Assembly: GCA_021740045.1 (NCBI GenBank)
Contig: JAIPAP010000005.1
Span: 1-56,865, forward strand
Length of the DNA stretch: 56,865 bases
Direction: 5' to 3'
Source of the DNA: Bacteroidales bacterium
GTDB taxonomy: Bacteria > Bacteroidota > Bacteroidia > Bacteroidales > JAIPAP01
Position 1 is the stretch's first letter, and each line of letters starts with the position of its first letter. The position numbers were made by a program, and so were the translations under genes. The notes under the pieces are model-generated. The model was given only the letters and a program-made list of their open reading frames with translations, had not been told where the DNA came from and did not search any database. Below are positions 1 to 56,865 of this stretch, piece by piece.

Positions 1-451
1 TAAAAACAGCCGCATCATATGTTTTGCCGTATTGATTCCAGTTTCTCCAGGAGAGCAGGCGCCGGTCATCATATTTTAATTCCTGCCGTCCCACCTTAAT
101 GCTGGAATGAGTTCCGGTTTTCACATCCACCCAGGCTTCATAAATATCAAAACCGCTTGAGCTGCCCCAAACACCGGCGCCGGAGTAAATATCCTCGCCA
201 CCCCAGGCTCTTACATCCTGAAGGGTCAGTTTGGCATCATATTTATCCGATTTGTAATTGGCAGTTAACCGGCTACGCTGGCTCACGTAATACTGTACAT
301 CATTCCCCTCAACGGGGATGTACTTATAACCGTTGTTAGCCTCACCGCGGGTGCGGAATTCACCGGTTAGTGAAAATTGGGCTTGTGCATAGCCTGCCAT
401 CAAAAAGAGAGCTAGCACACTAATCATTACTTTTATATTCTTTTTCTTCAT
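1..451 (-). CDS. Outer-membrane beta-barrel porin, alginate-export (AlgE-like) family; start complete, 3' end runs off the left edge of the window
   Basis: Not in the ORF track because it has no stop inside the window. My translation of the minus strand from ATG at 451 gives MKKKNIKVMISVLALFLMAGYAQAQ FSLTGEFRTRGEANNGYKYIPVEGNDVQYYVSQRSRLTANYKSDKYDAKLTLQDVRAWGGEDIYS...IKVGRQELKYDDRRLLSWRNWNQYGKTYDAAVF. It has a signal peptide and the GRQxLxYxxxRLLxxxxWxN...YD signature I associate with alginate-export-type porins. It lies 69 bp downstream of the rhodanese gene on the same strand. Confidence 0.7.
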   Translation of the reverse strand, partial: MKKKNIKVMISVLALFLMAGYAQAQFSLTGEFRTRGEANNGYKYIPVEGNDVQYYVSQRSRLTANYKSDKYDAKLTLQDVRAWGGEDIYSGAGVWGSSSGFDIYEAWVDVKTGTHSSIKVGRQELKYDDRRLLSWRNWNQYGKTYDAAVF

Positions 452-520
452 ATCCACTGATTTACGTTATCATTTAAATATGCTTATAATTTCATATTTC
501 ATCGCAAAAAAAGCAACACC

Positions 521-1618
521 TTAACAACCGCCGGCTACTTCAATAGTTTCGGCCTGCTTTTCGGCGCCTTCTTTTTTCACTGCGGTTGAAGTGCTCACCT
601 CATAGTCATGAATTTTTTTGGGCGAAAAGGCATGCCATTTCTTGGCTCCTCGCTCGCGCATTAAACCGTTCATAAAGCTGTTGGCACCATATACCAGCGA
701 TTTGGCATCATACCCTATCATGTTCAAATAGGCCGTAACAAAAGCACTATGTTGACCTGTAAAGCAATATGGCACCACTGTTTCGTCTATAGGCAGGGTA
801 TTCAGGTAAGTAGAGCGTCCCAATGATTTTTTCGGATCGTACTGAATAGCGCCTGGAATATGGCCTTTTTCATATTTAGCTTTGGGCCAGTAGTTTACAA
901 TGTAATAGTTGTCGCCGTTTTGGAAAAGTTCATCAGCTTTTACAGTGAAAGGCTTGAAACCTTTGCTAAGCAATTCCTGGGCACGCTCACGCAGGATTTC
1001 CATGCCCATTTCCTTGCCGGTATTGAGCTTGGGATAAGACGTAGGAGATGCTTTTTCAATGGCCTTGGTTTCCAGTTGATCGGCGTATTTATTGGAAATT
1101 TTCTTCAGCCATTTTTTCTCGGCTGTTTTCCTGTCCCAGGAGCTCATGCCCCACTTCATATCGTAAACATTATCATAGCCCAGCAAACGAAGGATAGATG
1201 TGGCAAATCCCGCCGATTGCCCGCTATAGCAAACCATTACAATGTGGCTGTAGCTGTTGGGATTGATTTCATTCTCAAAATAATCGATCAATTTGTTCAT
1301 GCCTACATTTACCGCGCCTTTAATGTGGCCGGCCGTATAGTCTTTTGATTTACGGATATCGATAATGTGAATATTGGCATCCAGATTCTTATGCACTTCC
1401 GAGGAAGCTATCATACTCGGAACTTTGGGGCTGTTGATAAAATCCCCGGTTTCCTCAATGTAGGTTAAAAGCTCGTCGAATTCATCAACAGTGCTTTTTA
1501 CCTGTTCTTGCTTTTCAGCTTGTTTTGATTCTTCACCCTGGTCATCGCAACTGGTTATTACCAGAAATACCGGTAGCATTAACAAAGCTACCCACAATTT
1601 TGCTCGTTTCATATACAC
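521..1618 (-). CDS. Lipoprotein with two tandem rhodanese (sulfurtransferase) domains and a C-terminal ...AETIEVAGGC tail
   Basis: 365-aa ORF. Signal peptide with lipobox LVITS-C. Two rhodanese active-site loops retain Cys (VMVCYSGQSAG and VPYCFTGQHSA). Cys is the last residue. The start could be Met3 (1612). Confidence 0.85.
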   Translation of the reverse strand: MYMKRAKLWVALLMLPVFLVITSCDDQGEESKQAEKQEQVKSTVDEFDELLTYIEETGDFINSPKVPSMIASSEVHKNLDANIHIIDIRKSKDYTAGHIKGAVNVGMNKLIDYFENEINPNSYSHIVMVCYSGQSAGFATSILRLLGYDNVYDMKWGMSSWDRKTAEKKWLKKISNKYADQLETKAIEKASPTSYPKLNTGKEMGMEILRERAQELLSKGFKPFTVKADELFQNGDNYYIVNYWPKAKYEKGHIPGAIQYDPKKSLGRSTYLNTLPIDETVVPYCFTGQHSAFVTAYLNMIGYDAKSLVYGANSFMNGLMRERGAKKWHAFSPKKIHDYEVSTSTAVKKEGAEKQAETIEVAGGC

Positions 1619-1683
1619 TAAAGGTTTAAAAGTTGAAAATTATTTATTGATTTCATTTTTTAAATTGATCACCATTTCAAGGC

Positions 1684-2280
1684 TTAGCATCCACCTTCAA
1701 CTTGAATGGTTTCGGTTTGCACCGGCTCGGGCTTGGCCGGAGCTTGTTCCTGTCCGCTGAAATATTTGGTGAAGTCGAATTTCGGTTTTTCCGATTTATA
1801 ATGGCCGTAACTGGGCACATAGTTTTTTAAAACATATTCCTTGGCGTATTCATACCCTCCGTAAAGAAAATGCACATTATCGTAACCCATTTGCTTAAGC
1901 AAAAGCCAGGCATCGGAGGCTTTAACTTCATTTTTGGAATACAGGACATTAATTTTCGTGTCATCCTTAAAAGTAACTTTATGGGATTTGTTGAGCAGCT
2001 CATCAAAAGGTATGTTCACTGCTTGTGGAATATGGGAGCGGCGAAATTCACCGGGACTCCTCAAATCGATAAAGCGATAATCATCCTTTTTGGAGGAGTT
2101 GATAATACCGTACAATTGCTGTAGCGAAACCCCTTCCTCAATTTCTTCTTGGCTTAGACTTCCTGCTGCCTGCTTTGGGTTCAACTTATAGTTATTGGAA
2201 TAGATCTCATTAACGATCAGCGCTACGATCATTACCACCGTAAACACCAATGCCGTGTATTTTAAACTGTTTTCTTTCAT
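1684..2280 (-). CDS. N-terminally membrane-anchored single rhodanese-fold protein lacking the active-site Cys, with a C-terminal ...TETIQVEGGC tail
   Basis: 198-aa ORF. One N-terminal hydrophobic helix (ALVFTVVMIVALIV). Rhodanese-like core (FIDLRSPGEFRRSHIPQAVNIP ... INVLYSKNEVKASDAWLLLKQMGY) with no Cys in the catalytic loop. The only Cys in the whole protein is the terminal residue. Confidence 0.8.
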   Translation of the reverse strand: MKENSLKYTALVFTVVMIVALIVNEIYSNNYKLNPKQAAGSLSQEEIEEGVSLQQLYGIINSSKKDDYRFIDLRSPGEFRRSHIPQAVNIPFDELLNKSHKVTFKDDTKINVLYSKNEVKASDAWLLLKQMGYDNVHFLYGGYEYAKEYVLKNYVPSYGHYKSEKPKFDFTKYFSGQEQAPAKPEPVQTETIQVEGGC

Positions 2281-2298
2281 AATCGTATCAATTTTGAA

Positions 2299-3534
2299 TT
2301 AACAACCACCTTCAACCTGGATAACTTCAAATTTTGGAGCCGACTTATTACCACCGGTTTTCACTTCCCGTTCCATACCACGGAAATATTCACTGGCATT
2401 TTTCCTGAAACGGTAAGTATCCAGAGCCTCTTTATAAAGTGGATTCACCGGCTTTGGTTTATCATCATAATGGAAGATGGTTTCCACCATGTTGTTCAAG
2501 CCTCCTTTTAATACATAGAAGTTCTTATAGCCTAATCGTTTATAGATCATCCAGGCTTTATCAGCCAGCATACCACTGTTTGAATAAAACACCTTGATCA
2601 TCTCCTCGCTTTCATCTTCGGGGTTGAGAAAATCAATCATCTGGCGGTTAGCGATATTTTCAAGGGGTACATTTACCGCTTTTGGCAGGCTGAATTCCCG
2701 GTACTCTTCCGATGGACGCACATCGATCAGCCGGAACTCATCATCACGGTCCATAATTCTAAAGGCCACTTCATCGGGGGTGATGTAATGCTCATCGGAG
2801 TTGAGCTCCGTTAAAAGCTGTTTGGCAGAGATCTCATTGATTCTTGCCTGGCGGTTGGCAGGGATAAAAAGGATGATCACACCCAAAGCCACCAGAACAA
2901 ATGCAGCCATGCCTGTCTTGGCCTGCCGGTTGCCGGTAACATCAAGCTTAAGCTTATTCATGCGGTTTTTCTCAATATACTCACCAATTCCAAAAGCCAG
3001 TAAAGCAATAATGATCAACAGCAAGGCAAAAAATCCCCTGGAAATTCCCAGTGAATCATAAACCTTTATCCCGCCAAAGGCACTGCTTTTGTAAAAGCTC
3101 TCTATCGCCGGATAACTTTCGCCCCAGATAAACACACCCAGCAATATACCAGCGATAAATACCATAGCATCGATGCGGCCAATGGTGGCTGCGGTAATAC
3201 TGGTTCCCGGGCAAAATCCGCCGAGCAGAAAACCCACACCCATGATCGCACCGCCAACAATAGCCGGCCACAGGAATGTAGGATTTACATAAAGGAAAGA
3301 GGCATCGACCCATCCAAAGTAATCGAAAAAGATGATCCCGATCATGGCTGTGATGGCAGCGGTAAAAAATACCTTTAACACCACCAGGTCGTAACCGTAA
3401 AAGACACCCACCAGTTTACGGGATGAAGAAAAGCCGGCCTGCTCCAGGATATATCCGAAGAAAAATCCCAGCACAATGGCAATTATATAGTTGAATTCAC
3501 TTCCTATTATTTCAAAAGGTACTAAGGGTCCCAT
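2299..3534 (-). CDS. YeeE/YedE-family (sulfur-transport domain) membrane protein fused to a rhodanese-like domain, with a C-terminal ...FEVIQVEGGC tail
   Basis: 411-aa ORF. The N-terminal ~230 aa are polytopic and Gly-rich with the GGFCPGTS motif typical of YeeE/YedE repeats. A further TM helix follows. The rhodanese-like module (LIDVRPSEEYREFSLPKAVNVP ... IKVFYSNSGMLADKAWMIYKRLGY) has no catalytic Cys. Cys is the last residue. Confidence 0.85.
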   Translation of the reverse strand: MGPLVPFEIIGSEFNYIIAIVLGFFFGYILEQAGFSSSRKLVGVFYGYDLVVLKVFFTAAITAMIGIIFFDYFGWVDASFLYVNPTFLWPAIVGGAIMGVGFLLGGFCPGTSITAATIGRIDAMVFIAGILLGVFIWGESYPAIESFYKSSAFGGIKVYDSLGISRGFFALLLIIIALLAFGIGEYIEKNRMNKLKLDVTGNRQAKTGMAAFVLVALGVIILFIPANRQARINEISAKQLLTELNSDEHYITPDEVAFRIMDRDDEFRLIDVRPSEEYREFSLPKAVNVPLENIANRQMIDFLNPEDESEEMIKVFYSNSGMLADKAWMIYKRLGYKNFYVLKGGLNNMVETIFHYDDKPKPVNPLYKEALDTYRFRKNASEYFRGMEREVKTGGNKSAPKFEVIQVEGGC

Positions 3535-3552
3535 AGTTAATACATTTAATGG

Positions 3553-4071
3553 TTATATCCAGAATTTTCGCATAAAATAGGCCACCAGGAAACCGGTTCC
3601 AAAAATGGCCATCATTGTTATAAAACCGGCCGATGAAAGCACAGCCATTCCACTCAAGGCTGCTCCACTGGTACAGCCTCGGCCAAGTTGTGAGCCTATA
3701 CCAAAAAGTACTCCGCCCGATAAAGCAATCAAAATTCGACCACCGGCGCTGAGGCGCGGTCCGCGTTCAATTTTAAACTTCAAGCGGTCGCTAACGGCTC
3801 CTGAAAAGAAAGAACCCACAACCACGCCCAACGCCAGGAACACCAGCCATGACTTCATCGGTCCAAACTCTCCCCCCAGGTATTGGGAATAAAAAGCGGA
3901 AGATTCGGCATGTTCGGGATTAACGGCATTCACAATACTTACCACTACATTCTTTAAAGCTCCGCTGGCACCCAGCCCACGACCGGACAGGTAAAACGCC
4001 GCCAGCAATACCAGGCCAAGGAAAAACCCGGCCAGGTAAGGATTCATATGCTTAACTGTTTTCTTCTCCAT
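3553..4071 (-). CDS. YeeE/YedE-family sulfur-transport membrane protein, half-size form
   Basis: 172-aa ORF with about 4 hydrophobic Gly-rich helices and the motif QLGRGCTSGA. It sits 19 bp from the other YeeE-type gene, so together they form a split transporter. Confidence 0.85.
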   Translation of the reverse strand: MEKKTVKHMNPYLAGFFLGLVLLAAFYLSGRGLGASGALKNVVVSIVNAVNPEHAESSAFYSQYLGGEFGPMKSWLVFLALGVVVGSFFSGAVSDRLKFKIERGPRLSAGGRILIALSGGVLFGIGSQLGRGCTSGAALSGMAVLSSAGFITMMAIFGTGFLVAYFMRKFWI

Positions 4072-4083
4072 AACACTATTTTT

Positions 4084-4746
4084 TTATACGGGTATATCGT
4101 GTTTACGAACTTCTTCTTCAGCCTCTTCATCTGCATCTTCTTCCTCAATCTCCTCATAACCGGTTATCATCGCCTTAAGGTTTGAAGTAACGGTATGACC
4201 GGTTGTGATGAGGTATAGATGGACAATTACAAACACTACTAACAAGAAAGCTCCCAGGGTATGCACCAGGGCAATGTTCTCAAGGCCTGAAATATTAATG
4301 GTTTCGATATCTCCGCTTTGCGGATAGCGATAAAACATGTAAAACAATCCGGAAACCACCATTACCGGGATCACCAGGACCTTCAATCCCAAATAAACCA
4401 AACGCTGCAAGGGGTTAAGCTTGCTAAGGATAGTCTTTTTGGTGGGATGGGGGGTGTTGCGGAAAATGCCGGTCACATAAAATTCCATCTGGGCTTTCAG
4501 GTTCTTCGCTGTTGGAAGATATTGCTTCCAGGCATTGGTGGTAAGGTGCCAGAAAATGGCAAAAACGATGAGCACGATAAAGGCCCATGCAGCAATATTA
4601 TGCCATTTTACGGCAGCTTCGAAACCAAAGATGTCTAAGGATCCATGGATCTCAAATCCGGTAAATCCAAGGAATAAGATCAGAATGGCTTGTGCCCAAT
4701 GCCAGAAACGTTCGAAACGGTAATATAAATAAACTTGCTTCTTCAT
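4084..4746 (-). CDS. Membrane cytochrome b subunit (hydrogenase/thiosulfate-reductase PhsC-type b-cytochrome family), probable quinol-oxidising anchor
   Basis: 220-aa ORF with 4 TM helices. His residues sit in the helices (RFWHWAQA, VKWHNIAAW, IFWHL, LVHTLG...VHLYL). The C-terminal tail is strongly acidic (EEIEEEDADEEAEEE). It lies 13 bp downstream of the octaheme cytochrome gene. Confidence 0.75.
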   Translation of the reverse strand: MKKQVYLYYRFERFWHWAQAILILFLGFTGFEIHGSLDIFGFEAAVKWHNIAAWAFIVLIVFAIFWHLTTNAWKQYLPTAKNLKAQMEFYVTGIFRNTPHPTKKTILSKLNPLQRLVYLGLKVLVIPVMVVSGLFYMFYRYPQSGDIETINISGLENIALVHTLGAFLLVVFVIVHLYLITTGHTVTSNLKAMITGYEEIEEEDADEEAEEEVRKHDIPV

Positions 4747-4759
4747 AATTCAAAACACA

Positions 4760-6340
4760 TTATTTGTTAGCACTTGCTTTTTTACGGCTGCTAGCCGAAA
4801 CTGCCCGCAGTGTGGCATGTATCACCACCCCGATGAGCGATAAAATGATCAGTATGCTGCCCATAGTATCGAGGGCTGCGTTATAATCGCGGCCGGGCAT
4901 ATAGAAATCCTCCAGCTTAGCCAGTCTGCTATTGCTACGTGTATGGCATTCTTCACATTTTACCGATTGATCGGCCGGAGAAACCATATGACTGAGGGGC
5001 AGGGTCATTTCTGTTGAGATAAAGCCATAATCACCACTATATGGCAAACCAATGTATTCCATTCCTTTTTCAATGGAAAGCGCCCAATTGAAGTCTTTCC
5101 ATAATGCGCCCTGTCCTTTTTCCTCATCCCATAATTTCATCTGTACCAGCCGGTTATACTTTTTATCATAAGGTTGTTTCCCCTTGTGGATCTTCACCGG
5201 CCATATCTTGGCATCTTCATCGCTGTACTTACCTTTTAAGGTATTGATCTGAACGGGAGTTTCATCTATCTCGTCGGATAACAAGTAATGATCGGCAGTG
5301 CCGTTAAACCAGATGTAATCGGGCTTAAGATTTTGCCCCCATTCAAAAGAGCCTTTTATGGAGAGATACTCATGCTGTCCCTCATCGTTATCAATGGAGT
5401 AAGGTTTGCCATCCTCGTCGAGCTTTGTGGCTGTTGACCAGTCCCACCGGGTTTTTGTAGGATTTGCCTTTGCATAACGGGGAATATGGCAGGTTTGACA
5501 AGCAACCTTAATGGTGTGCTCGTTGAGAAGGTTATCTTCATGCGGACGAGCTCCGTGGCAGTTGGTGCAGGTAGCCCTGTTGCGATCCATGGAAGATACA
5601 CCATAATACTTACCTTTCATCTGATGCTTTTCGGTGATGTGGCATTCAACGCAGGCCATGTCGGCGCCATCTTTGGCCATATGCACATCCACGTCTTTTG
5701 TTGTATTTAAGAGAGCTTTATCCAAAGCGCCGTTTTTCACGTTGTTACCCCCGGCGCTGAAAAAGTGGCAAATACCGCAATTTTCCTTTTTCGGGCTGCC
5801 CACGCTTTGGGCAACAAAACCCAAATCGATGCTGGGATAAGGATAACCCGCGGCACCTTTGGCTTTACGGTATGTGCCCGAATTATCATGACACACCAGG
5901 CAGTCGATATTCGACTGATCGTTAAAATCGAAAGATTTATCTTCCCATCCGTAACCAATATGGCAACGTGTACAAGTACCTTCGCTACCGGCAATACCGG
6001 TACAGAAATTATTGATGAGGTTTTTTTTGCCCAGGTAAGTCACTCCTCTTCCTTTAATGTGAGCATCTCTTTCCCAGTTCCAATGAGCATTGCTCATCAC
6101 CTCCTTACCTCTTTCGGTATGACATGATAAGCAAGCTTTGGTAACCTCATGAGCATTGTTAAAATCTTTTTGTAATTCCTCGAATTTGGAGTGGTCAACC
6201 GAAGCATCTTGATACATTGGGTCCTGTTTGCGGGGAACATAGTCGGTTTCATCATCCCCGTTACCTCCCATGCCTGCTATGCCCATAAGGATAAAGGGCG
6301 GCACCAGGAGAATCAGTAATACGGTTATTAGTCTTTTCAT
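4760..6340 (-). CDS. Octaheme c-type cytochrome, tetrathionate-reductase (Otr)-like family, with N-terminal signal/anchor and a C-terminal TM helix
   Basis: 526-aa ORF with exactly eight CxxCH motifs (CLSCH, CTRCH, CLVCH, CGICH, CVECH, CTNCH, CQTCH, CEECH). N-terminal hydrophobic segment. C-terminal helix ILIILSLIGVVIHATL followed by basic residues. The octaheme status is certain. The Otr-family assignment rests on size, motif spacing and context. Confidence 0.85.
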   Translation of the reverse strand: MKRLITVLLILLVPPFILMGIAGMGGNGDDETDYVPRKQDPMYQDASVDHSKFEELQKDFNNAHEVTKACLSCHTERGKEVMSNAHWNWERDAHIKGRGVTYLGKKNLINNFCTGIAGSEGTCTRCHIGYGWEDKSFDFNDQSNIDCLVCHDNSGTYRKAKGAAGYPYPSIDLGFVAQSVGSPKKENCGICHFFSAGGNNVKNGALDKALLNTTKDVDVHMAKDGADMACVECHITEKHQMKGKYYGVSSMDRNRATCTNCHGARPHEDNLLNEHTIKVACQTCHIPRYAKANPTKTRWDWSTATKLDEDGKPYSIDNDEGQHEYLSIKGSFEWGQNLKPDYIWFNGTADHYLLSDEIDETPVQINTLKGKYSDEDAKIWPVKIHKGKQPYDKKYNRLVQMKLWDEEKGQGALWKDFNWALSIEKGMEYIGLPYSGDYGFISTEMTLPLSHMVSPADQSVKCEECHTRSNSRLAKLEDFYMPGRDYNAALDTMGSILIILSLIGVVIHATLRAVSASSRKKASANK

Positions 6341-6398
6341 CTTATCTCATTTTATAAATGACAGTTATACACTGAAATCTATCTTCATATTTCAAGTT

Positions 6399-6406
6399 CA
6401 AAAGTA
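6399..6406 (-). promoter_or_regulatory. Candidate Bacteroidota -7 promoter box (TActTTTG on the minus strand) for the octaheme-cytochrome operon
   Basis: The plus strand reads caaaagta, whose reverse complement TACTTTTG matches TAnnTTTG. It lies 59-66 nt upstream of the ATG at 6340. Confidence 0.3.
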
Positions 6407-6484
6407 TGTTTATTTTTAAATCTGTTGTTTATTGAATAACAATGGATGCATTGGGTTAAAATATGATAATTGCCATGAGAAAAA

Positions 6485-6498
6485 TTGATCCGGATCAG
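6485..6498. promoter_or_regulatory. CRP/FNR-type operator TTGAT-CCGG-ATCAG in the divergent intergenic region
   Basis: The sequence ttgatccggatcag matches the FNR consensus TTGAT-N4-ATCAA at 9 of 10 positions. The inner 12 bp (tgatccggatca) form a perfect palindrome. It lies 53 bp upstream of the regulator ATG (6551) and 145 bp upstream of the cytochrome ATG (6340). Confidence 0.45.
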
Positions 6499-6550
6499 TT
6501 ATTCATATGATAAAATTGTATTTTTATCGTTTAATCTGAAAATTCAATCA

Positions 6551-7246
6551 ATGGCCGAACCTACCCTAACATCTAATTGCCTGGAATGCTCAGAAAACGG
6601 GCATGCCTGTTTAAAAAACCTGGCAACCGATCAGTTAAAAATAGTGGATAAGGCCCGGACGGAAGTTACCTTTAAAAAAGGCGAGATCTTATTTAAACAA
6701 GGTGCTTTTGCATCGCAGATCATGTTTATTCGCAAGGGGCTTGTGAAAATATACCTGGAAAATACATCCCGCGACCTTATTCTTAAAATAGTCCCCGAAG
6801 GTAATTACCTGGGACTTTCATCACTTTTCGGGAAAAATGTTTTTCATTATACGGCCGCAGCGTACGAGCCTACCAGCGTTTGTATGATCGAAAGAGAGAC
6901 CTTTAACCAAATGATACTCGAAAATGCCACCTTTGGTGCCGAGATCATTAAAACCTTGAATGATGAGACCATTCAAAGTTACGATCGTTTATACAGCCTT
7001 ACCCGAAAGCAATTGCATGGCCGGTTGGCTGACATACTTTTATGCTTAGCAAATACCATTTATAAAAATGACAAGTTTAAGATCCCCATATCGCGTAAAG
7101 ACCTTGCCGACCTCACCAGCATGGCAACCGAGAGTGTGATCAGGATACTGAAGGATTTTCGTAACGAAGGGATACTTTCTCTCAGCGGTAAAACCCTTGA
7201 AATTCATGATAAGGACCGTTTACAAAAAATAAGTCGTATTGGATAA
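6551..7246 (+). CDS. Crp/Fnr-family transcriptional regulator with an FNR-like N-terminal Cys cluster
   Basis: The ORF track starts at TTG 6485. I prefer ATG 6551 (MAEPTLTSNCLECSENGHAC...). It has a cNMP-binding-like beta-roll (FKKGEILFKQG...) and a C-terminal HTH (RKDLADLTSMATESVIRILKDF). Cys10, Cys13, Cys20 and Cys111 mirror E. coli FNR Cys20/23/29/122. Confidence 0.85.
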   Translation: MAEPTLTSNCLECSENGHACLKNLATDQLKIVDKARTEVTFKKGEILFKQGAFASQIMFIRKGLVKIYLENTSRDLILKIVPEGNYLGLSSLFGKNVFHYTAAAYEPTSVCMIERETFNQMILENATFGAEIIKTLNDETIQSYDRLYSLTRKQLHGRLADILLCLANTIYKNDKFKIPISRKDLADLTSMATESVIRILKDFRNEGILSLSGKTLEIHDKDRLQKISRIG

Positions 7247-7257
7247 AACTATACACC

Positions 7258-8007
7258 ATGCGTATTTTAAAACATTTACCTAATTTTATTACCAGCCTTA
7301 ATATACTTTCGGGAATTTTTGCCATTGTAGCAGCTTTCGAAATCACACATCAGAATCACTTGGTTATGGCTGCCTATTGGATCGGGATGGCTGCTTTATT
7401 TGATTACCTGGATGGGATGGTAGCCAGGTTAGTGCGTGGAACCACCATGATAGGTGAGCAATTGGATTCGCTTGCCGATATGGTATCCTTTGGCCTGGCC
7501 CCGGGCGTTATCCTTTTTCACCTGATGCTAAAGGCGCATAACCTACCCGAGCTATACATCACCGATACCAATGTGATCCCATACATTGCCTTTATGGTAC
7601 CCGTATTCTCTGCTTTTCGCCTGGCCAAATTCAATATCGATAAAAGGCAAAGCTCCAGCTTTATTGGGTTACCCACACCGGCCAGCGCCATACTGGTGGC
7701 CTCATTACCTTTAATAATGTATCAGATCGCTATAAACCAATCGGCGACCTATGGATTTATTACCGCTTTAATTCTGAACTCAAATGTATTGATCATACTG
7801 GTTGTGGCGCTTAGTGTACTAATGGTAGTTGAATTCCCCATGTTTTCGCTTAAGTTTAAAACCTACACCTGGAAAGGAAACCAAATCCGTTACATATTTT
7901 TACTGCTATCGGCCTTATTTATTGTTTATTTCTATTTTATCGCCATACCTATGATCATCTTTCTGTACATCCTGTTTTCGGCATTTTCACCCGCCAGTCA
8001 GCGTTAA
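7258..8007 (+). CDS. pssA: CDP-diacylglycerol--serine O-phosphatidyltransferase (CDP-alcohol phosphatidyltransferase family)
   Basis: 249 aa and polytopic. It carries the CDP-alcohol phosphatidyltransferase motif DYLDGMVARLVRGTTMIGEQLDSLADMVSFG. Confidence 0.85.
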   Translation: MRILKHLPNFITSLNILSGIFAIVAAFEITHQNHLVMAAYWIGMAALFDYLDGMVARLVRGTTMIGEQLDSLADMVSFGLAPGVILFHLMLKAHNLPELYITDTNVIPYIAFMVPVFSAFRLAKFNIDKRQSSSFIGLPTPASAILVASLPLIMYQIAINQSATYGFITALILNSNVLIILVVALSVLMVVEFPMFSLKFKTYTWKGNQIRYIFLLLSALFIVYFYFIAIPMIIFLYILFSAFSPASQR

Positions 8008-8139
8008 TAATTTTTATTCGAAGCATCGGTAGAATTTTTTACCTTTGCACCGTGATATCAAAATATATCAATGGGTTCCATATAAAGATAATCTTCAAAA
8101 ACGGTTTTAAACAATTTATAAAATCATTATCTTTATGGA

Positions 8140-9561
8140 ATGCAAATTGGGGAATATAGTAGTGTTATGAAGCATCTTTTACGAAGTACTTTATTCGTAT
8201 TCTTTTTATTTATTTTTTCCTTTTCGGAGGATAATGCCGGTAGTGAGTGGGATTCGAGCATTGATTTGCTTTCGATTGATGAAAAGGAACAGGTAAGAAC
8301 CCTATTGCTTAAAGATAAGCATGCTGAGCTGGATTCATTAATGCAGAACTACCATAAACGATACCGGTTTCACGGTAATATTCTGGTAGCTCGTAATGGT
8401 TTACCCTTTTTTCATGAATCATACGGTTTAGCCAACCAATATAATGACAAGCCGCTGGATACCAACCACATATTCCAGGTAGCCTCCATTAGCAAGCAAT
8501 TCACAGCAATGGCCATAATGATCCTGAAAGAACGGGACTTGCTCAGTTATAATGATACGGTTAACGAATACATTCACAATATTCCCTATGAGCGGATCAC
8601 GGTTAAGCAATTACTAAATCATACCAGTGGATTGCCCAATTATATGTGGGTATTGGAGCACCACTGGGATAAAAAGCAAAAGCCTTATAATGATGATATA
8701 TTGCGACTAATGGCCGAACAGGATCTACCCCTATATTTCCGGCCCGGTCGCCGGTATGACTATTCCAATACCGGTTACATATATCTTGCTGCCATAGTTG
8801 AAGCGGTTAGCGGTAAAAAATTTCCCGATTTCGTCAGGGAAAATATTTTTAAGCCGTTAGATATGAATAATTCATTTGTATACAGTGCAGCGCTTGACAA
8901 TGATTATCCCGAGAAGGTTGATGGTTATTACCGCCGCTGGCGCCGCTTTTATAAAATTGAAGAATCGGTGCATGATGGAGTGGTAGGAGATAAAAATGTT
9001 TATTCAACCACGGGTGACCTGTTTAAGTGGGACCAGGCCTTGTATACCAATAAACTGGTTTCCAAAGAAACTCTTGAAGAAGCATTTACCCCATTAAAGC
9101 TTCGTAACCGGTATGAAATCCCCTATGGGTTCGGGTTCAGGATAAAAGAGCGTTATGGCAATAAAGTGGTTTACCACAACGGATTATGGGAAGGCTTCCG
9201 CTTGAATTTTGCCCGTTATACCGATGATCGGCATACAGTGATCTTATTAAACAACACCGATATCCGCATCAATAACTACATTGCCCGTAGATTGGAGCGC
9301 ATCTTATTTAAGAATGACGATATTTACACCAACACGGAATCATTGGCGATGATATCCCTGGAAGAAAGCCTGGGCGAAGCGCTCGATCATTATTACCTAA
9401 TGAAAGAAAAAACAGGGGATTATAAAGTCAATGGTGAAGCGCTAAAGCGGGCTGCCAAATATCTGGAACGTATTGATCATCCGGAAAAAGCTTTTAGGAT
9501 GAATAAGCTTTATGAGGCGGTAAATGGTGTTGAAAAAGAACAATTAGCTTCAAAGCCGTAA
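8140..9561 (+). CDS. Secreted serine hydrolase, beta-lactamase/PBP4*-like (class C beta-lactamase fold) family
   Basis: 473 aa with an N-terminal hydrophobic signal. It has an SxxK motif (VASISKQF) and a YSNTGY motif typical of AmpC-like serine hydrolases. The start may be Met10 (8167). Confidence 0.8.
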   Translation: MQIGEYSSVMKHLLRSTLFVFFLFIFSFSEDNAGSEWDSSIDLLSIDEKEQVRTLLLKDKHAELDSLMQNYHKRYRFHGNILVARNGLPFFHESYGLANQYNDKPLDTNHIFQVASISKQFTAMAIMILKERDLLSYNDTVNEYIHNIPYERITVKQLLNHTSGLPNYMWVLEHHWDKKQKPYNDDILRLMAEQDLPLYFRPGRRYDYSNTGYIYLAAIVEAVSGKKFPDFVRENIFKPLDMNNSFVYSAALDNDYPEKVDGYYRRWRRFYKIEESVHDGVVGDKNVYSTTGDLFKWDQALYTNKLVSKETLEEAFTPLKLRNRYEIPYGFGFRIKERYGNKVVYHNGLWEGFRLNFARYTDDRHTVILLNNTDIRINNYIARRLERILFKNDDIYTNTESLAMISLEESLGEALDHYYLMKEKTGDYKVNGEALKRAAKYLERIDHPEKAFRMNKLYEAVNGVEKEQLASKP

Positions 9562-9586
9562 ATCGAGAAATCTCACTATATATTCC

Positions 9587-10312
9587 TTACCGGCGAAGCT
9601 CAAATTTCTCACCCAGGTACAATTTCCTTACCTGCTCATCATTGGCCAGTTCATCGGAAGTGCCATCCTTGAGCACTGATCCTTCGAAAAGCAAATAGGA
9701 ACGGTCGGTAATCGATAAGGTTTCATGCACATTATGGTCGGTAATTAAAACCCCGATATTTCGCTCCTTCAATTGGCTAACAATGTTCTGGATGTCTTCC
9801 ACGGCAATAGGGTCTACGCCGGCAAAGGGTTCATCGAGCAAAATGAACTTGGGATCAACGGCCAGGGCACGGGCTATTTCTGTTCTTCGGCGCTCACCTC
9901 CCGAAAGGGTTATGCCTTTACTTTTGCGTACATGCTCCAGGCCAAATTCCTGGACCAGGCCTTCGAGCCGTTCTTCGCGTTCCTCTTTTGAATAAGCGCT
10001 GAATTCCATCACCGCCCTCAAATTATCCTCTACACTCAATTTGCGAAAAACCGAGGCTTCCTGGGCCAGATAACCTATACCACGCTGTGCCCTTCTATAC
10101 ATTGGCTCGTCGGTGATCTCCATTTTATCAAGATACACTTTACCTGTGAAAGGCTTTATCAATCCAACGATCATGTAAAACGAAGTAGTTTTGCCCGCCC
10201 CATTGGGTCCTAGTAATCCGACTATTTCACCTTGCTCAACGGAAAGGCTTACATGGTTAACAACCGTACGTTGCCGGTATTTTTTAACAAGATCTTTTGT
10301 AGTTAAACGCAT
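9587..10312 (-). CDS. lptB: LPS export ABC transporter ATP-binding protein LptB
   Basis: 241 aa. Walker [10 protein letters not shown], signature LSGGERRR, Walker [12 protein letters not shown]. The size and the C-terminal LYLGEKF motif are typical of LptB. Confidence 0.9.
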
Positions 10313-10369
10313 AATTTTATAACGGTAAAAACCTGTTTTAATGTACTTTCCGGAATAAAAACTAAGGTG

Positions 10370-10726
10370 TTATTCCGTGGCAGCATCCTGTTCCATCTCC
10401 TCCCAAAATTCCACAGCTCTTCTGGTATGAGGAATTACGATGGTGCCACCCACCAGATTAGCAACTGAAAGGATCTCAAAAAACTCCTCTTTGGTAACGC
10501 CAAGTTCGAAGCATTTGGTGAGGTGATAAAAAACACAATCATCACACTTAAGCACCAGGGATGTGGCCAATCCCAGCATCTCCTTCACTTTTGCCGTGAG
10601 GGCGCCATCCATGTAGGTATTGGTATCGAGATTAAAAATGCGCTTTATCACTTTATTATCGCCGGCTAAAATGCGTTCATTCATCCGGTCGCGGTATTGC
10701 GAAAATTCTTCAACTAGCTTTCCCAT
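10370..10726 (-). CDS. Carboxymuconolactone decarboxylase (AhpD-like) family protein
   Basis: 118 aa, all-helical, with a CxxC motif inside LVLKCDDCVFYHL, which is characteristic of the AhpD/CMD fold. Confidence 0.75.
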   Translation of the reverse strand: MGKLVEEFSQYRDRMNERILAGDNKVIKRIFNLDTNTYMDGALTAKVKEMLGLATSLVLKCDDCVFYHLTKCFELGVTKEEFFEILSVANLVGGTIVIPHTRRAVEFWEEMEQDAATE

Positions 10727-10743
10727 AATTGGTGATCATTTTT

Positions 10744-11706
10744 TTACAATATGCCTTCCTTTAAAATATCGTGCAGATGGATAACTCCAACATATACATC
10801 GTTATTGGTTACCAGCAATTGCGTAATGCTACGGCTGCGCATCATGTCGAGTGCATCGGAAACCAGGGTGTCGCTTGCAATTGTCTTAGGACTGGGTGTC
10901 ATAACATCCCGGGCTTTAACATTGTCGAGGCGCTCGCTCCGCTGTAACATACGCCTTAAATCCCCATCGGTGATAATTCCTACCAGCTCATCTTCCTTCA
11001 TAACGGCGGTAGCTCCCAGGCGTTTGGATGAAATTTCGAATATGGTGTGCTTCAAATCGTCCTCCGCATCTACTTTGGGTACTTCATTATGCACATAGAG
11101 ATCGGAAACTTTCATATAAAGCTTCTTTCCCAAAGCTCCGCCGGGATGGAATTTTGCAAAATCCTTTGAGGAAAATCCCCGGCACTCGAGCAAGCTAACA
11201 GCAAGGGCATCACCCATTACCAACTGAGCAGTAGTGCTTGAAGTTGGGGCCAGGTTATTGGGGCAGGCTTCACGGCTCACTGTCGTGTCAATAGTGTAAT
11301 CGGATTGTTTTGCCAGGTATGAGTCCCGGTTACCAATCATCCCAACAAGCGTATTTCCCCTAAGCTTGAGGAAGGGAACCAACACCTTTATTTCCGGAGA
11401 ATTTCCACTCTTCGATAGGCAAAGAACCACATCATCTTGCTCTACCATACCCAAGTCACCATGCACTGCATCGGCGGCATGCATAAAAACCGAGGGCGTA
11501 CCGGTTGAGTTAAGCGTTGCCACTATCTTGTTGGCTATGGTGGCACTTTTTCCTATCCCTGTTACGATAACCCGTCCATTGCTGTTGAGAATCAAACGGA
11601 CCACCTTAATAAAATCATCGTTCACCGATTTTCGCAGGCTTTTAATGGCCTGTTGCTCTTCGTCGATGGTTCGGGTCGCTATTTTACGTATTTCCTGATC
11701 AGTCAT
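10744..11706 (-). CDS. KpsF/GutQ-family arabinose-5-phosphate isomerase (SIS domain plus tandem CBS domains)
   Basis: 320 aa. SIS motif VIVTGIGKSATIANKIVATLNSTGTPS. C-terminal CBS pair (VMTPSPKTI..., ITQLLV...). Adjacent to lptB. Confidence 0.9.
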   Translation of the reverse strand: MTDQEIRKIATRTIDEEQQAIKSLRKSVNDDFIKVVRLILNSNGRVIVTGIGKSATIANKIVATLNSTGTPSVFMHAADAVHGDLGMVEQDDVVLCLSKSGNSPEIKVLVPFLKLRGNTLVGMIGNRDSYLAKQSDYTIDTTVSREACPNNLAPTSSTTAQLVMGDALAVSLLECRGFSSKDFAKFHPGGALGKKLYMKVSDLYVHNEVPKVDAEDDLKHTIFEISSKRLGATAVMKEDELVGIITDGDLRRMLQRSERLDNVKARDVMTPSPKTIASDTLVSDALDMMRSRSITQLLVTNNDVYVGVIHLHDILKEGIL

Positions 11707-12180
11707 TTGCTGTTATTTCAGCTTTGCAATTTTTTTTGCAAAGATACAATAATGATATGGGCTTGATTCCACCTTTATCAGGCTTATATTATGAAGGCCC
11801 AACAACCAGTTTAATCCCCGGTAATACCAGCGTCACCATATATGAATCCCCACAACAGCAAAGTATTTTGCCTATTTAGGAGAATCTTACGTTCATAATC
11901 AACTTACTGACTTCAAATTTGTTATAAATAAGTAAATGGGGGCTTGAAAATTATATAAGGTTATCAAATAAAAAAAACATAATTTTCGTTGAACCATTTG
12001 GGTTTTTAAGCGTACCGGATTTTTAAATCATTGATATGAATGTTTTAATAAAAAAAGTTATCGTTTTTTCGTTACTTTTATGTATCTTTATAAGTAATAA
12101 TGGGTAAACCCCCTTTAATTTAAAAACAGAATAAATTGGAGAGTGCCAGTAAATAAGCTATTAAATTGGATCAAATATTA

Positions 12181-12188
12181 TAAATTTG
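12181..12188 (+). promoter_or_regulatory. Candidate -7 promoter box TAaaTTTG upstream of recQ
   Basis: taaatttg matches TAnnTTTG. It lies about 90 nt upstream of the recQ start. Confidence 0.25.
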
Positions 12189-12276
12189 TGAGTGGGGGTA
12201 TACTAAATAAAATAGATAACATTAGATCAGAAGATAGCAGAAGCGATCTGGCAATTAATCATAAGGGGAGATAGCA

Positions 12277-14490
12277 ATGAGAGAAGCAATGACGATCAAG
12301 GAAGATTACTCTCTTCATACTCTGCTAAAAAAAATATTTGGATTCGATAGTTTCAAGGGAAACCAGGAAACCATTATCAGAAGCGTTCTGGAAGGCCGGG
12401 ATACATTTGTGATAATGCCTACCGGTGGTGGTAAATCAATGTGTTACCAACTGCCGGCCCTTATTGGTAAAGGCACCGGTATAATTATCTCACCCTTGAT
12501 TGCTTTAATGAAAAATCAGGTGGATAATATCCGCAATTTTGGTTCCGATAAGGGGATAGCGCATTTTTTAAATTCATCCTTAACCAAAGCAGAGATACAA
12601 GAAGTGAAGGAAGATTTGATGAGCGGTAAAACCAAGTTGCTTTATGTAGCACCGGAATCGCTCACCAAAGAGGATAACGTTAACTTTTTAAGAAATATCG
12701 ACATTTCATTTTATGCCATTGATGAAGCCCATTGTATTTCGGAGTGGGGGCATGACTTCCGCCCGGAATACCGCCGCATAAGGCCAATCATCGATCATAT
12801 AGGTCAAAATGTGCCGTTAATTGCCCTAACGGCAACAGCCACGCCTAAGGTTCAGCAGGACATTCAAAAGAACCTAAAGATACAGGAAGCCAATGTTTTC
12901 AAATCTTCATTTAACCGTCCTAATCTTTATTACGAGGTAAGGCCTAAAACCAAGGATGTTGTTAAAGATATTATTAAGTATATCAAGCAGCATAATGGCA
13001 AATCGGGTATTGTGTATTGCCTGAGTCGTAAGAAGGTAGAAGAGCTTGCCGAAACCCTGGTTGTTAACGGCATTAAAGCTGCGCCTTATCATGCCGGTTT
13101 GGATGCGGCAACCCGTAAAGGTAACCAGGATAAGTTCCTGATGGAAGAAGCGGATGTAATTGTGGCAACCATTGCCTTCGGTATGGGCATTGATAAGCCC
13201 GATGTGCGTTTTGTGATTCATCACGATATGCCCAAGAGCCTCGAAGGCTACTACCAGGAAACAGGCCGCAGTGGCCGTGATGACGGGGAAGGAAACTGTA
13301 TCGCTTTTTATCATTATGATGACATCCAGAAGTTGGAGAAATTCATGAAGAACAAGCCGGTTGCCGAGCAGGAAATTGCCAAGCAACTGTTGCAGGAGAC
13401 CATTTCCTATGCCGAATCGGCTGTTTGCCGCCGAAAACAATTGCTGCACTATTTTGGCGAGGTTTACGAAAATGAGAACTGCGGCAATTGCGATAACTGC
13501 CTGCACCCGAAAGAGCAATTCGAAGGCAAGGAATATGTAAAACAAGTGATTGAAACTGTTCAGGCTGTTAAGCAGATATTTAAGATCAATCATGTGGTGA
13601 ATGTATTGGTAGGGAAGAACAACGCTACCATAAAATCGATGAAGCACCACCAGCTTAAGCAATTCGGCATAGGCGCCGGGCATGATGAAAAATTCTGGCA
13701 GGCCGTTGTGCGTCAGGCGCTGATAAAGCGTTTACTGGTGAAAGATATTGAAAATTATGGCCTGCTTAAGGTTAGCGAAGAAGGTGAAAAATTCCTGAAA
13801 GAACCCTTCTCCATTAAGCTGACCAAGGACCATGATTATGACGATACCGAATCGGATGAATACCCCGGTGGAAATGGTGGGGCCAAAACCAGCACAGCCG
13901 ATAAAACCTTATTTGCGTTGCTGAAAGACCTGCGGAAAGAAATCTCCCGTAAGGAAAACCTGCCGCCGTTTGTGATCTTCCAGGATCCTTCCCTGGAAGA
14001 TATGGCCATACAATACCCCGTGAATATGGAAGAGATGAAACATATCACCGGTGTGGGGGCGGGTAAAGCCCGTAAATACGGCAAGCCTTTTGCCGATCTG
14101 ATTAGCAATTATGTTGAGGAAAATGACATAATGCGCCCCAATGATATGGTGGTGAAATCGGTGGTGAATAAATCGGGTTTAAAGGTTTATGTGATTCATA
14201 ACGTAGACCGCAAAATACCACTCGAAGACATTGCCTATGCTAAAAGCATGGAAGTAAGTGAGTTGCTCTCCGAAATGGAACGCATCGTTTCATCAGGAAC
14301 CAAGCTCGATTTAAATTATTATGTTGATGAGTATGTTGATACCTATCACCAGGAAGAAATCGAAGAATACTTCCGCGAAGCAGAAACCGACTCGGTGGAA
14401 GAGGCCCTTGAAGAATTGGGTGATGATGAATTTACCGAAGAAGAGATCCGGTTAATGCGGATTAAATTTATGTCGGAATACGGAAATTAA
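12277..14490 (+). CDS. recQ: ATP-dependent DNA helicase RecQ
   Basis: 737 aa. Motif I PTGGGKS and DEAH box (AIDEAHCISEWGHDFRPEY). RecQ Zn-binding Cys cluster (CRRKQLLHYFGE...CGNCDNC). C-terminal HRDC-like region. The start may be Met5 (12289). Confidence 0.95.
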   Translation: MREAMTIKEDYSLHTLLKKIFGFDSFKGNQETIIRSVLEGRDTFVIMPTGGGKSMCYQLPALIGKGTGIIISPLIALMKNQVDNIRNFGSDKGIAHFLNSSLTKAEIQEVKEDLMSGKTKLLYVAPESLTKEDNVNFLRNIDISFYAIDEAHCISEWGHDFRPEYRRIRPIIDHIGQNVPLIALTATATPKVQQDIQKNLKIQEANVFKSSFNRPNLYYEVRPKTKDVVKDIIKYIKQHNGKSGIVYCLSRKKVEELAETLVVNGIKAAPYHAGLDAATRKGNQDKFLMEEADVIVATIAFGMGIDKPDVRFVIHHDMPKSLEGYYQETGRSGRDDGEGNCIAFYHYDDIQKLEKFMKNKPVAEQEIAKQLLQETISYAESAVCRRKQLLHYFGEVYENENCGNCDNCLHPKEQFEGKEYVKQVIETVQAVKQIFKINHVVNVLVGKNNATIKSMKHHQLKQFGIGAGHDEKFWQAVVRQALIKRLLVKDIENYGLLKVSEEGEKFLKEPFSIKLTKDHDYDDTESDEYPGGNGGAKTSTADKTLFALLKDLRKEISRKENLPPFVIFQDPSLEDMAIQYPVNMEEMKHITGVGAGKARKYGKPFADLISNYVEENDIMRPNDMVVKSVVNKSGLKVYVIHNVDRKIPLEDIAYAKSMEVSELLSEMERIVSSGTKLDLNYYVDEYVDTYHQEEIEEYFREAETDSVEEALEELGDDEFTEEEIRLMRIKFMSEYGN

Positions 14491-14519
14491 TTTTGTAAGT
14501 AAAAAACATATTTTTGCAG

Positions 14520-14557
14520 CCTGTTATGACAATATCTTCATAACAGGTTTATTTTTT
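14520..14557 (+). terminator. Rho-independent terminator after recQ
   Basis: A perfect 10-bp stem, cctgttatga (14520-14529) with tcataacagg (14538-14547), is followed by tttatttttt. Confidence 0.65.
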
Positions 14558-14617
14558 CCTAAGTTAAGCGATTTGAATCACGACTAATCGGGAAAAAAAT
14601 CGCTTTACTTAGGTATA

Positions 14618-14722
14618 ATCCCGTCCCGAAGGTTTTCGGGATAGAAATTGTTGCTTTTCACCGAATGGGTGAGGTGAAAAGCTTACAATTTCTTTATCGT
14701 GAGCGAGAATCGCTCAATTTGG
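14618..14722. repeat. Two-hairpin intergenic repeat element, copy A (long form with an extra internal hairpin)
   Basis: Module 1 is atcccgtcccgaaggttttcgggat (stem tcccgaa/ttcggga). Module 2 is gtgagcgagaatcgctcaatttgg (stem gagcga/tcgctc). Both modules recur at 32536-32597. Copy A carries an inserted hairpin between them, aaattgttgcttttcacc...ggtgaaaagcttacaattt. Confidence 0.55.
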
Positions 14723-14753
14723 ATTTTTATTAATTAAATCAAACATACAGCAT

Positions 14754-15368
14754 ATGGATAAGCCGGGAAAAATTGCACTTTTTATTAGCCTTATTGCTTT
14801 GGTGGCTGTTGCAGTGGTGGTTGTACTATTTTTCACCGCAACCGATAAAGGAAAAACAGAGGAACCCGTTCAGGAACAAACCAAGGCCAATACTGTTAAC
14901 ACCGAATCGTTGTCGATAGCCTATATCAATACCGACACCTTACTGTCCGAATACCAATTGGCCAATGATATGATGGAGAAGCTCCGTAAGCGCCATAGCG
15001 ATCTTCAAAAAAAGATACAGGAAAAACAAAAAACTTTCGATAGCGATGCCGCTTATTTCCAGCAACGGGTTAAAAATAACGAGCTATCGGAACAAAGTGC
15101 CCAGATCATTTATAATGAATTGCTAAAAGAACAAGCCAAAATCGATTCACTGCGTTCGGTTTATAGCAATCAACTGGCTAATGAGGAATTCCAATTGAAC
15201 CAGGAACTCCTCGATACGGTGACCAATTTCCTGAACCGCTATAACAAGGTGAGCCGCTGGGATTACATCCTGCAATACAGGAAAGGCGGTAGCATTTTTG
15301 TAGCGCCCGAGTCGATGAACATCACCAATGATGTTTTAAAGAAGCTCAATGAAGAATATGAAAAGTAA
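14754..15368 (+). CDS. OmpH/Skp-family periplasmic chaperone
   Basis: 204 aa. N-terminal anchor or signal, then a long coiled-coil-like K/E/Q-rich body. The context is typical of Bacteroidota OmpH paralogues. Confidence 0.75.
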   Translation: MDKPGKIALFISLIALVAVAVVVVLFFTATDKGKTEEPVQEQTKANTVNTESLSIAYINTDTLLSEYQLANDMMEKLRKRHSDLQKKIQEKQKTFDSDAAYFQQRVKNNELSEQSAQIIYNELLKEQAKIDSLRSVYSNQLANEEFQLNQELLDTVTNFLNRYNKVSRWDYILQYRKGGSIFVAPESMNITNDVLKKLNEEYEK

Positions 15369-15732
15369 GATGAATAAACTATTATTTATCCTCATAATCG
15401 GGTTTGCGATCGCCGGATGCAGCAATGAAAACAAGGAGGGTTTTCAATCGGCGCCTCCGGGGATCATTTCACGCGACAGCATGGTTGATGTATTGGTAGA
15501 TATCCAATTAGTGGAATCGGCCCTTAAGGTAAAACATCGCCGCGTTGATCAAGCGCAGTATTATGCCCGCATTTATTATGATTCTATTTTTAAAAAGCAC
15601 CATATCACCTATCCTAAGTTCGACTCAAGCCTTAAATACTATCAGCAGCATGAATTAAAAGAGCTGGAAGCCATTTACGAAGATGTGATCGAAAGGCTTA
15701 ATAAAATGAAAGGGCGCATTAAGTCCGAATAA
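15349..15732 (+). CDS. DUF4296-like lipoprotein
   Basis: 127 aa. Lipobox FAIAG-C. The core SRDSMVDVLVDIQLVESALK...YYARIYYDSIFKKH resembles DUF4296 proteins. It overlaps the previous gene by 20 nt, so the start could be 15370. Confidence 0.6.
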   Translation: MKNMKSKMNKLLFILIIGFAIAGCSNENKEGFQSAPPGIISRDSMVDVLVDIQLVESALKVKHRRVDQAQYYARIYYDSIFKKHHITYPKFDSSLKYYQQHELKELEAIYEDVIERLNKMKGRIKSE

Positions 15733-15745
15733 CCGAAATAAAAAT

Positions 15746-16186
15746 TTATTGTAAGGTAGCTGTGGCCGTATAACTTTGGGCATCGCCCCCAACTACTATG
15801 GTGTATTCCCATTCCATCTTATCAGCATCAACAAGCCTTCCTGTGGCATCTTCAAGTTGCCATCCATCACCTATGGTTTGATCGGGGATAGAAATCCTTG
15901 ACTCGGTAACATAGCCATACGGAGGTTCATAGTCTTCGCCTGTGTTACCGAAGTTTTCCAACAAGACCCGTGCACTATTACCGGGATCAACCTTAATTTC
16001 AACCGTATAATATACCAATTCGCTTTTGGTAGCTTCATCTTCATCAAACAGCCATGAACCAAGGAATTTATCACGAGCATCTTCATCGTTACCATTGGGG
16101 TTAACCAGATCATCCTCTGTACATCCCGGCTGTATGAATATTGTTATTAGTGCAACCAGTAAAACAAACAATGAATACTTCTTCAT
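15746..16186 (-). CDS. Small acidic lipoprotein, function unknown (lipocalin-like size)
   Basis: 146 aa. Signal peptide with lipobox IQPG-C. Asp/Glu-rich and predicted all-beta. Confidence 0.6.
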   Translation of the reverse strand: MKKYSLFVLLVALITIFIQPGCTEDDLVNPNGNDEDARDKFLGSWLFDEDEATKSELVYYTVEIKVDPGNSARVLLENFGNTGEDYEPPYGYVTESRISIPDQTIGDGWQLEDATGRLVDADKMEWEYTIVVGGDAQSYTATATLQ

Positions 16187-16269
16187 AATAATTAGGTGTT
16201 TGTGGATACAAAATTATGATGTTTCACCAACCAACTAACATGCCTAAAACTAATTATAAGCTATAAAAA

Positions 16270-16305
16270 AACCCCGCAGGCATTTCATCTTGCAGGGTTT
16301 TTTAT
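16270..16305 (-). terminator. Rho-independent terminator for the T9SS thioredoxin-like gene; the hairpin is usable on both strands
   Basis: The sequence is aaaaaaaccccgcagg-catttcat-cttgcagggtttttt. The stem is about 10 bp with one mismatch and is flanked by an A-run and a T-run. Confidence 0.55.
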
Positions 16306-16325
16306 CGAGTATTTGCGCTATGAAA

Positions 16326-17132
16326 TTATTGAACTATGAGTTTTGAAGCATCAATCACCTGTCCGTCGGCTCTAAGGTTAATAAAATAAGAGCCTTTTGC
16401 CAGCTCATCAATTTGAATATTTTCCAAATGCCGGCCTGCTCCCATTACACCTTTGTTACGAATGGCGACGCGGTTTCCGATAATATCGAAAATCTCGATC
16501 ATAATATTCTGGCGTGTGCTGATTTCATAATCAATCCGAACGTGTTCCACTGCGGGGTTGGGATAAACCGATTTGATGCGGTTACTGAGTTGAGCCGTTG
16601 TCTCTTCCAGCCCAACCGGATAACAAGGATTCCAGATTCCGCCATTGGCTTCCAGATAGCTATTAATAGTATCATTGGAAGGCGGCCAAATGTACTGTTT
16701 GATAATGGAGTGATCGGGCGAAACCAATACAACCGTGGGATAAGAAGCTATCTGCCATGAATTGATTACCTTGTCACCGCCACCGTCATAGCCGGAAGCT
16801 GCAGGGAACTCAATGCCAAAATCCTCGTTAAACTGGGCTAATTGAGAATTACTGGCACCGAAATTCACACCCAGAAAAAACACATTTTCTTCGTTACATC
16901 CGTAATCAAGGTAAGATTGATTGATTTCGGGAGCATATGTTTGGCATCCACCGCATGTGGTGGTATAGAAATTGATCAATACCATATTCCCCTCGTCGAG
17001 AATTTCAAACAGTTCATGAATGTTGCCTTCAAGGTCTTTCACCGTAAAGTTCTTGGCCGTATCCAAGGGCGTTTGGGCCGATAAGGTGATTGTAAAAAAT
17101 GCGATTAAAATCAGTGTAAAAAGCCTTTTCAT
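16326..17132 (-). CDS. Thioredoxin-fold (TlpA/redoxin-like) protein with a T9SS type-A C-terminal sorting domain
   Basis: 268 aa with a signal peptide. Thioredoxin-like motif NFYTTTCGGCQTYAPE (CGGC). The last ~80 aa (VYPNPAVEHVRIDY...GSYFINLRADGQVIDASKLIVQ) look like a Por/T9SS sorting domain. Confidence 0.75.
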   Translation of the reverse strand: MKRLFTLILIAFFTITLSAQTPLDTAKNFTVKDLEGNIHELFEILDEGNMVLINFYTTTCGGCQTYAPEINQSYLDYGCNEENVFFLGVNFGASNSQLAQFNEDFGIEFPAASGYDGGGDKVINSWQIASYPTVVLVSPDHSIIKQYIWPPSNDTINSYLEANGGIWNPCYPVGLEETTAQLSNRIKSVYPNPAVEHVRIDYEISTRQNIMIEIFDIIGNRVAIRNKGVMGAGRHLENIQIDELAKGSYFINLRADGQVIDASKLIVQ

Positions 17133-17262
17133 AATATTTCACTTTTGATTACAGTACATATTTGAGAGTGTAAAGGTATATTATATAACAAATAAAAACA
17201 AATATTTACATAATTGCATTTGTTAAAAAACTGTTAACCAAAGTTATTTAAGCAATAATGCT

Positions 17263-18123
17263 TTATTTGGCCAGGCTCTCATAAATTTTATTAGCCAGCC
17301 GGCTGGCCCCTATGCGGAAATATTTTTTATTCAGCCATTTATCGCCCAGGAGATGCTTGATCAATACATAATAATCAAGTGCATCTTCAGGTTCCGAAAT
17401 GCCTCCGGCAGGCTTAATACCGATCATTTCGCCGGTACGTTCATAATGAGCCTTGATAACTTCACACATCCCCATGGTAGCCCCCAATGTTGCCGCCGGC
17501 TTGACCTTACCGGTGGAAGTTTTAATAAAATCGGCTCCGGCATTAATCGCCAATTCGGAGGCTTTTTGGATAAGCGTATAATCGGAAAGCTCACCTGTTT
17601 CCAAAATTACTTTCAGATGCTTATCCTCCGCTGCACTTCGCAATTGCTTTAATTCATCCAATACGATATCATACTGTTCTTCAAGCATTATTCCCCTTGA
17701 AATAACAATATCAATATCATCGGCGCCCATCTGAGCGGCATACTTTACTTCCATGGCTTTCACATGTATAGGTGACTGACCTGCCGGAAAGGCGCCGGCA
17801 ACCGATGCTACGGCAATAGGAGTATCAATTAGCTTTTCTTTTGCAAGGCTGATGAAGGTTGGATATACACATATTGCCGCTACCGCAGGAATGTTATTCG
17901 CCTCATCTGCATAGGAGCTCCCCTGTTCACACAGTGATGAAACCCGCTCATCGGTATCTTTACCTTCAAGCGTTGTGAGATCGATCATTCCGAGTAATGC
18001 TCGCAAGGCATCTTGTTCATCTATTCCATTGCGAGCTTCCTTAACCATATCGAGGGCTTTTTTCTCAGCTTGCTCCATATCAAAATTTTGACTTGTGCTA
18101 TAGTTAAAATTCATACATATCAA
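17263..18123 (-). CDS. deoC: Deoxyribose-phosphate aldolase
   Basis: 286 aa. Motifs IDLTTLEG, Schiff-base lysine region ADFIKTSTGK, and IKPAGGI. The start may be Met4 (18114). Confidence 0.85.
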   Translation of the reverse strand: MICMNFNYSTSQNFDMEQAEKKALDMVKEARNGIDEQDALRALLGMIDLTTLEGKDTDERVSSLCEQGSSYADEANNIPAVAAICVYPTFISLAKEKLIDTPIAVASVAGAFPAGQSPIHVKAMEVKYAAQMGADDIDIVISRGIMLEEQYDIVLDELKQLRSAAEDKHLKVILETGELSDYTLIQKASELAINAGADFIKTSTGKVKPAATLGATMGMCEVIKAHYERTGEMIGIKPAGGISEPEDALDYYVLIKHLLGDKWLNKKYFRIGASRLANKIYESLAK

Positions 18124-18125
18124 AT

Positions 18126-18710
18126 TTATTTCTTAATAAAACCACCCTGCCAGGAATTTTTTTTCGGCTTCTGCCATAGCTGGTTTAGACCGGCCTTGTT
18201 CATGAGACTTTTGATCTCCTCAGGGGGCATGCCATGTGTTAATTTGGTGGGTTCCCAAATAATGAGCCTGCCATTCGGTCTAAGGGTTTTTCCAATGACA
18301 TTAACAATTGGCTCCCTCTCCAAAGGAGGAATATCATGCAAAACATACATTATGCTCACAGCATCAATGGAGCCTTCGGCAATATTTGCCTCCCGGATAT
18401 CTTCATTATGAAAACGAACATTGTTATACTTGCCCAGTCGTTTACGGGCCTGCTCTAACCAATATGGTGAAGTATCCAAACAAATCAACGCTCCGTTTTC
18501 ATCATCCAGGCTGCTCAGTATATATTTTGAGCCTGTTCCGGGGCCGCATCCAAAATCAAGAACCCGTTCATTACCTTTGAGCGATAATTTGCGGTAAAAT
18601 GGAGCATAAAAAAACCGGCTACCGAATATAGGTATTACAACACCGTGAGCCAGTTTTTCGATCAATGAGGGATTATCAAAATCCATTTGACGGTACTGAT
18701 ACGATTCCAT
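18126..18710 (-). CDS. Class I SAM-dependent methyltransferase
   Basis: 194 aa. Motif I VLDFGCGPG and post-I LDTS. It lies 2 bp from deoC on the same strand. Confidence 0.75.
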   Translation of the reverse strand: MESYQYRQMDFDNPSLIEKLAHGVVIPIFGSRFFYAPFYRKLSLKGNERVLDFGCGPGTGSKYILSSLDDENGALICLDTSPYWLEQARKRLGKYNNVRFHNEDIREANIAEGSIDAVSIMYVLHDIPPLEREPIVNVIGKTLRPNGRLIIWEPTKLTHGMPPEEIKSLMNKAGLNQLWQKPKKNSWQGGFIKK

Positions 18711-18721
18711 AGCTTATCAGG

Positions 18722-19411
18722 TTACAATTTCCGGGCTATATATGCTTTGAAGTATATATTCTTAGATCCTTCATATTCACCGGTTTCAGTTTCCGACAGA
18801 TCGTTTTGCACCGGGTAACTAAAACCAAGAAACTCAAGGCTTTTTAAGAGTTGAAAACCGTCACTAATCAATACATCTTCAATCTGGTTCCTGTCATGCC
18901 GGAACATTTGTATAGAATCCTCATATGGATTCAAGTCGATACCTTCCTTCTGGTTGATCACATATTGCCGGTCCATTCCGGGTTTATGGTCTTCAACAGT
19001 GAATGCAAAGATACCGTTCCTTTTTAACACTCGCGAAACCTCGGCCGTTAATTTATGGATATCACGGAAAAAATTCAAAACGCCCACTGCGATCACATTA
19101 TCAACAAAGGCATCGCGATAAGGTAATGGAAGTTCATGAAGATCATGCTGTTTCAGATCACGCGAAATACCTTTCATCCTGCAAAGCTTAAGCAACTCGG
19201 GAGAGCCATCGAGCCCGTATACCTTTAGCCCAAAGTCTTTGAAAAGAGCCGCACTCATGCCCGATCCTATTCCCAGATCGAGTAAAGATTGTTTTTGTTT
19301 GATGAATTCAAACACTAAGCCGAATACGACTTCAGGAGCATACCATCCTGATTCCTTTGCCTGCTGGTCGTATCCGGCCGAATTCTGTTCATCATCAAAT
19401 GCAGAAACCAT
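18722..19411 (-). CDS. Class I SAM-dependent methyltransferase
   Basis: 229 aa. Motif I LLDLGIGSG and post-I YGLDGS. Confidence 0.75.
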   Translation of the reverse strand: MVSAFDDEQNSAGYDQQAKESGWYAPEVVFGLVFEFIKQKQSLLDLGIGSGMSAALFKDFGLKVYGLDGSPELLKLCRMKGISRDLKQHDLHELPLPYRDAFVDNVIAVGVLNFFRDIHKLTAEVSRVLKRNGIFAFTVEDHKPGMDRQYVINQKEGIDLNPYEDSIQMFRHDRNQIEDVLISDGFQLLKSLEFLGFSYPVQNDLSETETGEYEGSKNIYFKAYIARKL

Positions 19412-19666
19412 AGTATTTAATTTTAAACGTACTGGATTACAATTACTTATTCCTTATTTCGAGGGCGCAAAAGTAGCAAAAATTCAAATCCCTGCCTTTT
19501 TTATGCCATTTTATGTGCAGAAGTAACTCCTTCCATCCATAAAAATTCCAAATGATTATAAACGAAACATTGATTTTTCAACTAAGACCTTCCAGGTTCT
19601 TAACAAGAATCCCTCATCAAAGGTGGAAATCATTGTTACAAAGCAGTGGTAAAATAACGACAAAAG

Positions 19667-19720
19667 CATGTAAAATACGGTTAAACCGTATTTTACATGA
19701 GATTGGCGGTATTTTACATG
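19667..19720. promoter_or_regulatory. 33-bp perfect palindrome plus a third half-site, with CATGTAAAATACGG as the core; candidate operator upstream of the 1910-aa gene
   Basis: catgtaaaatacggtt-a-aaccgtattttacatg (19667-19699) has 16-bp perfect arms. A further cggtattttacatg lies at 19707-19720. A related catgtaaaatatgg occurs at 26088. Confidence 0.4.
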
Positions 19721-19780
19721 TAATTTGAATCATTAGGGATTAACCTTGTCTACAAATTAACCCTCTAAGCATATATAATC

Positions 19781-22700
19781 ATGAAAACAAATCTATTTCT
19801 ATTCAAAGTAACCTCGCTATATCTGGTAATTTATTTGGTATGCGGCTTTTTGGATGCAAACCCACAGGATTCAACTGCTTTAGAACATAATGAAATGAAT
19901 TTTTATGAGCTTCAGGAAGCTTTTTATAATTATTGGGAACCCTATGATGTAAGTAATGGGTATTATTATCAAAATGGCGAACGCCTGAAAGCATTCGGAT
20001 GGAAACAGTTTAAGCGCTGGGAGTGGTTTTGGGAAAGCCGGGTAAATCCCGAGACCGGGGAATTTCCTGAAAAGCTCAGGGATGAATACTTCACAGAGAA
20101 ACAAATAAAAGGTGGGGCAGGACCAAAAGAAGGTGATGATAGCTGGACGAGTTTGGGGCCTTCTTCAACACCCGGCGGATACCACGGGCTGGGACGATTA
20201 AATTGTATAGCTTTCCGGGAAGGTGATGAAAACACATTTTATGTGGGTTCTCCAAGCGGTGGTCTTTGGAAAACCACCGATGGCGGTTCCTCGTGGGGCC
20301 CTCTAACTGATGACAATCCTGTTCTTGGAGTAAGCGATGCGGTTGTTATTCCCGGTGCGACTCCAGCTTCAGATATTGTTTATATAGCTACCGGGGACAG
20401 AGATGTGGGGTTTGCCATGCAGGCAATTGGTAGCGGACAGGTTAATGAAAACAACAGCATTGGGGTGATGGTGTCCAGCGACGGTGGAACAACCTGGGAA
20501 TCTACCGGCTTATCATTTGATGCAGCTGACAAAACACTTACTAACCGGCTCCTGCTCGATCCAAATAATAATAGCATTTTGTATGCAGCCACTTCTCTTG
20601 GAGCCTATAAAACCATTGATGGAGGAACAACGTGGGCACAAATTTCGGAGCATGAATTTATTGATATGGAATTCAAGCCCGATAATAGTAGTGTCATTTT
20701 CGGATCAACAAGGGTGGGCGGAAAAATATACAGAACAACAGATGGGGGAGGTTCATGGACCGAACAATTGGATGTATTTGGAGGCCACCGCACTGAACTT
20801 GCAGTCACACCGGCCAATCCGAGTAGAATTTACGCTGTTGTAACCGATGGGTACTCTTCCAGCGTCGGCCTGGAAGCCGTTTTCAGGTCCGATAATATGG
20901 GAGATAGTTTTACTGATATTTATGAACATCCTACAATTGGAAATACCAATCATAATTTATTACAGCGTGATTGCAATCCGAATGCCCAAACGGGTGGCCA
21001 GGGACATTACGACCTGGCCATAGCAGCAGACCCCAATGATGCCGATATTGTTTATGTAGGTGGCATTAATACCTGGAAGTCAACTGACGGAGGAGATAGC
21101 TTTGCCATTGTTAATCATTGGAGCACAACCTGTGGTGGAACAGTCGAGACTGTACATGCCGACAAACATGCGCTAGCATTCAGAGGCAGTACATCCATAC
21201 TATTCGAATGTAATGACGGGGGCTTATACAAAACTGAAAATGGGGGAACTAACTGGACCCACCTTGGAGATGGGCTGGTAACAAGCCAGATATATAGACT
21301 GGGGTTATCAGCGCTAAGCTCAAATGAGTTGATAAGCGGATTGCAGGACAATGGCACAAAAGCGATGCTCTCAGGAACCTGGACCGATGTATTGGGAGGC
21401 GACGGTATGGAATGCATAATTGATTTCAAAAACAACAATATACAATACGGTTCACTTCAGAATGGAAAACTCTACCGCTCTACCGATCATTGGAGCAATT
21501 CCACACTCATACATTTAGCGGAAGGAGCCTGGGTTACCCCATTTATAATGGATCCGGTTAGCAGCAGCACATTATATGTCGGTTATAATACTGTATTGAA
21601 ATCAGGAAATCAGGGTAGCAGTTGGTCTGTAATTGGCTACATTGACGGAAGCAATGGAATACGCTCTCTTACTATTGCTCCTTCAGATCCAAATTATATT
21701 TATGCAGCCTTTCTTGATGTGATTTACCAAACCACAACCGGGGGAGATTCCTGGACCAATATCACAGCAGGCCTACCTGTTGCCACTTCAAACATAACCT
21801 ATATAACGATCGATGAAGATGATCCTAATACCATTTGGGTCTCGATGGGTGAGTATAATGAGCATGGGGTTTATCAATCAACCGATGGAGGGTCAACATG
21901 GACTAATATATCAACAGGCCTGCCCGAAGTGCCGGTTATGTGTGTAATCCAAAATATGAATAATGATGCGGAAACAGAATTATATGCAGCTACCGATATT
22001 GGGGTTTACCAAAAAGTGGAAGTTGGTGATTGGGTGGATTTCAGTTCGGGCTTACCCAATGTGGTAGTTACCGAGCTGGAAATATATTACGATAATATTG
22101 AACCTGATGACAGCAAATTGCGTGCTGCTACTTATGGAAGAGGATTATGGGAATCACCTCTTCCTCCGGCACAGATATGCAGGCCCCCAACTGATCTGCT
22201 TGCTGATAATATTGGTGTTTATTCAGCACGTTTAAACTGGACCTCTGCCGGAGCCTCCCGCTGGAATATTGAATATGGCCTTGATGGTTATGAATTGGGA
22301 GAAGGAACATTGATTGAAGGAGTGGGGGCAAATCCTTATTCGCTTTCAGGACTTGATGGAAATACAGCCTATGATTTTTACATACAAAGTGATTGCGAAG
22401 ATGCTACAGGCATGAGTGAATGGGCCGGACCGGCTTCTTTTACTACGATAAGGGAAGGGCTTACCTGTGAATTTTCACATCTGATCACAGCACTACCTTT
22501 TTCTCTTTCCGATCATACTACCGAAAACAGTGAAAACGACTACAATATGGGCAATGGTGCTAATACATGCGGTACAGGCTATATGGAGGGCGAAGATTAT
22601 GTATTTGAATTCACTCCCGATAACGATGTTTTTCTTGATGTAACCATCTCCAATAATACCGACCCAACCGGAATTTTTATTCAGGATGGATGTCCGGATG

Positions 22701-25513
22701 ACCCTGAAACATCATGTATTGACGTTAACTATTCAATTGACGGGAATCCCTCGTTAAGTGCAGTCCCTCTGACAGGGAAAAGCACCTATTTTCTTATTGT
22801 CTCCACTGGTGGAGAAGTAGAATTTACAACATTTGATATCCTCCTCGAAGAAGTGATCTGTCCTGATCCATCTTCCATTATTATTGAGGAGGTAACCGGT
22901 ACCACAGCCACCCTGTCATGGACCACCGGAAGCTCAGCGTTATGGAATATTGAATATGGTCCGGGTGGTTTTGCTCATGGTGAAGGCACACTATTGGAAG
23001 GCATTGTTGACAATCCTTATACCATAACCGGATTGGATGCCTCAACTGCCTACGATGTATACGTACAAGATGATTGCGGTGGAGGAGAAACCAGTAACTG
23101 GGCAGGCCCCCAATCTTTCATGACCACCGAACTTTGTCCTTCTCCTTCCATGCCTATGGTAAACAGCACCACTTATACCACTGCAGAGTTAAGCTGGGAT
23201 CAGCCTGCCGGTACTTCGGCCTGGGATATCGAATGGGGAGTATCGGATTTCACATTGGGTGAAGGAACCTTAGTGACAGGGATCACAGAAGTCCCTTATG
23301 AATTAACCGGGCTGTCTCCCGGTACCACTTATAAATATTATGTCAGAAGCAACTGCACAACCAGTGGTAATGGTGTTGGTGAGTGGTACCCCGATCCAAT
23401 GGCAATGCCGGTAACATTTACAACTACCTCACCGCTTGAAGCTCCACTGAGCGAACATTTTGAAAACGGAGGATCGATACCCAGCGACTGGACGCAGGAA
23501 AACATAAGTGCATCTGTCGATTGGACCTTCCAAAATGGGGGACATGACGGCAATCCACCCAACGCTGCCGGTGGATCTTATAATGCATTTCTTTTTGCCG
23601 AAGAAGCCGGCGATCACCAAACCCGCTTGATCACTCCCCTGATCGATGTTACTTCAATGGGCGGAATGGTTTTATCATTCATGCACACACAGGCCGCATG
23701 GACAGGACAGGATGAGTTGAGCGTGTATTACCGTCCTTCTCTTGATGATGAATGGATACTGTTACCTTCGGCCACATGGACCGAAACTATTGAAAGCTGG
23801 ACCAAGGAGATGTTCGCGTTACCGGGAGCTTCATCTACCTACCAATTCGCTTTTGAAGGTAATGCCAGTTATGGCCACGGGGTATGCATTGATATGTTTA
23901 AAATCGATATTCCCATGAACATGGAATGGATGGGTGACTGGAGTTGCGATTGGAATTACATGGATAACTGGATGGGAGCCGAATGCCCGGGTGCTCTTGA
24001 TAATGTATATATCGCCAGTTGGGTTGCCAATCAACCTGAAATAAATGCCAATGTAGCCTGTAATAATCTTGAGATCGAGTCATCTGCCCAGGTAACACTA
24101 CTGCCGGAAGGCACATTAACCACTAATGGCACATTAACAATGCATGGGGATGACGGCATCTTAATCCAATCCAATGCCACCGGAACAGGCTCCCTGATTA
24201 CAAACGGAGATATATCCGGTGCAGGAAACCTGCAAGTACAACGCCATATCCCCGCATACACCGAAGATGCCGGCTGGCATTTCCTTTCTTCACCGGTGGA
24301 TGTACAGGCTATTTGCAATGGCTTTGTGGATAACAGTGATCCGCTTAATCCCATTCCCGGCATGAACGACTTCTATAAATGGTATGAACCGACAAATATG
24401 TGGATCAACACCAAAAATGACGGAGGATTTTGGAATGATGATTTTGAAGATAACTTCATTGTAGGTTGCGGTTATTTAGTGGCTTATGAAGGCATAGAAA
24501 CCAAAACCTTCACCGGCTCACCCAATGCATCCAACCTAACTTTGAATGCAGCGTCTACACCTCCATTGACCTATACACCCGGAGAAGGTGACGGCTGGAA
24601 CCTGGTAGGAAACCCATTCCCTGCTGCCATCGATTGGGATGAACTGACCAAAACCAATATTGATGATGCGGTTTACACCTATGACGGGGAAGCCGGGCAA
24701 TATAAATCCTGGAACGGATCGGCCGGAAGCTTTACCGATGGAATTATTCCCCCCATGAACGGCTTTTTTATTAAAGCAAACGGCGACCCCAGCCTGACCA
24801 TTCCCAAGTCAGCGCGCTTGCATTCTTCCACCGGATTTTATAAAAGCGCTAAATCATCAAGGGATGTGCTTAAGCTTACAATAAGCGGCAATGGCTTTTC
24901 CGACGAAACATACATTTGTTTCAGCCATAATGGCTCAAAAGGTTTCGATCATGACGGGGATGCCTATAAGCTCTATGGCGCTGAAGATGCCCCGCAGCTT
25001 TATTCCATTATCCCGGAAGAAATTCTTTCCATAAATGTATTGCCCTATGCGAATGAATGCACCATACCCATTGGGCTTGAAGTAGGGGCTGAAAAGAATT
25101 ATGTGCTTACCTGGAATGATTCTTTTTATGAAACGGTTGAACTCTCTCTTGATGATCTTAGGCAGAATAAAACGATCAACCTCAACCAACGTGATCATTA
25201 TACCTGTTCAGCCTCGCCGGGTGATGAACCCGACCGTTTTCTGCTTCATGTAACCGGAGCAACGGGAATGCCGAACACTTTGCAACACGGGGCCTTTAAG
25301 ATCTATAATCACAAGGATTTGGTCTATATTAAAAACCGTTTACAGGAAAAAGCAAGCATTGAGATATACAACCTTGTAGGTCAACTTATTACCAGCAAGC
25401 AAATTAATGGAGCCGGCACTTACACCATTTCAATGCAGGGCCATAGTGGCTTTTATGTAGTCCGTGCACAATCGTTAAATCATTATCAATCGAAAAAAAT
25501 CATCATTAAATAA
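19781..25513 (+). CDS. Giant secreted T9SS cargo: Asp-box (BNR) beta-propeller region, three FN3-like modules, a MAM/choice-of-anchor-like domain and a T9SS C-terminal sorting domain
   Basis: 1910 aa with a signal peptide. At least 8 Asp-box motifs (TTDGGSSWG, SSDGGTTWE, TIDGGTTWA, TTDGGGSWT, STDGGDSFA, TENGGTNWT, TTGGDSWT, STDGGSTWT). Three ~90-aa repeats contain L(N/S)W...W(N/D)IE(Y/W)G...T(A/T)Y. The C-terminus ...SIEIYNLVGQLI...GFYVVRAQ...KKIIIK is typical of a T9SS sorting domain. Confidence 0.85.
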   Translation: MKTNLFLFKVTSLYLVIYLVCGFLDANPQDSTALEHNEMNFYELQEAFYNYWEPYDVSNGYYYQNGERLKAFGWKQFKRWEWFWESRVNPETGEFPEKLRDEYFTEKQIKGGAGPKEGDDSWTSLGPSSTPGGYHGLGRLNCIAFREGDENTFYVGSPSGGLWKTTDGGSSWGPLTDDNPVLGVSDAVVIPGATPASDIVYIATGDRDVGFAMQAIGSGQVNENNSIGVMVSSDGGTTWESTGLSFDAADKTLTNRLLLDPNNNSILYAATSLGAYKTIDGGTTWAQISEHEFIDMEFKPDNSSVIFGSTRVGGKIYRTTDGGGSWTEQLDVFGGHRTELAVTPANPSRIYAVVTDGYSSSVGLEAVFRSDNMGDSFTDIYEHPTIGNTNHNLLQRDCNPNAQTGGQGHYDLAIAADPNDADIVYVGGINTWKSTDGGDSFAIVNHWSTTCGGTVETVHADKHALAFRGSTSILFECNDGGLYKTENGGTNWTHLGDGLVTSQIYRLGLSALSSNELISGLQDNGTKAMLSGTWTDVLGGDGMECIIDFKNNNIQYGSLQNGKLYRSTDHWSNSTLIHLAEGAWVTPFIMDPVSSSTLYVGYNTVLKSGNQGSSWSVIGYIDGSNGIRSLTIAPSDPNYIYAAFLDVIYQTTTGGDSWTNITAGLPVATSNITYITIDEDDPNTIWVSMGEYNEHGVYQSTDGGSTWTNISTGLPEVPVMCVIQNMNNDAETELYAATDIGVYQKVEVGDWVDFSSGLPNVVVTELEIYYDNIEPDDSKLRAATYGRGLWESPLPPAQICRPPTDLLADNIGVYSARLNWTSAGASRWNIEYGLDGYELGEGTLIEGVGANPYSLSGLDGNTAYDFYIQSDCEDATGMSEWAGPASFTTIREGLTCEFSHLITALPFSLSDHTTENSENDYNMGNGANTCGTGYMEGEDYVFEFTPDNDVFLDVTISNNTDPTGIFIQDGCPDDPETSCIDVNYSIDGNPSLSAVPLTGKSTYFLIVSTGGEVEFTTFDILLEEVICPDPSSIIIEEVTGTTATLSWTTGSSALWNIEYGPGGFAHGEGTLLEGIVDNPYTITGLDASTAYDVYVQDDCGGGETSNWAGPQSFMTTELCPSPSMPMVNSTTYTTAELSWDQPAGTSAWDIEWGVSDFTLGEGTLVTGITEVPYELTGLSPGTTYKYYVRSNCTTSGNGVGEWYPDPMAMPVTFTTTSPLEAPLSEHFENGGSIPSDWTQENISASVDWTFQNGGHDGNPPNAAGGSYNAFLFAEEAGDHQTRLITPLIDVTSMGGMVLSFMHTQAAWTGQDELSVYYRPSLDDEWILLPSATWTETIESWTKEMFALPGASSTYQFAFEGNASYGHGVCIDMFKIDIPMNMEWMGDWSCDWNYMDNWMGAECPGALDNVYIASWVANQPEINANVACNNLEIESSAQVTLLPEGTLTTNGTLTMHGDDGILIQSNATGTGSLITNGDISGAGNLQVQRHIPAYTEDAGWHFLSSPVDVQAICNGFVDNSDPLNPIPGMNDFYKWYEPTNMWINTKNDGGFWNDDFEDNFIVGCGYLVAYEGIETKTFTGSPNASNLTLNAASTPPLTYTPGEGDGWNLVGNPFPAAIDWDELTKTNIDDAVYTYDGEAGQYKSWNGSAGSFTDGIIPPMNGFFIKANGDPSLTIPKSARLHSSTGFYKSAKSSRDVLKLTISGNGFSDETYICFSHNGSKGFDHDGDAYKLYGAEDAPQLYSIIPEEILSINVLPYANECTIPIGLEVGAEKNYVLTWNDSFYETVELSLDDLRQNKTINLNQRDHYTCSASPGDEPDRFLLHVTGATGMPNTLQHGAFKIYNHKDLVYIKNRLQEKASIEIYNLVGQLITSKQINGAGTYTISMQGHSGFYVVRAQSLNHYQSKKIIIK

Positions 25514-25521
25514 GAGAAATC

Positions 25522-25755
25522 ATGAAAACAGTAGGAAAAATCATCATTACGATAGCGTTGATCATGTTCAGTATCAATCCATTAATAGGTGATGGACCGG
25601 CACCACCTCCCCCGGATCATGGCACTACAGGAAACCAGGAAGGCAACGGAGCGCCCATAGGGAATGGGCTCTTTATCCTTCTTGGTTTGGGAGCCGGCTA
25701 TGGAATCAAAAAGATCCGGACAAACCGAAAAAACAAAAGTGATATTGGGGATTAG
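25522..25755 (+). CDS. 77-aa secreted mini-protein: signal peptide, Pro/Gly-rich linker and a PEP/PID-CTERM-like tail
   Basis: It starts 9 nt after the stop of the giant gene. The order is signal peptide (IIITIALIMFSINPLIG), then PAPPPPDHGTTGNQEGNG, then APIGNG followed by a TM helix LFILLGLGAGYGI and the basic cluster KKIRTNRKNK. A terminator follows. Confidence 0.55.
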   Translation: MKTVGKIIITIALIMFSINPLIGDGPAPPPPDHGTTGNQEGNGAPIGNGLFILLGLGAGYGIKKIRTNRKNKSDIGD

Positions 25756-25775
25756 AGAGCGGTTTTTCCTGATGC

Positions 25776-25811
25776 AGCCATTCCGGTGTTACAGCCGGGA
25801 TGGCTTTTTTA
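25776..25811 (+). terminator. Rho-independent terminator closing the giant-gene/mini-gene transcription unit
   Basis: agccattccgg-tgttacag-ccgggatggct forms an 11-bp stem with one mismatch. It is followed by ttttttatttt. Confidence 0.65.
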
Positions 25812-25813
25812 TT

Positions 25814-26056
25814 TTATCCTTTAGAAATCAAAAAAAGCGAAACACCGATACTTAAAAAAGTAATGATCACGCCAAGAAGATTACAAATCAGGTTATGCCG
25901 TGCGCTACACTCCAGTAATAAGTTTTTGTAAATAATGAGGGATAATAACAGGATAAGTCCTAAAACAATTACAATACCCAAGCGATAACTATATTCGCCG
26001 ATAAAAAGTACGATTAAGCATAAAAGCAGCACCCCGTTTTCGCGTAAAAATTCCAT
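25814..26056 (-). CDS. Small hydrophobic membrane protein (about 3 TM), function unknown
   Basis: 80-aa ORF that is almost entirely hydrophobic helices. It is preceded by the CATGTAAAATATGG motif. Coding status is not proven. Confidence 0.45.
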   Translation of the reverse strand: MEFLRENGVLLLCLIVLFIGEYSYRLGIVIVLGLILLLSLIIYKNLLLECSARHNLICNLLGVIITFLSIGVSLFLISKG

Positions 26057-26087
26057 GCTACAATATAGTGCAAGCTTAATTCAAAGG

Positions 26088-26118
26088 CATGTAAAATATG
26101 GACAATTTCATGTAATTT
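26088..26118. promoter_or_regulatory. Second occurrence of the CATGTAAAATAYGG / CATGTAATTT motif pair
   Basis: The sequence is catgtaaaatatgg-acaattt-catgtaattt. It lies 32-62 bp upstream of the ATG at 26056 (minus-strand gene) and just 3' of the AraC-type regulator gene. The same two words occur at 19667-19730. Confidence 0.3.
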
Positions 26119-26144
26119 AAGGTAAATTCACCCCGATAATTAGG

Positions 26145-27527
26145 TTATTTGTCCATTTTTTCCAAGTACTCAACAGGTGATAGGCCGTAATGCTTTTTAA
26201 AAAGCTTTGAAAAGTATGAAGGATCGGCAAATCCATGATCGTAGGCAGCCTGACTAACGTTTCCCTCATTTGAGGTCAAATATTCGGCAGCAAGCTGGAG
26301 TTTTACAATATAAATGTAATTGGTTGGAGTACACCCTAACTCTTCGCGGGTAACACGCTGAAAATTTCGTAATGAAAGTCCTATACCCCTTGCCACCTCT
26401 TCACTACGAAGCATTTTTCCTTTGTATTCCTTGATATAGTTAAAAGCCTGTTGCAGTATTTCCTGATATTCAGTTAATGTGTTCTTTTGAACCACTTTTT
26501 TTGATCCGGCTTGAATTAATGGCGAGTCCGCAACTTCCTGGCGTTGAGGTAGCCGCTGTAATTTTCGTATATAGAAGTACAAGCCGGTTATAACCAGCAA
26601 TGTAATCACTATCATTCCAATGAATATTTTAGCCCAGGCATTCTTGTATTTTTCCGATACCCGTTCTATCCACCCGGGATGGCCCGTGAGCACAGCCGGT
26701 TTCCAGTATTTTGGGAATCCAAAGTCACCATAGCCCACCCAATTGAAGGGCCAGGTAATGTAAGTGGTTTCAATAGTTTGTCGCAGGTCAACCAGGGAAT
26801 AATCCATATCTTCACAACCCACATCAATCTTAAGCCAATGGCCTTCTTCGGGCGTAACCCCTATTGCCAGCCATGGGATGGCCACCTCCATAATATATCC
26901 TTCATCTTTTTTCAAGGGGGAATTAATATCACCAAAAAAGCTGGTGGCGCTTTCGAAATATACATTTTGTCCCTGGGCTTTGGGAACTACAAAGGTATCT
27001 ACCTTCATCTTTTCATAATCTCCCCGAAAAACTACGCTTTGATTTAAAATATCAATAATGAACTGATAATCATTAATATCCATCCTTTCTTCACTGTCTT
27101 TTTGGGTATCCAGATAGATTTCCATGGCATCATTCAGGTAGATCTCCGATGCCTTAATATCTTTATCCACTTGTGCAAATAAGTGCTTATCCTTCACATC
27201 AAAACCGAAATACAAGTAATCCAGGTCCCAGCACATCAGCACCTCGATGGCATTTTTCGAAAGCGGCTTACGAATGCTTGCAGTGTCGAAATCCTCGGGG
27301 TAGAGCTCGAAAATAAAATAATCGGGTGTGTGATGCGGAAACGAAAAAGTGTCGCAAAAGATGCGACCGGCATATTTTTTCCAGTCATCCAGTTCACCAT
27401 CGATGTTGATCTCATTTTTGGCATAGGGGATGGAAATTGTATCATGAACGGGATTTTGCACTGCATAACCGCCGGAAGTACAGATCATCGAAAAAATTAA
27501 AACTATTAAACAATTGTTTCCCGCCAC
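26145..27527 (-). CDS. Transmembrane one-component regulator: extracytoplasmic CBM9/DOMON-like carbohydrate-binding domain, one TM helix and a cytoplasmic AraC-type HTH
   Basis: 460 aa with a GTG start. N-terminal signal and the motif NEINIDGELDDWKKY, typical of family-9 carbohydrate-binding modules. TM helix IFIGMIVITLLVITGLYFYI. C-terminal AraC HTH (RSEEVARGIGLSLRNFQRVTREELG...AAYDHGFADPSYFSKLFKKHYGLSP). Confidence 0.8.
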   Translation of the reverse strand: MAGNNCLIVLIFSMICTSGGYAVQNPVHDTISIPYAKNEINIDGELDDWKKYAGRIFCDTFSFPHHTPDYFIFELYPEDFDTASIRKPLSKNAIEVLMCWDLDYLYFGFDVKDKHLFAQVDKDIKASEIYLNDAMEIYLDTQKDSEERMDINDYQFIIDILNQSVVFRGDYEKMKVDTFVVPKAQGQNVYFESATSFFGDINSPLKKDEGYIMEVAIPWLAIGVTPEEGHWLKIDVGCEDMDYSLVDLRQTIETTYITWPFNWVGYGDFGFPKYWKPAVLTGHPGWIERVSEKYKNAWAKIFIGMIVITLLVITGLYFYIRKLQRLPQRQEVADSPLIQAGSKKVVQKNTLTEYQEILQQAFNYIKEYKGKMLRSEEVARGIGLSLRNFQRVTREELGCTPTNYIYIVKLQLAAEYLTSNEGNVSQAAYDHGFADPSYFSKLFKKHYGLSPVEYLEKMDK

Positions 27528-28295
27528 ATTAAAGCAATTATACGGTTTTTCATCTCGTATTATAAGCGCCCCTTACTGATTATTGTTTCTTATAGCGAAT
27601 TTAAGCAATAATTACATAAAAGTAATATTTTTTTAGGTCAATTTGATGATTGTTTTTGGAGACAATGAAAAAAACATCAACTCATCCTTCAGCTTCTTAA
27701 TTATTAAAAAAATATTTCAACGTGGAAAACTCAGCAGGGCATTAAGCGATAAATTTATTGAAAATGCCGATGTCAATGGATCAGTATAAGTGGCGCTGAT
27801 CGGCATTACAGAATTGCTGGGGGCGTAGTAAACCCTGAAGCACCATCTGAATGAACTGCAAAACGACATCCATCATATCTTAAAAATTACATCGATTTGA
27901 TATTATCTATCTATTGTTGTATCTTTGTAAGTACATTACTATTAAAGTAATGTAAATCAGGGGGTTTTTAAGGGGGATGTTAATACATCAGTAGTTCGAA
28001 CATAATTAATTTCTACTCTTCAGATCAGGTTACATTATTGCCGTTCCTCCTTGCAGTTGGCATAGTTATACAATGCCATACCATTAAATTGGATTCTCGT
28101 GCAGGATAGCATCCAAGGCAGGAAGAGTAAGTTATTCTGAATATAATTCATATTGATGACTGTGGGTTAAATAAAATGGTCCTCTGCTAGATCTAATGAT
28201 CAGCAAAAAGCTTGTGATATATATGTAATAGGTTTTCAATATGTTAACACAATTTTGCTCGTAATTTTTATAGGGATGACGTAATTAAAGTATGT

Positions 28296-29753
28296 ATGGA
28301 AAAAGGTAAGGGAGAAACATTTTCATTGAAAAAATGCCCAACCGGGATTAACGGATTGGACGAAATGACGCAGGGCGGATTACCCCGGGGCAGAACAACC
28401 CTGGTTTATGGAGGGCCGGGATGCGGTAAAACGGTTTTGGCAATGGAATTCTTATACAGGGGAATAATGAATTATCAGGAACCAGGAGTTTTTCTGGCCT
28501 TTGAGGAACCCCAAAAAAGCCTGGTTACTAATTTCGCTTCTATGGGGTTCCACTTATCTGAAGCCATCGATAAAGGAAAGTTGTTAATTGACTTTGTCAA
28601 GATCGATCCTGCCGAAATTACAGAAGCCGGTGATTTCAACCTTGATCCTGTTTTTATCCGCCTCGAGCAGGCCATACAAAAAACCGGGGCAAAACGAGTC
28701 GCCATCGATACCATTGAAACCATCTTTTCAGCTTTAACAAAAGTAGAGAAACTCCGCTCAGAAATAAAACGTCTTTTTCAATGGCTTAGCGAGAAGGGAA
28801 TGACTGCTATTGTAACAGGAGAAGAAGGAAGAAATGAAGCCACAAAATACGGATTGGAAGAATATGTTTCCGACTGTGTAATTGTATTGGATAACCGTAT
28901 TCGCGAACAAGTCTCGAAAAGACGGCTGCGCATCCTTAAATACCGTGGATCGAGCCATATAGCCGATGAATGCCCTTTTCTTATCAGCAGCAACGGTTTT
29001 TCGGTATTACCGGTAACATCCCTTGAGCTCAATCATCCGGCCGGCAATGAACGAATTTCCACCGGTGTGTCCGATCTGGACGATTTAATGAGTGGGTTGG
29101 GTTATTACAGGGGATCCAGCATCCTGGTAAGTGGTACTGCCGGAACCGGAAAAAGCAGTATTGCTGCCCATTTTGTTGAAGCTGCTTGCAAGCGGAACGA
29201 AAGATGTCTTTACCTTTCTTTCGAAGAATCGGTGGATCAAATTGTGCGGAATATGAAATCCATAAAAATTGATCTGAGCCCCTATATTGAAAACGGCTTG
29301 CTTACCATTAAATCGGAACGAACATCTACTTTGGGTCTCGAGGAACATTTACTAAAACTGCACCGCTTAATAGAAGACCAATCACCCAAAGTGGTTATTA
29401 TGGACCCGATAACCAACTTCTTCAGTGTGGGAAATTTCACAGAGGTAAAAAATATGCTGACCCGGATATTGGATTTTCTGAAACAACATGAAATAACCGG
29501 GTTTTTTACCAGCCTCACCGAACCGGATAATAGCCGGGAACAAACAACGGTTGGCATTTCATCCATAATGGACACCTGGATTGTATCACAGGACTATCAG
29601 GACAAGAATGAAAAAAAGCGTATCCTATACCTGCTAAAATCAAGAGGCATGGGTCATTCAAGAGCTATAAAGGAAATGCACATTACCCCGGAAGGTGTAA
29701 AACTCACAAAACCCCATTTCAACCTGGAACGGGATAAATTAGATGACAATTAA
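28296..29753 (+). CDS. kaiC: Circadian-clock-type double-domain ATPase KaiC
   Basis: 485 aa and colinear with cyanobacterial KaiC. CI Walker A GGPGCGKT and catalytic pair FLAFEEP. CII Walker A GTAGTGKS and YLSFEES. The phosphosite region TTVGISSIMDT aligns to TDSHISTITDT of S. elongatus (T426, S431, T432). Confidence 0.9.
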   Translation: MEKGKGETFSLKKCPTGINGLDEMTQGGLPRGRTTLVYGGPGCGKTVLAMEFLYRGIMNYQEPGVFLAFEEPQKSLVTNFASMGFHLSEAIDKGKLLIDFVKIDPAEITEAGDFNLDPVFIRLEQAIQKTGAKRVAIDTIETIFSALTKVEKLRSEIKRLFQWLSEKGMTAIVTGEEGRNEATKYGLEEYVSDCVIVLDNRIREQVSKRRLRILKYRGSSHIADECPFLISSNGFSVLPVTSLELNHPAGNERISTGVSDLDDLMSGLGYYRGSSILVSGTAGTGKSSIAAHFVEAACKRNERCLYLSFEESVDQIVRNMKSIKIDLSPYIENGLLTIKSERTSTLGLEEHLLKLHRLIEDQSPKVVIMDPITNFFSVGNFTEVKNMLTRILDFLKQHEITGFFTSLTEPDNSREQTTVGISSIMDTWIVSQDYQDKNEKKRILYLLKSRGMGHSRAIKEMHITPEGVKLTKPHFNLERDKLDDN

Positions 29754-29771
29754 ACTATTGGAGGAAAAACT

Positions 29772-30068
29772 ATGGAAAATGAGCAACATAAAAGCATTAT
29801 TTTAAAACTATATATTGCAGGAACAACCGAAAAATCGCAGGCAGAGGCCGAAAGGCTTCAAGAGGTTTGCGAGAATCATTTCCCCGGAAAATACAAAATT
29901 GAAGTGATCGATCTGTTGGAAAGGCCTCAACTGGCATCTGATGAACAAATATTTGCTGTACCCACCCTGGTAAGGGATTTACCTTTACCGGTTCGAAAGG
30001 TGATAGGTGATTTTTCCAACGTCGAAAAAGCTTTGGTGGGTTTGGATCTTTTACCCCGGTCGCACTAA
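29772..30068 (+). CDS. kaiB: Circadian clock protein KaiB
   Basis: 98 aa. ILKLYIAGTTEKS...IEVIDLLERPQLASDEQIFAVPTLVRDLPLPVRKVIGDFSNVEKALVGLDLL is nearly colinear with S. elongatus KaiB. It lies 18 bp after kaiC. Confidence 0.9.
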   Translation: MENEQHKSIILKLYIAGTTEKSQAEAERLQEVCENHFPGKYKIEVIDLLERPQLASDEQIFAVPTLVRDLPLPVRKVIGDFSNVEKALVGLDLLPRSH

Positions 30069-30100
30069 AATAAAGAGTTGAACGAATAAACACTGGAAAA

Positions 30101-32485
30101 ATGAATCCACGGGAAAACAAAACGGACCAACGCTACCTTAAAATTATTAATGAGAGTGCTGATGGCATTGTAATAGTTAATGATCAAGGAAAGGCTCTTT
30201 TTGCTAATCCCAGGGCCAGTGCATTATTACAGCGGGAACCGCATGAAATAACCGGTGCTAACTTTGGCTTTCCACTTTTTGAGGAAGAGTCAACAGAGCT
30301 TCAAATACCCAGGAGCGAGGGCACATTAAGTCATGTTGAATTGCGAACAGTAAAAACCACTTGGGAAGAGCAGGATGCTTATATATGCAATTTGAGGGAT
30401 ATTACTGCACACAAAAATACAGAACACAAACTTAGAGAAAGTGAACAAAAATACCGCTCTCTTTATAATTCCATTCGTGATGCCATATTGGTAGCCAATA
30501 CCAACAGGGAAATTATCGATTGTAATGAAGCTTTTACCGAACTTTTTGGATACCGGCTTACCGAAATAAAAGGGAAAAAGACCAGCCTTATATATGCAAA
30601 CGAGGAAGAATACAAAGCCATGGGCGAAGCCATAATAATGCACAAAGGCGACCCAAAATTCCTGTTTAATGTTCATTACAAGAAAAAAAGCGGCGAGGTT
30701 TTCCTTGGAGAAACCAACGTATTTTATAAACAGGATGCTGATGGAAATGTAATTGGTTTTTTAGGACTTTTCAGAGATATTACAGAAAAAGAGAAAGCCG
30801 ATAAAGAGCTTCGCGACAGTTATAAACGCATTCGAACTATTGGTAATAATCTCCCTTCAGGAATTATATACAGAAAACGTCTGAAAAAAGGAGTCAAGCC
30901 AAAATTCACCTATATCTCCGACAAGGTAAAACAATTGCATGGTTGCACTCCGGAAGAAGCAATGAAAGATTCTGACCTTATATACAACAATATTCTTGAA
31001 GATGATTTAAAGCTCTTGAAAAAAGAACGCAACAGGGCAATGGAAGAGCTTACTCCCTACAGTATTGAAATAAGGGTAAAAAGGCCAAATGGTGATATCC
31101 ATTGGCATCAGGTTATTTCCCAACCACATAAAATAGAGGATAACTATATTTTCGATGGAATTGAATTTGATATTAGTACGCGCAAAAAATCAGAAGAGGA
31201 ACTTAAAGCAATTTCAGCAAGACTAGCCCGCCAAAATGAAGATTATGAGGCTATCAACGAAGAATTAAATCAATCCAATGATCAACTTCAGCAATTAAAC
31301 AAAGAACTGGAGCATGCGAAAGAAAAAGCCGAAGAAAGCGATCGCTTAAAGTCGGCGTTTTTAGCCAATATGAGCCATGAGATACGTACACCCATGAACG
31401 CTATTATGGGATTTTCGGGCTTGCTCGACGATCCTGATATATCACCTGAAGACCAGAAAAAGTATGTTGATATTATTCAAAACAAGGGTGAAGTTTTGAT
31501 GCAATTGATCAATGATATTGTCGACACTGCTAAAATTGAAGCGGGTTATCTTACCCTGCGCTATGAAAATATAAATCTGAATGACTTTTTTGATCAAGTT
31601 TACACAACCTCTCAAAACACCATAAAGCAAAAAGGGAAAGCCGATGGCATTGAGATGCGTTACCGAAAGCCGCTTCCGGATGATAAGGTTAACATCAGAA
31701 CCGATCCTGTAAGGGTGCGACAGGTAATTGATAACCTGGTCAATAATGCCATTAAATTCACCAATGATGGATATATTGAAATCGGATATCAAGAGCCTGA
31801 AGAAGATTTGATTACCATGTATGTTAAAGATACCGGTATTGGTATTCCGGAAGATAAACAAGCCTTGGTTTTTGAACGTTTCCGGCAAATAGAGGATGAG
31901 CAAAATCCCGATAATTTTTATGGTGGCACAGGTCTCGGTTTAAATATAGCAAGCAACCTTGTCGGGCTTCTGGGCGGCTCCATTTGCCTGGATTCTGTCG
32001 AAGAAAAGCCAGATCAAACCGGAGGTACTACTTTCTATCTTACTATTCCTTACCTACCTGTAAGTAACGTTAAAAGTGCCAGTGTTAAAGAAAAACTTAG
32101 TGAAATCCCCAATTGGAAAAATAAAACTATTCTTTTAGCTGAGGATGAAGAATCGAACCTCGAATATATTAAAGAGGTTCTTCGCCCTACCAATATTAAT
32201 ATGCTGGTAGCATTAAACGGAAAAGAATGTGTTGAGATTTTCAAAGCTAATCCCGGGATCAATTTGATTCTTATGGATCTTAAAATGCCGGTTATGGATG
32301 GCTATGAAGCCACTCACCAAATACGGCAACTCGATCAAAAAATAGTCATCATTGCCCAAACCGCCTATGCATTGACCGGCGATAAGGCGAAAGCTATTAA
32401 GGCTGGATGTAACGATTACATCGCCAAACCGATCAAAAAGCAACTATTGGTTAATTCAATATATAATCACATTAGCCAGCGATAA
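30101..32485 (+). CDS. Multi-PAS hybrid sensor histidine kinase (PAS x3, coiled coil, HisKA, HATPase_c, receiver)
   Basis: 794 aa. H-box SHEIRTPMNAI. N box NLVNNAIKFT. G boxes DTGIGI and GGTGLGL. C-terminal REC domain (ILLAEDEE...DLKMPVMDGYE...KPI). It lies 32 bp after kaiB, so it is probably the clock output or input kinase. Confidence 0.9.
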   Translation: MNPRENKTDQRYLKIINESADGIVIVNDQGKALFANPRASALLQREPHEITGANFGFPLFEEESTELQIPRSEGTLSHVELRTVKTTWEEQDAYICNLRDITAHKNTEHKLRESEQKYRSLYNSIRDAILVANTNREIIDCNEAFTELFGYRLTEIKGKKTSLIYANEEEYKAMGEAIIMHKGDPKFLFNVHYKKKSGEVFLGETNVFYKQDADGNVIGFLGLFRDITEKEKADKELRDSYKRIRTIGNNLPSGIIYRKRLKKGVKPKFTYISDKVKQLHGCTPEEAMKDSDLIYNNILEDDLKLLKKERNRAMEELTPYSIEIRVKRPNGDIHWHQVISQPHKIEDNYIFDGIEFDISTRKKSEEELKAISARLARQNEDYEAINEELNQSNDQLQQLNKELEHAKEKAEESDRLKSAFLANMSHEIRTPMNAIMGFSGLLDDPDISPEDQKKYVDIIQNKGEVLMQLINDIVDTAKIEAGYLTLRYENINLNDFFDQVYTTSQNTIKQKGKADGIEMRYRKPLPDDKVNIRTDPVRVRQVIDNLVNNAIKFTNDGYIEIGYQEPEEDLITMYVKDTGIGIPEDKQALVFERFRQIEDEQNPDNFYGGTGLGLNIASNLVGLLGGSICLDSVEEKPDQTGGTTFYLTIPYLPVSNVKSASVKEKLSEIPNWKNKTILLAEDEESNLEYIKEVLRPTNINMLVALNGKECVEIFKANPGINLILMDLKMPVMDGYEATHQIRQLDQKIVIIAQTAYALTGDKAKAIKAGCNDYIAKPIKKQLLVNSIYNHISQR

Positions 32486-32535
32486 AAGATGAATTCCACC
32501 ATTAAGCTACAATTGAAAAAGGCTTGACCGTTTTT

Positions 32536-32597
32536 ATCCCCGTCCCGAAAGTATTTGGGATCGGGGCAGGCTGTGAGCGAGAAACGCTCTATTTGGG
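32536..32597. repeat. Two-hairpin intergenic repeat element, copy B (short form)
   Basis: atccccgtcccgaaagtatttgggatcgggg is followed by gtgagcgagaaacgctctatttggg. These are the same two modules as at 14618-14722. Hairpin 1 is preserved with a G-U wobble and hairpin 2 with a shortened stem (gagcg/cgctc). Confidence 0.55.
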
Positions 32598-32617
32598 TGC
32601 AAATCAGCTAACAGCTA

Positions 32618-32647
32618 CAAAAAAAGCCCACTTGCAAGCAAGGGGCT
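32618..32647 (-). terminator. Probable terminator of the ferredoxin gene; the hairpin sits between convergent genes
   Basis: The plus strand reads caaaaaaagcccacttgcaagcaaggggct. On the minus strand this gives agcccct...gggct pairing followed by ttttttt. Confidence 0.45.
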
Positions 32648-32680
32648 TAATGGATTTATACATAATTTAATGGTCCTTAA

Positions 32681-32848
32681 TTATTCCGGGTGAATGGCTT
32701 CAACCGGGCAAACATCTGCACATGCGCCGCAATCGGTGCACAGATCAGGATCAATGGTGTAAGGACTTCCTTCGTTGATAGCTTCAACGGGGCATTCATC
32801 AATGCAAGTACCACATTCTGTGCAATCATCTGTTATTACGTAAGCCAT
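32681..32848 (-). CDS. 2x[4Fe-4S] ferredoxin (55 aa), below the ORF-track size cutoff
   Basis: My translation of the minus strand is MAYVITDDCTECGTCIDECPVEAINEGSPYTIDPDLCTDCGACADVCPVEAIHPE*. It has two canonical CxxCxxCxxxCP clusters. The listed plus-strand ORF 32690..32920 is its antisense shadow. Confidence 0.85.
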   Translation of the reverse strand: MAYVITDDCTECGTCIDECPVEAINEGSPYTIDPDLCTDCGACADVCPVEAIHPE

Positions 32849-33198
32849 AAGTTGTTAAATTTTAAAAAGTTAAGTATTTATGTTCGTTCACAAGTGCAAA
32901 TATATACACTTCAAAATTAAAATACCTAGCAAAGTCAAAAATTTGAACTTTACTAGTGCATTATATTTATCGCCTGCCAAACGGCAAAGACCTCTAAAAT
33001 ATTGTAAACGTATTTTTTATAGCAATATGTAGAACGATGATAAATTAGACGGTGAAACAAATTAAAAACCAATGAGTAAGCAGGAAAGTTTTATGGAAAA
33101 TTTGTGGGAATTCTATCAAAGATGAATAATAAAACTTATAACTTTGCGTCGATTATTAACATGTAATTAACAATCATTGAAAAGGTAAACCACATAAG

Positions 33199-35055
33199 AT
33201 GAGTGAAAAAAACAAAAATGTTGTTGAAAAGGAAGATGTAGTTGTCCGTTTTGCCGGTGATTCAGGTGACGGCATGCAGTTAACCGGGTCCTTATTTTCC
33301 GATTCAACAGCAGTAGAAGGTTTCGATTTTGCCACATTTCCGGATTATCCGGCCGAGATACGTGCCCCACAGGGTACTATTGCCGGTGTATCGGGTTTCC
33401 AGGTGCATTTTGGGCATAAAGACATCTACACCTCCGGTGATTATGCCGATGTGCTGGTAGCCATGAATCCGGCTTCGCTGCGCTCTAACCTTAAATGGAC
33501 CAAAACAGGAGGAACTATTATCCTCGACCGGGACGCATTCACCGAAAAGGGATTAAAAAAAGCGGGTTATCATTCAAATCCGCTGGAGGATGGAAGCCTG
33601 GATGATTATAAGGTAATAGACCCGCCCATTACCACACTCACGAAAGAAGCTGTAAAAGACCTGAATGTCGATCACAAAATGGCTCAAAAGAGTAAGAACA
33701 TGTTTGCCCTGGGCATGCTGTTCTATCTTTTCCACCGCGATTTCAAATCGACATTCGATTTTTTTGAAGAAAAGTTTAAAAAGAACCCACTTGTAGTGGA
33801 TATGAATAAGCGGGTTCTTAAAGCCGGTTACAGTTATGCCGATAGCGTTGAAGCCATGCGTTCAACCATCAGTGTACCGCCTGCCGATCTTAAAAAAGGC
33901 ACTTACCGTAACATTACCGGTAATGTTGCCACCGCCTGGGGGTTTCTGGCTGCCGCCGAAAAGGCGGGCAGGGAGCTGTTCCTCGGTTCATATCCCATTA
34001 CACCTGCATCGGAAATTTTACAGGAATTATCAAAACATAAACAGTTTAACGCCAGGGTATTCCAGGCCGAAGATGAAATCGCCGGTATCACTTCAACCAT
34101 CGGGGCATCTTACGCCGGAGCGCTTGGCATAACAACCACTTCCGGTCCCGGCTTGTCGCTGAAAAGTGAAGCCATCGGATTGGCGGTTATGACCGAGTTG
34201 CCCATCGTAATTGTGGATGTGCAGCGTGGTGGTCCTTCAACAGGATTGCCCACTAAATCGGAGCAATCGGATTTGCTGCAAGCGCTTTTCGGTCGCAACG
34301 GCGAATGTCCTACTATCGTTATTGCTTCCCAAAGCCCGGTGGATTGTTTTTATGCAGCCTATGAAGCTTCCAAGCTTTCGGTTGAACATATGACACCCAC
34401 CCTGCTTCTTACCGACGGCTCCATTGCTAATGGCTCCGAAGTATTCCGGATTCCGAAGGTGAAGGAAATGGATTCCATTGATGCCCCCATAGCTGAACCC
34501 AATGATGAGGACTTTAAACCCTATAAACGCGATGAGAAAACCCTGAGCCGCCAATGGGCCATCCCCGGAACCGAGGGCTTAAGGCATCGGGTGGGAGGCC
34601 TCGAGAAAGAAAATATCTCCGGAAACGTTTCGCACGATCCTAAAAATCATCAATTGATGATTGAATTGCGTCAGGACAAAGTAGATCGTGTGGCCGATTA
34701 CCTCCCTGAACAAAAAGTTGTGGGGAAGGAAAGCGGCGACATCCTGGTGGTAAGTTGGGGAGGAACTTTCGGAGTAGTGCGTGAGGCTGTTAAGGAAATT
34801 CAGGAAGAAGGAAAGAGCGTTAGCATGGCGCATTTTCGTTATATTAATCCTTTGCCGAAAAATACCGGCGAAATCCTGAGTAAATTCAAAAAGATCGTGG
34901 TTTGTGAGATCAACAAAGGACAATTTATGAATTACCTGAAGATGAATTTTCCCCAATATGACTACGACCTGTATTATAAGATACAAGGTTTACCCTTCCT
35001 GGTATCGGAATTAAAAGATAAGTTTAACGAGGTAATCGAGAAACTTGACCAATGA
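33199..35055 (+). CDS. korA: 2-oxoglutarate/2-oxoacid:ferredoxin oxidoreductase subunit alpha
   Basis: 618 aa. The N-terminal gamma-like domain is fused to the alpha domain (VVRFAGDSGDGMQLTG..., GSYPITPASEILQEL, ITTTSGPGLSLKSEAIG). It overlaps the beta subunit gene by 4 nt. Confidence 0.9.
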   Translation: MSEKNKNVVEKEDVVVRFAGDSGDGMQLTGSLFSDSTAVEGFDFATFPDYPAEIRAPQGTIAGVSGFQVHFGHKDIYTSGDYADVLVAMNPASLRSNLKWTKTGGTIILDRDAFTEKGLKKAGYHSNPLEDGSLDDYKVIDPPITTLTKEAVKDLNVDHKMAQKSKNMFALGMLFYLFHRDFKSTFDFFEEKFKKNPLVVDMNKRVLKAGYSYADSVEAMRSTISVPPADLKKGTYRNITGNVATAWGFLAAAEKAGRELFLGSYPITPASEILQELSKHKQFNARVFQAEDEIAGITSTIGASYAGALGITTTSGPGLSLKSEAIGLAVMTELPIVIVDVQRGGPSTGLPTKSEQSDLLQALFGRNGECPTIVIASQSPVDCFYAAYEASKLSVEHMTPTLLLTDGSIANGSEVFRIPKVKEMDSIDAPIAEPNDEDFKPYKRDEKTLSRQWAIPGTEGLRHRVGGLEKENISGNVSHDPKNHQLMIELRQDKVDRVADYLPEQKVVGKESGDILVVSWGGTFGVVREAVKEIQEEGKSVSMAHFRYINPLPKNTGEILSKFKKIVVCEINKGQFMNYLKMNFPQYDYDLYYKIQGLPFLVSELKDKFNEVIEKLDQ

Positions 35056-36080
35056 AACAAGAAGCATTAGAAAATATTCAACCCCTGAGCAAGGATGATT
35101 TCATTAGTGATCAAATGGTGAAATGGTGCCCCGGGTGCGGCGACCATGCCATCCTGGCTGCTGTCTCAAAGGTTTTTCCAAAACTTGGAAAACGTAAGGA
35201 AGATTTTTGTGTTATATCAGGCATCGGATGTTCTTCACGATTTCCCTATTATGTGAATACCTATGGCATACATGGTATTCATGGACGTGCATTACCCATT
35301 GCCAGTGGGGTAAAAATTGCCAATCCCAACCTGAGCGTTTGGGTAACCACCGGCGATGGCGATGCCATGGCCATAGGTGGGAATCACTTTATCCACACCA
35401 TGCGCCGAAATCTTGATATCAATATTGTACTGTTCAATAACCGTATTTACGGCTTAACCAAAGGACAGTATTCCCCCACAACTCCCATGGGTGACGTAAC
35501 CAAAACCTCTCCACAGGGAACTATCGAAAGGCCCTTTAATCCCGGTGAGCTGGTTATGGGCGCGCAAGGTACCTTTTTTGCCCGCGGAATCGATACCAAC
35601 CCCAAAATGATGACCGAACTTATGCTTGAAGCAGGAAATCATAAGGGGACATCACTGGTTGAAATTCTTCAAAACTGTGTGATCTATAACAATGGGGCCC
35701 ATCGTATGATCACGGCCAAAGACACCAAGGACGACTATCAGCTTCATTTAAAGCAGGGCGAGCCCATGATCTTTGGCAAAGAGGGTAACAAAGGCATCCG
35801 TCTTAACGGCATCGACCTTGAGGTGGTAACCATTGGAGAAAACGGCATTACGGAAAATGATCTGCTGGTACATAATGCCCACAATGCCAATCCCAGCCTT
35901 CACCTGATGCTGGCCCGGATGATGCCCCCGGAATTCCCCGTTGCATTGGGCGTGATCAGGGCAGTGAAGGAAGGAGTATATGAATCCCTTTTGGAAAAAC
36001 AGATTGAACAAGCACAGGATCAATCCGGTATGAAATCCGTCGACGACCTGCTGTTTAGCGGAAATACATGGGATATTTAA
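35052..36080 (+). CDS. korB: 2-oxoglutarate/2-oxoacid:ferredoxin oxidoreductase subunit beta (TPP-binding)
   Basis: 342 aa. Motifs WCPGCGDHAIL and the TPP motif TGDGDAMAIGGNHFIHTMRRNLDINIVLFNNRIYGLTKGQ. Confidence 0.9.
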   Translation: MKQEALENIQPLSKDDFISDQMVKWCPGCGDHAILAAVSKVFPKLGKRKEDFCVISGIGCSSRFPYYVNTYGIHGIHGRALPIASGVKIANPNLSVWVTTGDGDAMAIGGNHFIHTMRRNLDINIVLFNNRIYGLTKGQYSPTTPMGDVTKTSPQGTIERPFNPGELVMGAQGTFFARGIDTNPKMMTELMLEAGNHKGTSLVEILQNCVIYNNGAHRMITAKDTKDDYQLHLKQGEPMIFGKEGNKGIRLNGIDLEVVTIGENGITENDLLVHNAHNANPSLHLMLARMMPPEFPVALGVIRAVKEGVYESLLEKQIEQAQDQSGMKSVDDLLFSGNTWDI

Positions 36081-36087
36081 TAGAATG

Positions 36088-36125
36088 TAAGCAGTTGGCA
36101 TTCAGCAATATGTGCCAACTGCTTA
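36088..36125. terminator. Bidirectional terminator hairpin between convergent korB and the binding-protein gene
   Basis: A perfect 13-bp stem, taagcagttggca (36088-36100) with tgccaactgctta (36113-36125), encloses a 12-nt loop. Confidence 0.6.
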
Positions 36126-36143
36126 TTGCTTTTGCCAACTTTG

Positions 36144-36920
36144 TTAGGCAAGTTTTCCCACCATCTCCTCAAAATAAGCTGCCGCTTCGAGCATATGCGT
36201 TCCGTACCAGCCAAACATTTCGCCATCAACCCTCAGGAATTTCTTCTCCGTATAATTGCTTTGCAGTTCTTTTTCTTCGCTCAGGTTGAATTCATAGGGC
36301 TCGCTGGGCAATAGGATCAAATCAGCTTTATTGATGTAGTCTTCAAGATTTATCTTTGGGTAGGCATTTTCTTCAATCACATTTGAAAAGCCTATTTTCG
36401 TAATCATCGAATCGATAAAGGTATTTTTTCCGGCAGCCATCCAGGGATTTTTCCAAACCGGGTAAAGGACTTTGAATGGTGTTTTGGGTTGTTTTAGTTT
36501 TCTGAAAGCTTTTTCGATATCCGAAATCCAAATAAGCGCGTCATGCTCCCTTGAGAACAGCTCCCCGATCTGAACGATCATCCCCAGGGCATCTTCAAAA
36601 TTTTTAATATCAAATACATAACATGGAACATGTTGATGCAGGGCTTTAATGGCCTTTTGTGAACTTTCCTCCTTACTGGCCAGCACTAGTGCGGGATTAA
36701 GCTGCTTAATTTTTTCGATGTCAGGATCTTTGGGGCCGCCTACCCTGGGTTTACGCTTAATAAGGTGATAAGGATGTCGGCAATAGTCCGTTACGCCCTT
36801 TAGGTTTTTTTCTAAAGCCAAATCACATAGGGTTTCGGTTATAGATGGACAAAGCGAAACCACAGTTTTTGGTGCTTCCTTTAGTTTAACTTCCCGCTTA
36901 AGATCGTCAAAATATTGCAT
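36144..36920 (-). CDS. TroA/BtuF-like helical-backbone metal- or cobalamin-binding protein, with no signal peptide
   Basis: 258 aa. The N-terminal VVSLCPSITETLCDLAL and the central and C-terminal lobes resemble class III periplasmic binding proteins (BtuF-like). There is no obvious signal peptide. Confidence 0.6.
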   Translation of the reverse strand: MQYFDDLKREVKLKEAPKTVVSLCPSITETLCDLALEKNLKGVTDYCRHPYHLIKRKPRVGGPKDPDIEKIKQLNPALVLASKEESSQKAIKALHQHVPCYVFDIKNFEDALGMIVQIGELFSREHDALIWISDIEKAFRKLKQPKTPFKVLYPVWKNPWMAAGKNTFIDSMITKIGFSNVIEENAYPKINLEDYINKADLILLPSEPYEFNLSEEKELQSNYTEKKFLRVDGEMFGWYGTHMLEAAAYFEEMVGKLA

Positions 36921-37016
36921 GGCTTTCCGATTTACTTACTTATGAACGGATCGAAAGTAATGATTTATATATGTGTGAGCCTATTTTAACGGTGGAATTT
37001 TCTACCTTTGCCTGCC

Positions 37017-38351
37017 ATGCTCGAGAGTTTCAAAAACTATGCAAATACCAATCACTTATTCGAGCAATCGGATAAGGTGCTGCTGGCCGTAAGTGGAGGC
37101 ATCGATTCGATGGTGATGGTGGATCTTTTCTATCAGTCGGGATTTTCTTTTGCTATAGCCCATTGTAATTACCAGTTGAGAGGAGAAGAATCGGATGGCG
37201 ATGAGGCTTTTGTTAAGGCAAAAGCTGCGGAATATAAGGTTAGTTGCTATGTTGAGCGTTTCGACACCTTACATTATGCCAGTGCCAATAAGCTTTCAAT
37301 ACAGATGGCGGCTCGCGATTTGCGGTATAAATGGTTTAAGGAACTCATTAATGAAGAAGGATATGCTTATTATGCCACGGCTCATCATCATGATGATGAA
37401 CTGGAAACCTTTTTTATCAATCTAACACGGGGCTCGGGCATTGCCGGATTGCACGGTATACTCCCCCGCCAAAACCGCTTGATACATCCCATGCTATTTG
37501 CCTGGCGTGAAGAAATTGAAGCCTACGCTTACGGGCATAAAATTGCTTACCGGGTTGATAGCAGTAACCTCACTACCAAATATATAAGAAATCAAATACG
37601 CCACCGCTTGATGCCATTGCTCAAGGAAATCAACCCACACTACCGTGAAATCCTGGCTTCTAACATTGAGCGGATAAGGCAAGCCGAGCATCTTTACCGA
37701 AAGGAGATAAGACGAAAGCACCATGAATGGGTGCAACCTGCCAGTGATGGGTTCAAAATTGCCATTGCCCCGTTACAAAAGGAGAGCGGGGGTAAGACAT
37801 ACTTGTACGAATTTTTGGCCCCATGCGGTTTTACATGGAATATGACGGATGAAATCATGCAGACACTCGATGCCACGCCGGGTAAGCAGTTTTATTCCTC
37901 CTCACACAGGGTGTTAAAGGACCGGGATTATTTGATCATTAGTTCCATTGATGAAAGTGAAGCCGGCGAATACCTCCTTTATGAGAACGATACAGAAATG
38001 ACGGAACCTTTCAGGTTAACAAAAACGGTGAAAGACTATAATAGTAATGAGGATATCCCCAAGAACAGGTATATCGCCTGCCTTGATCATGACAAACTTC
38101 AGTTTCCCCTTAAAATCAGAAAATGGCAGGATGGTGACCGTTTCAAGCCATTGGGAATGCAAACCTATAAGAAAATCAGTGATTTCTTTATCGATGAAAA
38201 ATTTTCTCTGGCAGAAAAGGAAAAAGCCTGGTTGCTTTTATCGGGAGATGATATAGCCTGGGTGATCGGTTACCGGATAGATGACCGTTTTAAGCTGACA
38301 CCGGAAACCCGGAAGATATGTCAGCTGGAATTACTTAAACAGCATGATTAA
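37017..38351 (+). CDS. tilS: tRNA(Ile)-lysidine synthetase
   Basis: PP-loop motif LLAVSGGIDSMVM. Later motifs include HHHDDELETF and the C-terminal TilS domain. I prefer ATG 37017 over the TTG at 37008 used in the track. Confidence 0.9.
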   Translation: MLESFKNYANTNHLFEQSDKVLLAVSGGIDSMVMVDLFYQSGFSFAIAHCNYQLRGEESDGDEAFVKAKAAEYKVSCYVERFDTLHYASANKLSIQMAARDLRYKWFKELINEEGYAYYATAHHHDDELETFFINLTRGSGIAGLHGILPRQNRLIHPMLFAWREEIEAYAYGHKIAYRVDSSNLTTKYIRNQIRHRLMPLLKEINPHYREILASNIERIRQAEHLYRKEIRRKHHEWVQPASDGFKIAIAPLQKESGGKTYLYEFLAPCGFTWNMTDEIMQTLDATPGKQFYSSSHRVLKDRDYLIISSIDESEAGEYLLYENDTEMTEPFRLTKTVKDYNSNEDIPKNRYIACLDHDKLQFPLKIRKWQDGDRFKPLGMQTYKKISDFFIDEKFSLAEKEKAWLLLSGDDIAWVIGYRIDDRFKLTPETRKICQLELLKQHD

Positions 38352-38441
38352 ATATGTGGCATGTTTATTGAAATATGCAGAAAATTTTATATAAAAATAA
38401 GTGTATTTAAAATAACGTTGGTTTTTAAAATATTGAGGTAC

Positions 38442-40616
38442 ATGACAATGAAGTTTAACGCTAGTAGATTCAAGCCCTTATTGCTTACTGCACTGGTTTT
38501 GGTTTTATCGGTTTCGGGGTTTAGCCAGATACTTGAACCAGTAAAATGGTCATTTTCGAAAGAAAAGCTTAAAGACAATACTTATGAACTCCAGCTCAAG
38601 GCCACCATTGATGAGCATTGGCATTTATATTCACAGGATATTCCCGAAGGAGGGCCCAGGCCAACAACATTCAATTTCGAAACCGAAAAAGGTTATGAAC
38701 TAATCGGTAAAACCAAGGAGCCCAAGGCCATTGAAGAAATGGACCCCAATTTCGATATGGTGGTTAAGTATTTTGCCGAAGAGGCTACTTTTACCCAAAA
38801 GGTGAAAATTACCACTGATGAACCGGTTGTGATAAAGGGTTATGTAAATTTCATGTGTTGTGATGATACGCGTTGCCTGCCACCTAGCGATAAGGATTTC
38901 ACCTTTACCTTTAATGGCGCCGATGCAAGCCAGGCAACTGCTTCAGCAGAAGAATCTCAAGCCCCGGTGATGGATGTAAAAACCATTGAAGAATCGGATG
39001 AAACGGTATCGGCTCAAAAGGATCAGGAAAAAGCAAAGGGGGAAGAGACAATTGACACCCAGCCGAAGAATACCGGTGGAGGAGGGCTTACCGGGCAAGC
39101 CAAAAAATCGCTTTGGCTGTTTTTTGGTTTTTCGTTCCTGGCCGGGTTGGCTGCTATCTTAACCCCTTGCGTCTTCCCCATGATCCCGATGACGGTGACC
39201 TTTTTTATGCATGATAAAAAGAGTAAGGGTGGGGGAAAGGCTTCAGCGCTGATATACGGATTTTCCATTATTGCCATTTATACAATAGTAGGTACAGTTG
39301 TGGCAGTGACGCTAGGCGCCAACTTTGCCAACTTCCTTAGCACGCATTGGCTGCCCAATATATTTTTCTTCCTTATTTTTACCTTCTTTGCCGCCAGTTT
39401 CCTGGGTATGTTCGAATTAACATTACCCAGTTGGATGATCAACAAAGCCGATCAGAAAGCGGATAAAGGAGGATTTGTTGGTGCCTTTTTTATGGCCTTT
39501 ACCCTTGTGCTGGTATCGTTTTCATGTACCGGCCCTATTGTAGGCGCTATCCTGGTGGCTTCTGCCGGCGGTGAGGTGCTCACGCCTATTATCGGTATGC
39601 TGGGCTTTTCATTGGCTTTTGCACTGCCATTTACGCTTTTTGCGTTCTTCCCTTCATGGCTGGCGAATATGCCTAAATCAGGTGGCTGGCTTAACTCGGT
39701 GAAAGTTGTTCTCGGTTTCCTCGAGCTGGCGCTTGGTTTGAAGTTTTTGAGCATCGCCGATCAAACATACCACTGGGGCCTGTTGGACCGCGAAATATAC
39801 CTGGCTCTATGGATTGTAATATTCACATTACTTGGATTTTACTTGCTGGGTAAGCTTAAGTTTGCCAATGACAGCGATACGAAATTCGTTAGCGTTCCAC
39901 GCACCTTATTAGCCATTGTAACCTTCTCGTTTGTGGTTTATATGATACCGGGCATGTTCGGTGCTCCGCTTAAGGGACTATCGGGTTACCTGCCTCCCCA
40001 GCAAACTCATGATTTCGACTTGCACGAAGTAGTAAGGGAAAACGCAAAATTAGCGGTTACGGCTGCCGGAGGAAGCGGCACTCTAGCCTCGGGCAACACT
40101 GATAAAACTTTATGCCAGGATCCGAAATACAGCGACTTCCTCCATCTGCCCCATGGCCTGGAAGGTTATTTTGATTACGAACAAGCCCTTAATTGTGCCC
40201 GTAAAGTAGATAAGCCAATATTTATCGACTTTACCGGCCACGGTTGCGTGAATTGCCGTGAAATGGAGGCCAATGTTTGGTCGGATCCAAGAGTGCTGCA
40301 ACGCTTGCGCGATGATTTCGTCATTGCGGCCCTGTATGTGGATGATAAAACCAAGCTTCCTGAATCGGAATGGGTAAAATCATCATATGATGGTAAATGG
40401 AAGAAAACCCTCGGTAAAAAATATGCCGATTTTCAAATATCGCGTTTTAACGTTAATGCCCAGCCATATTATGTACTATTAGATACCAACGGGGAGATAC
40501 TGGTTGAACCCCGCGCCTACAGCCTGAAAGTAGATGCTTTTGTGGAATTCCTGGATAAAGGCTTGAAAGAGTTTAAAGAACGTAAAAACGAAGGTAAGCT
40601 GACAATGGCTGAATAG
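38442..40616 (+). CDS. dsbD: Thiol:disulfide interchange protein DsbD (N-terminal DsbD-alpha-like domain, CcdA-type membrane core, C-terminal thioredoxin)
   Basis: Signal peptide MTMKFNASRFKPLLLTALVLVLSVSGFSQ. CCDDTRC in the N-domain. Membrane-core Cys motifs LTPCVFPMIP and FSCTGPIVG. C-terminal thioredoxin FTGHGCVNCREME. The track start at 38361 extends into AT-rich non-coding sequence. Confidence 0.85.
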   Translation: MTMKFNASRFKPLLLTALVLVLSVSGFSQILEPVKWSFSKEKLKDNTYELQLKATIDEHWHLYSQDIPEGGPRPTTFNFETEKGYELIGKTKEPKAIEEMDPNFDMVVKYFAEEATFTQKVKITTDEPVVIKGYVNFMCCDDTRCLPPSDKDFTFTFNGADASQATASAEESQAPVMDVKTIEESDETVSAQKDQEKAKGEETIDTQPKNTGGGGLTGQAKKSLWLFFGFSFLAGLAAILTPCVFPMIPMTVTFFMHDKKSKGGGKASALIYGFSIIAIYTIVGTVVAVTLGANFANFLSTHWLPNIFFFLIFTFFAASFLGMFELTLPSWMINKADQKADKGGFVGAFFMAFTLVLVSFSCTGPIVGAILVASAGGEVLTPIIGMLGFSLAFALPFTLFAFFPSWLANMPKSGGWLNSVKVVLGFLELALGLKFLSIADQTYHWGLLDREIYLALWIVIFTLLGFYLLGKLKFANDSDTKFVSVPRTLLAIVTFSFVVYMIPGMFGAPLKGLSGYLPPQQTHDFDLHEVVRENAKLAVTAAGGSGTLASGNTDKTLCQDPKYSDFLHLPHGLEGYFDYEQALNCARKVDKPIFIDFTGHGCVNCREMEANVWSDPRVLQRLRDDFVIAALYVDDKTKLPESEWVKSSYDGKWKKTLGKKYADFQISRFNVNAQPYYVLLDTNGEILVEPRAYSLKVDAFVEFLDKGLKEFKERKNEGKLTMAE

Positions 40617-40633
40617 ATAAAACCGGAACAAAA

Positions 40634-40662
40634 ACCCGGATCACATCGTGATCCGGGTTTTT
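40634..40662. terminator. Bidirectional terminator between convergent dsbD and the peptidase gene
   Basis: acccggatcac-atc-gtgatccgggt forms an 11-bp perfect stem. It is flanked by aaaa and ttttt. Confidence 0.65.
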
Positions 40663-40678
40663 CATTGATTGCTTTTCC

Positions 40679-42049
40679 TTATTTATTCATTTCAGCATAA
40701 TGACGGTAGAAATTGGTAATGGTTTCTATGCCGTTATAAAACTGCTTTAATGGATAATTTTCATTGGGTGAATGGATGGCGTCCGATTCCAGTCCGAAGC
40801 CCATGAGCATGGATTTAGTTCCCAGGATTGACTCAAAGGTGGAGATGATCGGGATACTGCCGCCACTGCGGAACGGAATAGCTTTCTTACCATATACATC
40901 TGCAAAGGCTTTGCTTGCAGCTTGGTAAGCAGGTGTGTCGGTAGGTGCTACATAGCCTTGTCCGCCATGAAGTTCTTTAACCTCAACCTTTACCGACTTG
41001 GGAGCGATAGATTTGAAGTAATCTTCAAACAACCTGGCAATCTTCTTATGATCCTGGTTGGGAACCAGTCGCATGGAGATTTTTGCATTGGCTTCGGCCG
41101 GGAGGACGGTTTTAGCGCCTTCGCCGATATATCCACTCCAAATACCGTTTACATCAAGTGATGGGCGAATTCCGGTGCGTTCGATGGTGGAATATCCCTC
41201 TTCACCGTCGACTTCTTCAAGATCGAGCTCTTTCTTGTAATTATCAAGGTCGAAAGGAGCTTTGGCCATTTCCTTGCGTTCCTCTTCGCTGGCTTCCAAT
41301 ACATCATCGTAGAAACCGGGGATGGTTATGCGGTTTTTATCATCTTCCAATTTGGCGATCATGTTGGCAAGCACATTTGCCGGATTGGCAACAGCGCCGC
41401 CAAACAGGCCGGAGTGAAGGTCGCGGTTGGGGCCTTTCACTTTTACTTCCATGTAAGCCAATCCGCGAAGACCGGTGGTAATGGTTGGGGTGTCCTCGCC
41501 CATCATGCCGGTATCGGAAACAAGGATAATATCCGATTTAAGCAGGTCTTTATTTTGTTCGCAGAATTTGCCCAGGTTCGGTGATCCGATTTCCTCTTCA
41601 CCTTCGATCATGAATTTTACGTTAACACCAAGCTGATCATTCTTTACCAGGGTTTCGAAGGCCTTGGCGTGCATAAAACCTTGTCCTTTGTCGTCATCGG
41701 CGCCGCGGGCATAGATCTTTTCATCACGGATCTCAGGCTCAAAGGGTTTGGTATTCCATAGATCGATCGGATCAACGGGCATTACATCGTAATGGGCATA
41801 CACCAATACCGTAGGTTTTGTTTCATCGATGATCTTTTCTCCATAAACTACCGGGTTACCATCGGTGGGTAATATTTCAGCTTTATCCGCTCCCGCTTTC
41901 AGGATCGTATCTTTCCAATATTCAGCGGCTTTTTGCATATCATCCTTATGTTCTTTAAGCGAACTGATAGACGGTATCCTGATCAAGCCGAATAATTCTT
42001 CCAGAAAACGATCTTTGTTGTCTTCGATGTACTTTTTAAGTTGTTCCAT
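40679..42049 (-). CDS. M20-family dipeptidase (ArgE/DapE/PepV-like metallopeptidase)
   Basis: MEQLKKYIEDNKDRFLEELFGLIRIPSIS... Metal-ligand motifs HYDVMP, GADDDKG and EGEEEIGS. I prefer ATG 42049 over the TTG-extended start at 42097. Confidence 0.85.
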   Translation of the reverse strand: MEQLKKYIEDNKDRFLEELFGLIRIPSISSLKEHKDDMQKAAEYWKDTILKAGADKAEILPTDGNPVVYGEKIIDETKPTVLVYAHYDVMPVDPIDLWNTKPFEPEIRDEKIYARGADDDKGQGFMHAKAFETLVKNDQLGVNVKFMIEGEEEIGSPNLGKFCEQNKDLLKSDIILVSDTGMMGEDTPTITTGLRGLAYMEVKVKGPNRDLHSGLFGGAVANPANVLANMIAKLEDDKNRITIPGFYDDVLEASEEERKEMAKAPFDLDNYKKELDLEEVDGEEGYSTIERTGIRPSLDVNGIWSGYIGEGAKTVLPAEANAKISMRLVPNQDHKKIARLFEDYFKSIAPKSVKVEVKELHGGQGYVAPTDTPAYQAASKAFADVYGKKAIPFRSGGSIPIISTFESILGTKSMLMGFGLESDAIHSPNENYPLKQFYNGIETITNFYRHYAEMNK

Positions 42050-42164
42050 ATGAACGTTTAGGATTAATTGGGTTATTACTATGATTTTAGACGCCAAAAA
42101 TAATAAAAATATGTAGATGAAAGGAATGTGCCGTGTTGATTAGAATGGTACAAGGTATAAAAAT

Positions 42165-42268
42165 GAATGAATGATTGGTTGAATGATTGGTTGAATGGTT
42201 GATTGAATGATTGATTGAATGATTGGTTGAATGATTGATTGAATGATTGATTGAATGATTGGTTGAAT
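42165..42268. repeat. 12-bp tandem repeat (GAATGATTGGTT / GAATGATTGATT), 8 full copies plus partial flanks
   Basis: I read eight contiguous 12-mers at 42169-42264 (gaatgattggtt x2, gaatggttgatt, gaatgattgatt, gaatgattggtt, gaatgattgatt x2, gaatgattggtt). They lie between the lpxH stop (42309) and the peptidase start (42049). Confidence 0.9.
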
Positions 42269-42308
42269 GCCATACATACTAAGGGTAGAATTAGATGAAT
42301 TTAACAAA

Positions 42309-43097
42309 CTACTCGTAATGCTTCAGTGAAATCTTCTCTCCGTCAAAAACAGCATAGGTAAAATTGGTGATCCAGTCGCCAAGGGTGAGAAATTCGGTGT
42401 GTTTGTCTATCTTAGTATGATACGGTTTGTGCCGGTGACCGAAAATAAAATAATTGATTTCCGGGTGTTTTCTTAACATGGTATTAGCAAAATGAAAAAG
42501 TCGTTCGCCTTCAGGGTCCTGATCTACAGCAAGGCGCTTACCTTCGCGGATTTCGTTGGCCAGGCGGCTTTTTTTGGAAAAATATAAAGCCAGGCGTGAG
42601 CCAATATCCGGATGTATCCATCGAAAGAGCCACTGATTCAGTTGGGCTTCAAAAACCTTTTTCAAAAATTTATAGCCTCTGTCACCGGGTCCCAGCCCAT
42701 CGCCATGAGCCAGAAAAAAACGTTTTCCGTTAAAAGACTTCATCACGCTTTTGCGGTATAAGATGAGGTTTAGTTCCTGTTCAAGATAATCGAAGGCCCA
42801 AATGTCATGATTGCCTCTGAACAGGTATACCGGGATGCCCGAGTCAGTAATTTCGGCCAATTTTCCCAGCAGCCTTACAAATCCTTTTGGAACGACGGTT
42901 TTATATTCGAACCAAAAATCAAAAACATCGCCCATTAAGTAGATCTCATGAGCATCTTCTTGGATATCTTCCAGCCAGCGAACCAGTTTTTTTTCCCGTT
43001 GCAGGCTACCTTCATGATCGGGTACCCCGAGGTGAAAATCGGATGCAAAGTATATTTTCTTGTTGCCGGGCAGTTTTACGTTGGTTTCTGTGCTCAA
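42309..43097 (-). CDS. lpxH: UDP-2,3-diacylglucosamine diphosphatase
   Basis: 262 aa. Calcineurin-like metallophosphoesterase motifs (YFASDFHLG, LMGDVFDFWFEY, GNHD, GHRH) with LpxH-type length and layout. Confidence 0.85.
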   Translation of the reverse strand: MSTETNVKLPGNKKIYFASDFHLGVPDHEGSLQREKKLVRWLEDIQEDAHEIYLMGDVFDFWFEYKTVVPKGFVRLLGKLAEITDSGIPVYLFRGNHDIWAFDYLEQELNLILYRKSVMKSFNGKRFFLAHGDGLGPGDRGYKFLKKVFEAQLNQWLFRWIHPDIGSRLALYFSKKSRLANEIREGKRLAVDQDPEGERLFHFANTMLRKHPEINYFIFGHRHKPYHTKIDKHTEFLTLGDWITNFTYAVFDGEKISLKHYE

Positions 43098-43156
43098 AAC
43101 TGGAATTTTTCGGGGTTAAAAGTATAAATTTTTCTGCCTGCCACAGAAGTAGCAAT

Positions 43157-44344
43157 CTAGTTGGAATTATAGATGCTGTCGACTTTTTGTTCCACTTCCT
43201 TCAGGGACAGATTATGACCGATGATTCTTCCCTTTGGGTCGATAAGAAAATACTTAGGCAGGTTGTCGATATTATATAACTTGGCAACCGGCGATTTCAG
43301 ATGCTTTAGATCACTAACATGGTCGAACTTCAATTTATCCACTTCTATGGCTCCTTCCCACATTTTACGATGTTGATCGAGGGAAACGCCGAGAATACGG
43401 AAACCTTCATCTTTGTATTTATTATACAGTTCAACAAGTTGCGGATTATTCCGGCGGCTTACGGCATTCCAGGCTGCCCAGAAATCAAGCAGTACATAAT
43501 GTCCCTTGTAACCGGAAAGCTGAATGGTATCGCCCTCAGGATTAGGCAAGGCAAATTGCGGCGCTATGGCTCCTTTTCTTAAACGTTCTTTGGCGATGCG
43601 TTCCTCTTTTTGTTCCTGCATCATCTTTTGTACACGCTGATGATGATCCTGTGCATGTTTACTTTGGGGTTGGGTTTTTTGCAATGCGCTATCGATAAGT
43701 TTAAAAAGTTCGTAGTCTTCATCTTCCCTGAATAGTTTGAAGCTATAAAGTCGCTGGTTCAGAATATAGAGAGCTGCCAGGGTTCCGGGGTGGGAACGTA
43801 TGATGTTTTCGGCAAAAGCCTTTTGATCACTAACAATGGATTTATACACCGAATCGATCTCCTTACGGATTTTATAAAAATTTTCTTTCTCTTTGCTGGC
43901 GCGAAAAACCTTGGCAAGTGAATCGAGCTTCATGCGATGCTTGTTTGTATAATCAAAATACTTCTTCAGTAATTCGGCCGAAGGGTTACCCGAGATCGAA
44001 TAATTACGCCTAAAGGTTTCGCGCTTGGCCTTGAAATTGATGGTATCGCCGCCGCTACCCACAAAGGTTACATGTTTTTTATTAAGCTTTAATACATATA
44101 AATTGGGGTGCTTGAGGTAGGTTATAAACTTAAAGCTACCATCCTCGGCCAGCCTGGTCGAATCAATATTAATGATTTTTTTAATACCCAATTCCTGGAG
44201 CTTAAGCTTATCTCCTTCCTTGGCGCTTTTAACAGTACCTTTAACCACTAATGTATGCTCCGGATCGGAGGTTATATGTTGGCAGGCATTTAATAAAAAT
44301 ACCGTGATCAATGCATAAATTGGGATTAACAGGGTTTTTCTCAT
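43157..44344 (-). CDS. TlpA/AhpC-like thioredoxin-fold lipoprotein with a DUF4369-like N-domain; the catalytic CxxC is missing
   Basis: 395 aa. Signal peptide with LLNA-C. The C-terminal redoxin domain reads LLDFWAAWNAVSRRNNP where family members have FWASWCGPCRxENP. Confidence 0.75.
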   Translation of the reverse strand: MRKTLLIPIYALITVFLLNACQHITSDPEHTLVVKGTVKSAKEGDKLKLQELGIKKIINIDSTRLAEDGSFKFITYLKHPNLYVLKLNKKHVTFVGSGGDTINFKAKRETFRRNYSISGNPSAELLKKYFDYTNKHRMKLDSLAKVFRASKEKENFYKIRKEIDSVYKSIVSDQKAFAENIIRSHPGTLAALYILNQRLYSFKLFREDEDYELFKLIDSALQKTQPQSKHAQDHHQRVQKMMQEQKEERIAKERLRKGAIAPQFALPNPEGDTIQLSGYKGHYVLLDFWAAWNAVSRRNNPQLVELYNKYKDEGFRILGVSLDQHRKMWEGAIEVDKLKFDHVSDLKHLKSPVAKLYNIDNLPKYFLIDPKGRIIGHNLSLKEVEQKVDSIYNSN

Positions 44345-44533
44345 GCCGGACTATAGTTTCATGTATTACTATTGTAATTTCAAGGCAAAGATAATGATAT
44401 TGCGCAATGGCTATATTGATGTTAATATCAGATGCCGGTAGTTACTTTGATAAGGTTTAAAAAAAAGATTAAATCAGAACGCCTAAAACTGATACCATGA
44501 AGATATCAGCATTTTTCTTTATAACATGGCTAT

Positions 44534-45346
44534 TTAAAGTTGAGGAACCAACTCCTTGATAATACCTGCCAACTTCGGTTCAACGGCCGAAGCAGCTTCT
44601 AACACATCTTCATGGGAGATTTCCACAATTTTGCCTTGTACACCCAAATCGGAAATGATGGATACCGCAAAACAGGGTAGGTCCATATGCCTGGCCGCAA
44701 TTACCTCAGGAATGGTCGACATACCTACGGCATCGGCTCCAATGGTCCTGATGTAAGTGTATTCGGCGGGTGTTTCGTATGTTGGACCCGATACAGCTGC
44801 ATATATGCCTTTCTTTACAGGGATATTCATCTTACCGGCAATCAGTTGCGCCTTCTCGATTATCGAGCGATCGTAAGGTTCACTCATATCAAGAAACCGG
44901 GGCCCGAGTTCATTGTTGTTCAGGCCTATTAAAGGATTATCGCCCATCAGATTGATGTGATCGTAGATAAACATAATGTCACCGATCTGGAAGTCGGGAT
45001 TCACACCACCGGCCGCATTGGAAAGGATCAGGGATTGAATACCCATTTGTTTCATCACCCGGATGGGGAAGGTTAATTGATCCATAGAATAACCTTCATA
45101 ATAATGAAAGCGGCCTTTCATAGCAACTACCGGGATTTCATTCAGATACCCGAAGATAAGCTCACCATGATGGCCATCTACCGTCGAAACCGGAAAATTA
45201 GGGATTTCTGTATAAGGGAACGAATCTTTAATGTCAATTTCTTTGGTTAATCCTGCCAGCCCTGACCCAAGAATTATACCGACTTTAGGTTCCAACGCTG
45301 CTGCGAGTTTCAGATGTGTTGCGGTTTCTTTTATCGTTTCTAACAT
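44534..45346 (-). CDS. Purine nucleoside phosphorylase (trimeric PNP-I family)
   Basis: Motifs IILGSGLAG, GRFHYYEG, SNAAGG and VGMSTIPEV. I prefer Met15 (45346) as the start. Even so, the gene overlaps the lpxK 3' end by 62 nt. Confidence 0.85.
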   Translation of the reverse strand: MLETIKETATHLKLAAALEPKVGIILGSGLAGLTKEIDIKDSFPYTEIPNFPVSTVDGHHGELIFGYLNEIPVVAMKGRFHYYEGYSMDQLTFPIRVMKQMGIQSLILSNAAGGVNPDFQIGDIMFIYDHINLMGDNPLIGLNNNELGPRFLDMSEPYDRSIIEKAQLIAGKMNIPVKKGIYAAVSGPTYETPAEYTYIRTIGADAVGMSTIPEVIAARHMDLPCFAVSIISDLGVQGKIVEISHEDVLEAASAVEPKLAGIIKELVPQL

Positions 45347-46385
45347 AATCCAATACCTGTTTTTCAAAATCTTCTTTTCTGTTATCAAAATGGATCTTTA
45401 CCTCAATAGGCATATAAAAGATCGGCATTTGCTGTGCAAAGGTCTTAATTTTTGGATAACTAAGACGCATGGCATCTTTTTCGGTAGTGACTATAACTTT
45501 CTTGCTGCCTACTATATTATCATAGGTGTTTTTGATTTGTTTAAGGTCGCTGATCGAATAATGATGATGGTCGGAATATTCAAGGGTTATCAATTCATCA
45601 CAAAATCGTTTGAGGTAATCCACCAGGGGATAAGAATTGGCTATGCCGGTAAATAATAATATGGTATTTGCTTGTTTCGGAAGAGATTCATCCAATTCAC
45701 TCCACAAGGGTTTAAAGTTATTGTATTCAATGTAAGAATAATAGACACTTTGGTAGGGGCGAGGCTTGATCTTATCTTCAACCAGGCGTTTGGCCAGGGG
45801 AGAAAATACATTGGCGGTTTTTGTAATAATGATCATGTCGGCCCTTTTAGCCCCCGACTTGGGTTCGCGTAAATTGCCGGTAGGCAATATAAAATCATCG
45901 GTATACAGCGAATGATAATCGGTTAACAACATGGATAAACCCGGCTTAACCCAACGGTGCTGGAAGGCATCATCGAGAAGGATCACCTCGATTTCGGGGA
46001 ACTTTTTCCGGAGTTGACGGATTCCGTTAACCCTTTTTTCATCCACAGCTACGATCACGTCTTCAAATTTGCGTGCATATTGCAAAGGTTCGTCGCCCGT
46101 TTCAACGGGTGTATGATTGGGGCTAACAATACGAAAACCCTTAGAATGCCGTCCATAACCCCTGCTTAGGGTAGCTACTTTATAATGCGGCCGTAATATC
46201 CTGATAAGGTATTCGATTTGAGGTGATTTTCCTGATCCCCCGGTTGAAAGGTTGCCAACCGAAATGATCGGTATATCAAACTCTTTAGAGCGAAATACCC
46301 CCCAGTCAAACAATTTATTGCGCAAAACAACCATCAGCCCGTATATCAGGGCGAATGGTATTAGAAGTATCCTTAAAAATTCCAC
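45285..46385 (-). CDS. lpxK: Tetraacyldisaccharide 4'-kinase
   Basis: 366 aa. N-terminal membrane helix. P-loop VGNLSTGGSGKSP. Also ILLDDAFQH. GTG start. Confidence 0.9.
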   Translation of the reverse strand: MEFLRILLIPFALIYGLMVVLRNKLFDWGVFRSKEFDIPIISVGNLSTGGSGKSPQIEYLIRILRPHYKVATLSRGYGRHSKGFRIVSPNHTPVETGDEPLQYARKFEDVIVAVDEKRVNGIRQLRKKFPEIEVILLDDAFQHRWVKPGLSMLLTDYHSLYTDDFILPTGNLREPKSGAKRADMIIITKTANVFSPLAKRLVEDKIKPRPYQSVYYSYIEYNNFKPLWSELDESLPKQANTILLFTGIANSYPLVDYLKRFCDELITLEYSDHHHYSISDLKQIKNTYDNIVGSKKVIVTTEKDAMRLSYPKIKTFAQQMPIFYMPIEVKIHFDNRKEDFEKQVLDYVRNDKRNRNTSETRSSVGT

Positions 46386-46613
46386 GCAATAAATATATTA
46401 ATTTCCCTTGTCATCACAAACCCGGTTTTAGTTATTATTTTATTATGCTTATTTAAACCCTGAGGCATAGTGAGTTGTTAAGATGAAAATTTTTAGGTAA
46501 ACTTTGGTGATGAAGAAAATATGTAATTTAGTAGACGGCCAAACAATTTGAAAAGGTAAATTGATAAGCTATTGAAAGAATTCAGGTAAACGAAAATCAA
46601 AAATTCGATCCAT

Positions 46614-47708
46614 ATGGAATTAAAAGAAATTACAAATTACCTCGAAAAAATGGCCCCAACTTCTTTGCAGGAGGCATACGATAATTCAGGGCTATTGATC
46701 GGAGAATCCGGTAAAGAGGTGAACAAGGCTCTTATTACCCTCGACGTAACTGATGAAGTGTTGGATGAAGCCATTTCAAAGGAATGCAACTTAGTGATAG
46801 CGCATCATCCGTTGATCTTTAAAGGCATTAAACGGTTCAACGGGAAATCTTTCACCGACCGGCTGGTTACCAAAGCCATTAAGCATGATATTGCCATTTA
46901 CGCCATTCATACCAACCTCGATAATGTGGACATCGGCGTAAATTCCATGCTGGCTCAAAAGATTGGGCTTCAAAAGGTGCGCATATTGTCGCCAAAGAAT
47001 GATCAACTGCGCAAGCTCATCACTTTTTGTCCGGTCGACCATGCTGAGAAAGTCAGAAAAGCCATATTTGCTGCCGGAGCCGGTAACATTGGCGAATACG
47101 ATAGCTGCAGTTTTAACCAGGAAGGCCTTGGCTCTTTTAAGGCAGGCGAAAATGCCGACCCTTTTGTTGGAGAAGTAAATGAATTGCACTACGAAAAGGA
47201 GTATAAGATAGAATCGGTGTATCCGGTGTATATGGAACGGCAGGTTATTAATGCCATGATTGATGCGCATCCTTATGAAGAAGTGGCTTATGATGTTGTG
47301 CCTCTTAAAAATGAATATCTAAGAACGGGGTCGGGAATGATTGGTGAGCTGGAAAATAATGAAGATGAATTAGCGTTTTTGAAACGGATAAAAAAAGTTT
47401 TGGGTAGTGGAACTATCAGATATTCAAGACTTTTAAATAAGGATGTAAAAAAAGTGGCCCTTTGTGGTGGTGCCGGAAGTTTTTTGATAGATGATGCCAT
47501 TGTGGCCGGGGCAGATGTTTTTATTACCGGTGATGTAAAGTATCATCAATTTTTCGATGCAAATGGGAAGATGGTCATAGCAGATGTTGGGCACTATGAA
47601 AGTGAACAATTTACCAAAGAACTAATCCATCAATTACTGATGGAAAAATTTTCTAACTTTGCAGTCCTTATTTCGGAAAGGAATACAAACTCAGTTAATT
47701 ATTTGTAA
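46614..47708 (+). CDS. Nif3-like dinuclear metal-centre protein (GTP cyclohydrolase 1 type 2 homologue) with an inserted PII-like domain
   Basis: 364 aa. Motifs DNSGLLIG, LVIAHHPLIFKG, IAIYAIHTNLD and GHYESEQF. Confidence 0.85.
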   Translation: MELKEITNYLEKMAPTSLQEAYDNSGLLIGESGKEVNKALITLDVTDEVLDEAISKECNLVIAHHPLIFKGIKRFNGKSFTDRLVTKAIKHDIAIYAIHTNLDNVDIGVNSMLAQKIGLQKVRILSPKNDQLRKLITFCPVDHAEKVRKAIFAAGAGNIGEYDSCSFNQEGLGSFKAGENADPFVGEVNELHYEKEYKIESVYPVYMERQVINAMIDAHPYEEVAYDVVPLKNEYLRTGSGMIGELENNEDELAFLKRIKKVLGSGTIRYSRLLNKDVKKVALCGGAGSFLIDDAIVAGADVFITGDVKYHQFFDANGKMVIADVGHYESEQFTKELIHQLLMEKFSNFAVLISERNTNSVNYL

Positions 47709-47723
47709 ATACAGGAATTTGAT

Positions 47724-48554
47724 ATGGCAAAATCGGAATCAAAAGCCAATAAAACCAAAGAAAAGGTAGCTGATCAGAATACCGGAGAGCAGCAAAAAAC
47801 CGACGACAGTATTGAAGCGAATGTGGAGCGCAAGCTGGTTGCTCTTTACAGTCTTCAAAAAATCGATACACAAATTGACAAGATCCGTAGTATACGTGGC
47901 GAGCTTCCCCTTGAGGTTGAGGATTTGGAAGATGAGATAGTGGGGCTTGAAACGCGTATTAATAACTACCAGGAGAAGATCGGGGAGATGGATAATGCGA
48001 TCAGTGAAAAGAATAATGCCAAGAAAGAGAGTGAATCGCTTATTGCTAAATATAATGAGCAGATAAAAAATGTAAGGAACAACCGCGAATACGAGTCGCT
48101 TTCAAAAGAGATCGAATTCCAGACCCTCGAAAGTCAGTTGGCCGACAAGCGCATCAAGGAATACACCGAACAAAAAGAGGAAACTCAAAGTAGGATAGAC
48201 GAGACCCAAAAATTGCTTGATGAGCGAAGGAACGATCTGGACATAAAAAAGAAAGAGCTTAAGGATATTGTTGCTGAAACGGAAAAAGAGGAAAATAACC
48301 TGATCAAAAAATCAGAAGAGCACCAGGAAATTATCGAAGATCGATTACTCACAGCTTACAAGCGAATAAGGAAAAACGCCCGTAACGGGCTGGCCGTTGT
48401 GCCTATTGAACGTGATGCCTGTGGCGGTTGCTTTAATAAAATTCCTCCACAGCGTCAGCTCGACATCAAGATGCACAAAAAAATTATTGTGTGCGAATAT
48501 TGCGGCCGAATTTTGATTGATGATAATATTGCTGAAAAGGTGAGCATCAACTAA
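47724..48554 (+). CDS. Coiled-coil protein with a C-terminal C4 zinc ribbon (COG1579-type), the usual Nif3 neighbour
   Basis: 276 aa. Long K/E-rich coiled coil, then CGGC...CEYCGR. Confidence 0.75.
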   Translation: MAKSESKANKTKEKVADQNTGEQQKTDDSIEANVERKLVALYSLQKIDTQIDKIRSIRGELPLEVEDLEDEIVGLETRINNYQEKIGEMDNAISEKNNAKKESESLIAKYNEQIKNVRNNREYESLSKEIEFQTLESQLADKRIKEYTEQKEETQSRIDETQKLLDERRNDLDIKKKELKDIVAETEKEENNLIKKSEEHQEIIEDRLLTAYKRIRKNARNGLAVVPIERDACGGCFNKIPPQRQLDIKMHKKIIVCEYCGRILIDDNIAEKVSIN

Positions 48555-48582
48555 AGAAATGATGTTTAAACATAAATTAAGA

Positions 48583-48620
48583 GAGGAGATCTAAAAGAAG
48601 ACTCCTCTTTTTTTATTTTT
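48583..48620 (+). terminator. Rho-independent terminator after the zinc-ribbon gene
   Basis: agaggag-atctaaaagaaga-ctcctct is followed by tttttttatttt. Confidence 0.5.
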
Positions 48621-48635
48621 ATACAAAATTTACTA

Positions 48636-50147
48636 ATGAAAAGACTGTTACTACCGCTTATTCTTGCTTTTTTACTACCCCTGGCCGGGATTTCGGGAGG
48701 TAATTACCATTTTAACAGGCAGTGTAAAAAGGCTTATCATGAAATTCTTGCATTACGTCTTGATTCAGGCAAGGCAATCCTCGACCGGGAAAGGGAAGTT
48801 AATCCCGATAATCTTATACCTGTTTACCTCGAAAACTATATCGATTTCCTTAAGATCATCATCAGTGAGGAGGAAGAACTGCTGGAGAAGCTGAAAGACA
48901 ATAAAAAGAAACGCAAGGAACTGCTATTGGAGGGTAATAAAAATTCGCCTTATTACCGGTATTGCCTGGCCAATCTTGAGTTACAGTGGGCTTTTTCACG
49001 TTTAAAATTTGAAGAATACTTTGCCACGGCATTTGAAATAAACCGTGCCTATCGTTTATTAAGTGAGAACCGAAAGAAATATCCCGATTTTCTGCCCAAT
49101 AACATTGAAATGGGTATACTGCACACCATCATCGGGTTGGTGCCGGATAAATTTGAATGGTTCACCAGTTTATTTGGATTTGAAGGCACCATTTCGCAAG
49201 GCGAAGAGGAGTTAAAGGAAGTGGTTTTTCTTTCTTCCGGTTCACCCTACGCTCATTTAAGGACCGAAGCATTGTTCTTTCTCACTTTCATTTCGCTTAA
49301 TCTGAATGAGGATCTCCAGCAAGCCGAGCATCTGTGGGGCATTTACCAGGCTGATTCGATGAAGTCACTTGTAGAGGGTAATCTTTTGTTGACTTATGCA
49401 CAAGCCCGGCTGGCCATGGAAACCGGAAGAAATGATGAAGCTATCGGCCTATTGACCGAAAGGCCTCATGGTAAACAATATTATCCTTTCCATTACCTCG
49501 ATTACCTGGCCGGAAGAACCAAAATGTATCGCATGGATGAGAATGCCGTGGAATATTTGTTTGATTTCACCTCGAACTTCAACGGGATTAATTTCATTAA
49601 ATCGGCCTATCAATATATTGCCTGGTATTTTTTGCTTCATGGCAATCAGGAACTTTATCATCAGAATATGAAAAAAGCTGATTACAATGGTTCTTCCATT
49701 GTGGGCGCCGATAAGCGCGCCGAATTAGCCCTGGAGAAAAACATAACTCCGGCCAAATGTATCCTTGAATCGCGTTTGCTGTTCGACGGGGGTTATTATG
49801 ACCGTTCTCTCAAGGTGCTTAAGCGGGTTACCACTGATGAGGTCAATGGATTATCACAACATGATTACCTGGAATACATTTATCGCTTTGGCCGCATCTA
49901 TCAAAAAACCAATAAAGATGATCAAGCCCTTGAATGGTACCGGCAAGCCATTGAAAAAGGGCGTGGTACACCTTACTATTTTGCTGCCAATGCTGCCTTG
50001 ATGAGCGCTAAGATTTACGAGAAGAAAGGCAATTTGGCCAAAGCCTTATCTTATTATGAGATGGTGCAGGAGCTCGATTTCGACGAGTATGAGCAAAGTA
50101 TAAAACAAAAGGCCAAAGCACGGATGCAGCGGTTGGAAAACCAATAA
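48636..50147 (+). CDS. Secreted TPR-like repeat protein, function unknown
   Basis: 503 aa with a signal peptide, all-helical. The C-terminal region has TPR-like repeats (YIYRFGRIYQKTNKDDQALEWYRQAIE..., AALMSAKIYEKKGNLAKALSYYEMV). Confidence 0.6.
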   Translation: MKRLLLPLILAFLLPLAGISGGNYHFNRQCKKAYHEILALRLDSGKAILDREREVNPDNLIPVYLENYIDFLKIIISEEEELLEKLKDNKKKRKELLLEGNKNSPYYRYCLANLELQWAFSRLKFEEYFATAFEINRAYRLLSENRKKYPDFLPNNIEMGILHTIIGLVPDKFEWFTSLFGFEGTISQGEEELKEVVFLSSGSPYAHLRTEALFFLTFISLNLNEDLQQAEHLWGIYQADSMKSLVEGNLLLTYAQARLAMETGRNDEAIGLLTERPHGKQYYPFHYLDYLAGRTKMYRMDENAVEYLFDFTSNFNGINFIKSAYQYIAWYFLLHGNQELYHQNMKKADYNGSSIVGADKRAELALEKNITPAKCILESRLLFDGGYYDRSLKVLKRVTTDEVNGLSQHDYLEYIYRFGRIYQKTNKDDQALEWYRQAIEKGRGTPYYFAANAALMSAKIYEKKGNLAKALSYYEMVQELDFDEYEQSIKQKAKARMQRLENQ

Positions 50148-50150
50148 AAA

Positions 50151-50174
50151 AACCGGTTCAAAACTGAACCGGTT
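50151..50174 (-). terminator. Terminator hairpin between convergent genes; the T-run is on the minus strand
   Basis: aaccggttca-aaac-tgaaccggtt forms a 10-bp perfect stem. The plus strand is preceded by aaaaaaa, which reads as a T-run on the minus strand. Confidence 0.55.
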
Positions 50175-50223
50175 GATTGGTAAAAAACCATATTTGATTT
50201 ATAACGGAGTGCCTATCCTTTTA

Positions 50224-51663
50224 TTAATATCTGATACCCAATGTAATCATAAACATGCTCCGGGCATGATCGAGCTTGGCGGCATCTACCAAATTGGCGC
50301 TATACAAGTAATAATCCGTTGAGTATTCATTTCGAACATAGGCCAGATCAACAAAATAATCCTTTTCCCTGAATCCGAAACCAAATGTATAGGAAGTAAG
50401 TTCTTCATCATTTATACCGCCCTGGTATGGGCTTCCGTAAATGGCGTAGCCGCCTCTTATGCTAAAGGCATCGTAAACCCATTCCGTTCCTAATCGCAGG
50501 TTGCTAACACTGGTATAAGAGGACCTGATAGCATCGTTAGCTTTAAAAAACTGATCGGAAGAAGAACGGAGCCGGGCATTTGAATAATCTACAAATTCAT
50601 AATCGGCGCTTACAAAACCATATTGGCCTATAAAAATGGCCATGCTACCGATAGCGCGCCAAGGGGTTTCCAGGTCATAGTCGAAATTGCCCTGCGGCGA
50701 ATCCTGCGTATAGGAATCACCATTATCGAACTGTGACGTCATGGAAGCGCTCCAGGTATCGGAGAGATTGCTGTAAAAGGTGGGTGAATGAATAGCGCCG
50801 CCCAAACGCAGCCATTGTGTGGGTCGGGCAATAAAGCCCAGCTTAGCGTTGAATCCGGTTCCTTCGGTTTCAAGGTCGAAGTTTCGTGTAAAGGATTGGA
50901 AATATCCATCGCGGTTCCGGTTATCGGTTTCGGTGTAAGTGCTTTGTTGGTGGTATCTGATATAAGGTACACCAATGGTTGCACCAAGGTATAAATGATC
51001 TTCATAATTGGCGCCAAAGGTGAATACCATTTTATTTTGTGACCCGTCTTTCGTTATTGATTTCTGTTGAAGAACCCCACCATCGGGCATGTCGGCATGG
51101 TAAACATAATTACCGGTTGTATCGAAAATCACATCGGTTTGGTAGGCGAGCCAGGTGCTGAACCGGTCCATATCTTCTGGAGCAACACCTTGAATTCTTT
51201 CCAGGTAGCCGGTTAACAATGAATTTTGATTGTTGAATCCTTCAATAAGGGTGCGGTTGTTAAAATCATTGCGCCGGTTCATGCCAAAACCAAACTGAAA
51301 GTTCTTCCATCCGTTCTTCTTATTGTTATTACCCATCTGCATTACTATCCCCACATTATTCAACCCAAAGGAGTATTTGTTATCCTCTCTGTACCTATTC
51401 TTAAAGTTAGCCTCGGTAACGGTTGAAAAAATTGTGGGAGTAATAACTAATTCGGAACTATTGTAGAGGCCAATTCCCGCCGGGTTATCACTAAGCGAGG
51501 AGAAATCGGCCCCGATGGCTCCGAAAGCACCGGCGGCGCCCATATAACGGGCTGTACCGCCAAAAGTAGTTCTCGAGTAACGCAAGGCATCAACTTCATT
51601 TTGCGCCATGCCTGTAGCAAAGGCCATTGCCAGTAGCAATGTGATTACAAAACTCTTTTTCAT
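50224..51663 (-). CDS. Outer-membrane beta-barrel protein (FadL/OmpP1-like look), function unknown
   Basis: 479 aa. Signal peptide ending AQN. The Gly/aromatic-rich N-terminus DALRYSRTTFGGTARYMGAAGAFGAIG is followed by alternating amphipathic strands. The C-terminus ...MFMITLGIRY ends in an aromatic residue (OMP beta-signal). Confidence 0.7.
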   Translation of the reverse strand: MKKSFVITLLLAMAFATGMAQNEVDALRYSRTTFGGTARYMGAAGAFGAIGADFSSLSDNPAGIGLYNSSELVITPTIFSTVTEANFKNRYREDNKYSFGLNNVGIVMQMGNNNKKNGWKNFQFGFGMNRRNDFNNRTLIEGFNNQNSLLTGYLERIQGVAPEDMDRFSTWLAYQTDVIFDTTGNYVYHADMPDGGVLQQKSITKDGSQNKMVFTFGANYEDHLYLGATIGVPYIRYHQQSTYTETDNRNRDGYFQSFTRNFDLETEGTGFNAKLGFIARPTQWLRLGGAIHSPTFYSNLSDTWSASMTSQFDNGDSYTQDSPQGNFDYDLETPWRAIGSMAIFIGQYGFVSADYEFVDYSNARLRSSSDQFFKANDAIRSSYTSVSNLRLGTEWVYDAFSIRGGYAIYGSPYQGGINDEELTSYTFGFGFREKDYFVDLAYVRNEYSTDYYLYSANLVDAAKLDHARSMFMITLGIRY

Positions 51664-51678
51664 CTCAATTCGTATTAG

Positions 51679-53532
51679 TTATTTTCTACCTCCTGATCCG
51701 CTGGAACGACGTCCAGAGGAACTGCTGCTTGATTTTGATGAACCTGATGATCCCCTGCTATAGCTTGAGGATGACCTTGATGATGAAGACCGTGAATAGC
51801 TTCCACTGGATTTCGACCGTGAAGGACGGGAATAGCTCTTCGGTTTGCTATGGCTCCTCGATGGCTTGCTATAACTTTTCGAAGGCTTGCTATAGCTCCT
51901 TGATGGCTTGCTATAACTTCTCGATGGCTTATTATAGCTCCGTGAAGGTTTGCTGTAGCTTCTCGAAGGTTTGCTATAAGACCTCGAAGGCTTACTATAT
52001 TCCCGTGCAGGCTTATTATAGGAACGTGTCGGTTTTGAATACCGTTTATTGTCATTGTTGATCGTCCGGTTTTGAGGTTTACTGTATGACCTGTTGTTCC
52101 TTGCTTTCGGACTGGTAATCTCGCGGCTCGAATTAGGTTTGCGGTATGAAGGCGAACTATATGTTTTCGGTTTGTTTTCAGGTTTGGTGTACCTGCGGCT
52201 GTTGTTGGGCTTGGTATATTCATACCTTACACGCCTGTTTTCACTGCCCTTACCTTCTTTGGATAACCGGCTTGAAGAAGAGTATTCACCAGGCTTTTCT
52301 TGCGGTTTTACATAGTTACGTTTCGATCCCTCTCCGCTTCTTTGCGAAACAGCAGTTTCACGTTCAGTGGCAGGTTTCGAGGTGCGGCCTTGGTTTTCTT
52401 TTCCCTGGGAAAGGCGAATATCATTTCGCTCTTTACTTGATTCATTCCTTGAGGATGAAATCCTTTCTGTATTCTGTGTTGAAACCCGGGTGTTTTCTTT
52501 CGATACGTCAGTGTTCCGTTTGCCTGCATTCCTGCTGTTTTCGGCTGCAACTTCAGAACCACCGGTTCGTTCAGTGGCATTTCGCTTGCCATCATCCAGT
52601 TGCCGGGTAGAGGAACGATTGGTATTTACTGCATTGCGTCCCGTATTATCTACCACTGTGCCTCGCTTATTGCCGGTAGTTTGCTCGTAGTATTCTCCAA
52701 AGCTCCTTTGAACGGTTGTGCCGGTATTGGTGTAATACGTTGTTCGAGGTCCGTAGTAATAAGAGTTAGGATCATAACTGTTGTAATAAGGTGTATGGTA
52801 ATCATAGTAACCACCACCATACAAACCAGCATAATATCCGTTATAGAAGCCGTTGTAGTATCCTAACATGTAAGAATTGTAGGGGCTGTAATATCCGGTC
52901 ATCATCCAGGGGCTCATACCCCAATAGGAGCCGTAATGGTAGGGGCGGTTCCACATACCCCATGAATAATATGGCCTGTAACCCCAGTGCATTCCAAAGT
53001 TGTACCTTGGCCAGAAATTATAGCTGAAATAAATACTCGATCCGGCCATCCATGGATCATGAGTATACCAATAATAATCAGTATAGTAGGAATTGTAGTA
53101 ACTATCGTAAAAATGATCTCTATGGAACCTTCTTATGCGGGAAGCATACTCATAATCATAATAATCATCGTAATTGAAGGTGCCTCCGTAATAATTGTTG
53201 GTAACGTGTGTGTCTCCCTCACCATCGGTGTAGCTTTCTGAATAATCAGGCTGGGGTTCAGTAGAGTATTCACTGCTTTTAGTATAAGATTCCTCTTCAT
53301 ATGCATTGCCGCTTTCATACTGTTCATCGGAAGAATAATAGTTTTCGCCGTATTCGACGGTATATCCTTCTTCCTCTTGATCAGCGGTGGATGCGGTTGT
53401 AGTAGCCTCTTGCTTGGCTTTTTCTCCCGGCGTATAATACACGTCGTCGTATGAGCTGCGTGTATGATAACCGGAGGAACATGAAGCCAGTATCAAGGCT
53501 GTTGAAACGATTAGAGCGGTTAAAGCTTTCAT
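51679..53532 (-). CDS. Low-complexity lipoprotein with three charge blocks: acidic, Tyr/Trp/Gly-rich (YXWGXW-type) and basic Ser/Arg/Lys-rich with heptad repeats
   Basis: 617 aa with lipobox ILAS-C. Residues ~25-130 are E/D/Y-rich. Residues ~130-290 are Y/W/G-rich and include YSWGMW and SYWGMSPW. The remainder is R/K/S-rich and carries about 10 copies of (S/N)KPSRSY. The gene lies 15 bp upstream of the OMP gene on the same strand. Confidence 0.7.
   Translation of the reverse strand: MKALTALIVSTALILASCSSGYHTRSSYDDVYYTPGEKAKQEATTTASTADQEEEGYTVEYGENYYSSDEQYESGNAYEEESYTKSSEYSTEPQPDYSESYTDGEGDTHVTNNYYGGTFNYDDYYDYEYASRIRRFHRDHFYDSYYNSYYTDYYWYTHDPWMAGSSIYFSYNFWPRYNFGMHWGYRPYYSWGMWNRPYHYGSYWGMSPWMMTGYYSPYNSYMLGYYNGFYNGYYAGLYGGGYYDYHTPYYNSYDPNSYYYGPRTTYYTNTGTTVQRSFGEYYEQTTGNKRGTVVDNTGRNAVNTNRSSTRQLDDGKRNATERTGGSEVAAENSRNAGKRNTDVSKENTRVSTQNTERISSSRNESSKERNDIRLSQGKENQGRTSKPATERETAVSQRSGEGSKRNYVKPQEKPGEYSSSSRLSKEGKGSENRRVRYEYTKPNNSRRYTKPENKPKTYSSPSYRKPNSSREITSPKARNNRSYSKPQNRTINNDNKRYSKPTRSYNKPAREYSKPSRSYSKPSRSYSKPSRSYNKPSRSYSKPSRSYSKPSKSYSKPSRSHSKPKSYSRPSRSKSSGSYSRSSSSRSSSSYSRGSSGSSKSSSSSSGRRSSGSGGRK
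51818..52044. repeat. 21-bp tandem repeat array (about 10 imperfect copies) inside the lipoprotein gene
   Basis: The plus strand shows repeated units such as tcgaaggcttgctatagctcc, ttgatggcttgctataacttc and tcgaaggtttgctataagacc. On the minus strand these encode the KPSRSYS heptads. Confidence 0.75.
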
Positions 53533-53590
53533 GGTTAGGTCCTCCTTTATGTTAAATGTTTTAGCTTCGATCAGCGTTTGAATATTTTGT

Positions 53591-53598
53591 TATTTTTG
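53591..53598 (+). promoter_or_regulatory. Candidate -7 promoter box TAttTTTG upstream of proS
   Basis: tatttttg matches TAnnTTTG. It lies 64 nt upstream of ATG 53662. Confidence 0.3.
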
Positions 53599-53661
53599 TG
53601 CCTCCTTTTAAGGAAACACATTTCAAACGTTAAAATTGCAAATATTATACCATACGGAAAT

Positions 53662-55137
53662 ATGGCTAAAGAATTTTCAACAAGAGCGGAGAATTATTCA
53701 CAGTGGTACAACGATTTGGTGATAAAAGCTGATCTGGCCGAGAACTCAGCCGTTAGGGGATGCATGGTGATAAAACCTTATGGCTTTGCAATATGGGAGA
53801 AAATGCGCGATGTATTGGATGGGATGTTCAAAGATACAGGTCATTCCAATGCTTATTTTCCGCTGTTTATTCCCAAATCTTTTTTTAATAAAGAGGCTGC
53901 TCACGTCGAAGGTTTCGCCAAAGAATGTGCAGTGGTGACCCACTATCGCCTTAAGAATTCCGAAGACGGCAAAGATATAGTGGTTGATGAGAACGCCCGG
54001 CTGGAGGAAGAACTGATCGTAAGACCTACATCCGAGACTATTATTTGGGATACCTACCGTAACTGGATTCAATCATACCGTGATTTGCCTATCCTTGTGA
54101 ACCAATGGGCCAATGTGGTTCGCTGGGAGATGCGTACACGCCTGTTTTTGCGGACAGCCGAATTCCTTTGGCAGGAAGGGCACACCGCTCATGCCACCAA
54201 GGAGGAAGCCATAGCCGAGACTAAACAAATGCTGGATGTATATGCTGATTTTGCGGAAAACTGGATGGCTTTACCTGTAATGAAAGGTACTAAATCGCCC
54301 AACGAGCGTTTTGCCGGAGCGGTTGAAACCTATTGCATCGAATCCTTAATGCAGGATGGTAAAGCTTTGCAGGCGGGAACCTCCCATTTCCTGGGACAGA
54401 ACTTTGCTAAGGCATTTGATGTGAAATTCCTGAACCAGCAAAACCAGCAGGAATATGTTTGGGCAACTTCATGGGGGGTTTCTACCAGGTTGATGGGGGC
54501 CCTTATTATGGCTCATTCCGATGATAATGGCTTGGTATTGCCCCCGAAGCTGGCTCCTACACAGGTTGCAATCGTTCCTATATTCAAAAGCAAAGAACAA
54601 TTGGAGAAGATATCTGAAAAGGCAGTTGCTATTAAAAAAGAGCTTCAGGCTAAAGGTATTAAAGTAAAATACGATGATCGCGATACTTATAAGCCCGGAT
54701 GGAAATTCTCCGAATACGAATTCAAGGGCGTACCAGTGCGTTTGGCCATCGGTCCCCGCGACCTGGAAAATGGAACCATCGAGGTAGCGCGTCGCGATAC
54801 ACTGGAAAAAGAGATTTACCAGCAATCCGATATAGCCAATAAAGTGGAACACCTGCTCGATAAGATACAAAACAATCTTTATCAGCGTGCGTTTTCGTTC
54901 CGTGAGGATAAAACCTTTAAAGCCGATACCTGGGAAGAATTCAGGGATATTGTTGAAAACAAAGGCGGTTTTGTTTATGCTCACTGGGATGGTACCCCCG
55001 AAACCGAGCAGAAGATCAAAGACGAAACAAAGGCGACCATCCGACTGATACCGCTGGATGATAAACGAGAAGAAGGTAAATGTATTTATACCGGCAAGCC
55101 CTCCGAAAGGCGAGTGGTTTTTGCACGAGCTTATTAG
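53662..55137 (+). CDS. proS: Proline--tRNA ligase (archaeal/eukaryotic-type class II)
   Basis: [27 protein letters not shown]... Class II motifs ([29 protein letters not shown]). The C-terminal ...RVVFARAY is typical of this ProRS type. The track start at 53578 is an upstream extension. Confidence 0.95.
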
Positions 55138-55168
55138 CCTGTCCATTAGTGGAACGGGCCATTTTTTT

Positions 55169-55206
55169 CTGCTCACCTGCCACGTTGCAGGTGAGCAGTT
55201 TTTTTT
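55169..55206 (+). terminator. Rho-independent terminator after proS
   Basis: ctgctcacctgc-cacgtt-gcaggtgagcag forms a 12-bp perfect stem. It is followed by tttttttt. Confidence 0.75.
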
Positions 55207-55328
55207 AACAATTATCGATCCAATCCATGCTCTGAAAATATCGCCAACTGCTAACTGCGGGCTGATAGCCCTCAGGGATACCAACTTATTAAGAAGTGAT
55301 TCGTTTATATAGCAAACTTTATAAACTG

Positions 55329-55336
55329 TATTTTTG
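55329..55336 (+). promoter_or_regulatory. Candidate -7 promoter box TAttTTTG upstream of mazG
   Basis: tatttttg lies 36 nt upstream of ATG 55372. Confidence 0.35.
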
Positions 55337-55371
55337 TAACTCCTTTAAATAAATAAAACCAATATTATACT

Positions 55372-56166
55372 ATGGATGAACGACTAAAAGCATTTAAACG
55401 ATTACTCGATATAATGGATGACCTTCGGCACCAATGCCCCTGGGATCGTAAGCAAACCCTGGAAAGTTTAAGGCACCTAACGCTTGAAGAAGTTTATGAG
55501 CTCTCCGATGCTATTATCGAAAAAGATATGGATGAGATCAAAAAGGAATTGGGTGATATTATGCTGCATCTTGTTTTTTACGCCAAGATAGGGGAGGAGA
55601 AGGGATCATTTGACATTAAGGATGTGCTGGATGGCATCTCCGATAAGTTAATCCTGCGCCATCCTCATATTTATGGTGAAGTTCAGGTAAAAGATGCCGA
55701 TGAAGTAAAGGATAATTGGGAAAAGATCAAGATGAAAGAAGGACGGCGTTCAGCCCTTTCGGGTGTTCCCCGGTCACTGCCGCCCTTGCTTAAAGCATAT
55801 CGTATGCAGGAGAAGGCCCAGGGAGTTGGTTTTGATTGGGAGGAGCCGCATCAGGTTTGGGAAAAGGTTAATGAAGAGCTTGATGAACTGAACCGGGAAG
55901 TGGAAAACAAGGAAAACCATGAAAAGATTGAAGAGGAATTTGGTGATCTGCTGTTTGCCATGATCAACTATTCCCGTTTCATAGGCGTGAATCCTGAAGA
56001 TGCCCTGGAGAAGACCAACCGCAAATTTATCCGCCGCTTTCAGCATTTGGAAAAGAGCGCCAAGGATGAAGGACGGTCACTGCACGAGATGAGCCTGAAA
56101 GAAATGGATGTTTATTGGGATGAAGCGAAAAACGCCGAGCCCGGAAGAACGCCCGATAATAAATAA
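55372..56166 (+). CDS. mazG: Nucleoside triphosphate pyrophosphohydrolase MazG
   Basis: 264 aa with tandem MazG domains (LRHQCPWDRKQTLESLRHLTLEEVYELSDAI; EEFGDLLFAMINYSRF). Confidence 0.9.
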   Translation: MDERLKAFKRLLDIMDDLRHQCPWDRKQTLESLRHLTLEEVYELSDAIIEKDMDEIKKELGDIMLHLVFYAKIGEEKGSFDIKDVLDGISDKLILRHPHIYGEVQVKDADEVKDNWEKIKMKEGRRSALSGVPRSLPPLLKAYRMQEKAQGVGFDWEEPHQVWEKVNEELDELNREVENKENHEKIEEEFGDLLFAMINYSRFIGVNPEDALEKTNRKFIRRFQHLEKSAKDEGRSLHEMSLKEMDVYWDEAKNAEPGRTPDNK

Positions 56167-56205
56167 CCGCTGGTGGCCCCTGATCATAATATAAAACACC
56201 TATTA

Positions 56206-56865
56206 ATGCTGGTAATCATTGGATTGCTGCCATTTAACCGGGTATGTGGGCAGGCTGAACTACGCTATCAGGATATCTCCACTGATTACCTTGAAAGCTA
56301 TTTCCATAAAACCGCTGATATTGCAGCTAGTCCGGTTTACTGGAATACCAAAGAATGGGCAATTTTTGCAGGGACTATTGGGAGTGCTGGTGTTGCTTAT
56401 GCCTATGACAAAGACATCCGCGAATTTTTCCTGTCCCATCAAAATTCCACTACCAAACAGTTAACCAATTATGTTTTTGAACCCCTGGGCAATCCCCTTT
56501 ATTGGGCCGGAGCCATCGGCGCCACCTACCTGATTGGAGAAATATCCGATGATGCCAACACCCGTGCTTTTGCGCTCACTTCGGGAAAAGCATTGGCTCT
56601 CAATGGCTTGTTTACTCTTGCCGGAAAGCATCTAACCCATCGTGCCAGGCCTTTCCAGGGTGAAAAACCCGACCCGGACAACTGGAACGGTCCTTTCAAA
56701 AACTGGCGCTTCGATGCTTTTCCATCAGGCCACACATCTACTGCTTTTACCATGGCTACAGTCTTTTCCGAATATTATAAGGAAGAAAAATGGGTAGCCC
56801 CTGTTGCCTATACCTTAGCTGCTTTTGCCGGCCTTTCGCGTATTCACGATGATAAGCACTGGGCT
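56206..56865 (+). CDS. PAP2-superfamily (acid phosphatase / lipid phosphate phosphatase) protein; the 3' end runs off the right edge
   Basis: Not in the ORF track because it has no stop in the window. My translation from ATG 56206 is MLVIIGLLPFNRVCGQA...KHLTHRARP...FPSGHTSTAF...LSRIHDDKHWA. It carries the three PAP2 motifs KxxxxxxRP, PSGH and SRxxxxxHxxxD. Confidence 0.8.
   Translation, partial: MLVIIGLLPFNRVCGQAELRYQDISTDYLESYFHKTADIAASPVYWNTKEWAIFAGTIGSAGVAYAYDKDIREFFLSHQNSTTKQLTNYVFEPLGNPLYWAGAIGATYLIGEISDDANTRAFALTSGKALALNGLFTLAGKHLTHRARPFQGEKPDPDNWNGPFKNWRFDAFPSGHTSTAFTMATVFSEYYKEEKWVAPVAYTLAAFAGLSRIHDDKHWA

Follow-up and report, generated by a model that had tools for sequence, protein, structure and literature searches.

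Octahaem cytochromes c of the Otr family can act on nitrogen compounds, in that the literature credits the Shewanella enzyme with reduction of nitrite and hydroxylamine in vitro as well. What, then, might an enzyme of this family do beside genes for a YeeE-type channel and rhodanese-like proteins, as found at one end of the stretch of Bacteroidales DNA analysed here (the window; 56,865 nucleotides of contig JAIPAP010000005.1)? An earlier note on this DNA had read the locus as a module for quinol-linked redox chemistry and uptake of sulfur compounds. In the current analysis that reading is supported in part: the placement of the cytochrome in the Otr family, the synteny and the tie to sulfur stand, whereas the porin and two of the rhodanese genes (RHa and RH2) fall outside the conserved core and two rhodanese domains are catalytically dead. 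We consider it moderately probable, on the basis of sequence, that the operon encodes a quinone-linked, periplasm-facing sulfur-compound oxidoreductase with a SoxY-like cysteine-arm relay and a YeeE channel. The recurrence of this linkage over many phyla ties the Otr enzyme family to sulfur chemistry.

Gene Content and Organization of the Locus

As the earlier note had stated, there are seven co-directional genes. They occupy the minus strand (6340..1); all are present and could be assigned domains (Table 1), with the porin gene cut by the window edge. In transcription order they are separated by 13, 12, 18, 18, 65-71 and 69 bp, which amends the range of 13-69 bp given before, and a chromosomal operon is the best reading of this arrangement.

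Table 1. Positions of the operon genes and adjoining features in the window.
Feature	Position	Strand	Basis
OCT, Otr-family octahaem cytochrome c, 526 aa	4760..6340	-	ORF and motifs, TIGR04315, 1SP3
CYB, four-helix cytochrome b of Ni_hydr_CYTB/PhsC type, 220 aa	4084..4746	-	PF01292, E=9e-31
YEh, half-size YeeE/YedE, C-terminal half (H8-H13), 172 aa	3553..4071	-	PF04143
YEr, YeeE N-terminal half (H1-H6) fused to rhodanese-like domain, 411 aa	2299..3534	-	Domain profiles, motifs
YEr terminal Gly-Gly-Cys codons, followed by TAA stop	2302..2310	-	ORF, alignment
RHa, N-terminally anchored periplasmic rhodanese-like carrier, 198 aa	1684..2280	-	PF00581, E=4e-16
RH2, double-rhodanese lipoprotein	521..1612 (gene call from ATG at 1612; alternative GTG start at 1618)	-	Two rhodanese stretches, E=2e-28
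POR, 5' part (150 codons) of AlgE-like outer-membrane beta-barrel	1..451	-	PF13372, E=2e-11
Crp/Fnr-family regulator, divergently transcribed	6485..7246	+	cNMP_binding and HTH_Crp_2
Divergent intergenic region, 144 bp	6341..6484		Sequence

ORF and motif analysis bears out the earlier description of the cytochrome: OCT has exactly eight CxxCH motifs, no CxxCK, an N-terminal signal/TM segment and an extra C-terminal TM helix (residues 487-517, with conserved His508 and Arg512). The latter is kept in relatives and lies beyond the end of the aligned Shewanella crystal-chain sequence. The protein scores 577.9 bits against TIGR04315 (cut-off 375) and matches the Shewanella oneidensis Otr chain 1SP3 at E=3.7e-124, and its K105 and C113, equivalent to Otr Lys56 and Cys64, are invariant in the alignment. 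Judged by profile and alignment, OCT is a bona fide Otr-family octahaem and does not group with the nitrite or hydroxylamine octahaems, a placement among which the earlier note would have counted against its reading. CYB finds its best NCBIfam match in PhsC, the cytochrome b subunit of thiosulfate reductase, with 109 bits against a cut-off of 204, and a cytochrome b adjoins the OCT homologue in 58 of 58 genome loci with enough downstream sequence.

The next two genes encode the halves of a split YeeE. YEh covers positions 172-309 of the Sulf_transp profile (PF04143), is predicted to be N-in/C-in, and carries the motifs GRGLGASGA and RGCTSGAALSG (the latter with Cys133), which are at least 95% conserved in 122 homologues. 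YEr consists of YeeE helices H1-H6, an H7-like TM, an extra TM, a rhodanese-like domain and a C-terminal ...VEGGC arm; it contains just two cysteines, C108 and C411, the homologue alignment shows no variation at C108 or in the GGC ending, and the equivalent of the cytoplasm-side Cys22 is Ser (GFSSS). In the structure of StYeeE, which is N-out/C-in, H7 is the helix that inverts the topology (PMC7449682), and the charge bias of YEr agrees with a topology based on it, so that homologous structure and charge bias together would place the rhodanese-like domain and the arm on the periplasmic side. Both halves score far below the TsuA equivalog cut-off (27 versus 400 bits). The operon has no gene for a cytoplasmic acceptor of the TusA/YeeD type, leaving import there without a corroborating partner.

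Gly-Gly-Cys Arms and Rhodanese Domains

YEr, RHa and RH2 all end in ...GGC-COOH. In YEr and RHa this last residue is the only periplasmic Cys, because the catalytic Cys of the rhodanese domain has been replaced by Ser (FYSNSG in YEr); in RHa, which ends in ...VEGGC, Cys198 is the sole cysteine of the protein. RH2 keeps the catalytic Cys in both of its rhodanese domains (C130 and C285, numbered from the GTG) and combines a ...VAGGC arm with a lipobox (LVITSC) that is conserved in homologues. Of the rhodanese functions assumed earlier, the domains themselves are thus present, but those of YEr and RHa are without a catalytic Cys. The "tethered Cys arm" of the same note proved not to be a chance feature: the ending occurs in 3 of 262 window frames of at least 60 aa, exactly the three operon genes, and 204 of 211 GGC-ended ORFs in 160 related loci are homologues of YEr, RHa or RH2. 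GGC is the ending of 77 of the 117 full-length family representatives and xGC that of about 20 others, and 47 of 63 YEr/RHa tails contain no Cys besides the terminal one. With catalysis lost in two of the four rhodanese domains, which persist as scaffolds, what has been conserved is the arm and not rhodanese chemistry; the arm could have a role other than carrying cargo. That all three arms are predicted to be periplasmic agrees with a relay leading to the YeeE channel.

Conservation of the Linkage across Genomes and Metagenomes

Of the genome loci with an Otr homologue, 58 extend far enough downstream of it to be scored; the split YeeE pair (YEh and YEr) was found in 44 of them and a GGC-ended protein in 48 by a first screen, which had missed a 173-aa rhodanese (L058) and a DUF302 protein (L076). 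A recognisable GGC-arm partner is absent from eight of the 58 (L031, L055, L065, L066, L068 from Melioribacter, L074, L075, and L077), so the enzyme can work without the arm; L031 and L055 nevertheless have the YeeE pair. The linkage was found in Bacteroidota, Ignavibacteriota, Kapabacteria, Acidobacteriota, Planctomycetota, LCP-89, Delongbacteria, and Chloroflexota, and is retained across these phyla while gene order is shuffled. The betaproteobacterial loci (6/6) have an anchored DUF302 protein with a GGC end ahead of Otr, and in lucinid symbionts a divergent soxY/soxZ pair adjoins otr (PMC11237559).

The reverse sample consisted of 80 metagenome loci centred on YEr-type YeeE-rhodanese fusions, of which 52 lie after Otr-cytochrome b, 13 after a PsrABC-type polysulfide reductase, and 15 are truncated; none was scored as having neither partner. 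Counting two genome loci as well as the 13 from metagenomes, PsrABC stands in place of Otr-cytochrome b upstream of the YeeE/arm module; the Psr partner matches T. thermophilus PsrA (2VPW) with 645 bits, and the carrier in these loci is a separate protein with a signal anchor, which also speaks for a periplasmic site of the arm. With PsrABC-type polysulfide reductases the only other enzymes to which the module is joined, the earlier claim that gene context ties the Otr family to sulfur is strengthened. The module is also abundant in many sulfidic and anoxic metagenomes.

Both samples speak against the possibility, raised earlier, that the genes are not syntenic in relatives. The linkage is strongly conserved, but the seven-gene synteny proposed before shrinks to a unit of four genes: Otr, cytochrome b, the YeeE half and the YeeE-carrier fusion. 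RHa and RH2 are present at some of the loci and the porin at no more than about five, and these three are optional add-ons. No published description of the Otr-YeeE/Cys-arm linkage was found in the literature.

A Possible Cysteine-Arm Relay and Its Precedents

For the arm cargo, substrate, direction and import, we infer the following scheme. The octahaem enzyme would be anchored in the inner membrane through its C-terminal helix and would exchange electrons with the menaquinone pool via the PhsC-like cytochrome b, with YEh and the N-half of YEr forming a split YeeE-type channel as its partner. The catalytically dead rhodanese-like part of YEr would be a periplasmic scaffold whose flexible Gly-Gly-Cys arm may bind sulfur species covalently (persulfide, polysulfide or S-thiosulfonate) in the manner of the SoxY swinging arm, the sulfur-carrying precedent in the cited literature, and may offer this sulfur to the active site of Otr (haem 2 with its Lys ligand, and Cys113) and/or the outer funnel of the YeeE channel. 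RHa, RH2 (with two active rhodanese domains and its own arm) and the AlgE-like porin would lengthen the relay in the direction of the outer membrane. Tetrathionate, polysulfide or thiosulfate-type sulfane sulfur would be reduced with quinol electrons and part of the product imported, a reductive direction being likely in this anaerobe-type Bacteroidota genome.

Several parts of this scheme have precedents. The whole catalytic domain of OCT is homologous to S. oneidensis Otr (47% identity in A1, E=4e-124), including the eight haem motifs, the Lys ligand and the active-site Cys; OCT differs in its conserved C-terminal membrane helix and in always lying beside a cytochrome b and being linked to YeeE/Cys-arm genes, whereas the Shewanella enzyme is not described as having such partners. 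SoxYZ, with the C-terminal GGCGG swinging arm, resembles the present carriers in being a periplasmic protein whose extreme C-terminus consists of a beta-strand-like stretch and then Gly-Gly-Cys, and SoxY is a covalent sulfur carrier to periplasmic enzymes including the c-type cytochrome SoxXA. Here, however, the scaffold is rhodanese-like or DUF302 rather than Ig-like, the arm stops at Cys rather than at CGG, SoxZ, SoxB and SoxXA are missing from the operon, and the electron partner would be the quinone pool instead of a soluble cytochrome c.

YeeE/TsuA (with TsuB/YeeD), PmpAB and SoxT share PF04143 and the Cys91- and Cys293-type loop motifs (C108 in YEr and C133 in YEh); PmpAB is a known split two-gene form, and a hand-over from the periplasmic Cys carrier SoxY to the YeeE-like SoxT has been proposed (PMC11582611). 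Besides the Ser at Cys22 and the missing TusA-like gene, the N-half here differs in retaining the H7-like helix and in its fusion, via an extra helix, to a periplasmic carrier, and YEh/YEr fall far below the YedE as well as the TsuA equivalog cut-offs. Wolinella Sud/PsrABC and Salmonella PhsABC are likewise periplasm-facing, quinol-linked sulfur reductases, with a periplasmic rhodanese-like carrier (Sud) and, in PhsC, the closest likeness to CYB, but their catalytic subunit is a molybdoenzyme rather than a multihaem cytochrome, and Sud carries sulfur on the rhodanese active-site Cys that YEr and RHa have lost, their conserved Cys being terminal. A published model for the sulfur disproportionator Desulfurivibrio dismutans, in which a co-localised porin, lipoprotein sulfurtransferases and an inner-membrane YeeE/YedE move sulfur from outside to the cytoplasm, resembles the present locus in its porin, periplasmic rhodanese lipoprotein and YeeE; the cluster is not described as having an Otr link or C-terminal Cys arms (PMC12142623).

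Alternative Explanations

The same machinery could run in reverse, with Otr-cytochrome b oxidising arm-bound sulfur, or coupling thiosulfate or sulfide to the arm as SoxXA does, electrons passing to the quinone pool and YeeE supplying or removing sulfur species. Cytochromes b of the CYB family can work either way, as those of hydrogenase/formate dehydrogenase and of Phs illustrate. The nearest relatives of the clade linked to DUF302 are named as the sulfur or iron oxidisers Thiobacillus, Sulfurimicrobium, Sulfuricellaceae, and Gallionellaceae, one DUF302-linked locus has a flavocytochrome-c-sulfide-dehydrogenase-like gene upstream, and DUF302 genes lie within sox clusters of Acidithiobacillia (PMC5037610). 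The betaproteobacterial hosts being sulfur oxidisers, the direction is probably not fixed across the family, but for the present locus we regard oxidation as unlikely: the sole alternative partner of the YeeE/arm module in the YEr-centred sample is a reductase, PsrABC, an Fnr-type regulator adjoins the operon here and in about a dozen relatives, and the window encodes a 2-oxoacid:ferredoxin oxidoreductase, typical of anaerobes. A reductive system for selenium or tellurium (periplasmic selenite or tellurite reduction, selenium on the thiol arms and YedE-like uptake) would be consistent with weak NCBIfam matches of YEh/YEr to YedE selenium transporters (21-27 bits) and of RH2 and related rhodaneses to rhodanese selenoprotein families and to ExtH, which belongs to the selenite/tellurite operon of Geobacter; Srr, a respiratory selenite reductase, is itself PsrA-like, with rhodanese genes in its operon. 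This is decidedly unlikely, as all those matches are far below cut-offs and no better than those to thiosulfate proteins, no arm with selenocysteine (GG-TGA) was seen among the homologues, the polysulfide reductase of T. thermophilus is a very close match to the Psr partner, and the metagenomes in which the module abounds include many sulfidic ones.

A non-cargo role for the terminal cysteines, either as redox thiols reduced via the YeeE cysteines in the manner of DsbD/CcdA or as a removable ligand or plug of the Otr active-site haem that regulates or completes catalysis, appears very improbable. Cys-ligated haems are known in SoxXA and TsdA. The YeeE cysteines are spaced across the membrane (PMC7449682), and the Dahl group doubts direct Cys-to-Cys sulfur hopping in YeeE-type channels (PMC11582611); against this, YEr has Ser at the cytoplasm-side Cys22 position, such an arm is also borne by proteins whose rhodanese domains are active, domains known for transferring persulfide, and the closest motif precedent, SoxY, is a cargo arm. 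Most improbable, and disfavoured, is a nitrite or hydroxylamine reductase with functionally unrelated sulfur-type neighbours: the in vitro activities of the Shewanella enzyme would suit it, but the YeeE/arm linkage persists over at least eight phyla despite shuffled order, PsrABC and Otr replace each other, and OCT is without the CxxCK haem motif of ammonifying octahaem and pentahaem nitrite reductases. A sulfur relay running reductively is the reading that we prefer.

Porin, Regulator, and Promoter Region

The portion of POR within the window, its first 150 codons, includes a signal peptide and matches Alginate_exp. Full-length orthologues (417-448 aa) are present in L011, L028, L082, and L110; L082 has the same seven-gene order, ending in a 448-aa porin followed by unrelated genes. 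The divergently transcribed Crp/Fnr-family protein, a candidate regulator of the operon, has an N-terminal CxxCx6C and its best matches are Fnr and FixK, below their cut-offs; in the dozen or so relatives mentioned above, a homologue is the immediate upstream neighbour of OCT and is in most cases encoded on the other strand. A sigma-70 scan of the intergenic region between the two transcription units gave nothing above shuffles. A putative promoter element is TACTTTTG at 6406..6399 (minus strand), which lies 58 nt before the ATG of OCT and fits TAnnTTTG, taken here to be the Bacteroidota -7 motif.

Operon layout and conserved core

Seven co-directional genes occupy positions 1–6340 of the minus strand, ORF analysis of the window thus bearing out the operon described in an earlier note, and the intergenic gaps from the octahaem cytochrome c gene (OCT) to the porin gene (POR) measure 13, 12, 18, 18, 65–71, and 69 bp. 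A genome scan for OCT homologues provided 80 loci whose ORFs were screened with the window proteins, and only the 58 loci whose sequence continues downstream of OCT for at least 3.2 kb entered the synteny counts. The cytochrome b gene (CYB) is present in every one of these (58/58), the half-size YeeE gene (YEh) and the YeeE-rhodanese fusion gene (YEr) accompany it in 44/58, and at least one protein ending in Gly-Gly-Cys (GGC, here called the arm) is encoded in 48/58; two further loci, L058 with a 173-aa rhodanese and L076 with a DUF302 protein, encode GGC-ended proteins that escaped the screen. The loci come from Bacteroidia families, Ignavibacteria/Melioribacteraceae, Kapabacteria, Acidobacteriota, Pirellulaceae, LCP-89, Delongbacteria, and Anaerolineae. 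The cultivable Marinifilum fragile is one carrier of the operon, and genomes of Labilibaculum and Draconibacterium are also among those of the scan.

Positions of the operon genes, the adjacent regulator gene, and DUF302 genes linked to Otr-type cytochromes
Feature	Sequence	Positions	Strand	Product or remark
OCT, octahaem cytochrome c	window	6340..4760	minus	526 aa
CYB, cytochrome b	window	4746..4084	minus	220 aa
YEh, half-size YeeE	window	4071..3553	minus	172 aa
YEr, YeeE N-half fused to rhodanese-like domain	window	3534..2299	minus	411 aa
RHa, anchored rhodanese-like carrier	window	2280..1684	minus	198 aa
RH2, double-rhodanese lipoprotein	window	1612..521	minus	363 aa from ATG of public gene call; GTG at 1618 possible
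POR, AlgE-like porin	window	451..1	minus	first 150 codons only
Crp/Fnr-family regulator	window	6485..7246	plus	divergent from OCT; N-terminal CxxCx6C
DUF302 gene	L076	9284-9838		
DUF302 gene	L078	9242-9790		
DUF302 gene	L162	4399-4959		
DUF302 gene	L164	4372-4929		
DUF302 gene	L166	4418-4963		
DUF302 gene	L167	4442-4990		

The linkage persists across these loci while gene order varies. The order OCT-CYB-YEh-YEr-RHa-RH2(-POR) is found in the window, L002, and L082, most six-gene loci follow OCT-CYB-RH2-YEh-YEr-RHa, and L011, L028, and L110 follow OCT-CYB-POR-RH2-YEh-YEr-RHa. Given the linkage counts and the shuffled orders, the conserved core consists of four genes, OCT-CYB-YEh-YEr; a survey for the full seven-gene synteny, as the earlier note had suggested, thus retains this core, to which RHa and RH2 are often added and the AlgE-like porin rarely. 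The porin was rejected as a conserved member of the operon, with homologues only in L001, L011, L028, L082, and L110; in the other loci, an outer-membrane protein is either absent or of another kind, such as a FadL-like one. L082 has the exact window order, the regulator upstream included; unrelated genes come after its porin (448 aa), which places the end of the operon at the porin.

A separate subtype combines OCT with a longer cytochrome b and a small lipoprotein rhodanese that has both a catalytic Cys and a GGC end. In L058:4504-13671 (Lentimicrobiaceae), a single Fnr-type regulator stands between two divergent Otr-cytochrome b operons that differ in subtype; one contains the YeeE pair and the other a small GGC-arm rhodanese, and the same contig bears a third YeeE/carrier set farther on. 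The gammaproteobacterial Otr-cytochrome b pairs of L074, L075, and L079 (e.g., L075:770-6452) belong to a conserved cluster with pentahaem, second octahaem, and tetrahaem cytochromes, and neither SoxY nor GGC-ended proteins were found in these three loci.

In roughly a dozen related loci, a homologue of the regulator stands directly upstream of OCT and is usually encoded on the opposite strand. No convincing FNR box was found in the 144-bp region between OCT and the regulator. On the minus strand at 6399-6406, the sequence TACTTTTG, which precedes the start codon of OCT by 58 nt, matches the Bacteroidota -7 promoter motif TAnnTTTG and is a candidate promoter element. A sigma-70 promoter and terminator scan of positions 1..7300, made with a tool that does not cover Bacteroidota promoters, returned counts no higher than those of shuffled sequences and is therefore uninformative on operon structure.

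Assignment of the cytochromes

By its sequence, OCT is a member of the family of the Shewanella octahaem tetrathionate reductase (Otr) and not of the nitrite/hydroxylamine octahaems; a placement with the latter, which the earlier note had named as refuting its reading, was not seen. OCT scores 577.9 bits on TIGR04315 (curated cut-off 375), residues 56-469 align to Shewanella Otr (1SP3) with E=3.7e-124, and the protein contains exactly eight CxxCH motifs and no CxxCK motif. The assignment also draws on K105 and C113, which align with Otr Lys56 and Cys64 and are invariant among 16 aligned OCT sequences. We take Lys56 to be the haem-2 ligand, lying outside any CxxCK, and Cys64 to belong to the active site, roles reportedly described by Mowat and colleagues in 2004. 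The same alignment reveals that a C-terminal TM helix with conserved His and Arg is common to OCT relatives; in the alignment, it falls past the end of the Shewanella Otr crystal-chain sequence.

CYB matches PF01292 (Ni_hydr_CYTB) with 107 bits against a cut-off of 30, and its top-scoring named family is the PhsC thiosulfate reductase cytochrome b (NF011582), at 109 bits and below the cut-off of 204. Longer Otr-linked cytochromes b occur elsewhere: those of the Bacteroidota loci L065:2770-4101 and L066:10941-12272 have 443 aa, and in an Anaerolineae locus (L081:14925-17777) the cytochrome b ORF reaches 950 aa and includes seven CxxCH motifs.

A split YeeE, rhodanese-like domains, and cysteine arms

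Both YEh (69 bits) and YEr (48.7 bits) exceed the cut-off of 27 for PF04143 (Sulf_transp), YEh covering the C-terminal half of the profile and the first ~200 residues of YEr the N-terminal half. The YeeE assignment rests on this Pfam profile, the YeeE crystal structure (StYeeE) not having been recovered by a sequence-only PDB search with YEh and YEr. The equivalogs for TsuA (NF041049, NF052577) and the YedE selenium transporter (TIGR04112, NF033796) gave 21-27 bits against cut-offs of 200-645; whereas the TsuA/YeeE equivalog is a nine-helix single polypeptide, YEh and YEr are two genes. None of the seven operon genes was recognised as a TusA/YeeD-like partner. C108 of YEr (~ StYeeE C91) is invariant in the YEr alignment, and the pore motifs of YEh, including RGCTSG with the StYeeE C293-type Cys, are at least 95% conserved among 122 homologues, which favours a working channel over a mere anchor.

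RH2 contains two PF00581 domains (E=2e-28) and keeps both catalytic cysteines, C130 (VCYSGQS) and C285 (YCFTGQH). A rhodanese fold is also detected in YEr (E=1e-13) and RHa (E=4e-16); when aligned to solved rhodaneses, YEr has Ser at the catalytic Cys position (active-site loop FYSNSG), and the equivalent loop of RHa, LYSKNE, likewise has no catalytic Cys. The residue is missing in YEr and RHa relatives too, those of RHa having been found by ORF-level phmmer on the fetched loci, since a word-index homologue search returned RHa alone. The POR fragment of 150 aa matches PF13372 (Alginate_exp) with 43.7 bits (cut-off 25.2), the barrel itself lying outside the window, and the full-length orthologue from L011 scores 48.5 bits.

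The three carriers share their C-terminal ends: VEGGC in YEr and RHa, and VAGGC in RH2. The terminal cysteine is the only one in RHa, YEr has just the channel Cys108 and the terminal Cys411, and the terminal Cys is the sole one in 47/63 YEr/RHa periplasmic tails. The terminal GGC is invariant in the YEr alignment; among full-length family representatives at 50% identity, 77/117 end in GGC (with up to 3 extra residues) and ~20 more in (E/R/S)GC. Such ends are far from chance: they close 3/262 frames of the window, 92/4924 ORFs of the genome loci (85 of the 92 homologous to YEr, RHa, or RH2), and 119/3526 ORFs of the metagenome loci (119/119 homologous to these proteins). The tethered Cys arms proposed earlier are therefore retained, while rhodanese catalysis, with YEr and RHa devoid of the catalytic Cys, is not the hallmark. 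A known C-terminal sorting signal was ruled out as the meaning of the GGC end, there being no hydrophobic segment after the Cys, and selenocysteine variants of the arm (GG then TGA) were looked for among homologues and none seen. SoxY, which pairs with SoxZ and has a C-terminal GGCGG arm, is the classic swinging-arm sulfur carrier; the likeness to it is confined to the terminal GGC, as YEr, RHa, and RH2 are not members of the SoxY family and domain searches of the operon proteins gave no SoxY or SoxZ match. In its mode of action, the system may still resemble SoxY.

All three arms are predicted to be extracytoplasmic. In the StYeeE crystal structure, the N-terminus is outside and the C-terminus inside, and H7 joins H1-H6 to H8-H13, reversing the topology (PMC7449682). 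YEr runs from the YeeE N-half through an H7-like helix (158-189), a basic loop, and an extra helix (204-230) to the rhodanese-like domain, an order that, read on the StYeeE topology, would make this domain and its arm periplasmic. The mean K+R content of 16 YEr homologues (0 at the N-terminus, 3.3 in the TM5-TM6 loop) fits this orientation. Nearly all RH2 homologues have a lipoprotein-type signal with a lipobox Cys. RH2 itself has an acidic run directly after that Cys (CDDQGEESK), similar to the signal by which Bacteroidota export lipoproteins to the cell surface, and might be exposed there next to the porin; most homologues do not conserve this run.

Polysulfide reductase as an alternative partner

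The reverse test, a metagenome scan with the YEr alignment of which the best 80 loci were kept, identified OCT and/or CYB upstream of YEr in 52 loci and a three-gene molybdoenzyme operon in 13; the remaining category, loci that end within 2.5 kb upstream of YEr, numbered 15, and none of the best 80 was scored as having neither partner. The molybdoenzyme catalytic subunit gives 645 bits to Thermus thermophilus polysulfide reductase PsrA (2VPW), and the operon also encodes a four-cluster ferredoxin and an NrfD/PsrC membrane subunit. In each of the genome loci L032 and L038, the module is present twice, once linked to Otr and once to Psr. Judging from the reverse test and the Psr-linked genome loci, Otr and PsrABC, quinol-linked periplasmic reductases that are unrelated to each other, can replace one another as partners of the YeeE/arm module. 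No other computational result argues as strongly for sulfane-type sulfur chemistry by Otr in the YeeE/arm context, and the gene context ties Otr to sulfur, as had been anticipated, through a module shared with polysulfide reductase.

In the PsrABC-linked loci, the YEr counterpart is split exactly after the H7-like helix, and the carrier is a separate protein whose N-terminal helix serves as a signal anchor, like RHa, in agreement with a periplasmic arm. PsrABC-type operons followed by the split YeeE pair and GGC carriers were noted in L091, L093 (1826-8010), L095, L103, L106, and L109, with further examples in L118, L130, L138, L146, L155, L038:33-5037, and L032:2749-9724, the last with an additional FadL/TodX-type porin.

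Other arm carriers beside Otr

Six loci of a betaproteobacterial Otr clade, with named members in Thiobacillus, Sulfurimicrobium, Rhodocyclaceae, and Gallionellaceae, were sampled. In all six, a DUF302 gene lies immediately upstream of OCT-CYB and encodes a protein of 181-187 aa with an N-terminal anchor, a Gly/Ala-rich tail, and a GGC end, making DUF302 a candidate cysteine-arm carrier. DUF302 genes without an assigned function are contained in sox clusters of Acidithiobacillia (PMC5037610), and in lucinid symbionts a divergent soxY/soxZ pair adjoins otr (PMC11237559). Together, the rhodanese-like, DUF302, and soxY/soxZ neighbours indicate that the recurrent partner of membrane-anchored Otr is a terminal-cysteine arm on a variable scaffold. 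At least three scaffolds unrelated to one another may have acquired the arm (the YeeE-fused rhodanese-like domain, DUF302, and SoxYZ).

Proposed mechanism

In the proposed scheme, the PhsC-like cytochrome b would carry electrons between the quinone pool and the haems of Otr, with the Otr C-terminal helix acting as an anchor helix comparable to those of formate dehydrogenase-N and hydrogenase small subunits. The sulfur species would be bound covalently by the arm cysteine and brought by the arm to the active site of Otr and/or to the YeeE channel at its outer funnel. The relay would be prolonged outward by RHa, RH2, and the porin. With the YeeE-fused carrier, the arm may also feed sulfur through the inner membrane. 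A reductive direction is favoured for the window operon because of its Fnr-type regulator and the replacement of Otr by Psr. We consider it quite possible, if somewhat short of probable, that membrane-anchored Otr and some PsrABC act mainly on arm-tethered sulfur and not on free anions; so read, the system may correspond to a Sox system linked to quinone. The earlier reading of a quinol-driven sulfur-compound redox and uptake module is supported in part, and to it are added the four-gene core, the arm instead of rhodanese catalysis as hallmark, and a module common to polysulfide reductase.

Relation to published work and significance

Elements of this arrangement have been reported: an Otr and cytochrome b561 cluster in an Ignavibacteriae genome (PMC7509429), co-located porin, rhodanese, and YeeE in a sulfur disproportionator (PMC12142623), and a proposed hand-over from SoxY to a YeeE-like transporter (PMC11582611). 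Full-text searches, which do not extend to subscription-only papers, gave no description of an Otr-YeeE-Cys-arm operon. The physiological substrate of the Otr family has been in doubt since the 2004 structure; metagenome surveys nonetheless regularly count the gene as 'tetrathionate reduction'. The cross-phylum YeeE/arm linkage and the interchangeability with polysulfide reductase provide a concrete hypothesis for this substrate, the natural fusion in YEr bears on whether YeeE/SoxT transporters receive sulfur from a carrier-protein cysteine, and the DUF302 proteins of sulfur gene clusters gain a candidate role. If the proposed scheme holds, sulfur-cycle annotation would need refining in thousands of Bacteroidota, Ignavibacteriota, and betaproteobacterial genomes.

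Genomic surroundings

The remainder of the 57-kb window encodes Bacteroidota housekeeping functions (a T9SS-sorted protein, OmpH, RecQ, TilS, DsbD, LpxK, ProRS, and 2-oxoacid:ferredoxin oxidoreductase), and no sulfur or selenium genes were found there beyond the operon. Two ORFs, one of 479 aa at 50224-51663 (-) and one of 617 aa at 51679-53532 (-), match no Pfam family. Two thioredoxin-fold AhpC/TSA-like proteins are encoded at 16326-17132 (-) and 43157-44344 (-); one of them bears a C-terminal T9SS sorting domain, by which the host is recognisable as a member of the Bacteroidota and which points to a thiol peroxidase or redoxin that is secreted. A 1910-aa ORF at 19781-25513 (+) matches only Sortilin/Vps10-like and fibronectin type III domains, and a KaiC-like double-domain ATPase (28296-29753, +) adjoins a PAS-containing hybrid histidine kinase (30101-32485, +).

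Follow-up and report, generated by a model that had tools for sequence, protein, structure and literature searches.

Cysteine-tipped tails on three neighbouring rhodanese-fold proteins of a Bacteroidales bacterium: candidate sulfur carrier arms for a periplasmic reductase

Three adjacent genes on the minus strand of a DNA stretch of 56,865 nucleotides from a Bacteroidales bacterium (GCA_021740045.1 JAIPAP010000005.1:1-56865; hereafter the window) encode proteins whose very last residue is a free cysteine, and the question is what such a shared tail is for. The original prediction took the tails for SoxY-like carrier arms that serve an octaheme cytochrome and a YeeE channel encoded next to them. 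Translation of the ORFs confirmed the three Cys-terminal products: the proteins of 365, 198 and 411 aa end in KQAETIEVAGGC, VQTETIQVEGGC and PKFEVIQVEGGC, respectively, and the observation of three neighbouring tails with a terminal Gly-Gly-Cys is real. A six-frame scan of the window gave 264 ORFs of 60 aa or more, and no GGC end was found among them beyond these three, each of which is directly followed by a TAA stop codon. In related loci the tail is followed by TAA (70 cases), TGA (27) or TAG (17), and given that this is the same mix as in the other genes of the operon, a hidden selenocysteine read-through past the tail was ruled out. The features of the locus are compiled in Table 1.

Table 1. 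Position of genes and sequence motifs at the locus (nucleotides counted from the first letter of the window)
Feature	Position	Strand	Match or detail
Lipoprotein, two catalytic rhodanese domains, 365 aa	521..1618	-	PF00581 matched twice
Arm tip ETIEVAGGC, Cys last (lipoprotein rhodanese)	524..550	-	TAA stop 521-523
Catalytic loop CFTGQHS (lipoprotein)	746-766	-	
Catalytic loop CYSGQSA (lipoprotein)	1211-1231	-	
Lipobox ITSC (lipoprotein)	1547-1558	-	
Small N-terminally anchored predicted pseudo-rhodanese, 198 aa	1684..2280	-	PF00581
Arm tip ETIQVEGGC, Cys last (small anchored pseudo-rhodanese)	1687..1713	-	TAA stop 1684-1686
LYSKNEV, Tyr114 at the catalytic position (small anchored pseudo-rhodanese)	1924-1944	-	
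YeeE N half (PmpB-like) fused to a predicted pseudo-rhodanese, 411 aa	2299..3534	-	PF04143 (positions 12-195 of 310), PF00581
Arm tip EVIQVEGGC, Cys last (YeeE-rhodanese fusion)	2302..2328	-	TAA stop 2299-2301
Loop FYSNSGM without catalytic Cys (fusion)	2569-2589	-	
Extra TM helix (fusion)	2860-2910	-	
K/R-rich loop, predicted cytoplasmic (fusion)	2911-2973	-	
YeeE/YedE C half (PmpA-like), 172 aa	3553..4071	-	PF04143 (positions 172-309 of 310)
GRGCTSG, single pore Cys (YeeE C half)	3664-3684	-	
Membrane di-haem cytochrome b, PhsC/HydC type, 220 aa	4084..4746	-	PF01292, 9e-31
Otr-family octaheme c-type cytochrome, 526 aa	4760..6340	-	TIGR04315, PF11783, 1sp3
Active-site stretch GKKN...NNFC (Otr)	6002-6031	-	
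Crp/Fnr-family regulator, divergent	6485..7246	+	PF00027, PF13545

All three arm proteins belong to the rhodanese superfamily, with PF00581 E-values of 2.4e-28 for the lipoprotein (two domains) and 3.9e-16 and 1.1e-13 for the other two. What had been missed at the outset is that the rhodanese domains of two of the three are, judged by their sequence, catalytically dead through replacement of Cys by Tyr. The catalytic loop C-x-x-G-x-x-S/T/A/R is found only in the lipoprotein, and 111 of 120 homologues have both of its loops. The probable start of this protein is ATG at 1612 (MKRAK..., 363 aa), as in the database copy, and not GTG at 1618. In an alignment of the small anchored family (n=113), the catalytic position is held by Tyr in 85% and by Cys in 0% of the members, while the fusion has Tyr at this position and none of its 35 aligned relatives carries a Cys at the rhodanese loop. 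The catalytic Cys being lost, and the terminal Cys being the sole Cys in 49 of the 113 members of the small anchored family, the latter must be the functional thiol. The fusion consists of the YeeE N half, a central helix, the K/R-rich loop, the extra TM helix, the pseudo-rhodanese, a helix and the disordered arm; G409, G410 and C411 are invariant in its alignment (A1), as is the pore residue C108 within GGFCPGTS.

Conservation of the tail in related loci had been set beforehand as a check, and the tail proved to be kept in three protein families. It ends in GGC in 117 of 121 homologues of the YeeE-rhodanese fusion, down to an identity of 42%, and in 93 of ~110 small anchored rhodaneses; the best 149 HMMER matches of the latter comprise these 93, a further 10 with GGCx and 13 with other ..GC ends, and rare relatives end in GGCG, GGCS or GGCGG (P0184). 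The 120 homologues of the lipoprotein are divided into 55 with GGC, 8 with GGCx, ~12 with ..SCG, 3 with ..EEGC, that is ~23 Cys-tipped variants besides the 55, and ~40 without a tail, one of which lies inside a Psr-type module (locus L086). Since about one third of the lipoprotein homologues are tailless, some lineages can do without the arm on this protein. The linker that precedes the GGC is hypervariable, but the terminal GGC itself is retained over hundreds of species and across phyla. Of the motif I-x-V-x-G-G-C proposed initially, G-G-C-COOH is therefore general, while I-x-V-x is confined to the close clade. A second check, the frequency of the motif on unrelated proteins, yielded a single GGC end in 80 related loci, whose non-module ORFs of 90 aa or more number 870. 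This ORF occupies the position of the small anchored rhodanese and is thus a divergent member of the module, which brings the background frequency effectively to 0/869. We found no earlier description of GGC-tailed rhodaneses in the literature, public records name these proteins only "rhodanese-like" or "YeeE/YedE", and Gly-Gly-Cys-tailed rhodanese arms appear to be new.

AlphaFold2 models of single chains show confidently folded rhodanese domains and arms that are predicted to be disordered. In the model of the lipoprotein (pTM 0.84) the core has a pLDDT of ~95 and the tail (residues 346-363) one of 33-35, and in that of the fusion the tail (residues 391-411) reaches 34-47; Foldseek searches with the latter model returned rhodanese folds only, and no confident docking of an arm was seen in these models. 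The conserved lipobox of the lipoprotein, whose Cys is kept in related loci, together with positive-inside topology suggests that all three arms are periplasmic. In the fusion, a loop with six K/R residues precedes the extra TM helix, which, combined with the architecture of TsuA (nine TM helices, N-out/C-in; PMC11582611), would place the fused rhodanese outside the cytoplasm. For the small anchored protein (TM helix aa 8-23, linker of ~48 aa) the K/R count of 2.0 before versus 2.3 after the anchor is ambiguous, so that it probably faces the periplasm by analogy with the fused form.

The octaheme cytochrome encoded nearby scored 578 bits against TIGR04315 (cut-off 375), also matched PF11783, carries eight CxxCH motifs and is homologous to the OTR of S. 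oneidensis (1sp3, E=3.7e-124), which identifies it as an Otr-family member; its active-site Cys is kept in NNFC, and a C-terminal TM helix spans aa 494-511. That Otr is a c-type cytochrome was counted as support for the periplasmic location of the system. The adjacent cytochrome b, which scored 109 bits and hence below the cut-off of NF011582 (thiosulfate reductase cytochrome b subunit), adjoins Otr in 45 of 45 Otr-type loci and is presumed to be its quinol-oxidising partner. The YeeE C half was found in 76 of 80 related loci. Together with the fusion it represents a split YeeE/YedE of the PmpA/PmpB type with a pore Cys in both halves, an assignment made after PMC11582611.

The gene neighbourhood was compared in 80 loci from different species. 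In 45 of them, Otr and the cytochrome b are present; of the 35 loci without Otr, 26-28 contain a trio of PhsA/PsrA-like, 4Fe-4S and NrfD proteins, which also occurs in three Otr loci (L031, L069 and L080). Apart from Otr with its cytochrome b or the PsrABC-like genes, and the YeeE halves, no conserved neighbour recurs in the 80 loci. With either Otr or Psr-type neighbours across loci, the constant partner of the arms is a periplasmic sulfur reductase. The expected co-occurrence of the tails with Otr was seen in the 45 loci, but a PsrABC/PhsABC-like molybdoenzyme is the partner as often, and this had been overlooked. Tails of paralogues at the same locus share 2.33 of 8 identities compared with 1.15-1.82 for orthologous tails of different loci, and 0 of 2000 permutations reached the observed value of this co-variation, a statistic uncorrected for phylogeny. 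Furthermore, the net charge of the tail is +4.4 beside Psr (polybasic) and +1.1 beside Otr (p=3.5e-13, uncorrected for phylogeny, with the two sets of tails belonging to different orthologous groups), and the difference persists inside genomes that have both modules.

On balance, we think that the minus-strand genes between 6340 and 521, six in all, probably encode a quinol-driven periplasmic sulfur reductase that acts on protein-tethered sulfur held by SoxY-like arms. The genes would form one operon, and electrons would pass from menaquinol via the cytochrome b to the membrane-anchored Otr cytochrome, a flow toward reduction for which the PhsC-like nature of the cytochrome b and the anaerobic lineages are our only grounds. 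Three rhodanese-fold proteins would face the periplasm, each with a disordered arm of ~20-50 residues and a Gly-Gly-Cys-COOH tip, the thiolate of which might be loaded with sulfane sulfur; the adduct would be a persulfide, a polysulfide or, with tetrathionate or thiosulfate as the source, an S-thiosulfonate. Such loading could be direct or could pass through the lipoprotein rhodanese, whose catalytic cysteines would donate the sulfur. With its slim tip an arm may then reach the active site buried in the reductase and present the sulfur for reduction and release as sulfide, and the arm on the YeeE half may exchange sulfur in either direction with the pore cysteines of the YeeE heterodimer. Such a system would mirror the SoxYZ carriers on the reductive side. 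Motif conservation, loss of the catalytic Cys, disorder of the arms, export signals, operon context and co-variation all support this proposal. The SoxY-like carrier arm put forward in the original prediction for the octaheme cytochrome and YeeE is partly supported: every comparative test run fits it, but the proteins are not SoxY homologues and the I-x-V-x portion of the motif is not general.

The likeness to SoxYZ is functional and does not extend to family membership. Both systems are periplasmic, as far as can be predicted here, have a glycine-flanked Cys at the end of a mobile peptide and are partnered by a c-type haem enzyme or molybdoenzyme and a YeeE-like channel (SoxT); the cysteine arm of SoxY carries sulfur and was proposed to feed the SoxT channels (PMC11582611). 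However, the proteins described here have a rhodanese scaffold and no SoxY or SoxZ fold, as a Pfam scan of the three returned Rhodanese plus, for the fusion, Sulf_transp. All of them end in GGC-COOH and not in the GGCGG of SoxY, with Cys as the very last residue, and the arm is much longer (~20-50 disordered residues) and can be fused to a transporter. Their partners are Otr/Psr-like reductases in anaerobes instead of SoxXA, SoxB and SoxCD, and SoxZ, SoxXA and SoxB are absent from the conserved neighbours in the 80 loci. In lucinid symbionts, a divergent soxY-soxZ pair adjoins otr (PMC11237559); this otr-soxY(S3)-soxZ cluster also places otr beside a carrier-arm protein, whereas the carrier in the window is non-homologous and built on a rhodanese scaffold. 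With respect to the channel, the counterparts of the YeeE halves are PmpB (N) and PmpA (C), with a pore Cys in each. TsuA depends on a dedicated single-Cys partner, and one is proposed for the channel here as well, but it would be a periplasmic pseudo-rhodanese that carries the Cys at its very end and is often joined to the channel in one protein, while TsuB is cytoplasmic and TusA-like. TsuA models yielded only 25-27 bits against cut-offs of 400-645, and neither the operon nor the set of recurrent neighbours contains a TusA-like gene.

Sud of Wolinella succinogenes is a periplasmic rhodanese-like polysulfide-sulfur transferase that feeds PsrABC through one Cys. The arm proteins share the rhodanese fold and, by prediction, the periplasmic location (export is supported by the lipobox), and the Psr-type loci show the same enzyme pairing, found in most of the 35 loci without Otr and not in the window. 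Like Sud, they would hand sulfane sulfur from one Cys to a quinol-linked reductase. In contrast to Sud, which uses a Cys of the active-site loop, two of the arm proteins have lost this Cys and bear one at the tip of the tail; they are also membrane-tethered. The OTR of S. oneidensis is a clear orthologue-level relative of the cytochrome with eight haem motifs and a conserved active-site stretch, but the cytochrome studied here differs by its C-terminal membrane helix and its dedicated cytochrome b. In vitro, OTR accepts nitrite and hydroxylamine as well, which weighs against the reductase proposal. A periplasmic multihaem cytochrome acts as a polysulfide reductase (PMC13510729), and ExtH of Geobacter sulfurreducens (NF040901; PMC13510729) is likewise a rhodanese lipoprotein encoded with a periplasmic multihaem sulfur-compound reductase, ExtKL (MccSep); its similarity to the lipoprotein is weak (E=0.006), however, and the ExtKL cytochrome family is pentahaem with Sec.

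A role of the arm for the YeeE channel only, where it would gate or plug the split pore from the periplasm or offer the first relay Cys while thiosulfate or zero-valent sulfur is imported or exported, seems rather unlikely to us. The arm would then be the outside counterpart of the cytoplasmic TsuB/YeeD, and the reductase nearby would merely make or consume the cargo. This would agree with the physical fusion of arm and channel, with the Salinivirga fusion, whose only two Cys are the pore Cys and the terminal Cys, with the minimal conserved unit of Ignavibacteria and Kapabacteria (reductase, YeeE half and one YeeE-fused arm), and with the reports that TsuB is essential for TsuA and that SoxY may transfer sulfur to SoxT (PMC11582611). 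Yet at two loci (L087 and L088) a Cys-tipped rhodanese lipoprotein adjoins Otr and the genes read there include no YeeE, the tail charge follows the type of reductase, and three arms per operon are too many for the gating of one pore. Flexible C-terminal redox tails are known as well, such as the Gly-Cys-Sec-Gly tail of mammalian thioredoxin reductase, which moves back and forth between the enzyme's buried active site and its exterior and in which glycines also flank the reactive chalcogen, although this protein is unrelated and cytosolic and its tail carries electrons and not sulfur atoms. It is nevertheless improbable that the terminal Cys works as a switch that regulates or protects the reductase, be it a redox switch, with a resolving Cys in a disulfide with another thiol, or a ligand switch, with the Cys as a removable axial ligand of haem or molybdenum. 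Otr does retain its active-site Cys, and TsdA, SoxXA and MccSep use Cys-ligated haems in catalysis (PMC13510729), but the cofactors beside which the same tail stands, haem and Mo-bisPGD, are unrelated, an internal disulfide would require a second Cys that many family members lack, and a thiol-disulfide oxidoreductase is missing from the conserved neighbours in the 80 loci.

Other sorting signals are likewise short, conserved and placed at the very C-terminus, but we regard it as very improbable that the tail serves sorting, processing or attachment, be it C-terminal lipidation, cleavage or linkage to the envelope or a partner protein. The proteins that bear it already have three different anchors (lipobox, signal anchor and polytopic channel), and no processing enzyme recurs in the 80 loci. 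Moreover, the stop directly after the Cys leaves no TM helix or basic cluster in the style of sortase or exosortase substrates, and a C-terminal signal for sortase, exosortase or rhombosortase was rejected on these grounds. The ThiS/MoaD-like processing signal, originally offered as the alternative, is not supported either, given that the proteins have a rhodanese fold and not the ThiS/MoaD beta-grasp, are predicted to be exported or anchored outside the cytoplasm, and have no E1-like, JAMM or protease gene among their conserved neighbours. The common rhodanese fold and the almost identical tails within the close clade might suggest a functionless product of chance, low complexity or recent duplication. 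This reading has next to no probability and is refuted by the background frequency and by the conservation of GGC across phyla, despite an identity of only ~25-35% between the rhodanese domains of the three families.

More tentatively than the reductase proposed for the window, the GGC-COOH arms on pseudo-rhodaneses could represent an unrecognised class of protein-tethered sulfur carriers and a reductive mirror image of Sox, in which both Otr and Psr/Phs-like enzymes act on carrier-bound sulfur and the split YeeE moves it across the membrane. If true, reductases of two unrelated kinds in Bacteroidota, Ignavibacteriota and their relatives would use carrier-bound and not free sulfur, and the Otr enzymes would gain a physiological substrate. 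The divergently encoded Crp/Fnr protein, which has an N-terminal C-x2-C-x5-C cluster and scored below the cut-offs of the Fnr and FixK models, is possibly an anaerobic regulator of the operon; the link is weak, with six homologous ORFs nearby in only four of the 80 loci. Cultured hosts of the module are Salinivirga cyanobacteriivorans and Perlabentimonas gracilis.

Three consecutive minus-strand ORFs of the window end in a free cysteine, namely in ETIEVAGGC (two-domain rhodanese lipoprotein), ETIQVEGGC (small anchored rhodanese) and EVIQVEGGC (YeeE-rhodanese fusion). Six-frame translation of the window gives 264 ORFs of 60 aa or more, and just these three have a GGC ending; in 80 related loci the ending was found in one of 870 ORFs that are 90 aa or longer and not assigned to the module. 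Since this single ORF sits at the position of the small anchored rhodanese, it is considered a divergent member, and the motif is not similarly frequent on unrelated proteins. The original prediction of three adjacent proteins with a shared tail is thus confirmed far beyond chance, and a chance origin is excluded. However, the predicted form I-x-V-x-G-G-C holds only in part, because G-G-C-COOH is general and I-x-V-x is limited to the close clade. In all three window genes the Cys codon is immediately followed by TAA. Selenocysteine read-through past the Cys was considered and rejected, given these TAA stops and the lack of TGA enrichment in the relatives (TAA 70, TGA 27 and TAG 17 after the tail). 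This mix is the same as that of other operon genes, so the tail has no hidden selenocysteine extension.

Genes of the operon encoding the cysteine-tipped proteins and the adjoining regulator
Feature	Position	Strand	Support
Otr-family octaheme cytochrome	4760..6340	-	TIGR04315, 578 bits (cut-off 375); eight CxxCH
PhsC/HydC-type cytochrome b	4084..4746	-	profile matches
YeeE/YedE channel, C-terminal half	3553..4071	-	
YeeE N-terminal half + extra transmembrane helix + rhodanese domain (fusion)	2299..3534	-	
N-terminally anchored rhodanese, 198 aa	1684..2280	-	
Lipoprotein, two rhodanese domains	521..1618	-	lipobox ITSC
Crp/Fnr-family regulator, divergent	6485..7246	+	

The six minus-strand genes, running from 6340 to 521, are tightly packed: one gap measures 65 bp and the others 12-18 bp. 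As a member of the Otr (octaheme tetrathionate reductase) family, the cytochrome aligns with S. oneidensis OTR (1sp3) at E=3.7e-124 and keeps the GKKN...NNFC stretch, whose NNFC cysteine is Cys113; the channel halves are of the split YeeE/PmpAB family. Catalytic rhodanese loops are present only in the lipoprotein (CYSGQSA and CFTGQHS); a Tyr stands at the position of the catalytic Cys in the small anchored rhodanese (LYSKNEV) and in the fusion (FYSNSGM). Judged by their sequences, the arm proteins fall within the rhodanese superfamily, as one predicted active enzyme and two pseudo-enzymes, and outside the SoxY, TsuB and ThiS/MoaD families.

The fusion has more than 2,000 relatives; 121 were retrieved, with identities down to 42%, and in 117 of them a terminal GGC follows 20-30 hypervariable residues. 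In an alignment of 35 fusion sequences, G409, G410, C411 and the pore Cys108 are among the invariant columns, and the rhodanese loop is free of Cys throughout. A word-index search with the small anchored rhodanese returned only the protein itself; its relatives were recovered when 1.84 billion representatives were searched in full with HMMER, which gave 317 matches at E <= 1e-10. About 110 of the best 149 of these 317 matches are single-domain proteins of ~200 aa, and the C-terminal endings within the best 149 comprise 93 GGC, 10 GGCx (one GGCGG) and 13 other ..GC endings (e.g. EEEEGC). The catalytic position in 113 aligned members is Tyr in 85% and never Cys, and the terminal Cys is the sole Cys in 49 of them. 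In the same alignment, numbered by the window protein 1684..2280, D72-x-R74 is invariant and H83, A87, N89, P91 and Y114 are highly conserved; the sequences suggest that a pocket binding an anion or a partner has been preserved despite the loss of the catalytic Cys. The 120 lipoprotein homologues divide into 55 with GGC, 8 with GGCx, approximately 12 with ..SCG, 3 with ..EEGC and about 40 without tail; nearly all have both catalytic loops, and a lipobox-like motif is present in 93. Tip variants in individual homologous proteins (P0184, P0169, P0291, P0290, P0156 and P0309) include GGCGG, GGCS/GGCG/GGCD, ..EEEEGC, ..SSCG/..PSCG and ..EEDEEGC, so a Cys 1-3 residues from the end is allowed and an acidic run replaces the glycines in some lineages.

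Because the lipobox is conserved across its family, the lipoprotein is taken to be exported. The N-terminus of the fusion has no positive charge, and the loop after its fifth helix (EKNRMNKLKLDVTGNRQAKTG) contains six K/R and is followed by the extra helix. Full-length TsuA has nine transmembrane helices (PMC11582611), and its orientation was assumed to be N-terminus out and C-terminus in. Together, these features place the rhodanese domain and the arm of the fusion in the periplasm. The positive-inside count of the small anchored rhodanese is ambiguous; its counterpart in loci with a PsrABC/PhsABC-like molybdoenzyme (Psr type) is the unfused helix-rhodanese-arm part of the fusion. In AlphaFold2 models the rhodanese domains reached a pLDDT of 88-98 (lipoprotein pTM 0.84), and the tails were disordered, with a pLDDT of 34-47 for residues 391-411 of the fusion and of 33-35 for residues 346-363 of the lipoprotein. 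No confident docking of the arm was obtained in the single-chain models of these two proteins. A Foldseek search returned rhodanese folds only, and the half-channel model was not matched to the YeeE fold. Taken together, these observations point to three flexible Cys-tipped arms of ~20-50 residues at the periplasmic face of the membrane, beside the periplasmic cytochrome.

A scan of one genome per species yielded at least 600 matching stretches, and 595 among the matches listed encode a YeeE relative. The 80 best loci of these at least 600 stem from Bacteroidales, Lentimicrobium, Prolixibacteraceae, Ignavibacteria, Kapabacteria, Chlorobiota and LCP-89, and fall into type A (45 loci) and type B (35 loci). 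Type A, to which the window belongs, consists of Otr, cytochrome b, an optional lipoprotein rhodanese-GGC, a YeeE half, the YeeE-rhodanese-GGC fusion and an optional anchored rhodanese-GGC. In 26-28 of the 35 Otr-less loci, a PhsA/PsrA-like Mo-bisPGD subunit (NF012032, 461 bits), a 4Fe-4S protein and NrfD/PsrC come first, followed by two unfused YeeE halves and 1-2 anchored rhodanese-GGC proteins. Examples of type B are L002:5505-11878, L004, L010, L013, L016 and L086, often with MobA close by. Both modules share one locus in L031, L069 and L080, and in L087 and L088 Otr and cytochrome b adjoin a rhodanese lipoprotein with a Cys tip, the genes read there including no YeeE. According to this survey, the arm is constantly accompanied by a periplasmic, quinol-linked reductase of sulfur compounds that belongs to one or the other of two unrelated types, and next in constancy comes the split YeeE channel. 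The complete operon is present in two cultured organisms, Salinivirga cyanobacteriivorans L21-Spi-D4 (CP013118.1, about 2,936,900-2,942,650; lipoprotein WP_057953488.1) and Perlabentimonas gracilis (JAANIG010000019.1; protein WP_166364284.1), so the carrier model is directly testable.

A rule that the tail occurs only inside the module proved not to be absolute, as tail-less copies were found in a type B locus and beside a GGC-tailed paralogue and Otr; the arm of the lipoprotein is not obligatory, because one tail-less copy ends a type B locus. Two further tail-less lipoprotein homologues lie outside any module, adjoining an Alginate_exp-type outer-membrane protein. A tail-less two-domain rhodanese lipoprotein followed by an Alginate_exp-family beta-barrel gene was seen at L081:8001-10435, L085:776-3214 and L088:7001-9472, the last pair having a paralogue with the GGC tail, Otr and a cytochrome b-PAS fusion as neighbours; this pairing may represent an outer-membrane uptake route for a sulfur substrate. 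In the near-identical L034:3031-6319 and L038:8429-11717, neither lipoprotein nor fusion has a tail and the fusion is overlapped by the ORF that follows, which looks like frameshifts or assembly errors and not true loss.

The eight residues before GGC share 2.33 identities among paralogues of the same locus as compared with 1.15-1.82 among inter-locus orthologues, kinship being ignored, and 2.33 was reached in none of 2000 label permutations. Such likeness is illustrated by PRGGC in all three proteins of Perlabentimonas, VSGGC/ISGGC/VSGGC in Salinivirga and EEEEGGC in all three of locus L033. The tails of Psr-type modules are polybasic (consensus P-K-K-K-K-x-x-x-GGC), with a net charge of +4.4 in the last ten residues (n=33) as compared with +1.1 in Otr-type modules (n=76; Mann-Whitney p=3.5e-13), these tails being different orthologous groups and again compared irrespective of kinship. 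The contrast was also observed inside genomes with both modules. Both statistics are supportive of an arm tip that may be recognised by its partner.

A covalent carrier arm for sulfane sulfur is the best-supported reading of these data. The terminal thiol would carry the sulfur as a persulfide or polysulfide, possibly as an S-thiosulfonate, and could be loaded directly or through the catalytic cysteines of the lipoprotein. The slim Gly-Gly-Cys tip would then reach into the active site buried within Otr (within PsrA in type B) and deliver sulfur to be reduced with menaquinol electrons through cytochrome b, while the channel-borne arm may exchange sulfur with the pore cysteines of YeeE. The arm proteins appear to work like SoxY and Sud, the latter being the periplasmic rhodanese that feeds Psr in Wolinella; the partners of SoxY include both a haem enzyme and a molybdoenzyme. 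All Sox intermediates are carried on the Cys of the glycine-flanked mobile arm of SoxY, and according to a published proposal this Cys passes sulfur along the pore cysteines of the YeeE-like SoxT (PMC11582611). The otr gene of lucinid symbionts is immediately followed by a divergent soxY-soxZ pair (PMC11237559), which by analogy looks like a non-orthologous equivalent of the window arrangement. The Geobacter polysulfide reductase was newly shown to be a periplasmic multihaem cytochrome (PMC13510729); this MccSep/ExtKL enzyme is of a different cytochrome family and serves as a precedent only. A relation to the Tso selenoprotein operon (NF045694, TsoB) was rejected, as the weak matches lie far below cut-off and the architecture is unrelated.

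An arm that serves YeeE only, as its gate or first relay, would fit the minimal module of Ignavibacteria; we regard this as improbable, because loci with arms and Otr but without YeeE do not fit and the reductase-specific tail charge is left unexplained. A redox or ligand switch is a possible role of the terminal Cys, weakened by the members with a single Cys and by the pairing of the tail with two unrelated cofactors. The alternative offered with the original prediction, a processing or attachment signal comparable to ThiS/MoaD-like ends, found no support: such a sorting or processing role is unlikely given that the motif occurs on proteins with three different anchors and a rhodanese fold not resembling ThiS/MoaD, no residue follows the Cys, and no processing enzyme recurs in the 80 loci.

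How anaerobes supply S0, polysulfide, thiosulfate and tetrathionate, which are poorly soluble or reactive, to periplasmic reductases is poorly understood, as is the physiological role of Otr-family cytochromes and split YeeE/PmpAB channels. One conserved and easily spotted Cys-tipped arm connects all three. With at least 600 matches at one genome per species (595 of those listed with a YeeE relative), a concrete, testable model of carrier-bound sulfur respiration emerges, which would be the reductive analogue of SoxYZ. The finding directly supports the recent proposal that YeeE-type channels accept sulfur from a carrier cysteine. The tail is not covered by any model of NCBIfam or Pfam, and a C-terminal GGC on rhodanese or YeeE proteins was not described in the full-text literature searched, a body outside which most subscription journals lie. 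By analogy with SoxY, a carrier-arm cysteine appears to have moved onto a rhodanese scaffold and a transporter. Exported rhodanese-fold proteins that end in G-G-C-stop and are encoded next to Otr or Psr would serve in annotation as a simple marker of sulfur-respiring potential in abundant sediment and gut-related Bacteroidales, whose proteins are now merely recorded as 'rhodanese-like domain-containing protein', 'thiosulfate sulfurtransferase GlpE' or 'YeeE/YedE family protein'.

Some minor features of the operon were also observed. The Otr cytochrome has a hydrophobic C-terminal helix (aa 494-511, window 4808-4861), likewise present in L087, L088 and L089, and its alignment with the 443-residue 1sp3 chain ends at query residue 469, short of this helix, which would retain the enzyme at the membrane beside cytochrome b and the arms. 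The N-terminus of the Crp/Fnr regulator contains a C-x2-C-x5-C cluster (CLECSENGHAC) that recalls Fe-S oxygen-sensing Fnr proteins; in the type A loci of Ignavibacteria (15 loci), the upstream regulator is of the MerR family instead. A promoter and terminator scan, with models that exclude Bacteroidota promoters, gave no more hits than expected from shuffled sequence. The longest ORF of the lipoprotein starts with GTG at 1618 (MYMKRAK; window 1598-1618) and the database copy with ATG at 1612 (MKRAK), the latter start fitting better to a normal signal peptide.

Follow-up and report, generated by a model that had tools for sequence, protein, structure and literature searches.

A tight array of three intact genes, encoding KaiC, KaiB and a PAS hybrid histidine kinase, lies in the window analyzed here (the whole stretch of DNA, 56,865 nucleotides), and by sequence comparison it is a module of the KaiC2/KaiB2 type whose nearest solved relative is R. 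sphaeroides KaiBC rather than cyanobacterial KaiC. This KaiC is naturally without a tail that, in its best-studied relative, has a controlling role. On balance, though with considerable reserve, we favor a reading in which the genes specify a KaiA-independent KaiC2/KaiB2-type phospho-switch that would be co-expressed with its cognate kinase; its most likely function seems to be that of an energy-state-driven switch wired to the kinase.

The kaiC-kaiB-kinase array

The three open reading frames lie on the + strand, with kaiC (485 aa) at 28296..29753, kaiB (98 aa, single copy) at 29772..30068 and the kinase (794 aa) at 30101..32485, which leaves gaps of 18 bp (ACTATTGGAGGAAAAACT) and 32 bp, the same spacing that a preliminary description of this DNA had reported. 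In one lake-water run the stretch assembles as one contiguous piece at ~62x, and a second run, at ~5x, gives the identical sequence; the locus is present in no RNA run. The GC content of the genes is that of the window, and the host looks to be a lake-water, Bacteroidota-like bacterium. None of the three frames contains a frameshift or internal stop and the invariant catalytic residues are retained, and the array can reasonably be taken as operon-like with every catalytic and phospho-acceptor residue in place.

A hairpin/terminator scan and a motif scan of the two gaps returned no stable hairpin and no promoter motif. A candidate promoter of the Bacteroidota type (TTTG-N20-TATCTTTG; 27896..27927, + strand) ~370 bp 5' of kaiC serves as a lead only, since the full pattern TTTG-N17-23-TAnnTTTG matches once in the whole window against 3.2 expected by chance and is thus not significant alone. 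The next TAnnTTTG on the + strand is at 30259, within the kinase gene, so that neither gap carries one. A strong hairpin (32538..32566, + strand; −23.3 kcal/mol, z −2.6), ~50 bp 3' of the kinase stop, may mark the operon end; it escaped the terminator scan because it has no T-run, and it sits in a short dispersed repeat, with 32536-32599 found again on other contigs. No member of the KaiA family was found among the window ORFs scanned, and ORFs of at least 50 aa hold no second receiver or kinase core, which bears out the earlier statements that KaiA is absent and that the partner response regulator lies outside the window.

KaiC and KaiB

KaiC matches Pfam PF06745 over two domains (1e-106) and NF006799 with 646 bits (cutoff 408), so a chance match is not an issue. 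Among PDB entries, R. sphaeroides KaiC (8DB3/8DBA; 6e-153, 51% identity over 465 residues) matches it best, with a bit score of 513 compared to ~300 for cyanobacterial KaiC; identity to S. elongatus KaiC is 35%, and the cyanobacterial KaiC equivalog model gives 338 bits, under its cutoff of 546. The protein belongs to the KaiC2, or KaiC-RS-like, group, and is a short form.

Residues were mapped onto S. elongatus KaiC, after the reference had been checked to be identical to PDB 1U9I, and the alignment returned all of the motifs at the positions previously claimed. On the + strand, the CI domain carries the Walker A motif GGPGCGKT (aa 39-46, 28410..28433; K45/T46 corresponding to K52/T53) and the catalytic pair E70-E71 (28503..28508; E77/E78) within FLAFEEP (66-72), while CII carries GTAGTGKS (aa 280-287, 29133..29156; K286/S287 corresponding to K294/T295) and E310-E311 (29223..29228; E318/E319) within YLSFEES (306-312). 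In the phosphorylation segment TTVGISS (T417-S423, 29544..29564), T417, S422 and S423 align to T426, S431 and T432, and the latter two to S413/S414 of KaiC-RS, a Ser-Ser pair that is a KaiC2 signature (PMC5520375). R217, R442 and R450 are the counterparts of R226, R451 and R459, and the KaiB-binding B-loop region is gapless relative to S. elongatus KaiC.

It is also important to consider the C-terminus, where the protein ends in a short tail, P473-H-F-N-L-E-R...N485 (29712..29750, + strand), within the A-loop equivalent. N476-L-E-R479 corresponds to NFER 485-488 of S. elongatus and the chain stops 6 residues later, leaving it ~25 residues short at this end and 34 shorter overall, which makes the earlier figure of ~30 a fair one. 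Alignment with long forms demonstrates that KaiC terminates directly after CII and has neither the KaiA-binding tail nor the coiled-coil extension, ~90 residues long, that KaiC-RS-like proteins possess; the lack of the coil had been overlooked. At a position of the coil-linked network that is R in 112/112 long forms (the R450-equivalent of KaiC-RS) the window has K459, and its clade has substitutions of its own there. Twelve protein clusters, at 59-63% identity, have this short form in common.

In R. sphaeroides, fast dephosphorylation depends on the extension, and so does the survival of the complex once KaiB has bound. KaiC-RS cut before the coil still exchanges nucleotides (19.1 vs. 18.0 per h) and autophosphorylates (5.5 vs. 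7.4 per h) in the absence of KaiA (PMC10076222), but it scarcely dephosphorylates and its hexamer is broken into monomers by KaiB. The KaiB-RS partner state is ADP-bound CI, with the phospho-state set by the ATP:ADP ratio (PMC10076222). Since the window KaiC is without the coil of its family, the R. sphaeroides hourglass mechanism is not transferable as it stands, and a KaiC that is coil-less by nature may not act as the model has it.

KaiB (Pfam PF07689, 1e-21) is closest among PDB entries to KaiB-RS (8FWJ_M, 3e-25), followed by cyanobacterial KaiB (~1e-24) and, far behind, Lpp1115 (5e-11). Residues 6-94 align to cyanobacterial KaiB without gaps at 49% identity, in agreement with the near colinearity described before, and the protein falls under both NCBIfam equivalog cutoffs. 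A low-confidence AF2 model (pLDDT 64) puts it in the ground-state fold, with a TM of 0.71-0.74 to ground-state crystals and 0.42-0.48 to fold-switched KaiB. If real, this fold would supply the slow fold-switch delay of a self-sustained, temperature-compensated oscillator working without KaiA, for which the core residues are all present. Such an oscillator is nevertheless highly improbable, as KaiBC-RS requires an external ATP:ADP switch and no on/off element, A-loop or other, could be identified in the window KaiC; to our knowledge, free-running in vitro has been demonstrated for no KaiA-less system.

The kinase and related loci

Domain profiles describe the third gene as a PAS-PAS-PAS hybrid sensor histidine kinase, as had been proposed, with an N-terminal PAS domain (aa 11-102, 30131..30406, + strand, as are all that follow), PAS2 (aa 116-231, 30446..30793), PAS3 (PAS_3; aa 270-347, 30908..31141), HisKA/DHp (aa 417-482, 31349..31546; phospho-acceptor H426 in SHEIRTP), HATPase_c (aa 535-651, 31703..32053) and a receiver (aa 677-787, 32129..32461) that, with its E681/D682, D726, T754 and K776, is canonical rather than a pseudo-receiver. 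Each PAS domain passes a Pfam cutoff when scanned by itself. The Pfam scan found no KaiB-like domain (PF07689) in the kinase, consistent with the earlier view that it lacks the N-terminal domain of SasA.

The N-terminal PAS is the conserved head of the clade kinases, with 42-50% identity across the clade, and a profile built from it reaches 145-156 bits on clade loci that had been kept out of the profile. This PAS type is widespread (2108 representatives at E<=1e-10), and a ligand in common, instead of KaiC docking, may be why it is conserved. The PAS2-3 region has only 13-16% identity between the window and its clade, compared to 54-62% among the other clade kinases. It is unlikely that the kinase is the input, with its PAS domains sensing redox, oxygen, light or a metabolite, the kinase setting the KaiBC state and KaiC acting on other targets. 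We know of no mechanism by which a histidine kinase phosphorylates KaiC or KaiB; the latter lacks a receiver domain, and KaiC of cyanobacteria and Pseudomonas acts on kinases by binding them. The three PAS sensor domains do speak for an input, as do the exchange of the middle two in the window lineage, which fits an adaptable sensing end, and the proposal that the histidine kinase of the R. sphaeroides kaiBC operon is a redox input (PMC5520375).

The kaiC-kaiB-PAS kinase triad recurs in 7/7 related clade loci examined, with gaps of −4 to 42 bp, one KaiB and a hybrid kinase of 745-794 aa, and the flanking genes vary wherever sequence covers them; purifying conservation of the triad amid differing flanks argues for function. 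A decaying or recently transferred relic without function is therefore disfavored and carries scarcely any weight, given also the absence of frameshifts and stops, the retained catalytic residues, the 12 short-form clusters and a GC content that fits the host. For it one could cite a KaiC C-terminus shorter than in most relatives and a GGAGG 5' of kaiB in a phylum that, according to PMC9976891, makes no use of Shine-Dalgarno sequences.

Across 64 KaiC2-type loci drawn from many phyla, kaiB is followed by a gene for a PAS protein in 55 cases and by one with a kinase ATPase domain in 42, so that together with the triad in all seven clade loci the architecture is ordinary; it is the standard one of the family across phyla (PMC3164672). 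Cultured Bacteroidota such as Pedobacter have a different, long-form version, and KaiB2/KaiC2 of Bacteroidetes were catalogued in 2017 (PMC5520375), which makes the novelty lower than “little studied in Bacteroidota” had implied. The earlier reading of a functional KaiBC with a non-SasA kinase keeps its basis in intact, conserved genes and a tight array, but it missed R. sphaeroides KaiC as the relevant comparator, as well as the absent coil.

A putative phospho-switch and its known relatives

Taking every kinetic and binding step from work on R. sphaeroides, S. elongatus and Pseudomonas, we propose that KaiC would form a single double-ring hexamer and no coiled-coil dodecamer, and at high ATP would autophosphorylate S423/S422 constitutively because it has no buried A-loop. 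KaiB, probably after a fold switch, would bind the ADP-bound (post-hydrolysis) CI ring and tip KaiC to dephosphorylation as the ATP:ADP ratio drops. The state of KaiC or KaiBC would be coupled to the downstream kinase, probably through direct protein contact, and its receiver would relay the signal to an Hpt protein or to a regulator whose gene lies elsewhere. Such a system would be an environmentally driven energy or redox sensor, working as an hourglass only in a habitat that cycles, and not a free-running clock.

We count in favor of this switch the intact ATPase, kinase and phospho-site residues, the KaiBC-RS hourglass as closest characterized relative, the nucleotide exchange and autophosphorylation that truncated KaiC-RS retains, the gapless B-loop region, the gapless KaiB with its ground-state model, the KaiC stop at the A-loop hinge, the 7/7 linkage, the hairpin-free gaps, the family-wide PAS (55/64) and ATPase (42/64) counts and the GC match, along with the binding of Pseudomonas KaiC homologues to the neighboring kinase via its N-terminal PAS (10.1101/2022.01.26.477890). 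Counted against it are the scant dephosphorylation of coil-less KaiC-RS and its breakup by KaiB, K459, the widespread N-terminal PAS type, and a KaiB that is below equivalog cutoffs and modeled with low confidence.

A general regulator of stress resistance that plays no part in timing, with KaiC phosphorylation signaling stress or stationary phase and the kinase passing this on, is possible but on the doubtful side, and is a rival in physiology only, because at the molecular level the mechanism would not differ. Legionella KaiBC and the KaiC-like proteins of Pseudomonas are reported to have this role, and KaiC homologues outside cyanobacteria are linked to stress resistance (PMC5520375; 10.1101/2022.01.26.477890). 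The host appears to be a cytochrome-rich heterotroph that uses ferredoxin and is not phototrophic, and one relative (L001) has a universal stress protein gene immediately upstream of kaiC. However, by sequence the R. sphaeroides hourglass is a far closer match to these proteins than the Legionella system is (KaiB 3e-25 to 8FWJ, 5e-11 to Lpp1115), and the record of one clade member is named ElkS_mat, taken as a microbial-mat sample.

The closest solved relative of the proposed switch, the R. sphaeroides KaiBC hourglass (KaiC-RS/KaiB-RS; 8DBA, 8DB3, 8FWJ; 51%; Pitsawong et al., 2023, PMC10076222), shares with it the Ser-Ser pair, the lack of KaiA, kaiB adjoining kaiC and a kinase in the operon, whereas the window KaiC is ~90 residues shorter at its C-terminus and has no coiled coil, hence presumably no dodecamer, and resembles the engineered coil-less truncation. 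Long-form KaiC2-KaiB-(KaiB)-PAS kinase operons of many phyla, including Pedobacter (L089) and Cyclobacteriaceae (L046), belong to the same family with the same gene order, but their KaiC has 560-620 aa with the extension and they often have two KaiB genes, where the window clade has one. The motif LRAIRxGEVDAxVV at the kinase start, found in 34/64 KaiC2-type loci, is missing from the window clade.

In S. elongatus KaiABC with its SasA/CikA-RpaA output (KaiC 35%, KaiB 49%), the catalytic and phospho-site positions are those kept in the window, and a histidine kinase is likely the readout in both; the window differs in having no KaiA, A-loop or KaiA-binding tail, and S-S instead of S-T. CikA has a GAF domain and a pseudo-receiver, whereas the window kinase has no GAF domain and a canonical receiver, and it differs from SasA in its N-terminus. 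The Pseudomonas modules (Terrettaz et al., 10.1101/2022.01.26.477890) likewise place a KaiC homologue and a (hybrid) kinase in one operon, and the N-terminal PAS of the P. putida kinase suffices for KaiC binding; the window kinase also starts with a PAS, and a conserved one, while the Pseudomonas systems have no KaiB, more distant KaiC groups and a reported role in stress resistance. Legionella pneumophila (Lpp1114/1115; PDB 4KUN), a non-phototroph, likewise has a KaiA-less kaiBC operon, but it is far more distant, with the window KaiB matching Lpp1115 at 5e-11 compared to ~1e-24 for cyanobacterial and R. sphaeroides KaiB.

A KaiC without the C-terminal coiled coil

The preliminary description had reported a one-strand array of kaiC, kaiB and a PAS-containing hybrid histidine kinase, and this array is present as three plus-strand ORFs of 485, 98 and 794 aa (28296–29753, 29772–30068 and 30101–32485) with spacers of 18 and 32 bp. 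KaiC carries two tandem RecA-like ATPase domains, CI and CII (PF06745 in two stretches, 1e-106), and scores 646 bits with NF006799 (“circadian clock protein KaiC”, cutoff 408); with the cyanobacterial equivalog TIGR02655 it scores 338 bits, below the cutoff of 546. For alignment and position mapping we used an S. elongatus reference whose 519 residues all agree with PDB 1U9I. The residues described as intact are found at K45/T46 and E70/E71 in CI and at K286/S287 and E310/E311 in CII, the phosphorylation segment aligns as had been claimed (T417, S422 and S423 with S. elongatus T426, S431 and T432), and the arginine fingers R217, R442 and R450 are also kept. KaiC therefore retains, as judged by alignment, the residues for its predicted ATPase and autokinase/autophosphatase activity.

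The best solved relative is the KaiC of Rhodobacter sphaeroides (KaiC-RS), with 513 bits, 6e-153 and 51% identity, compared with approximately 300 bits and 35% identity for S. elongatus KaiC, and the KaiC-RS phospho-sites S413/S414 align with S422/S423. A Ser-Ser phospho-pair is a KaiC2 signature (PMC5520375), and the protein can be placed in the KaiC2 subgroup (KaiB2/KaiC2; Schmelling et al., 2017) from its S422–S423 pair, the kaiB gene 18 bp downstream, a C-terminus without A-loop or tail, from which independence of KaiA is predicted, and the match to KaiC-RS.

A point absent from the preliminary description is that this KaiC has no C-terminal coil of the KaiC-RS type. The protein ends at residue 485, equivalent to S. 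elongatus residue ~494, after the stretch P473-H-F-N-L-E-R-D-K-L-D-D-N. Within it, N476-L-E-R479 corresponds to S. elongatus N485-F-E487-R488, which we take to be the hinge preceding the A-loop (with loop boundaries that are reportedly those of Kim et al. in 2008), so that little of the A-loop and none of the KaiA-binding tail remains. The claimed absence of KaiA also holds, with no KaiA family among the scanned ORFs of the window. In the alignment, the long forms of KaiC run ~90 residues past the CII domain, beyond the end of the window protein, and this continuation is the coiled-coil extension of KaiC-RS, which is described as adding ~50 aa beyond S. elongatus KaiC and joins two hexamers (PMC10076222). 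The 11 nearest homologue clusters are 59–63% identical to the window KaiC in a MAFFT alignment (60–65% by BLASTP), and all 12 members of this short clade have lengths of 475–489 aa; the bulk of the family has 555–617 aa and 53–58% identity. Pattern scans of genome collections and metagenomes gave no relative above 57% identity among the matches listed, since the scan patterns (LEEYVSDC and similar) also occur in long forms.

The effect of shortening KaiC-RS has been measured. Truncation at E490 leaves nucleotide exchange unchanged (19.1 vs. 18.0 per h), with autophosphorylation at a comparable rate (5.5 vs. 7.4 per h), nearly abolishes autodephosphorylation in ADP, and causes KaiB-RS binding to break the hexamer into monomers (PMC10076222). 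By sequence, the window KaiC is a natural counterpart of this truncated protein. The coil-linked allosteric network of KaiC-RS comprises S413, S414, W419, Y436, L438, V449 and R450 (PMC10076222), of which the window protein keeps S422, S423 and W428. When the 12 short-clade sequences are compared with 112 long forms, the equivalent of R450 is arginine in every long form and lysine in 11 of the 12 short forms (K459 in the window), and further clade-specific substitutions are a change from F to M two residues later (M461), together with N438 and K440.

In a rough neighbor-joining tree rooted on S. elongatus KaiC, the short Bacteroidota sequences cluster together and branch as the sister of the sampled long forms as a whole; another short group, unrelated to them (Chloroflexota-labelled loci, P0024-type proteins), falls among the long forms. 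For the short clade this tree is compatible with a coil that was lost or was never present. For the non-cyanobacterial branch, the ancestor inferred in a 2026 preprint is a dodecamer with a long tail, and given such an ancestor loss would be favored. Short KaiC proteins (486–487 aa) outside the Bacteroidota clade occur in the kai loci L007 (7001–10830), where the partners are two KaiB genes and a hybrid kinase of 543 aa, and L174 (2419–5898), where they are a single KaiB, a HisKA_3 kinase and a receiver on its own, and coil absence is thus found in more than one group.

KaiB is recognized by PF07689 (76.9 bits, cutoff 27; E 1e-21) and lies under both NCBIfam equivalog cutoffs (98.6 vs. 110 and 88 vs. 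145). Its colinearity with cyanobacterial KaiB was rightly described, the alignment being gapless at 49% identity; it is also gapless against KaiB structures, with KaiB-RS as the best structural-database match, and the hinge-region residues G90/D92 are conserved. An AlphaFold2 model from 34 close homologues, of low confidence (pLDDT 64, weakest at residues 50–70), adopts the ground-state topology, with a TM of 0.71–0.74 over 85–95 columns vs. ground-state crystals and of 0.42–0.48 over 51–67 columns, in the N-terminal half only, vs. fold-switched, KaiC-bound KaiB. The model hints at a metamorphic KaiB that might need to switch fold in order to bind KaiC.

The hybrid kinase and the conserved locus

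Pfam confirms the architecture described for the kinase, namely PAS domains, HisKA, HATPase_c and a receiver, and since each of its three N-terminal segments, when scanned by itself, exceeds the cutoff of a PAS family, we count three PAS domains. The protein has the hallmarks of a hybrid kinase, with H426 in SHEIRTP, HATPase_c at 1.5e-23 and Response_reg at 2.7e-23 with D726, and the receiver residue set is complete (E681/D682, D726, T754 and K776). No Hpt domain was found in it with Pfam, which together with the canonical receiver implies that further relay partners are encoded elsewhere; the preliminary description had placed the partner regulator outside the window, and the window ORFs of at least 50 aa indeed hold no other receiver or kinase core.

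Relative to the kinases of its clade, the window kinase is 42–50% identical in the N-terminal PAS, the DHp/CA region and the receiver, and 13–16% identical in PAS2–PAS3, a segment with 54–62% identity among the other members. As PAS2–PAS3 diverges in the window alone, the window lineage has exchanged its middle sensor domains. A profile of the clade's N-terminal PAS scores 156 and 83 bits on two kinases cut by a contig end and 145 bits on the complete kinase of L173, another short-clade locus, all three having been excluded from its building; kinases of other KaiC2 loci score at most 17 bits. The proposal that this PAS, which keeps its place and sequence throughout the clade, is a docking domain specific to KaiBC is nevertheless weakened because the subfamily is widespread, with 2108 representatives at E ≤ 1e-10 in an exhaustive search, occurring at many positions and in unrelated multi-PAS proteins. 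A search with kinase residues 1–400 gave partial PAS matches only and did not recover the clade orthologues.

The order kaiC, single kaiB, PAS hybrid kinase is seen in 7 of 7 short-clade loci (the window and the related loci L001/L002, L003/L004, L005/L006, L171, L172 and L173), with gene spacing from a 4-bp overlap to 42 bp and, where flanks are present, flanking genes that are unlike one another. In two Bacteroidales MAGs, isolated pieces of a HATPase_c domain (132 or 76 aa) and of a receiver (55 aa) are encoded immediately upstream of kaiC (L003, 6017–6623; L004, 6185–6623), resembling what is left of a decayed histidine kinase.

For wider context we sampled 80 KaiC2-type loci from one-genome-per-species assemblies of many phyla, in which KaiC typically has 560–620 aa and one or two kaiB genes come next. 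A gene directly after kaiB was available in 64 loci (three short-clade loci and the window included), and its product has PAS domains in 55, HATPase_c in 42 and a receiver in 23, with sigma-54 activators in 5. [quoted passage not shown] Long forms also occur in Bacteroidota, both in a cultured Pedobacter (L089; KaiC of 574 aa, two KaiB, a 408-aa PAS kinase) and in a Cyclobacteriaceae MAG (L046). The sensor protein directly after kaiB opens with LRAIRxGEVDAxVV (positions 15–51) followed by PAS in 34 of the 64 loci, across many phyla, and close variants are visible by eye in the Pedobacter and L174 products; the motif is missing from the short Bacteroidota clade. This segment may be a KaiBC-associated kinase head.

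Flanks, transcription signals and neighboring genes

In one lake-water metagenome run the triad region assembles without a break at ~62x, and a second run has it in identical form. The window is Bacteroidota-like, with a type IX secretion sorting domain at 16326–17132, and the closest homologues of KaiC and of KaiB are MAG proteins labelled Bacteroidales or Bacteroidota. Recent horizontal transfer of the triad was rejected because its GC content equals that of the window. A 1910-aa protein with Sortilin/BNR-like and fibronectin type III repeats (19781–25513, plus strand) has a C-terminus that by eye resembles a type IX sorting signal, with no Por_Secre_tail match at the 1e-6 threshold.

Co-transcription of kaiC, kaiB and the kinase is predicted and likely; a search of RNA runs found none that contains the locus. 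Neither intra-triad gap contains a stable hairpin (z about 0), a sigma-70 promoter or terminator (a scan with fewer sites than chance), or the Bacteroidota −7 motif. The window has one full match to a Bacteroidota-type promoter, upstream of kaiC at 27896–27927; as one match is below chance expectation, we treat it as a lead only. In the 768-bp spacer upstream of kaiC, small ORFs and inverted repeats gave nothing of note, and no Rfam family was found in the window. A strong hairpin (−23 kcal/mol) lies 3' of the kinase stop codon within 32536–32599; this stretch of ~60 bp is found again, 90–95% identical, on no fewer than four further contigs of the lake metagenome and thus looks like a small dispersed intergenic repeat. 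The gap at 29754–29771 holds a Shine-Dalgarno-like GGAGG 8 nt ahead of the kaiB start, which is odd for a Bacteroidota-like genome; Bacteroidota ribosomes reportedly make no use of Shine-Dalgarno sequences (PMC9976891).

Two other features of the window concern the metabolism of the host. A 55-aa 2x[4Fe-4S] ferredoxin gene (32681–32848, minus strand; Fer4 2.6e-18), shorter than ORF length cutoffs usually allow, comes with an intrinsic terminator of its own on that strand (hairpin 32624–32648, then a T-run) and adjoins 2-oxoacid:ferredoxin oxidoreductase alpha and beta genes (33199–36080). The minus-strand cluster at 521–6340, with three rhodanese-domain proteins, two Sulf_transp proteins, a cytochrome b561 and a multihaem cytochrome c, is suggestive of a host that respires or oxidizes sulphur compounds.

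Proposed mechanism and comparison with known Kai systems

The mechanism we propose starts from the residues, the linkage and the missing tail of the triad, all observed directly, and borrows its kinetics by homology. KaiC, as a hexamer with no buried A-loop, would autophosphorylate independently of KaiA when ATP is plentiful. KaiB would bind the ADP-bound CI ring, and dephosphorylation would be favored as ATP:ADP falls, as in R. sphaeroides. The KaiC or KaiBC state would then be read by, or alternatively set by, the kinase of the predicted operon, perhaps through contact with its conserved N-terminal PAS; a KaiC-kinase pair of P. putida makes contact through the kinase N-terminal PAS (10.1101/2022.01.26.477890).

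The earlier interpretation as a timer or energy sensor is reasonable but generic, and starts from a correct observation; the operon type is widespread and already catalogued. Similarly, for the statement that such systems are little studied in Bacteroidota, our literature search found no experimental study of Bacteroidetes KaiB2/KaiC2, but a group of Bacteroidetes encoding KaiB2/KaiC2-like proteins only was noted in 2017 (Schmelling et al., 2017; PMC5520375), so the gene family was already catalogued in the phylum. A bolder proposal, which we regard as improbable, is that the short clade is a third regulatory Kai type, under neither KaiA nor a coiled coil, in which dephosphorylation and ring stability are re-solved inside CII (K459, M461, N438 and K440) or handed to the co-evolving hybrid kinase via its N-terminal PAS or receiver. 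If true, bacteria that are non-phototrophic and possibly anaerobic would possess a KaiBC-kinase timer of minimal, hexameric form.

What is understood mechanistically of Kai systems without KaiA comes entirely from one protein, KaiC-RS, whose coil has been presented as a primordial regulator later replaced by KaiA. A conserved, naturally coil-less lineage tests the generality of that model with respect to dephosphorylation, survival of KaiB binding and the response to ATP:ADP. With this locus, an apparently non-phototrophic, Bacteroidota-like host from fresh water also joins the organisms in which a Kai module may read daily swings in energy or redox state.

CikA-type kinases combine a GAF sensor with a C-terminal pseudo-receiver that lacks the phospho-acceptor Asp, and the window kinase is unlike them in having PAS instead of GAF and a receiver that keeps this Asp. 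It also differs from SasA, which has an N-terminal KaiB-like (thioredoxin-fold) KaiC-binding domain; as had been claimed, the window kinase has no PF07689 match and its N-terminus is PAS. The marks of a cyanobacterial circadian KaiC (equivalog similarity, A-loop and KaiA-binding tail, KaiA) are missing from the window, as is the C-terminal coiled coil of a KaiC-RS-type dodecamer. The operon type is ordinary and known, and the twist is the natural absence of the regulatory coil, with matching substitutions.
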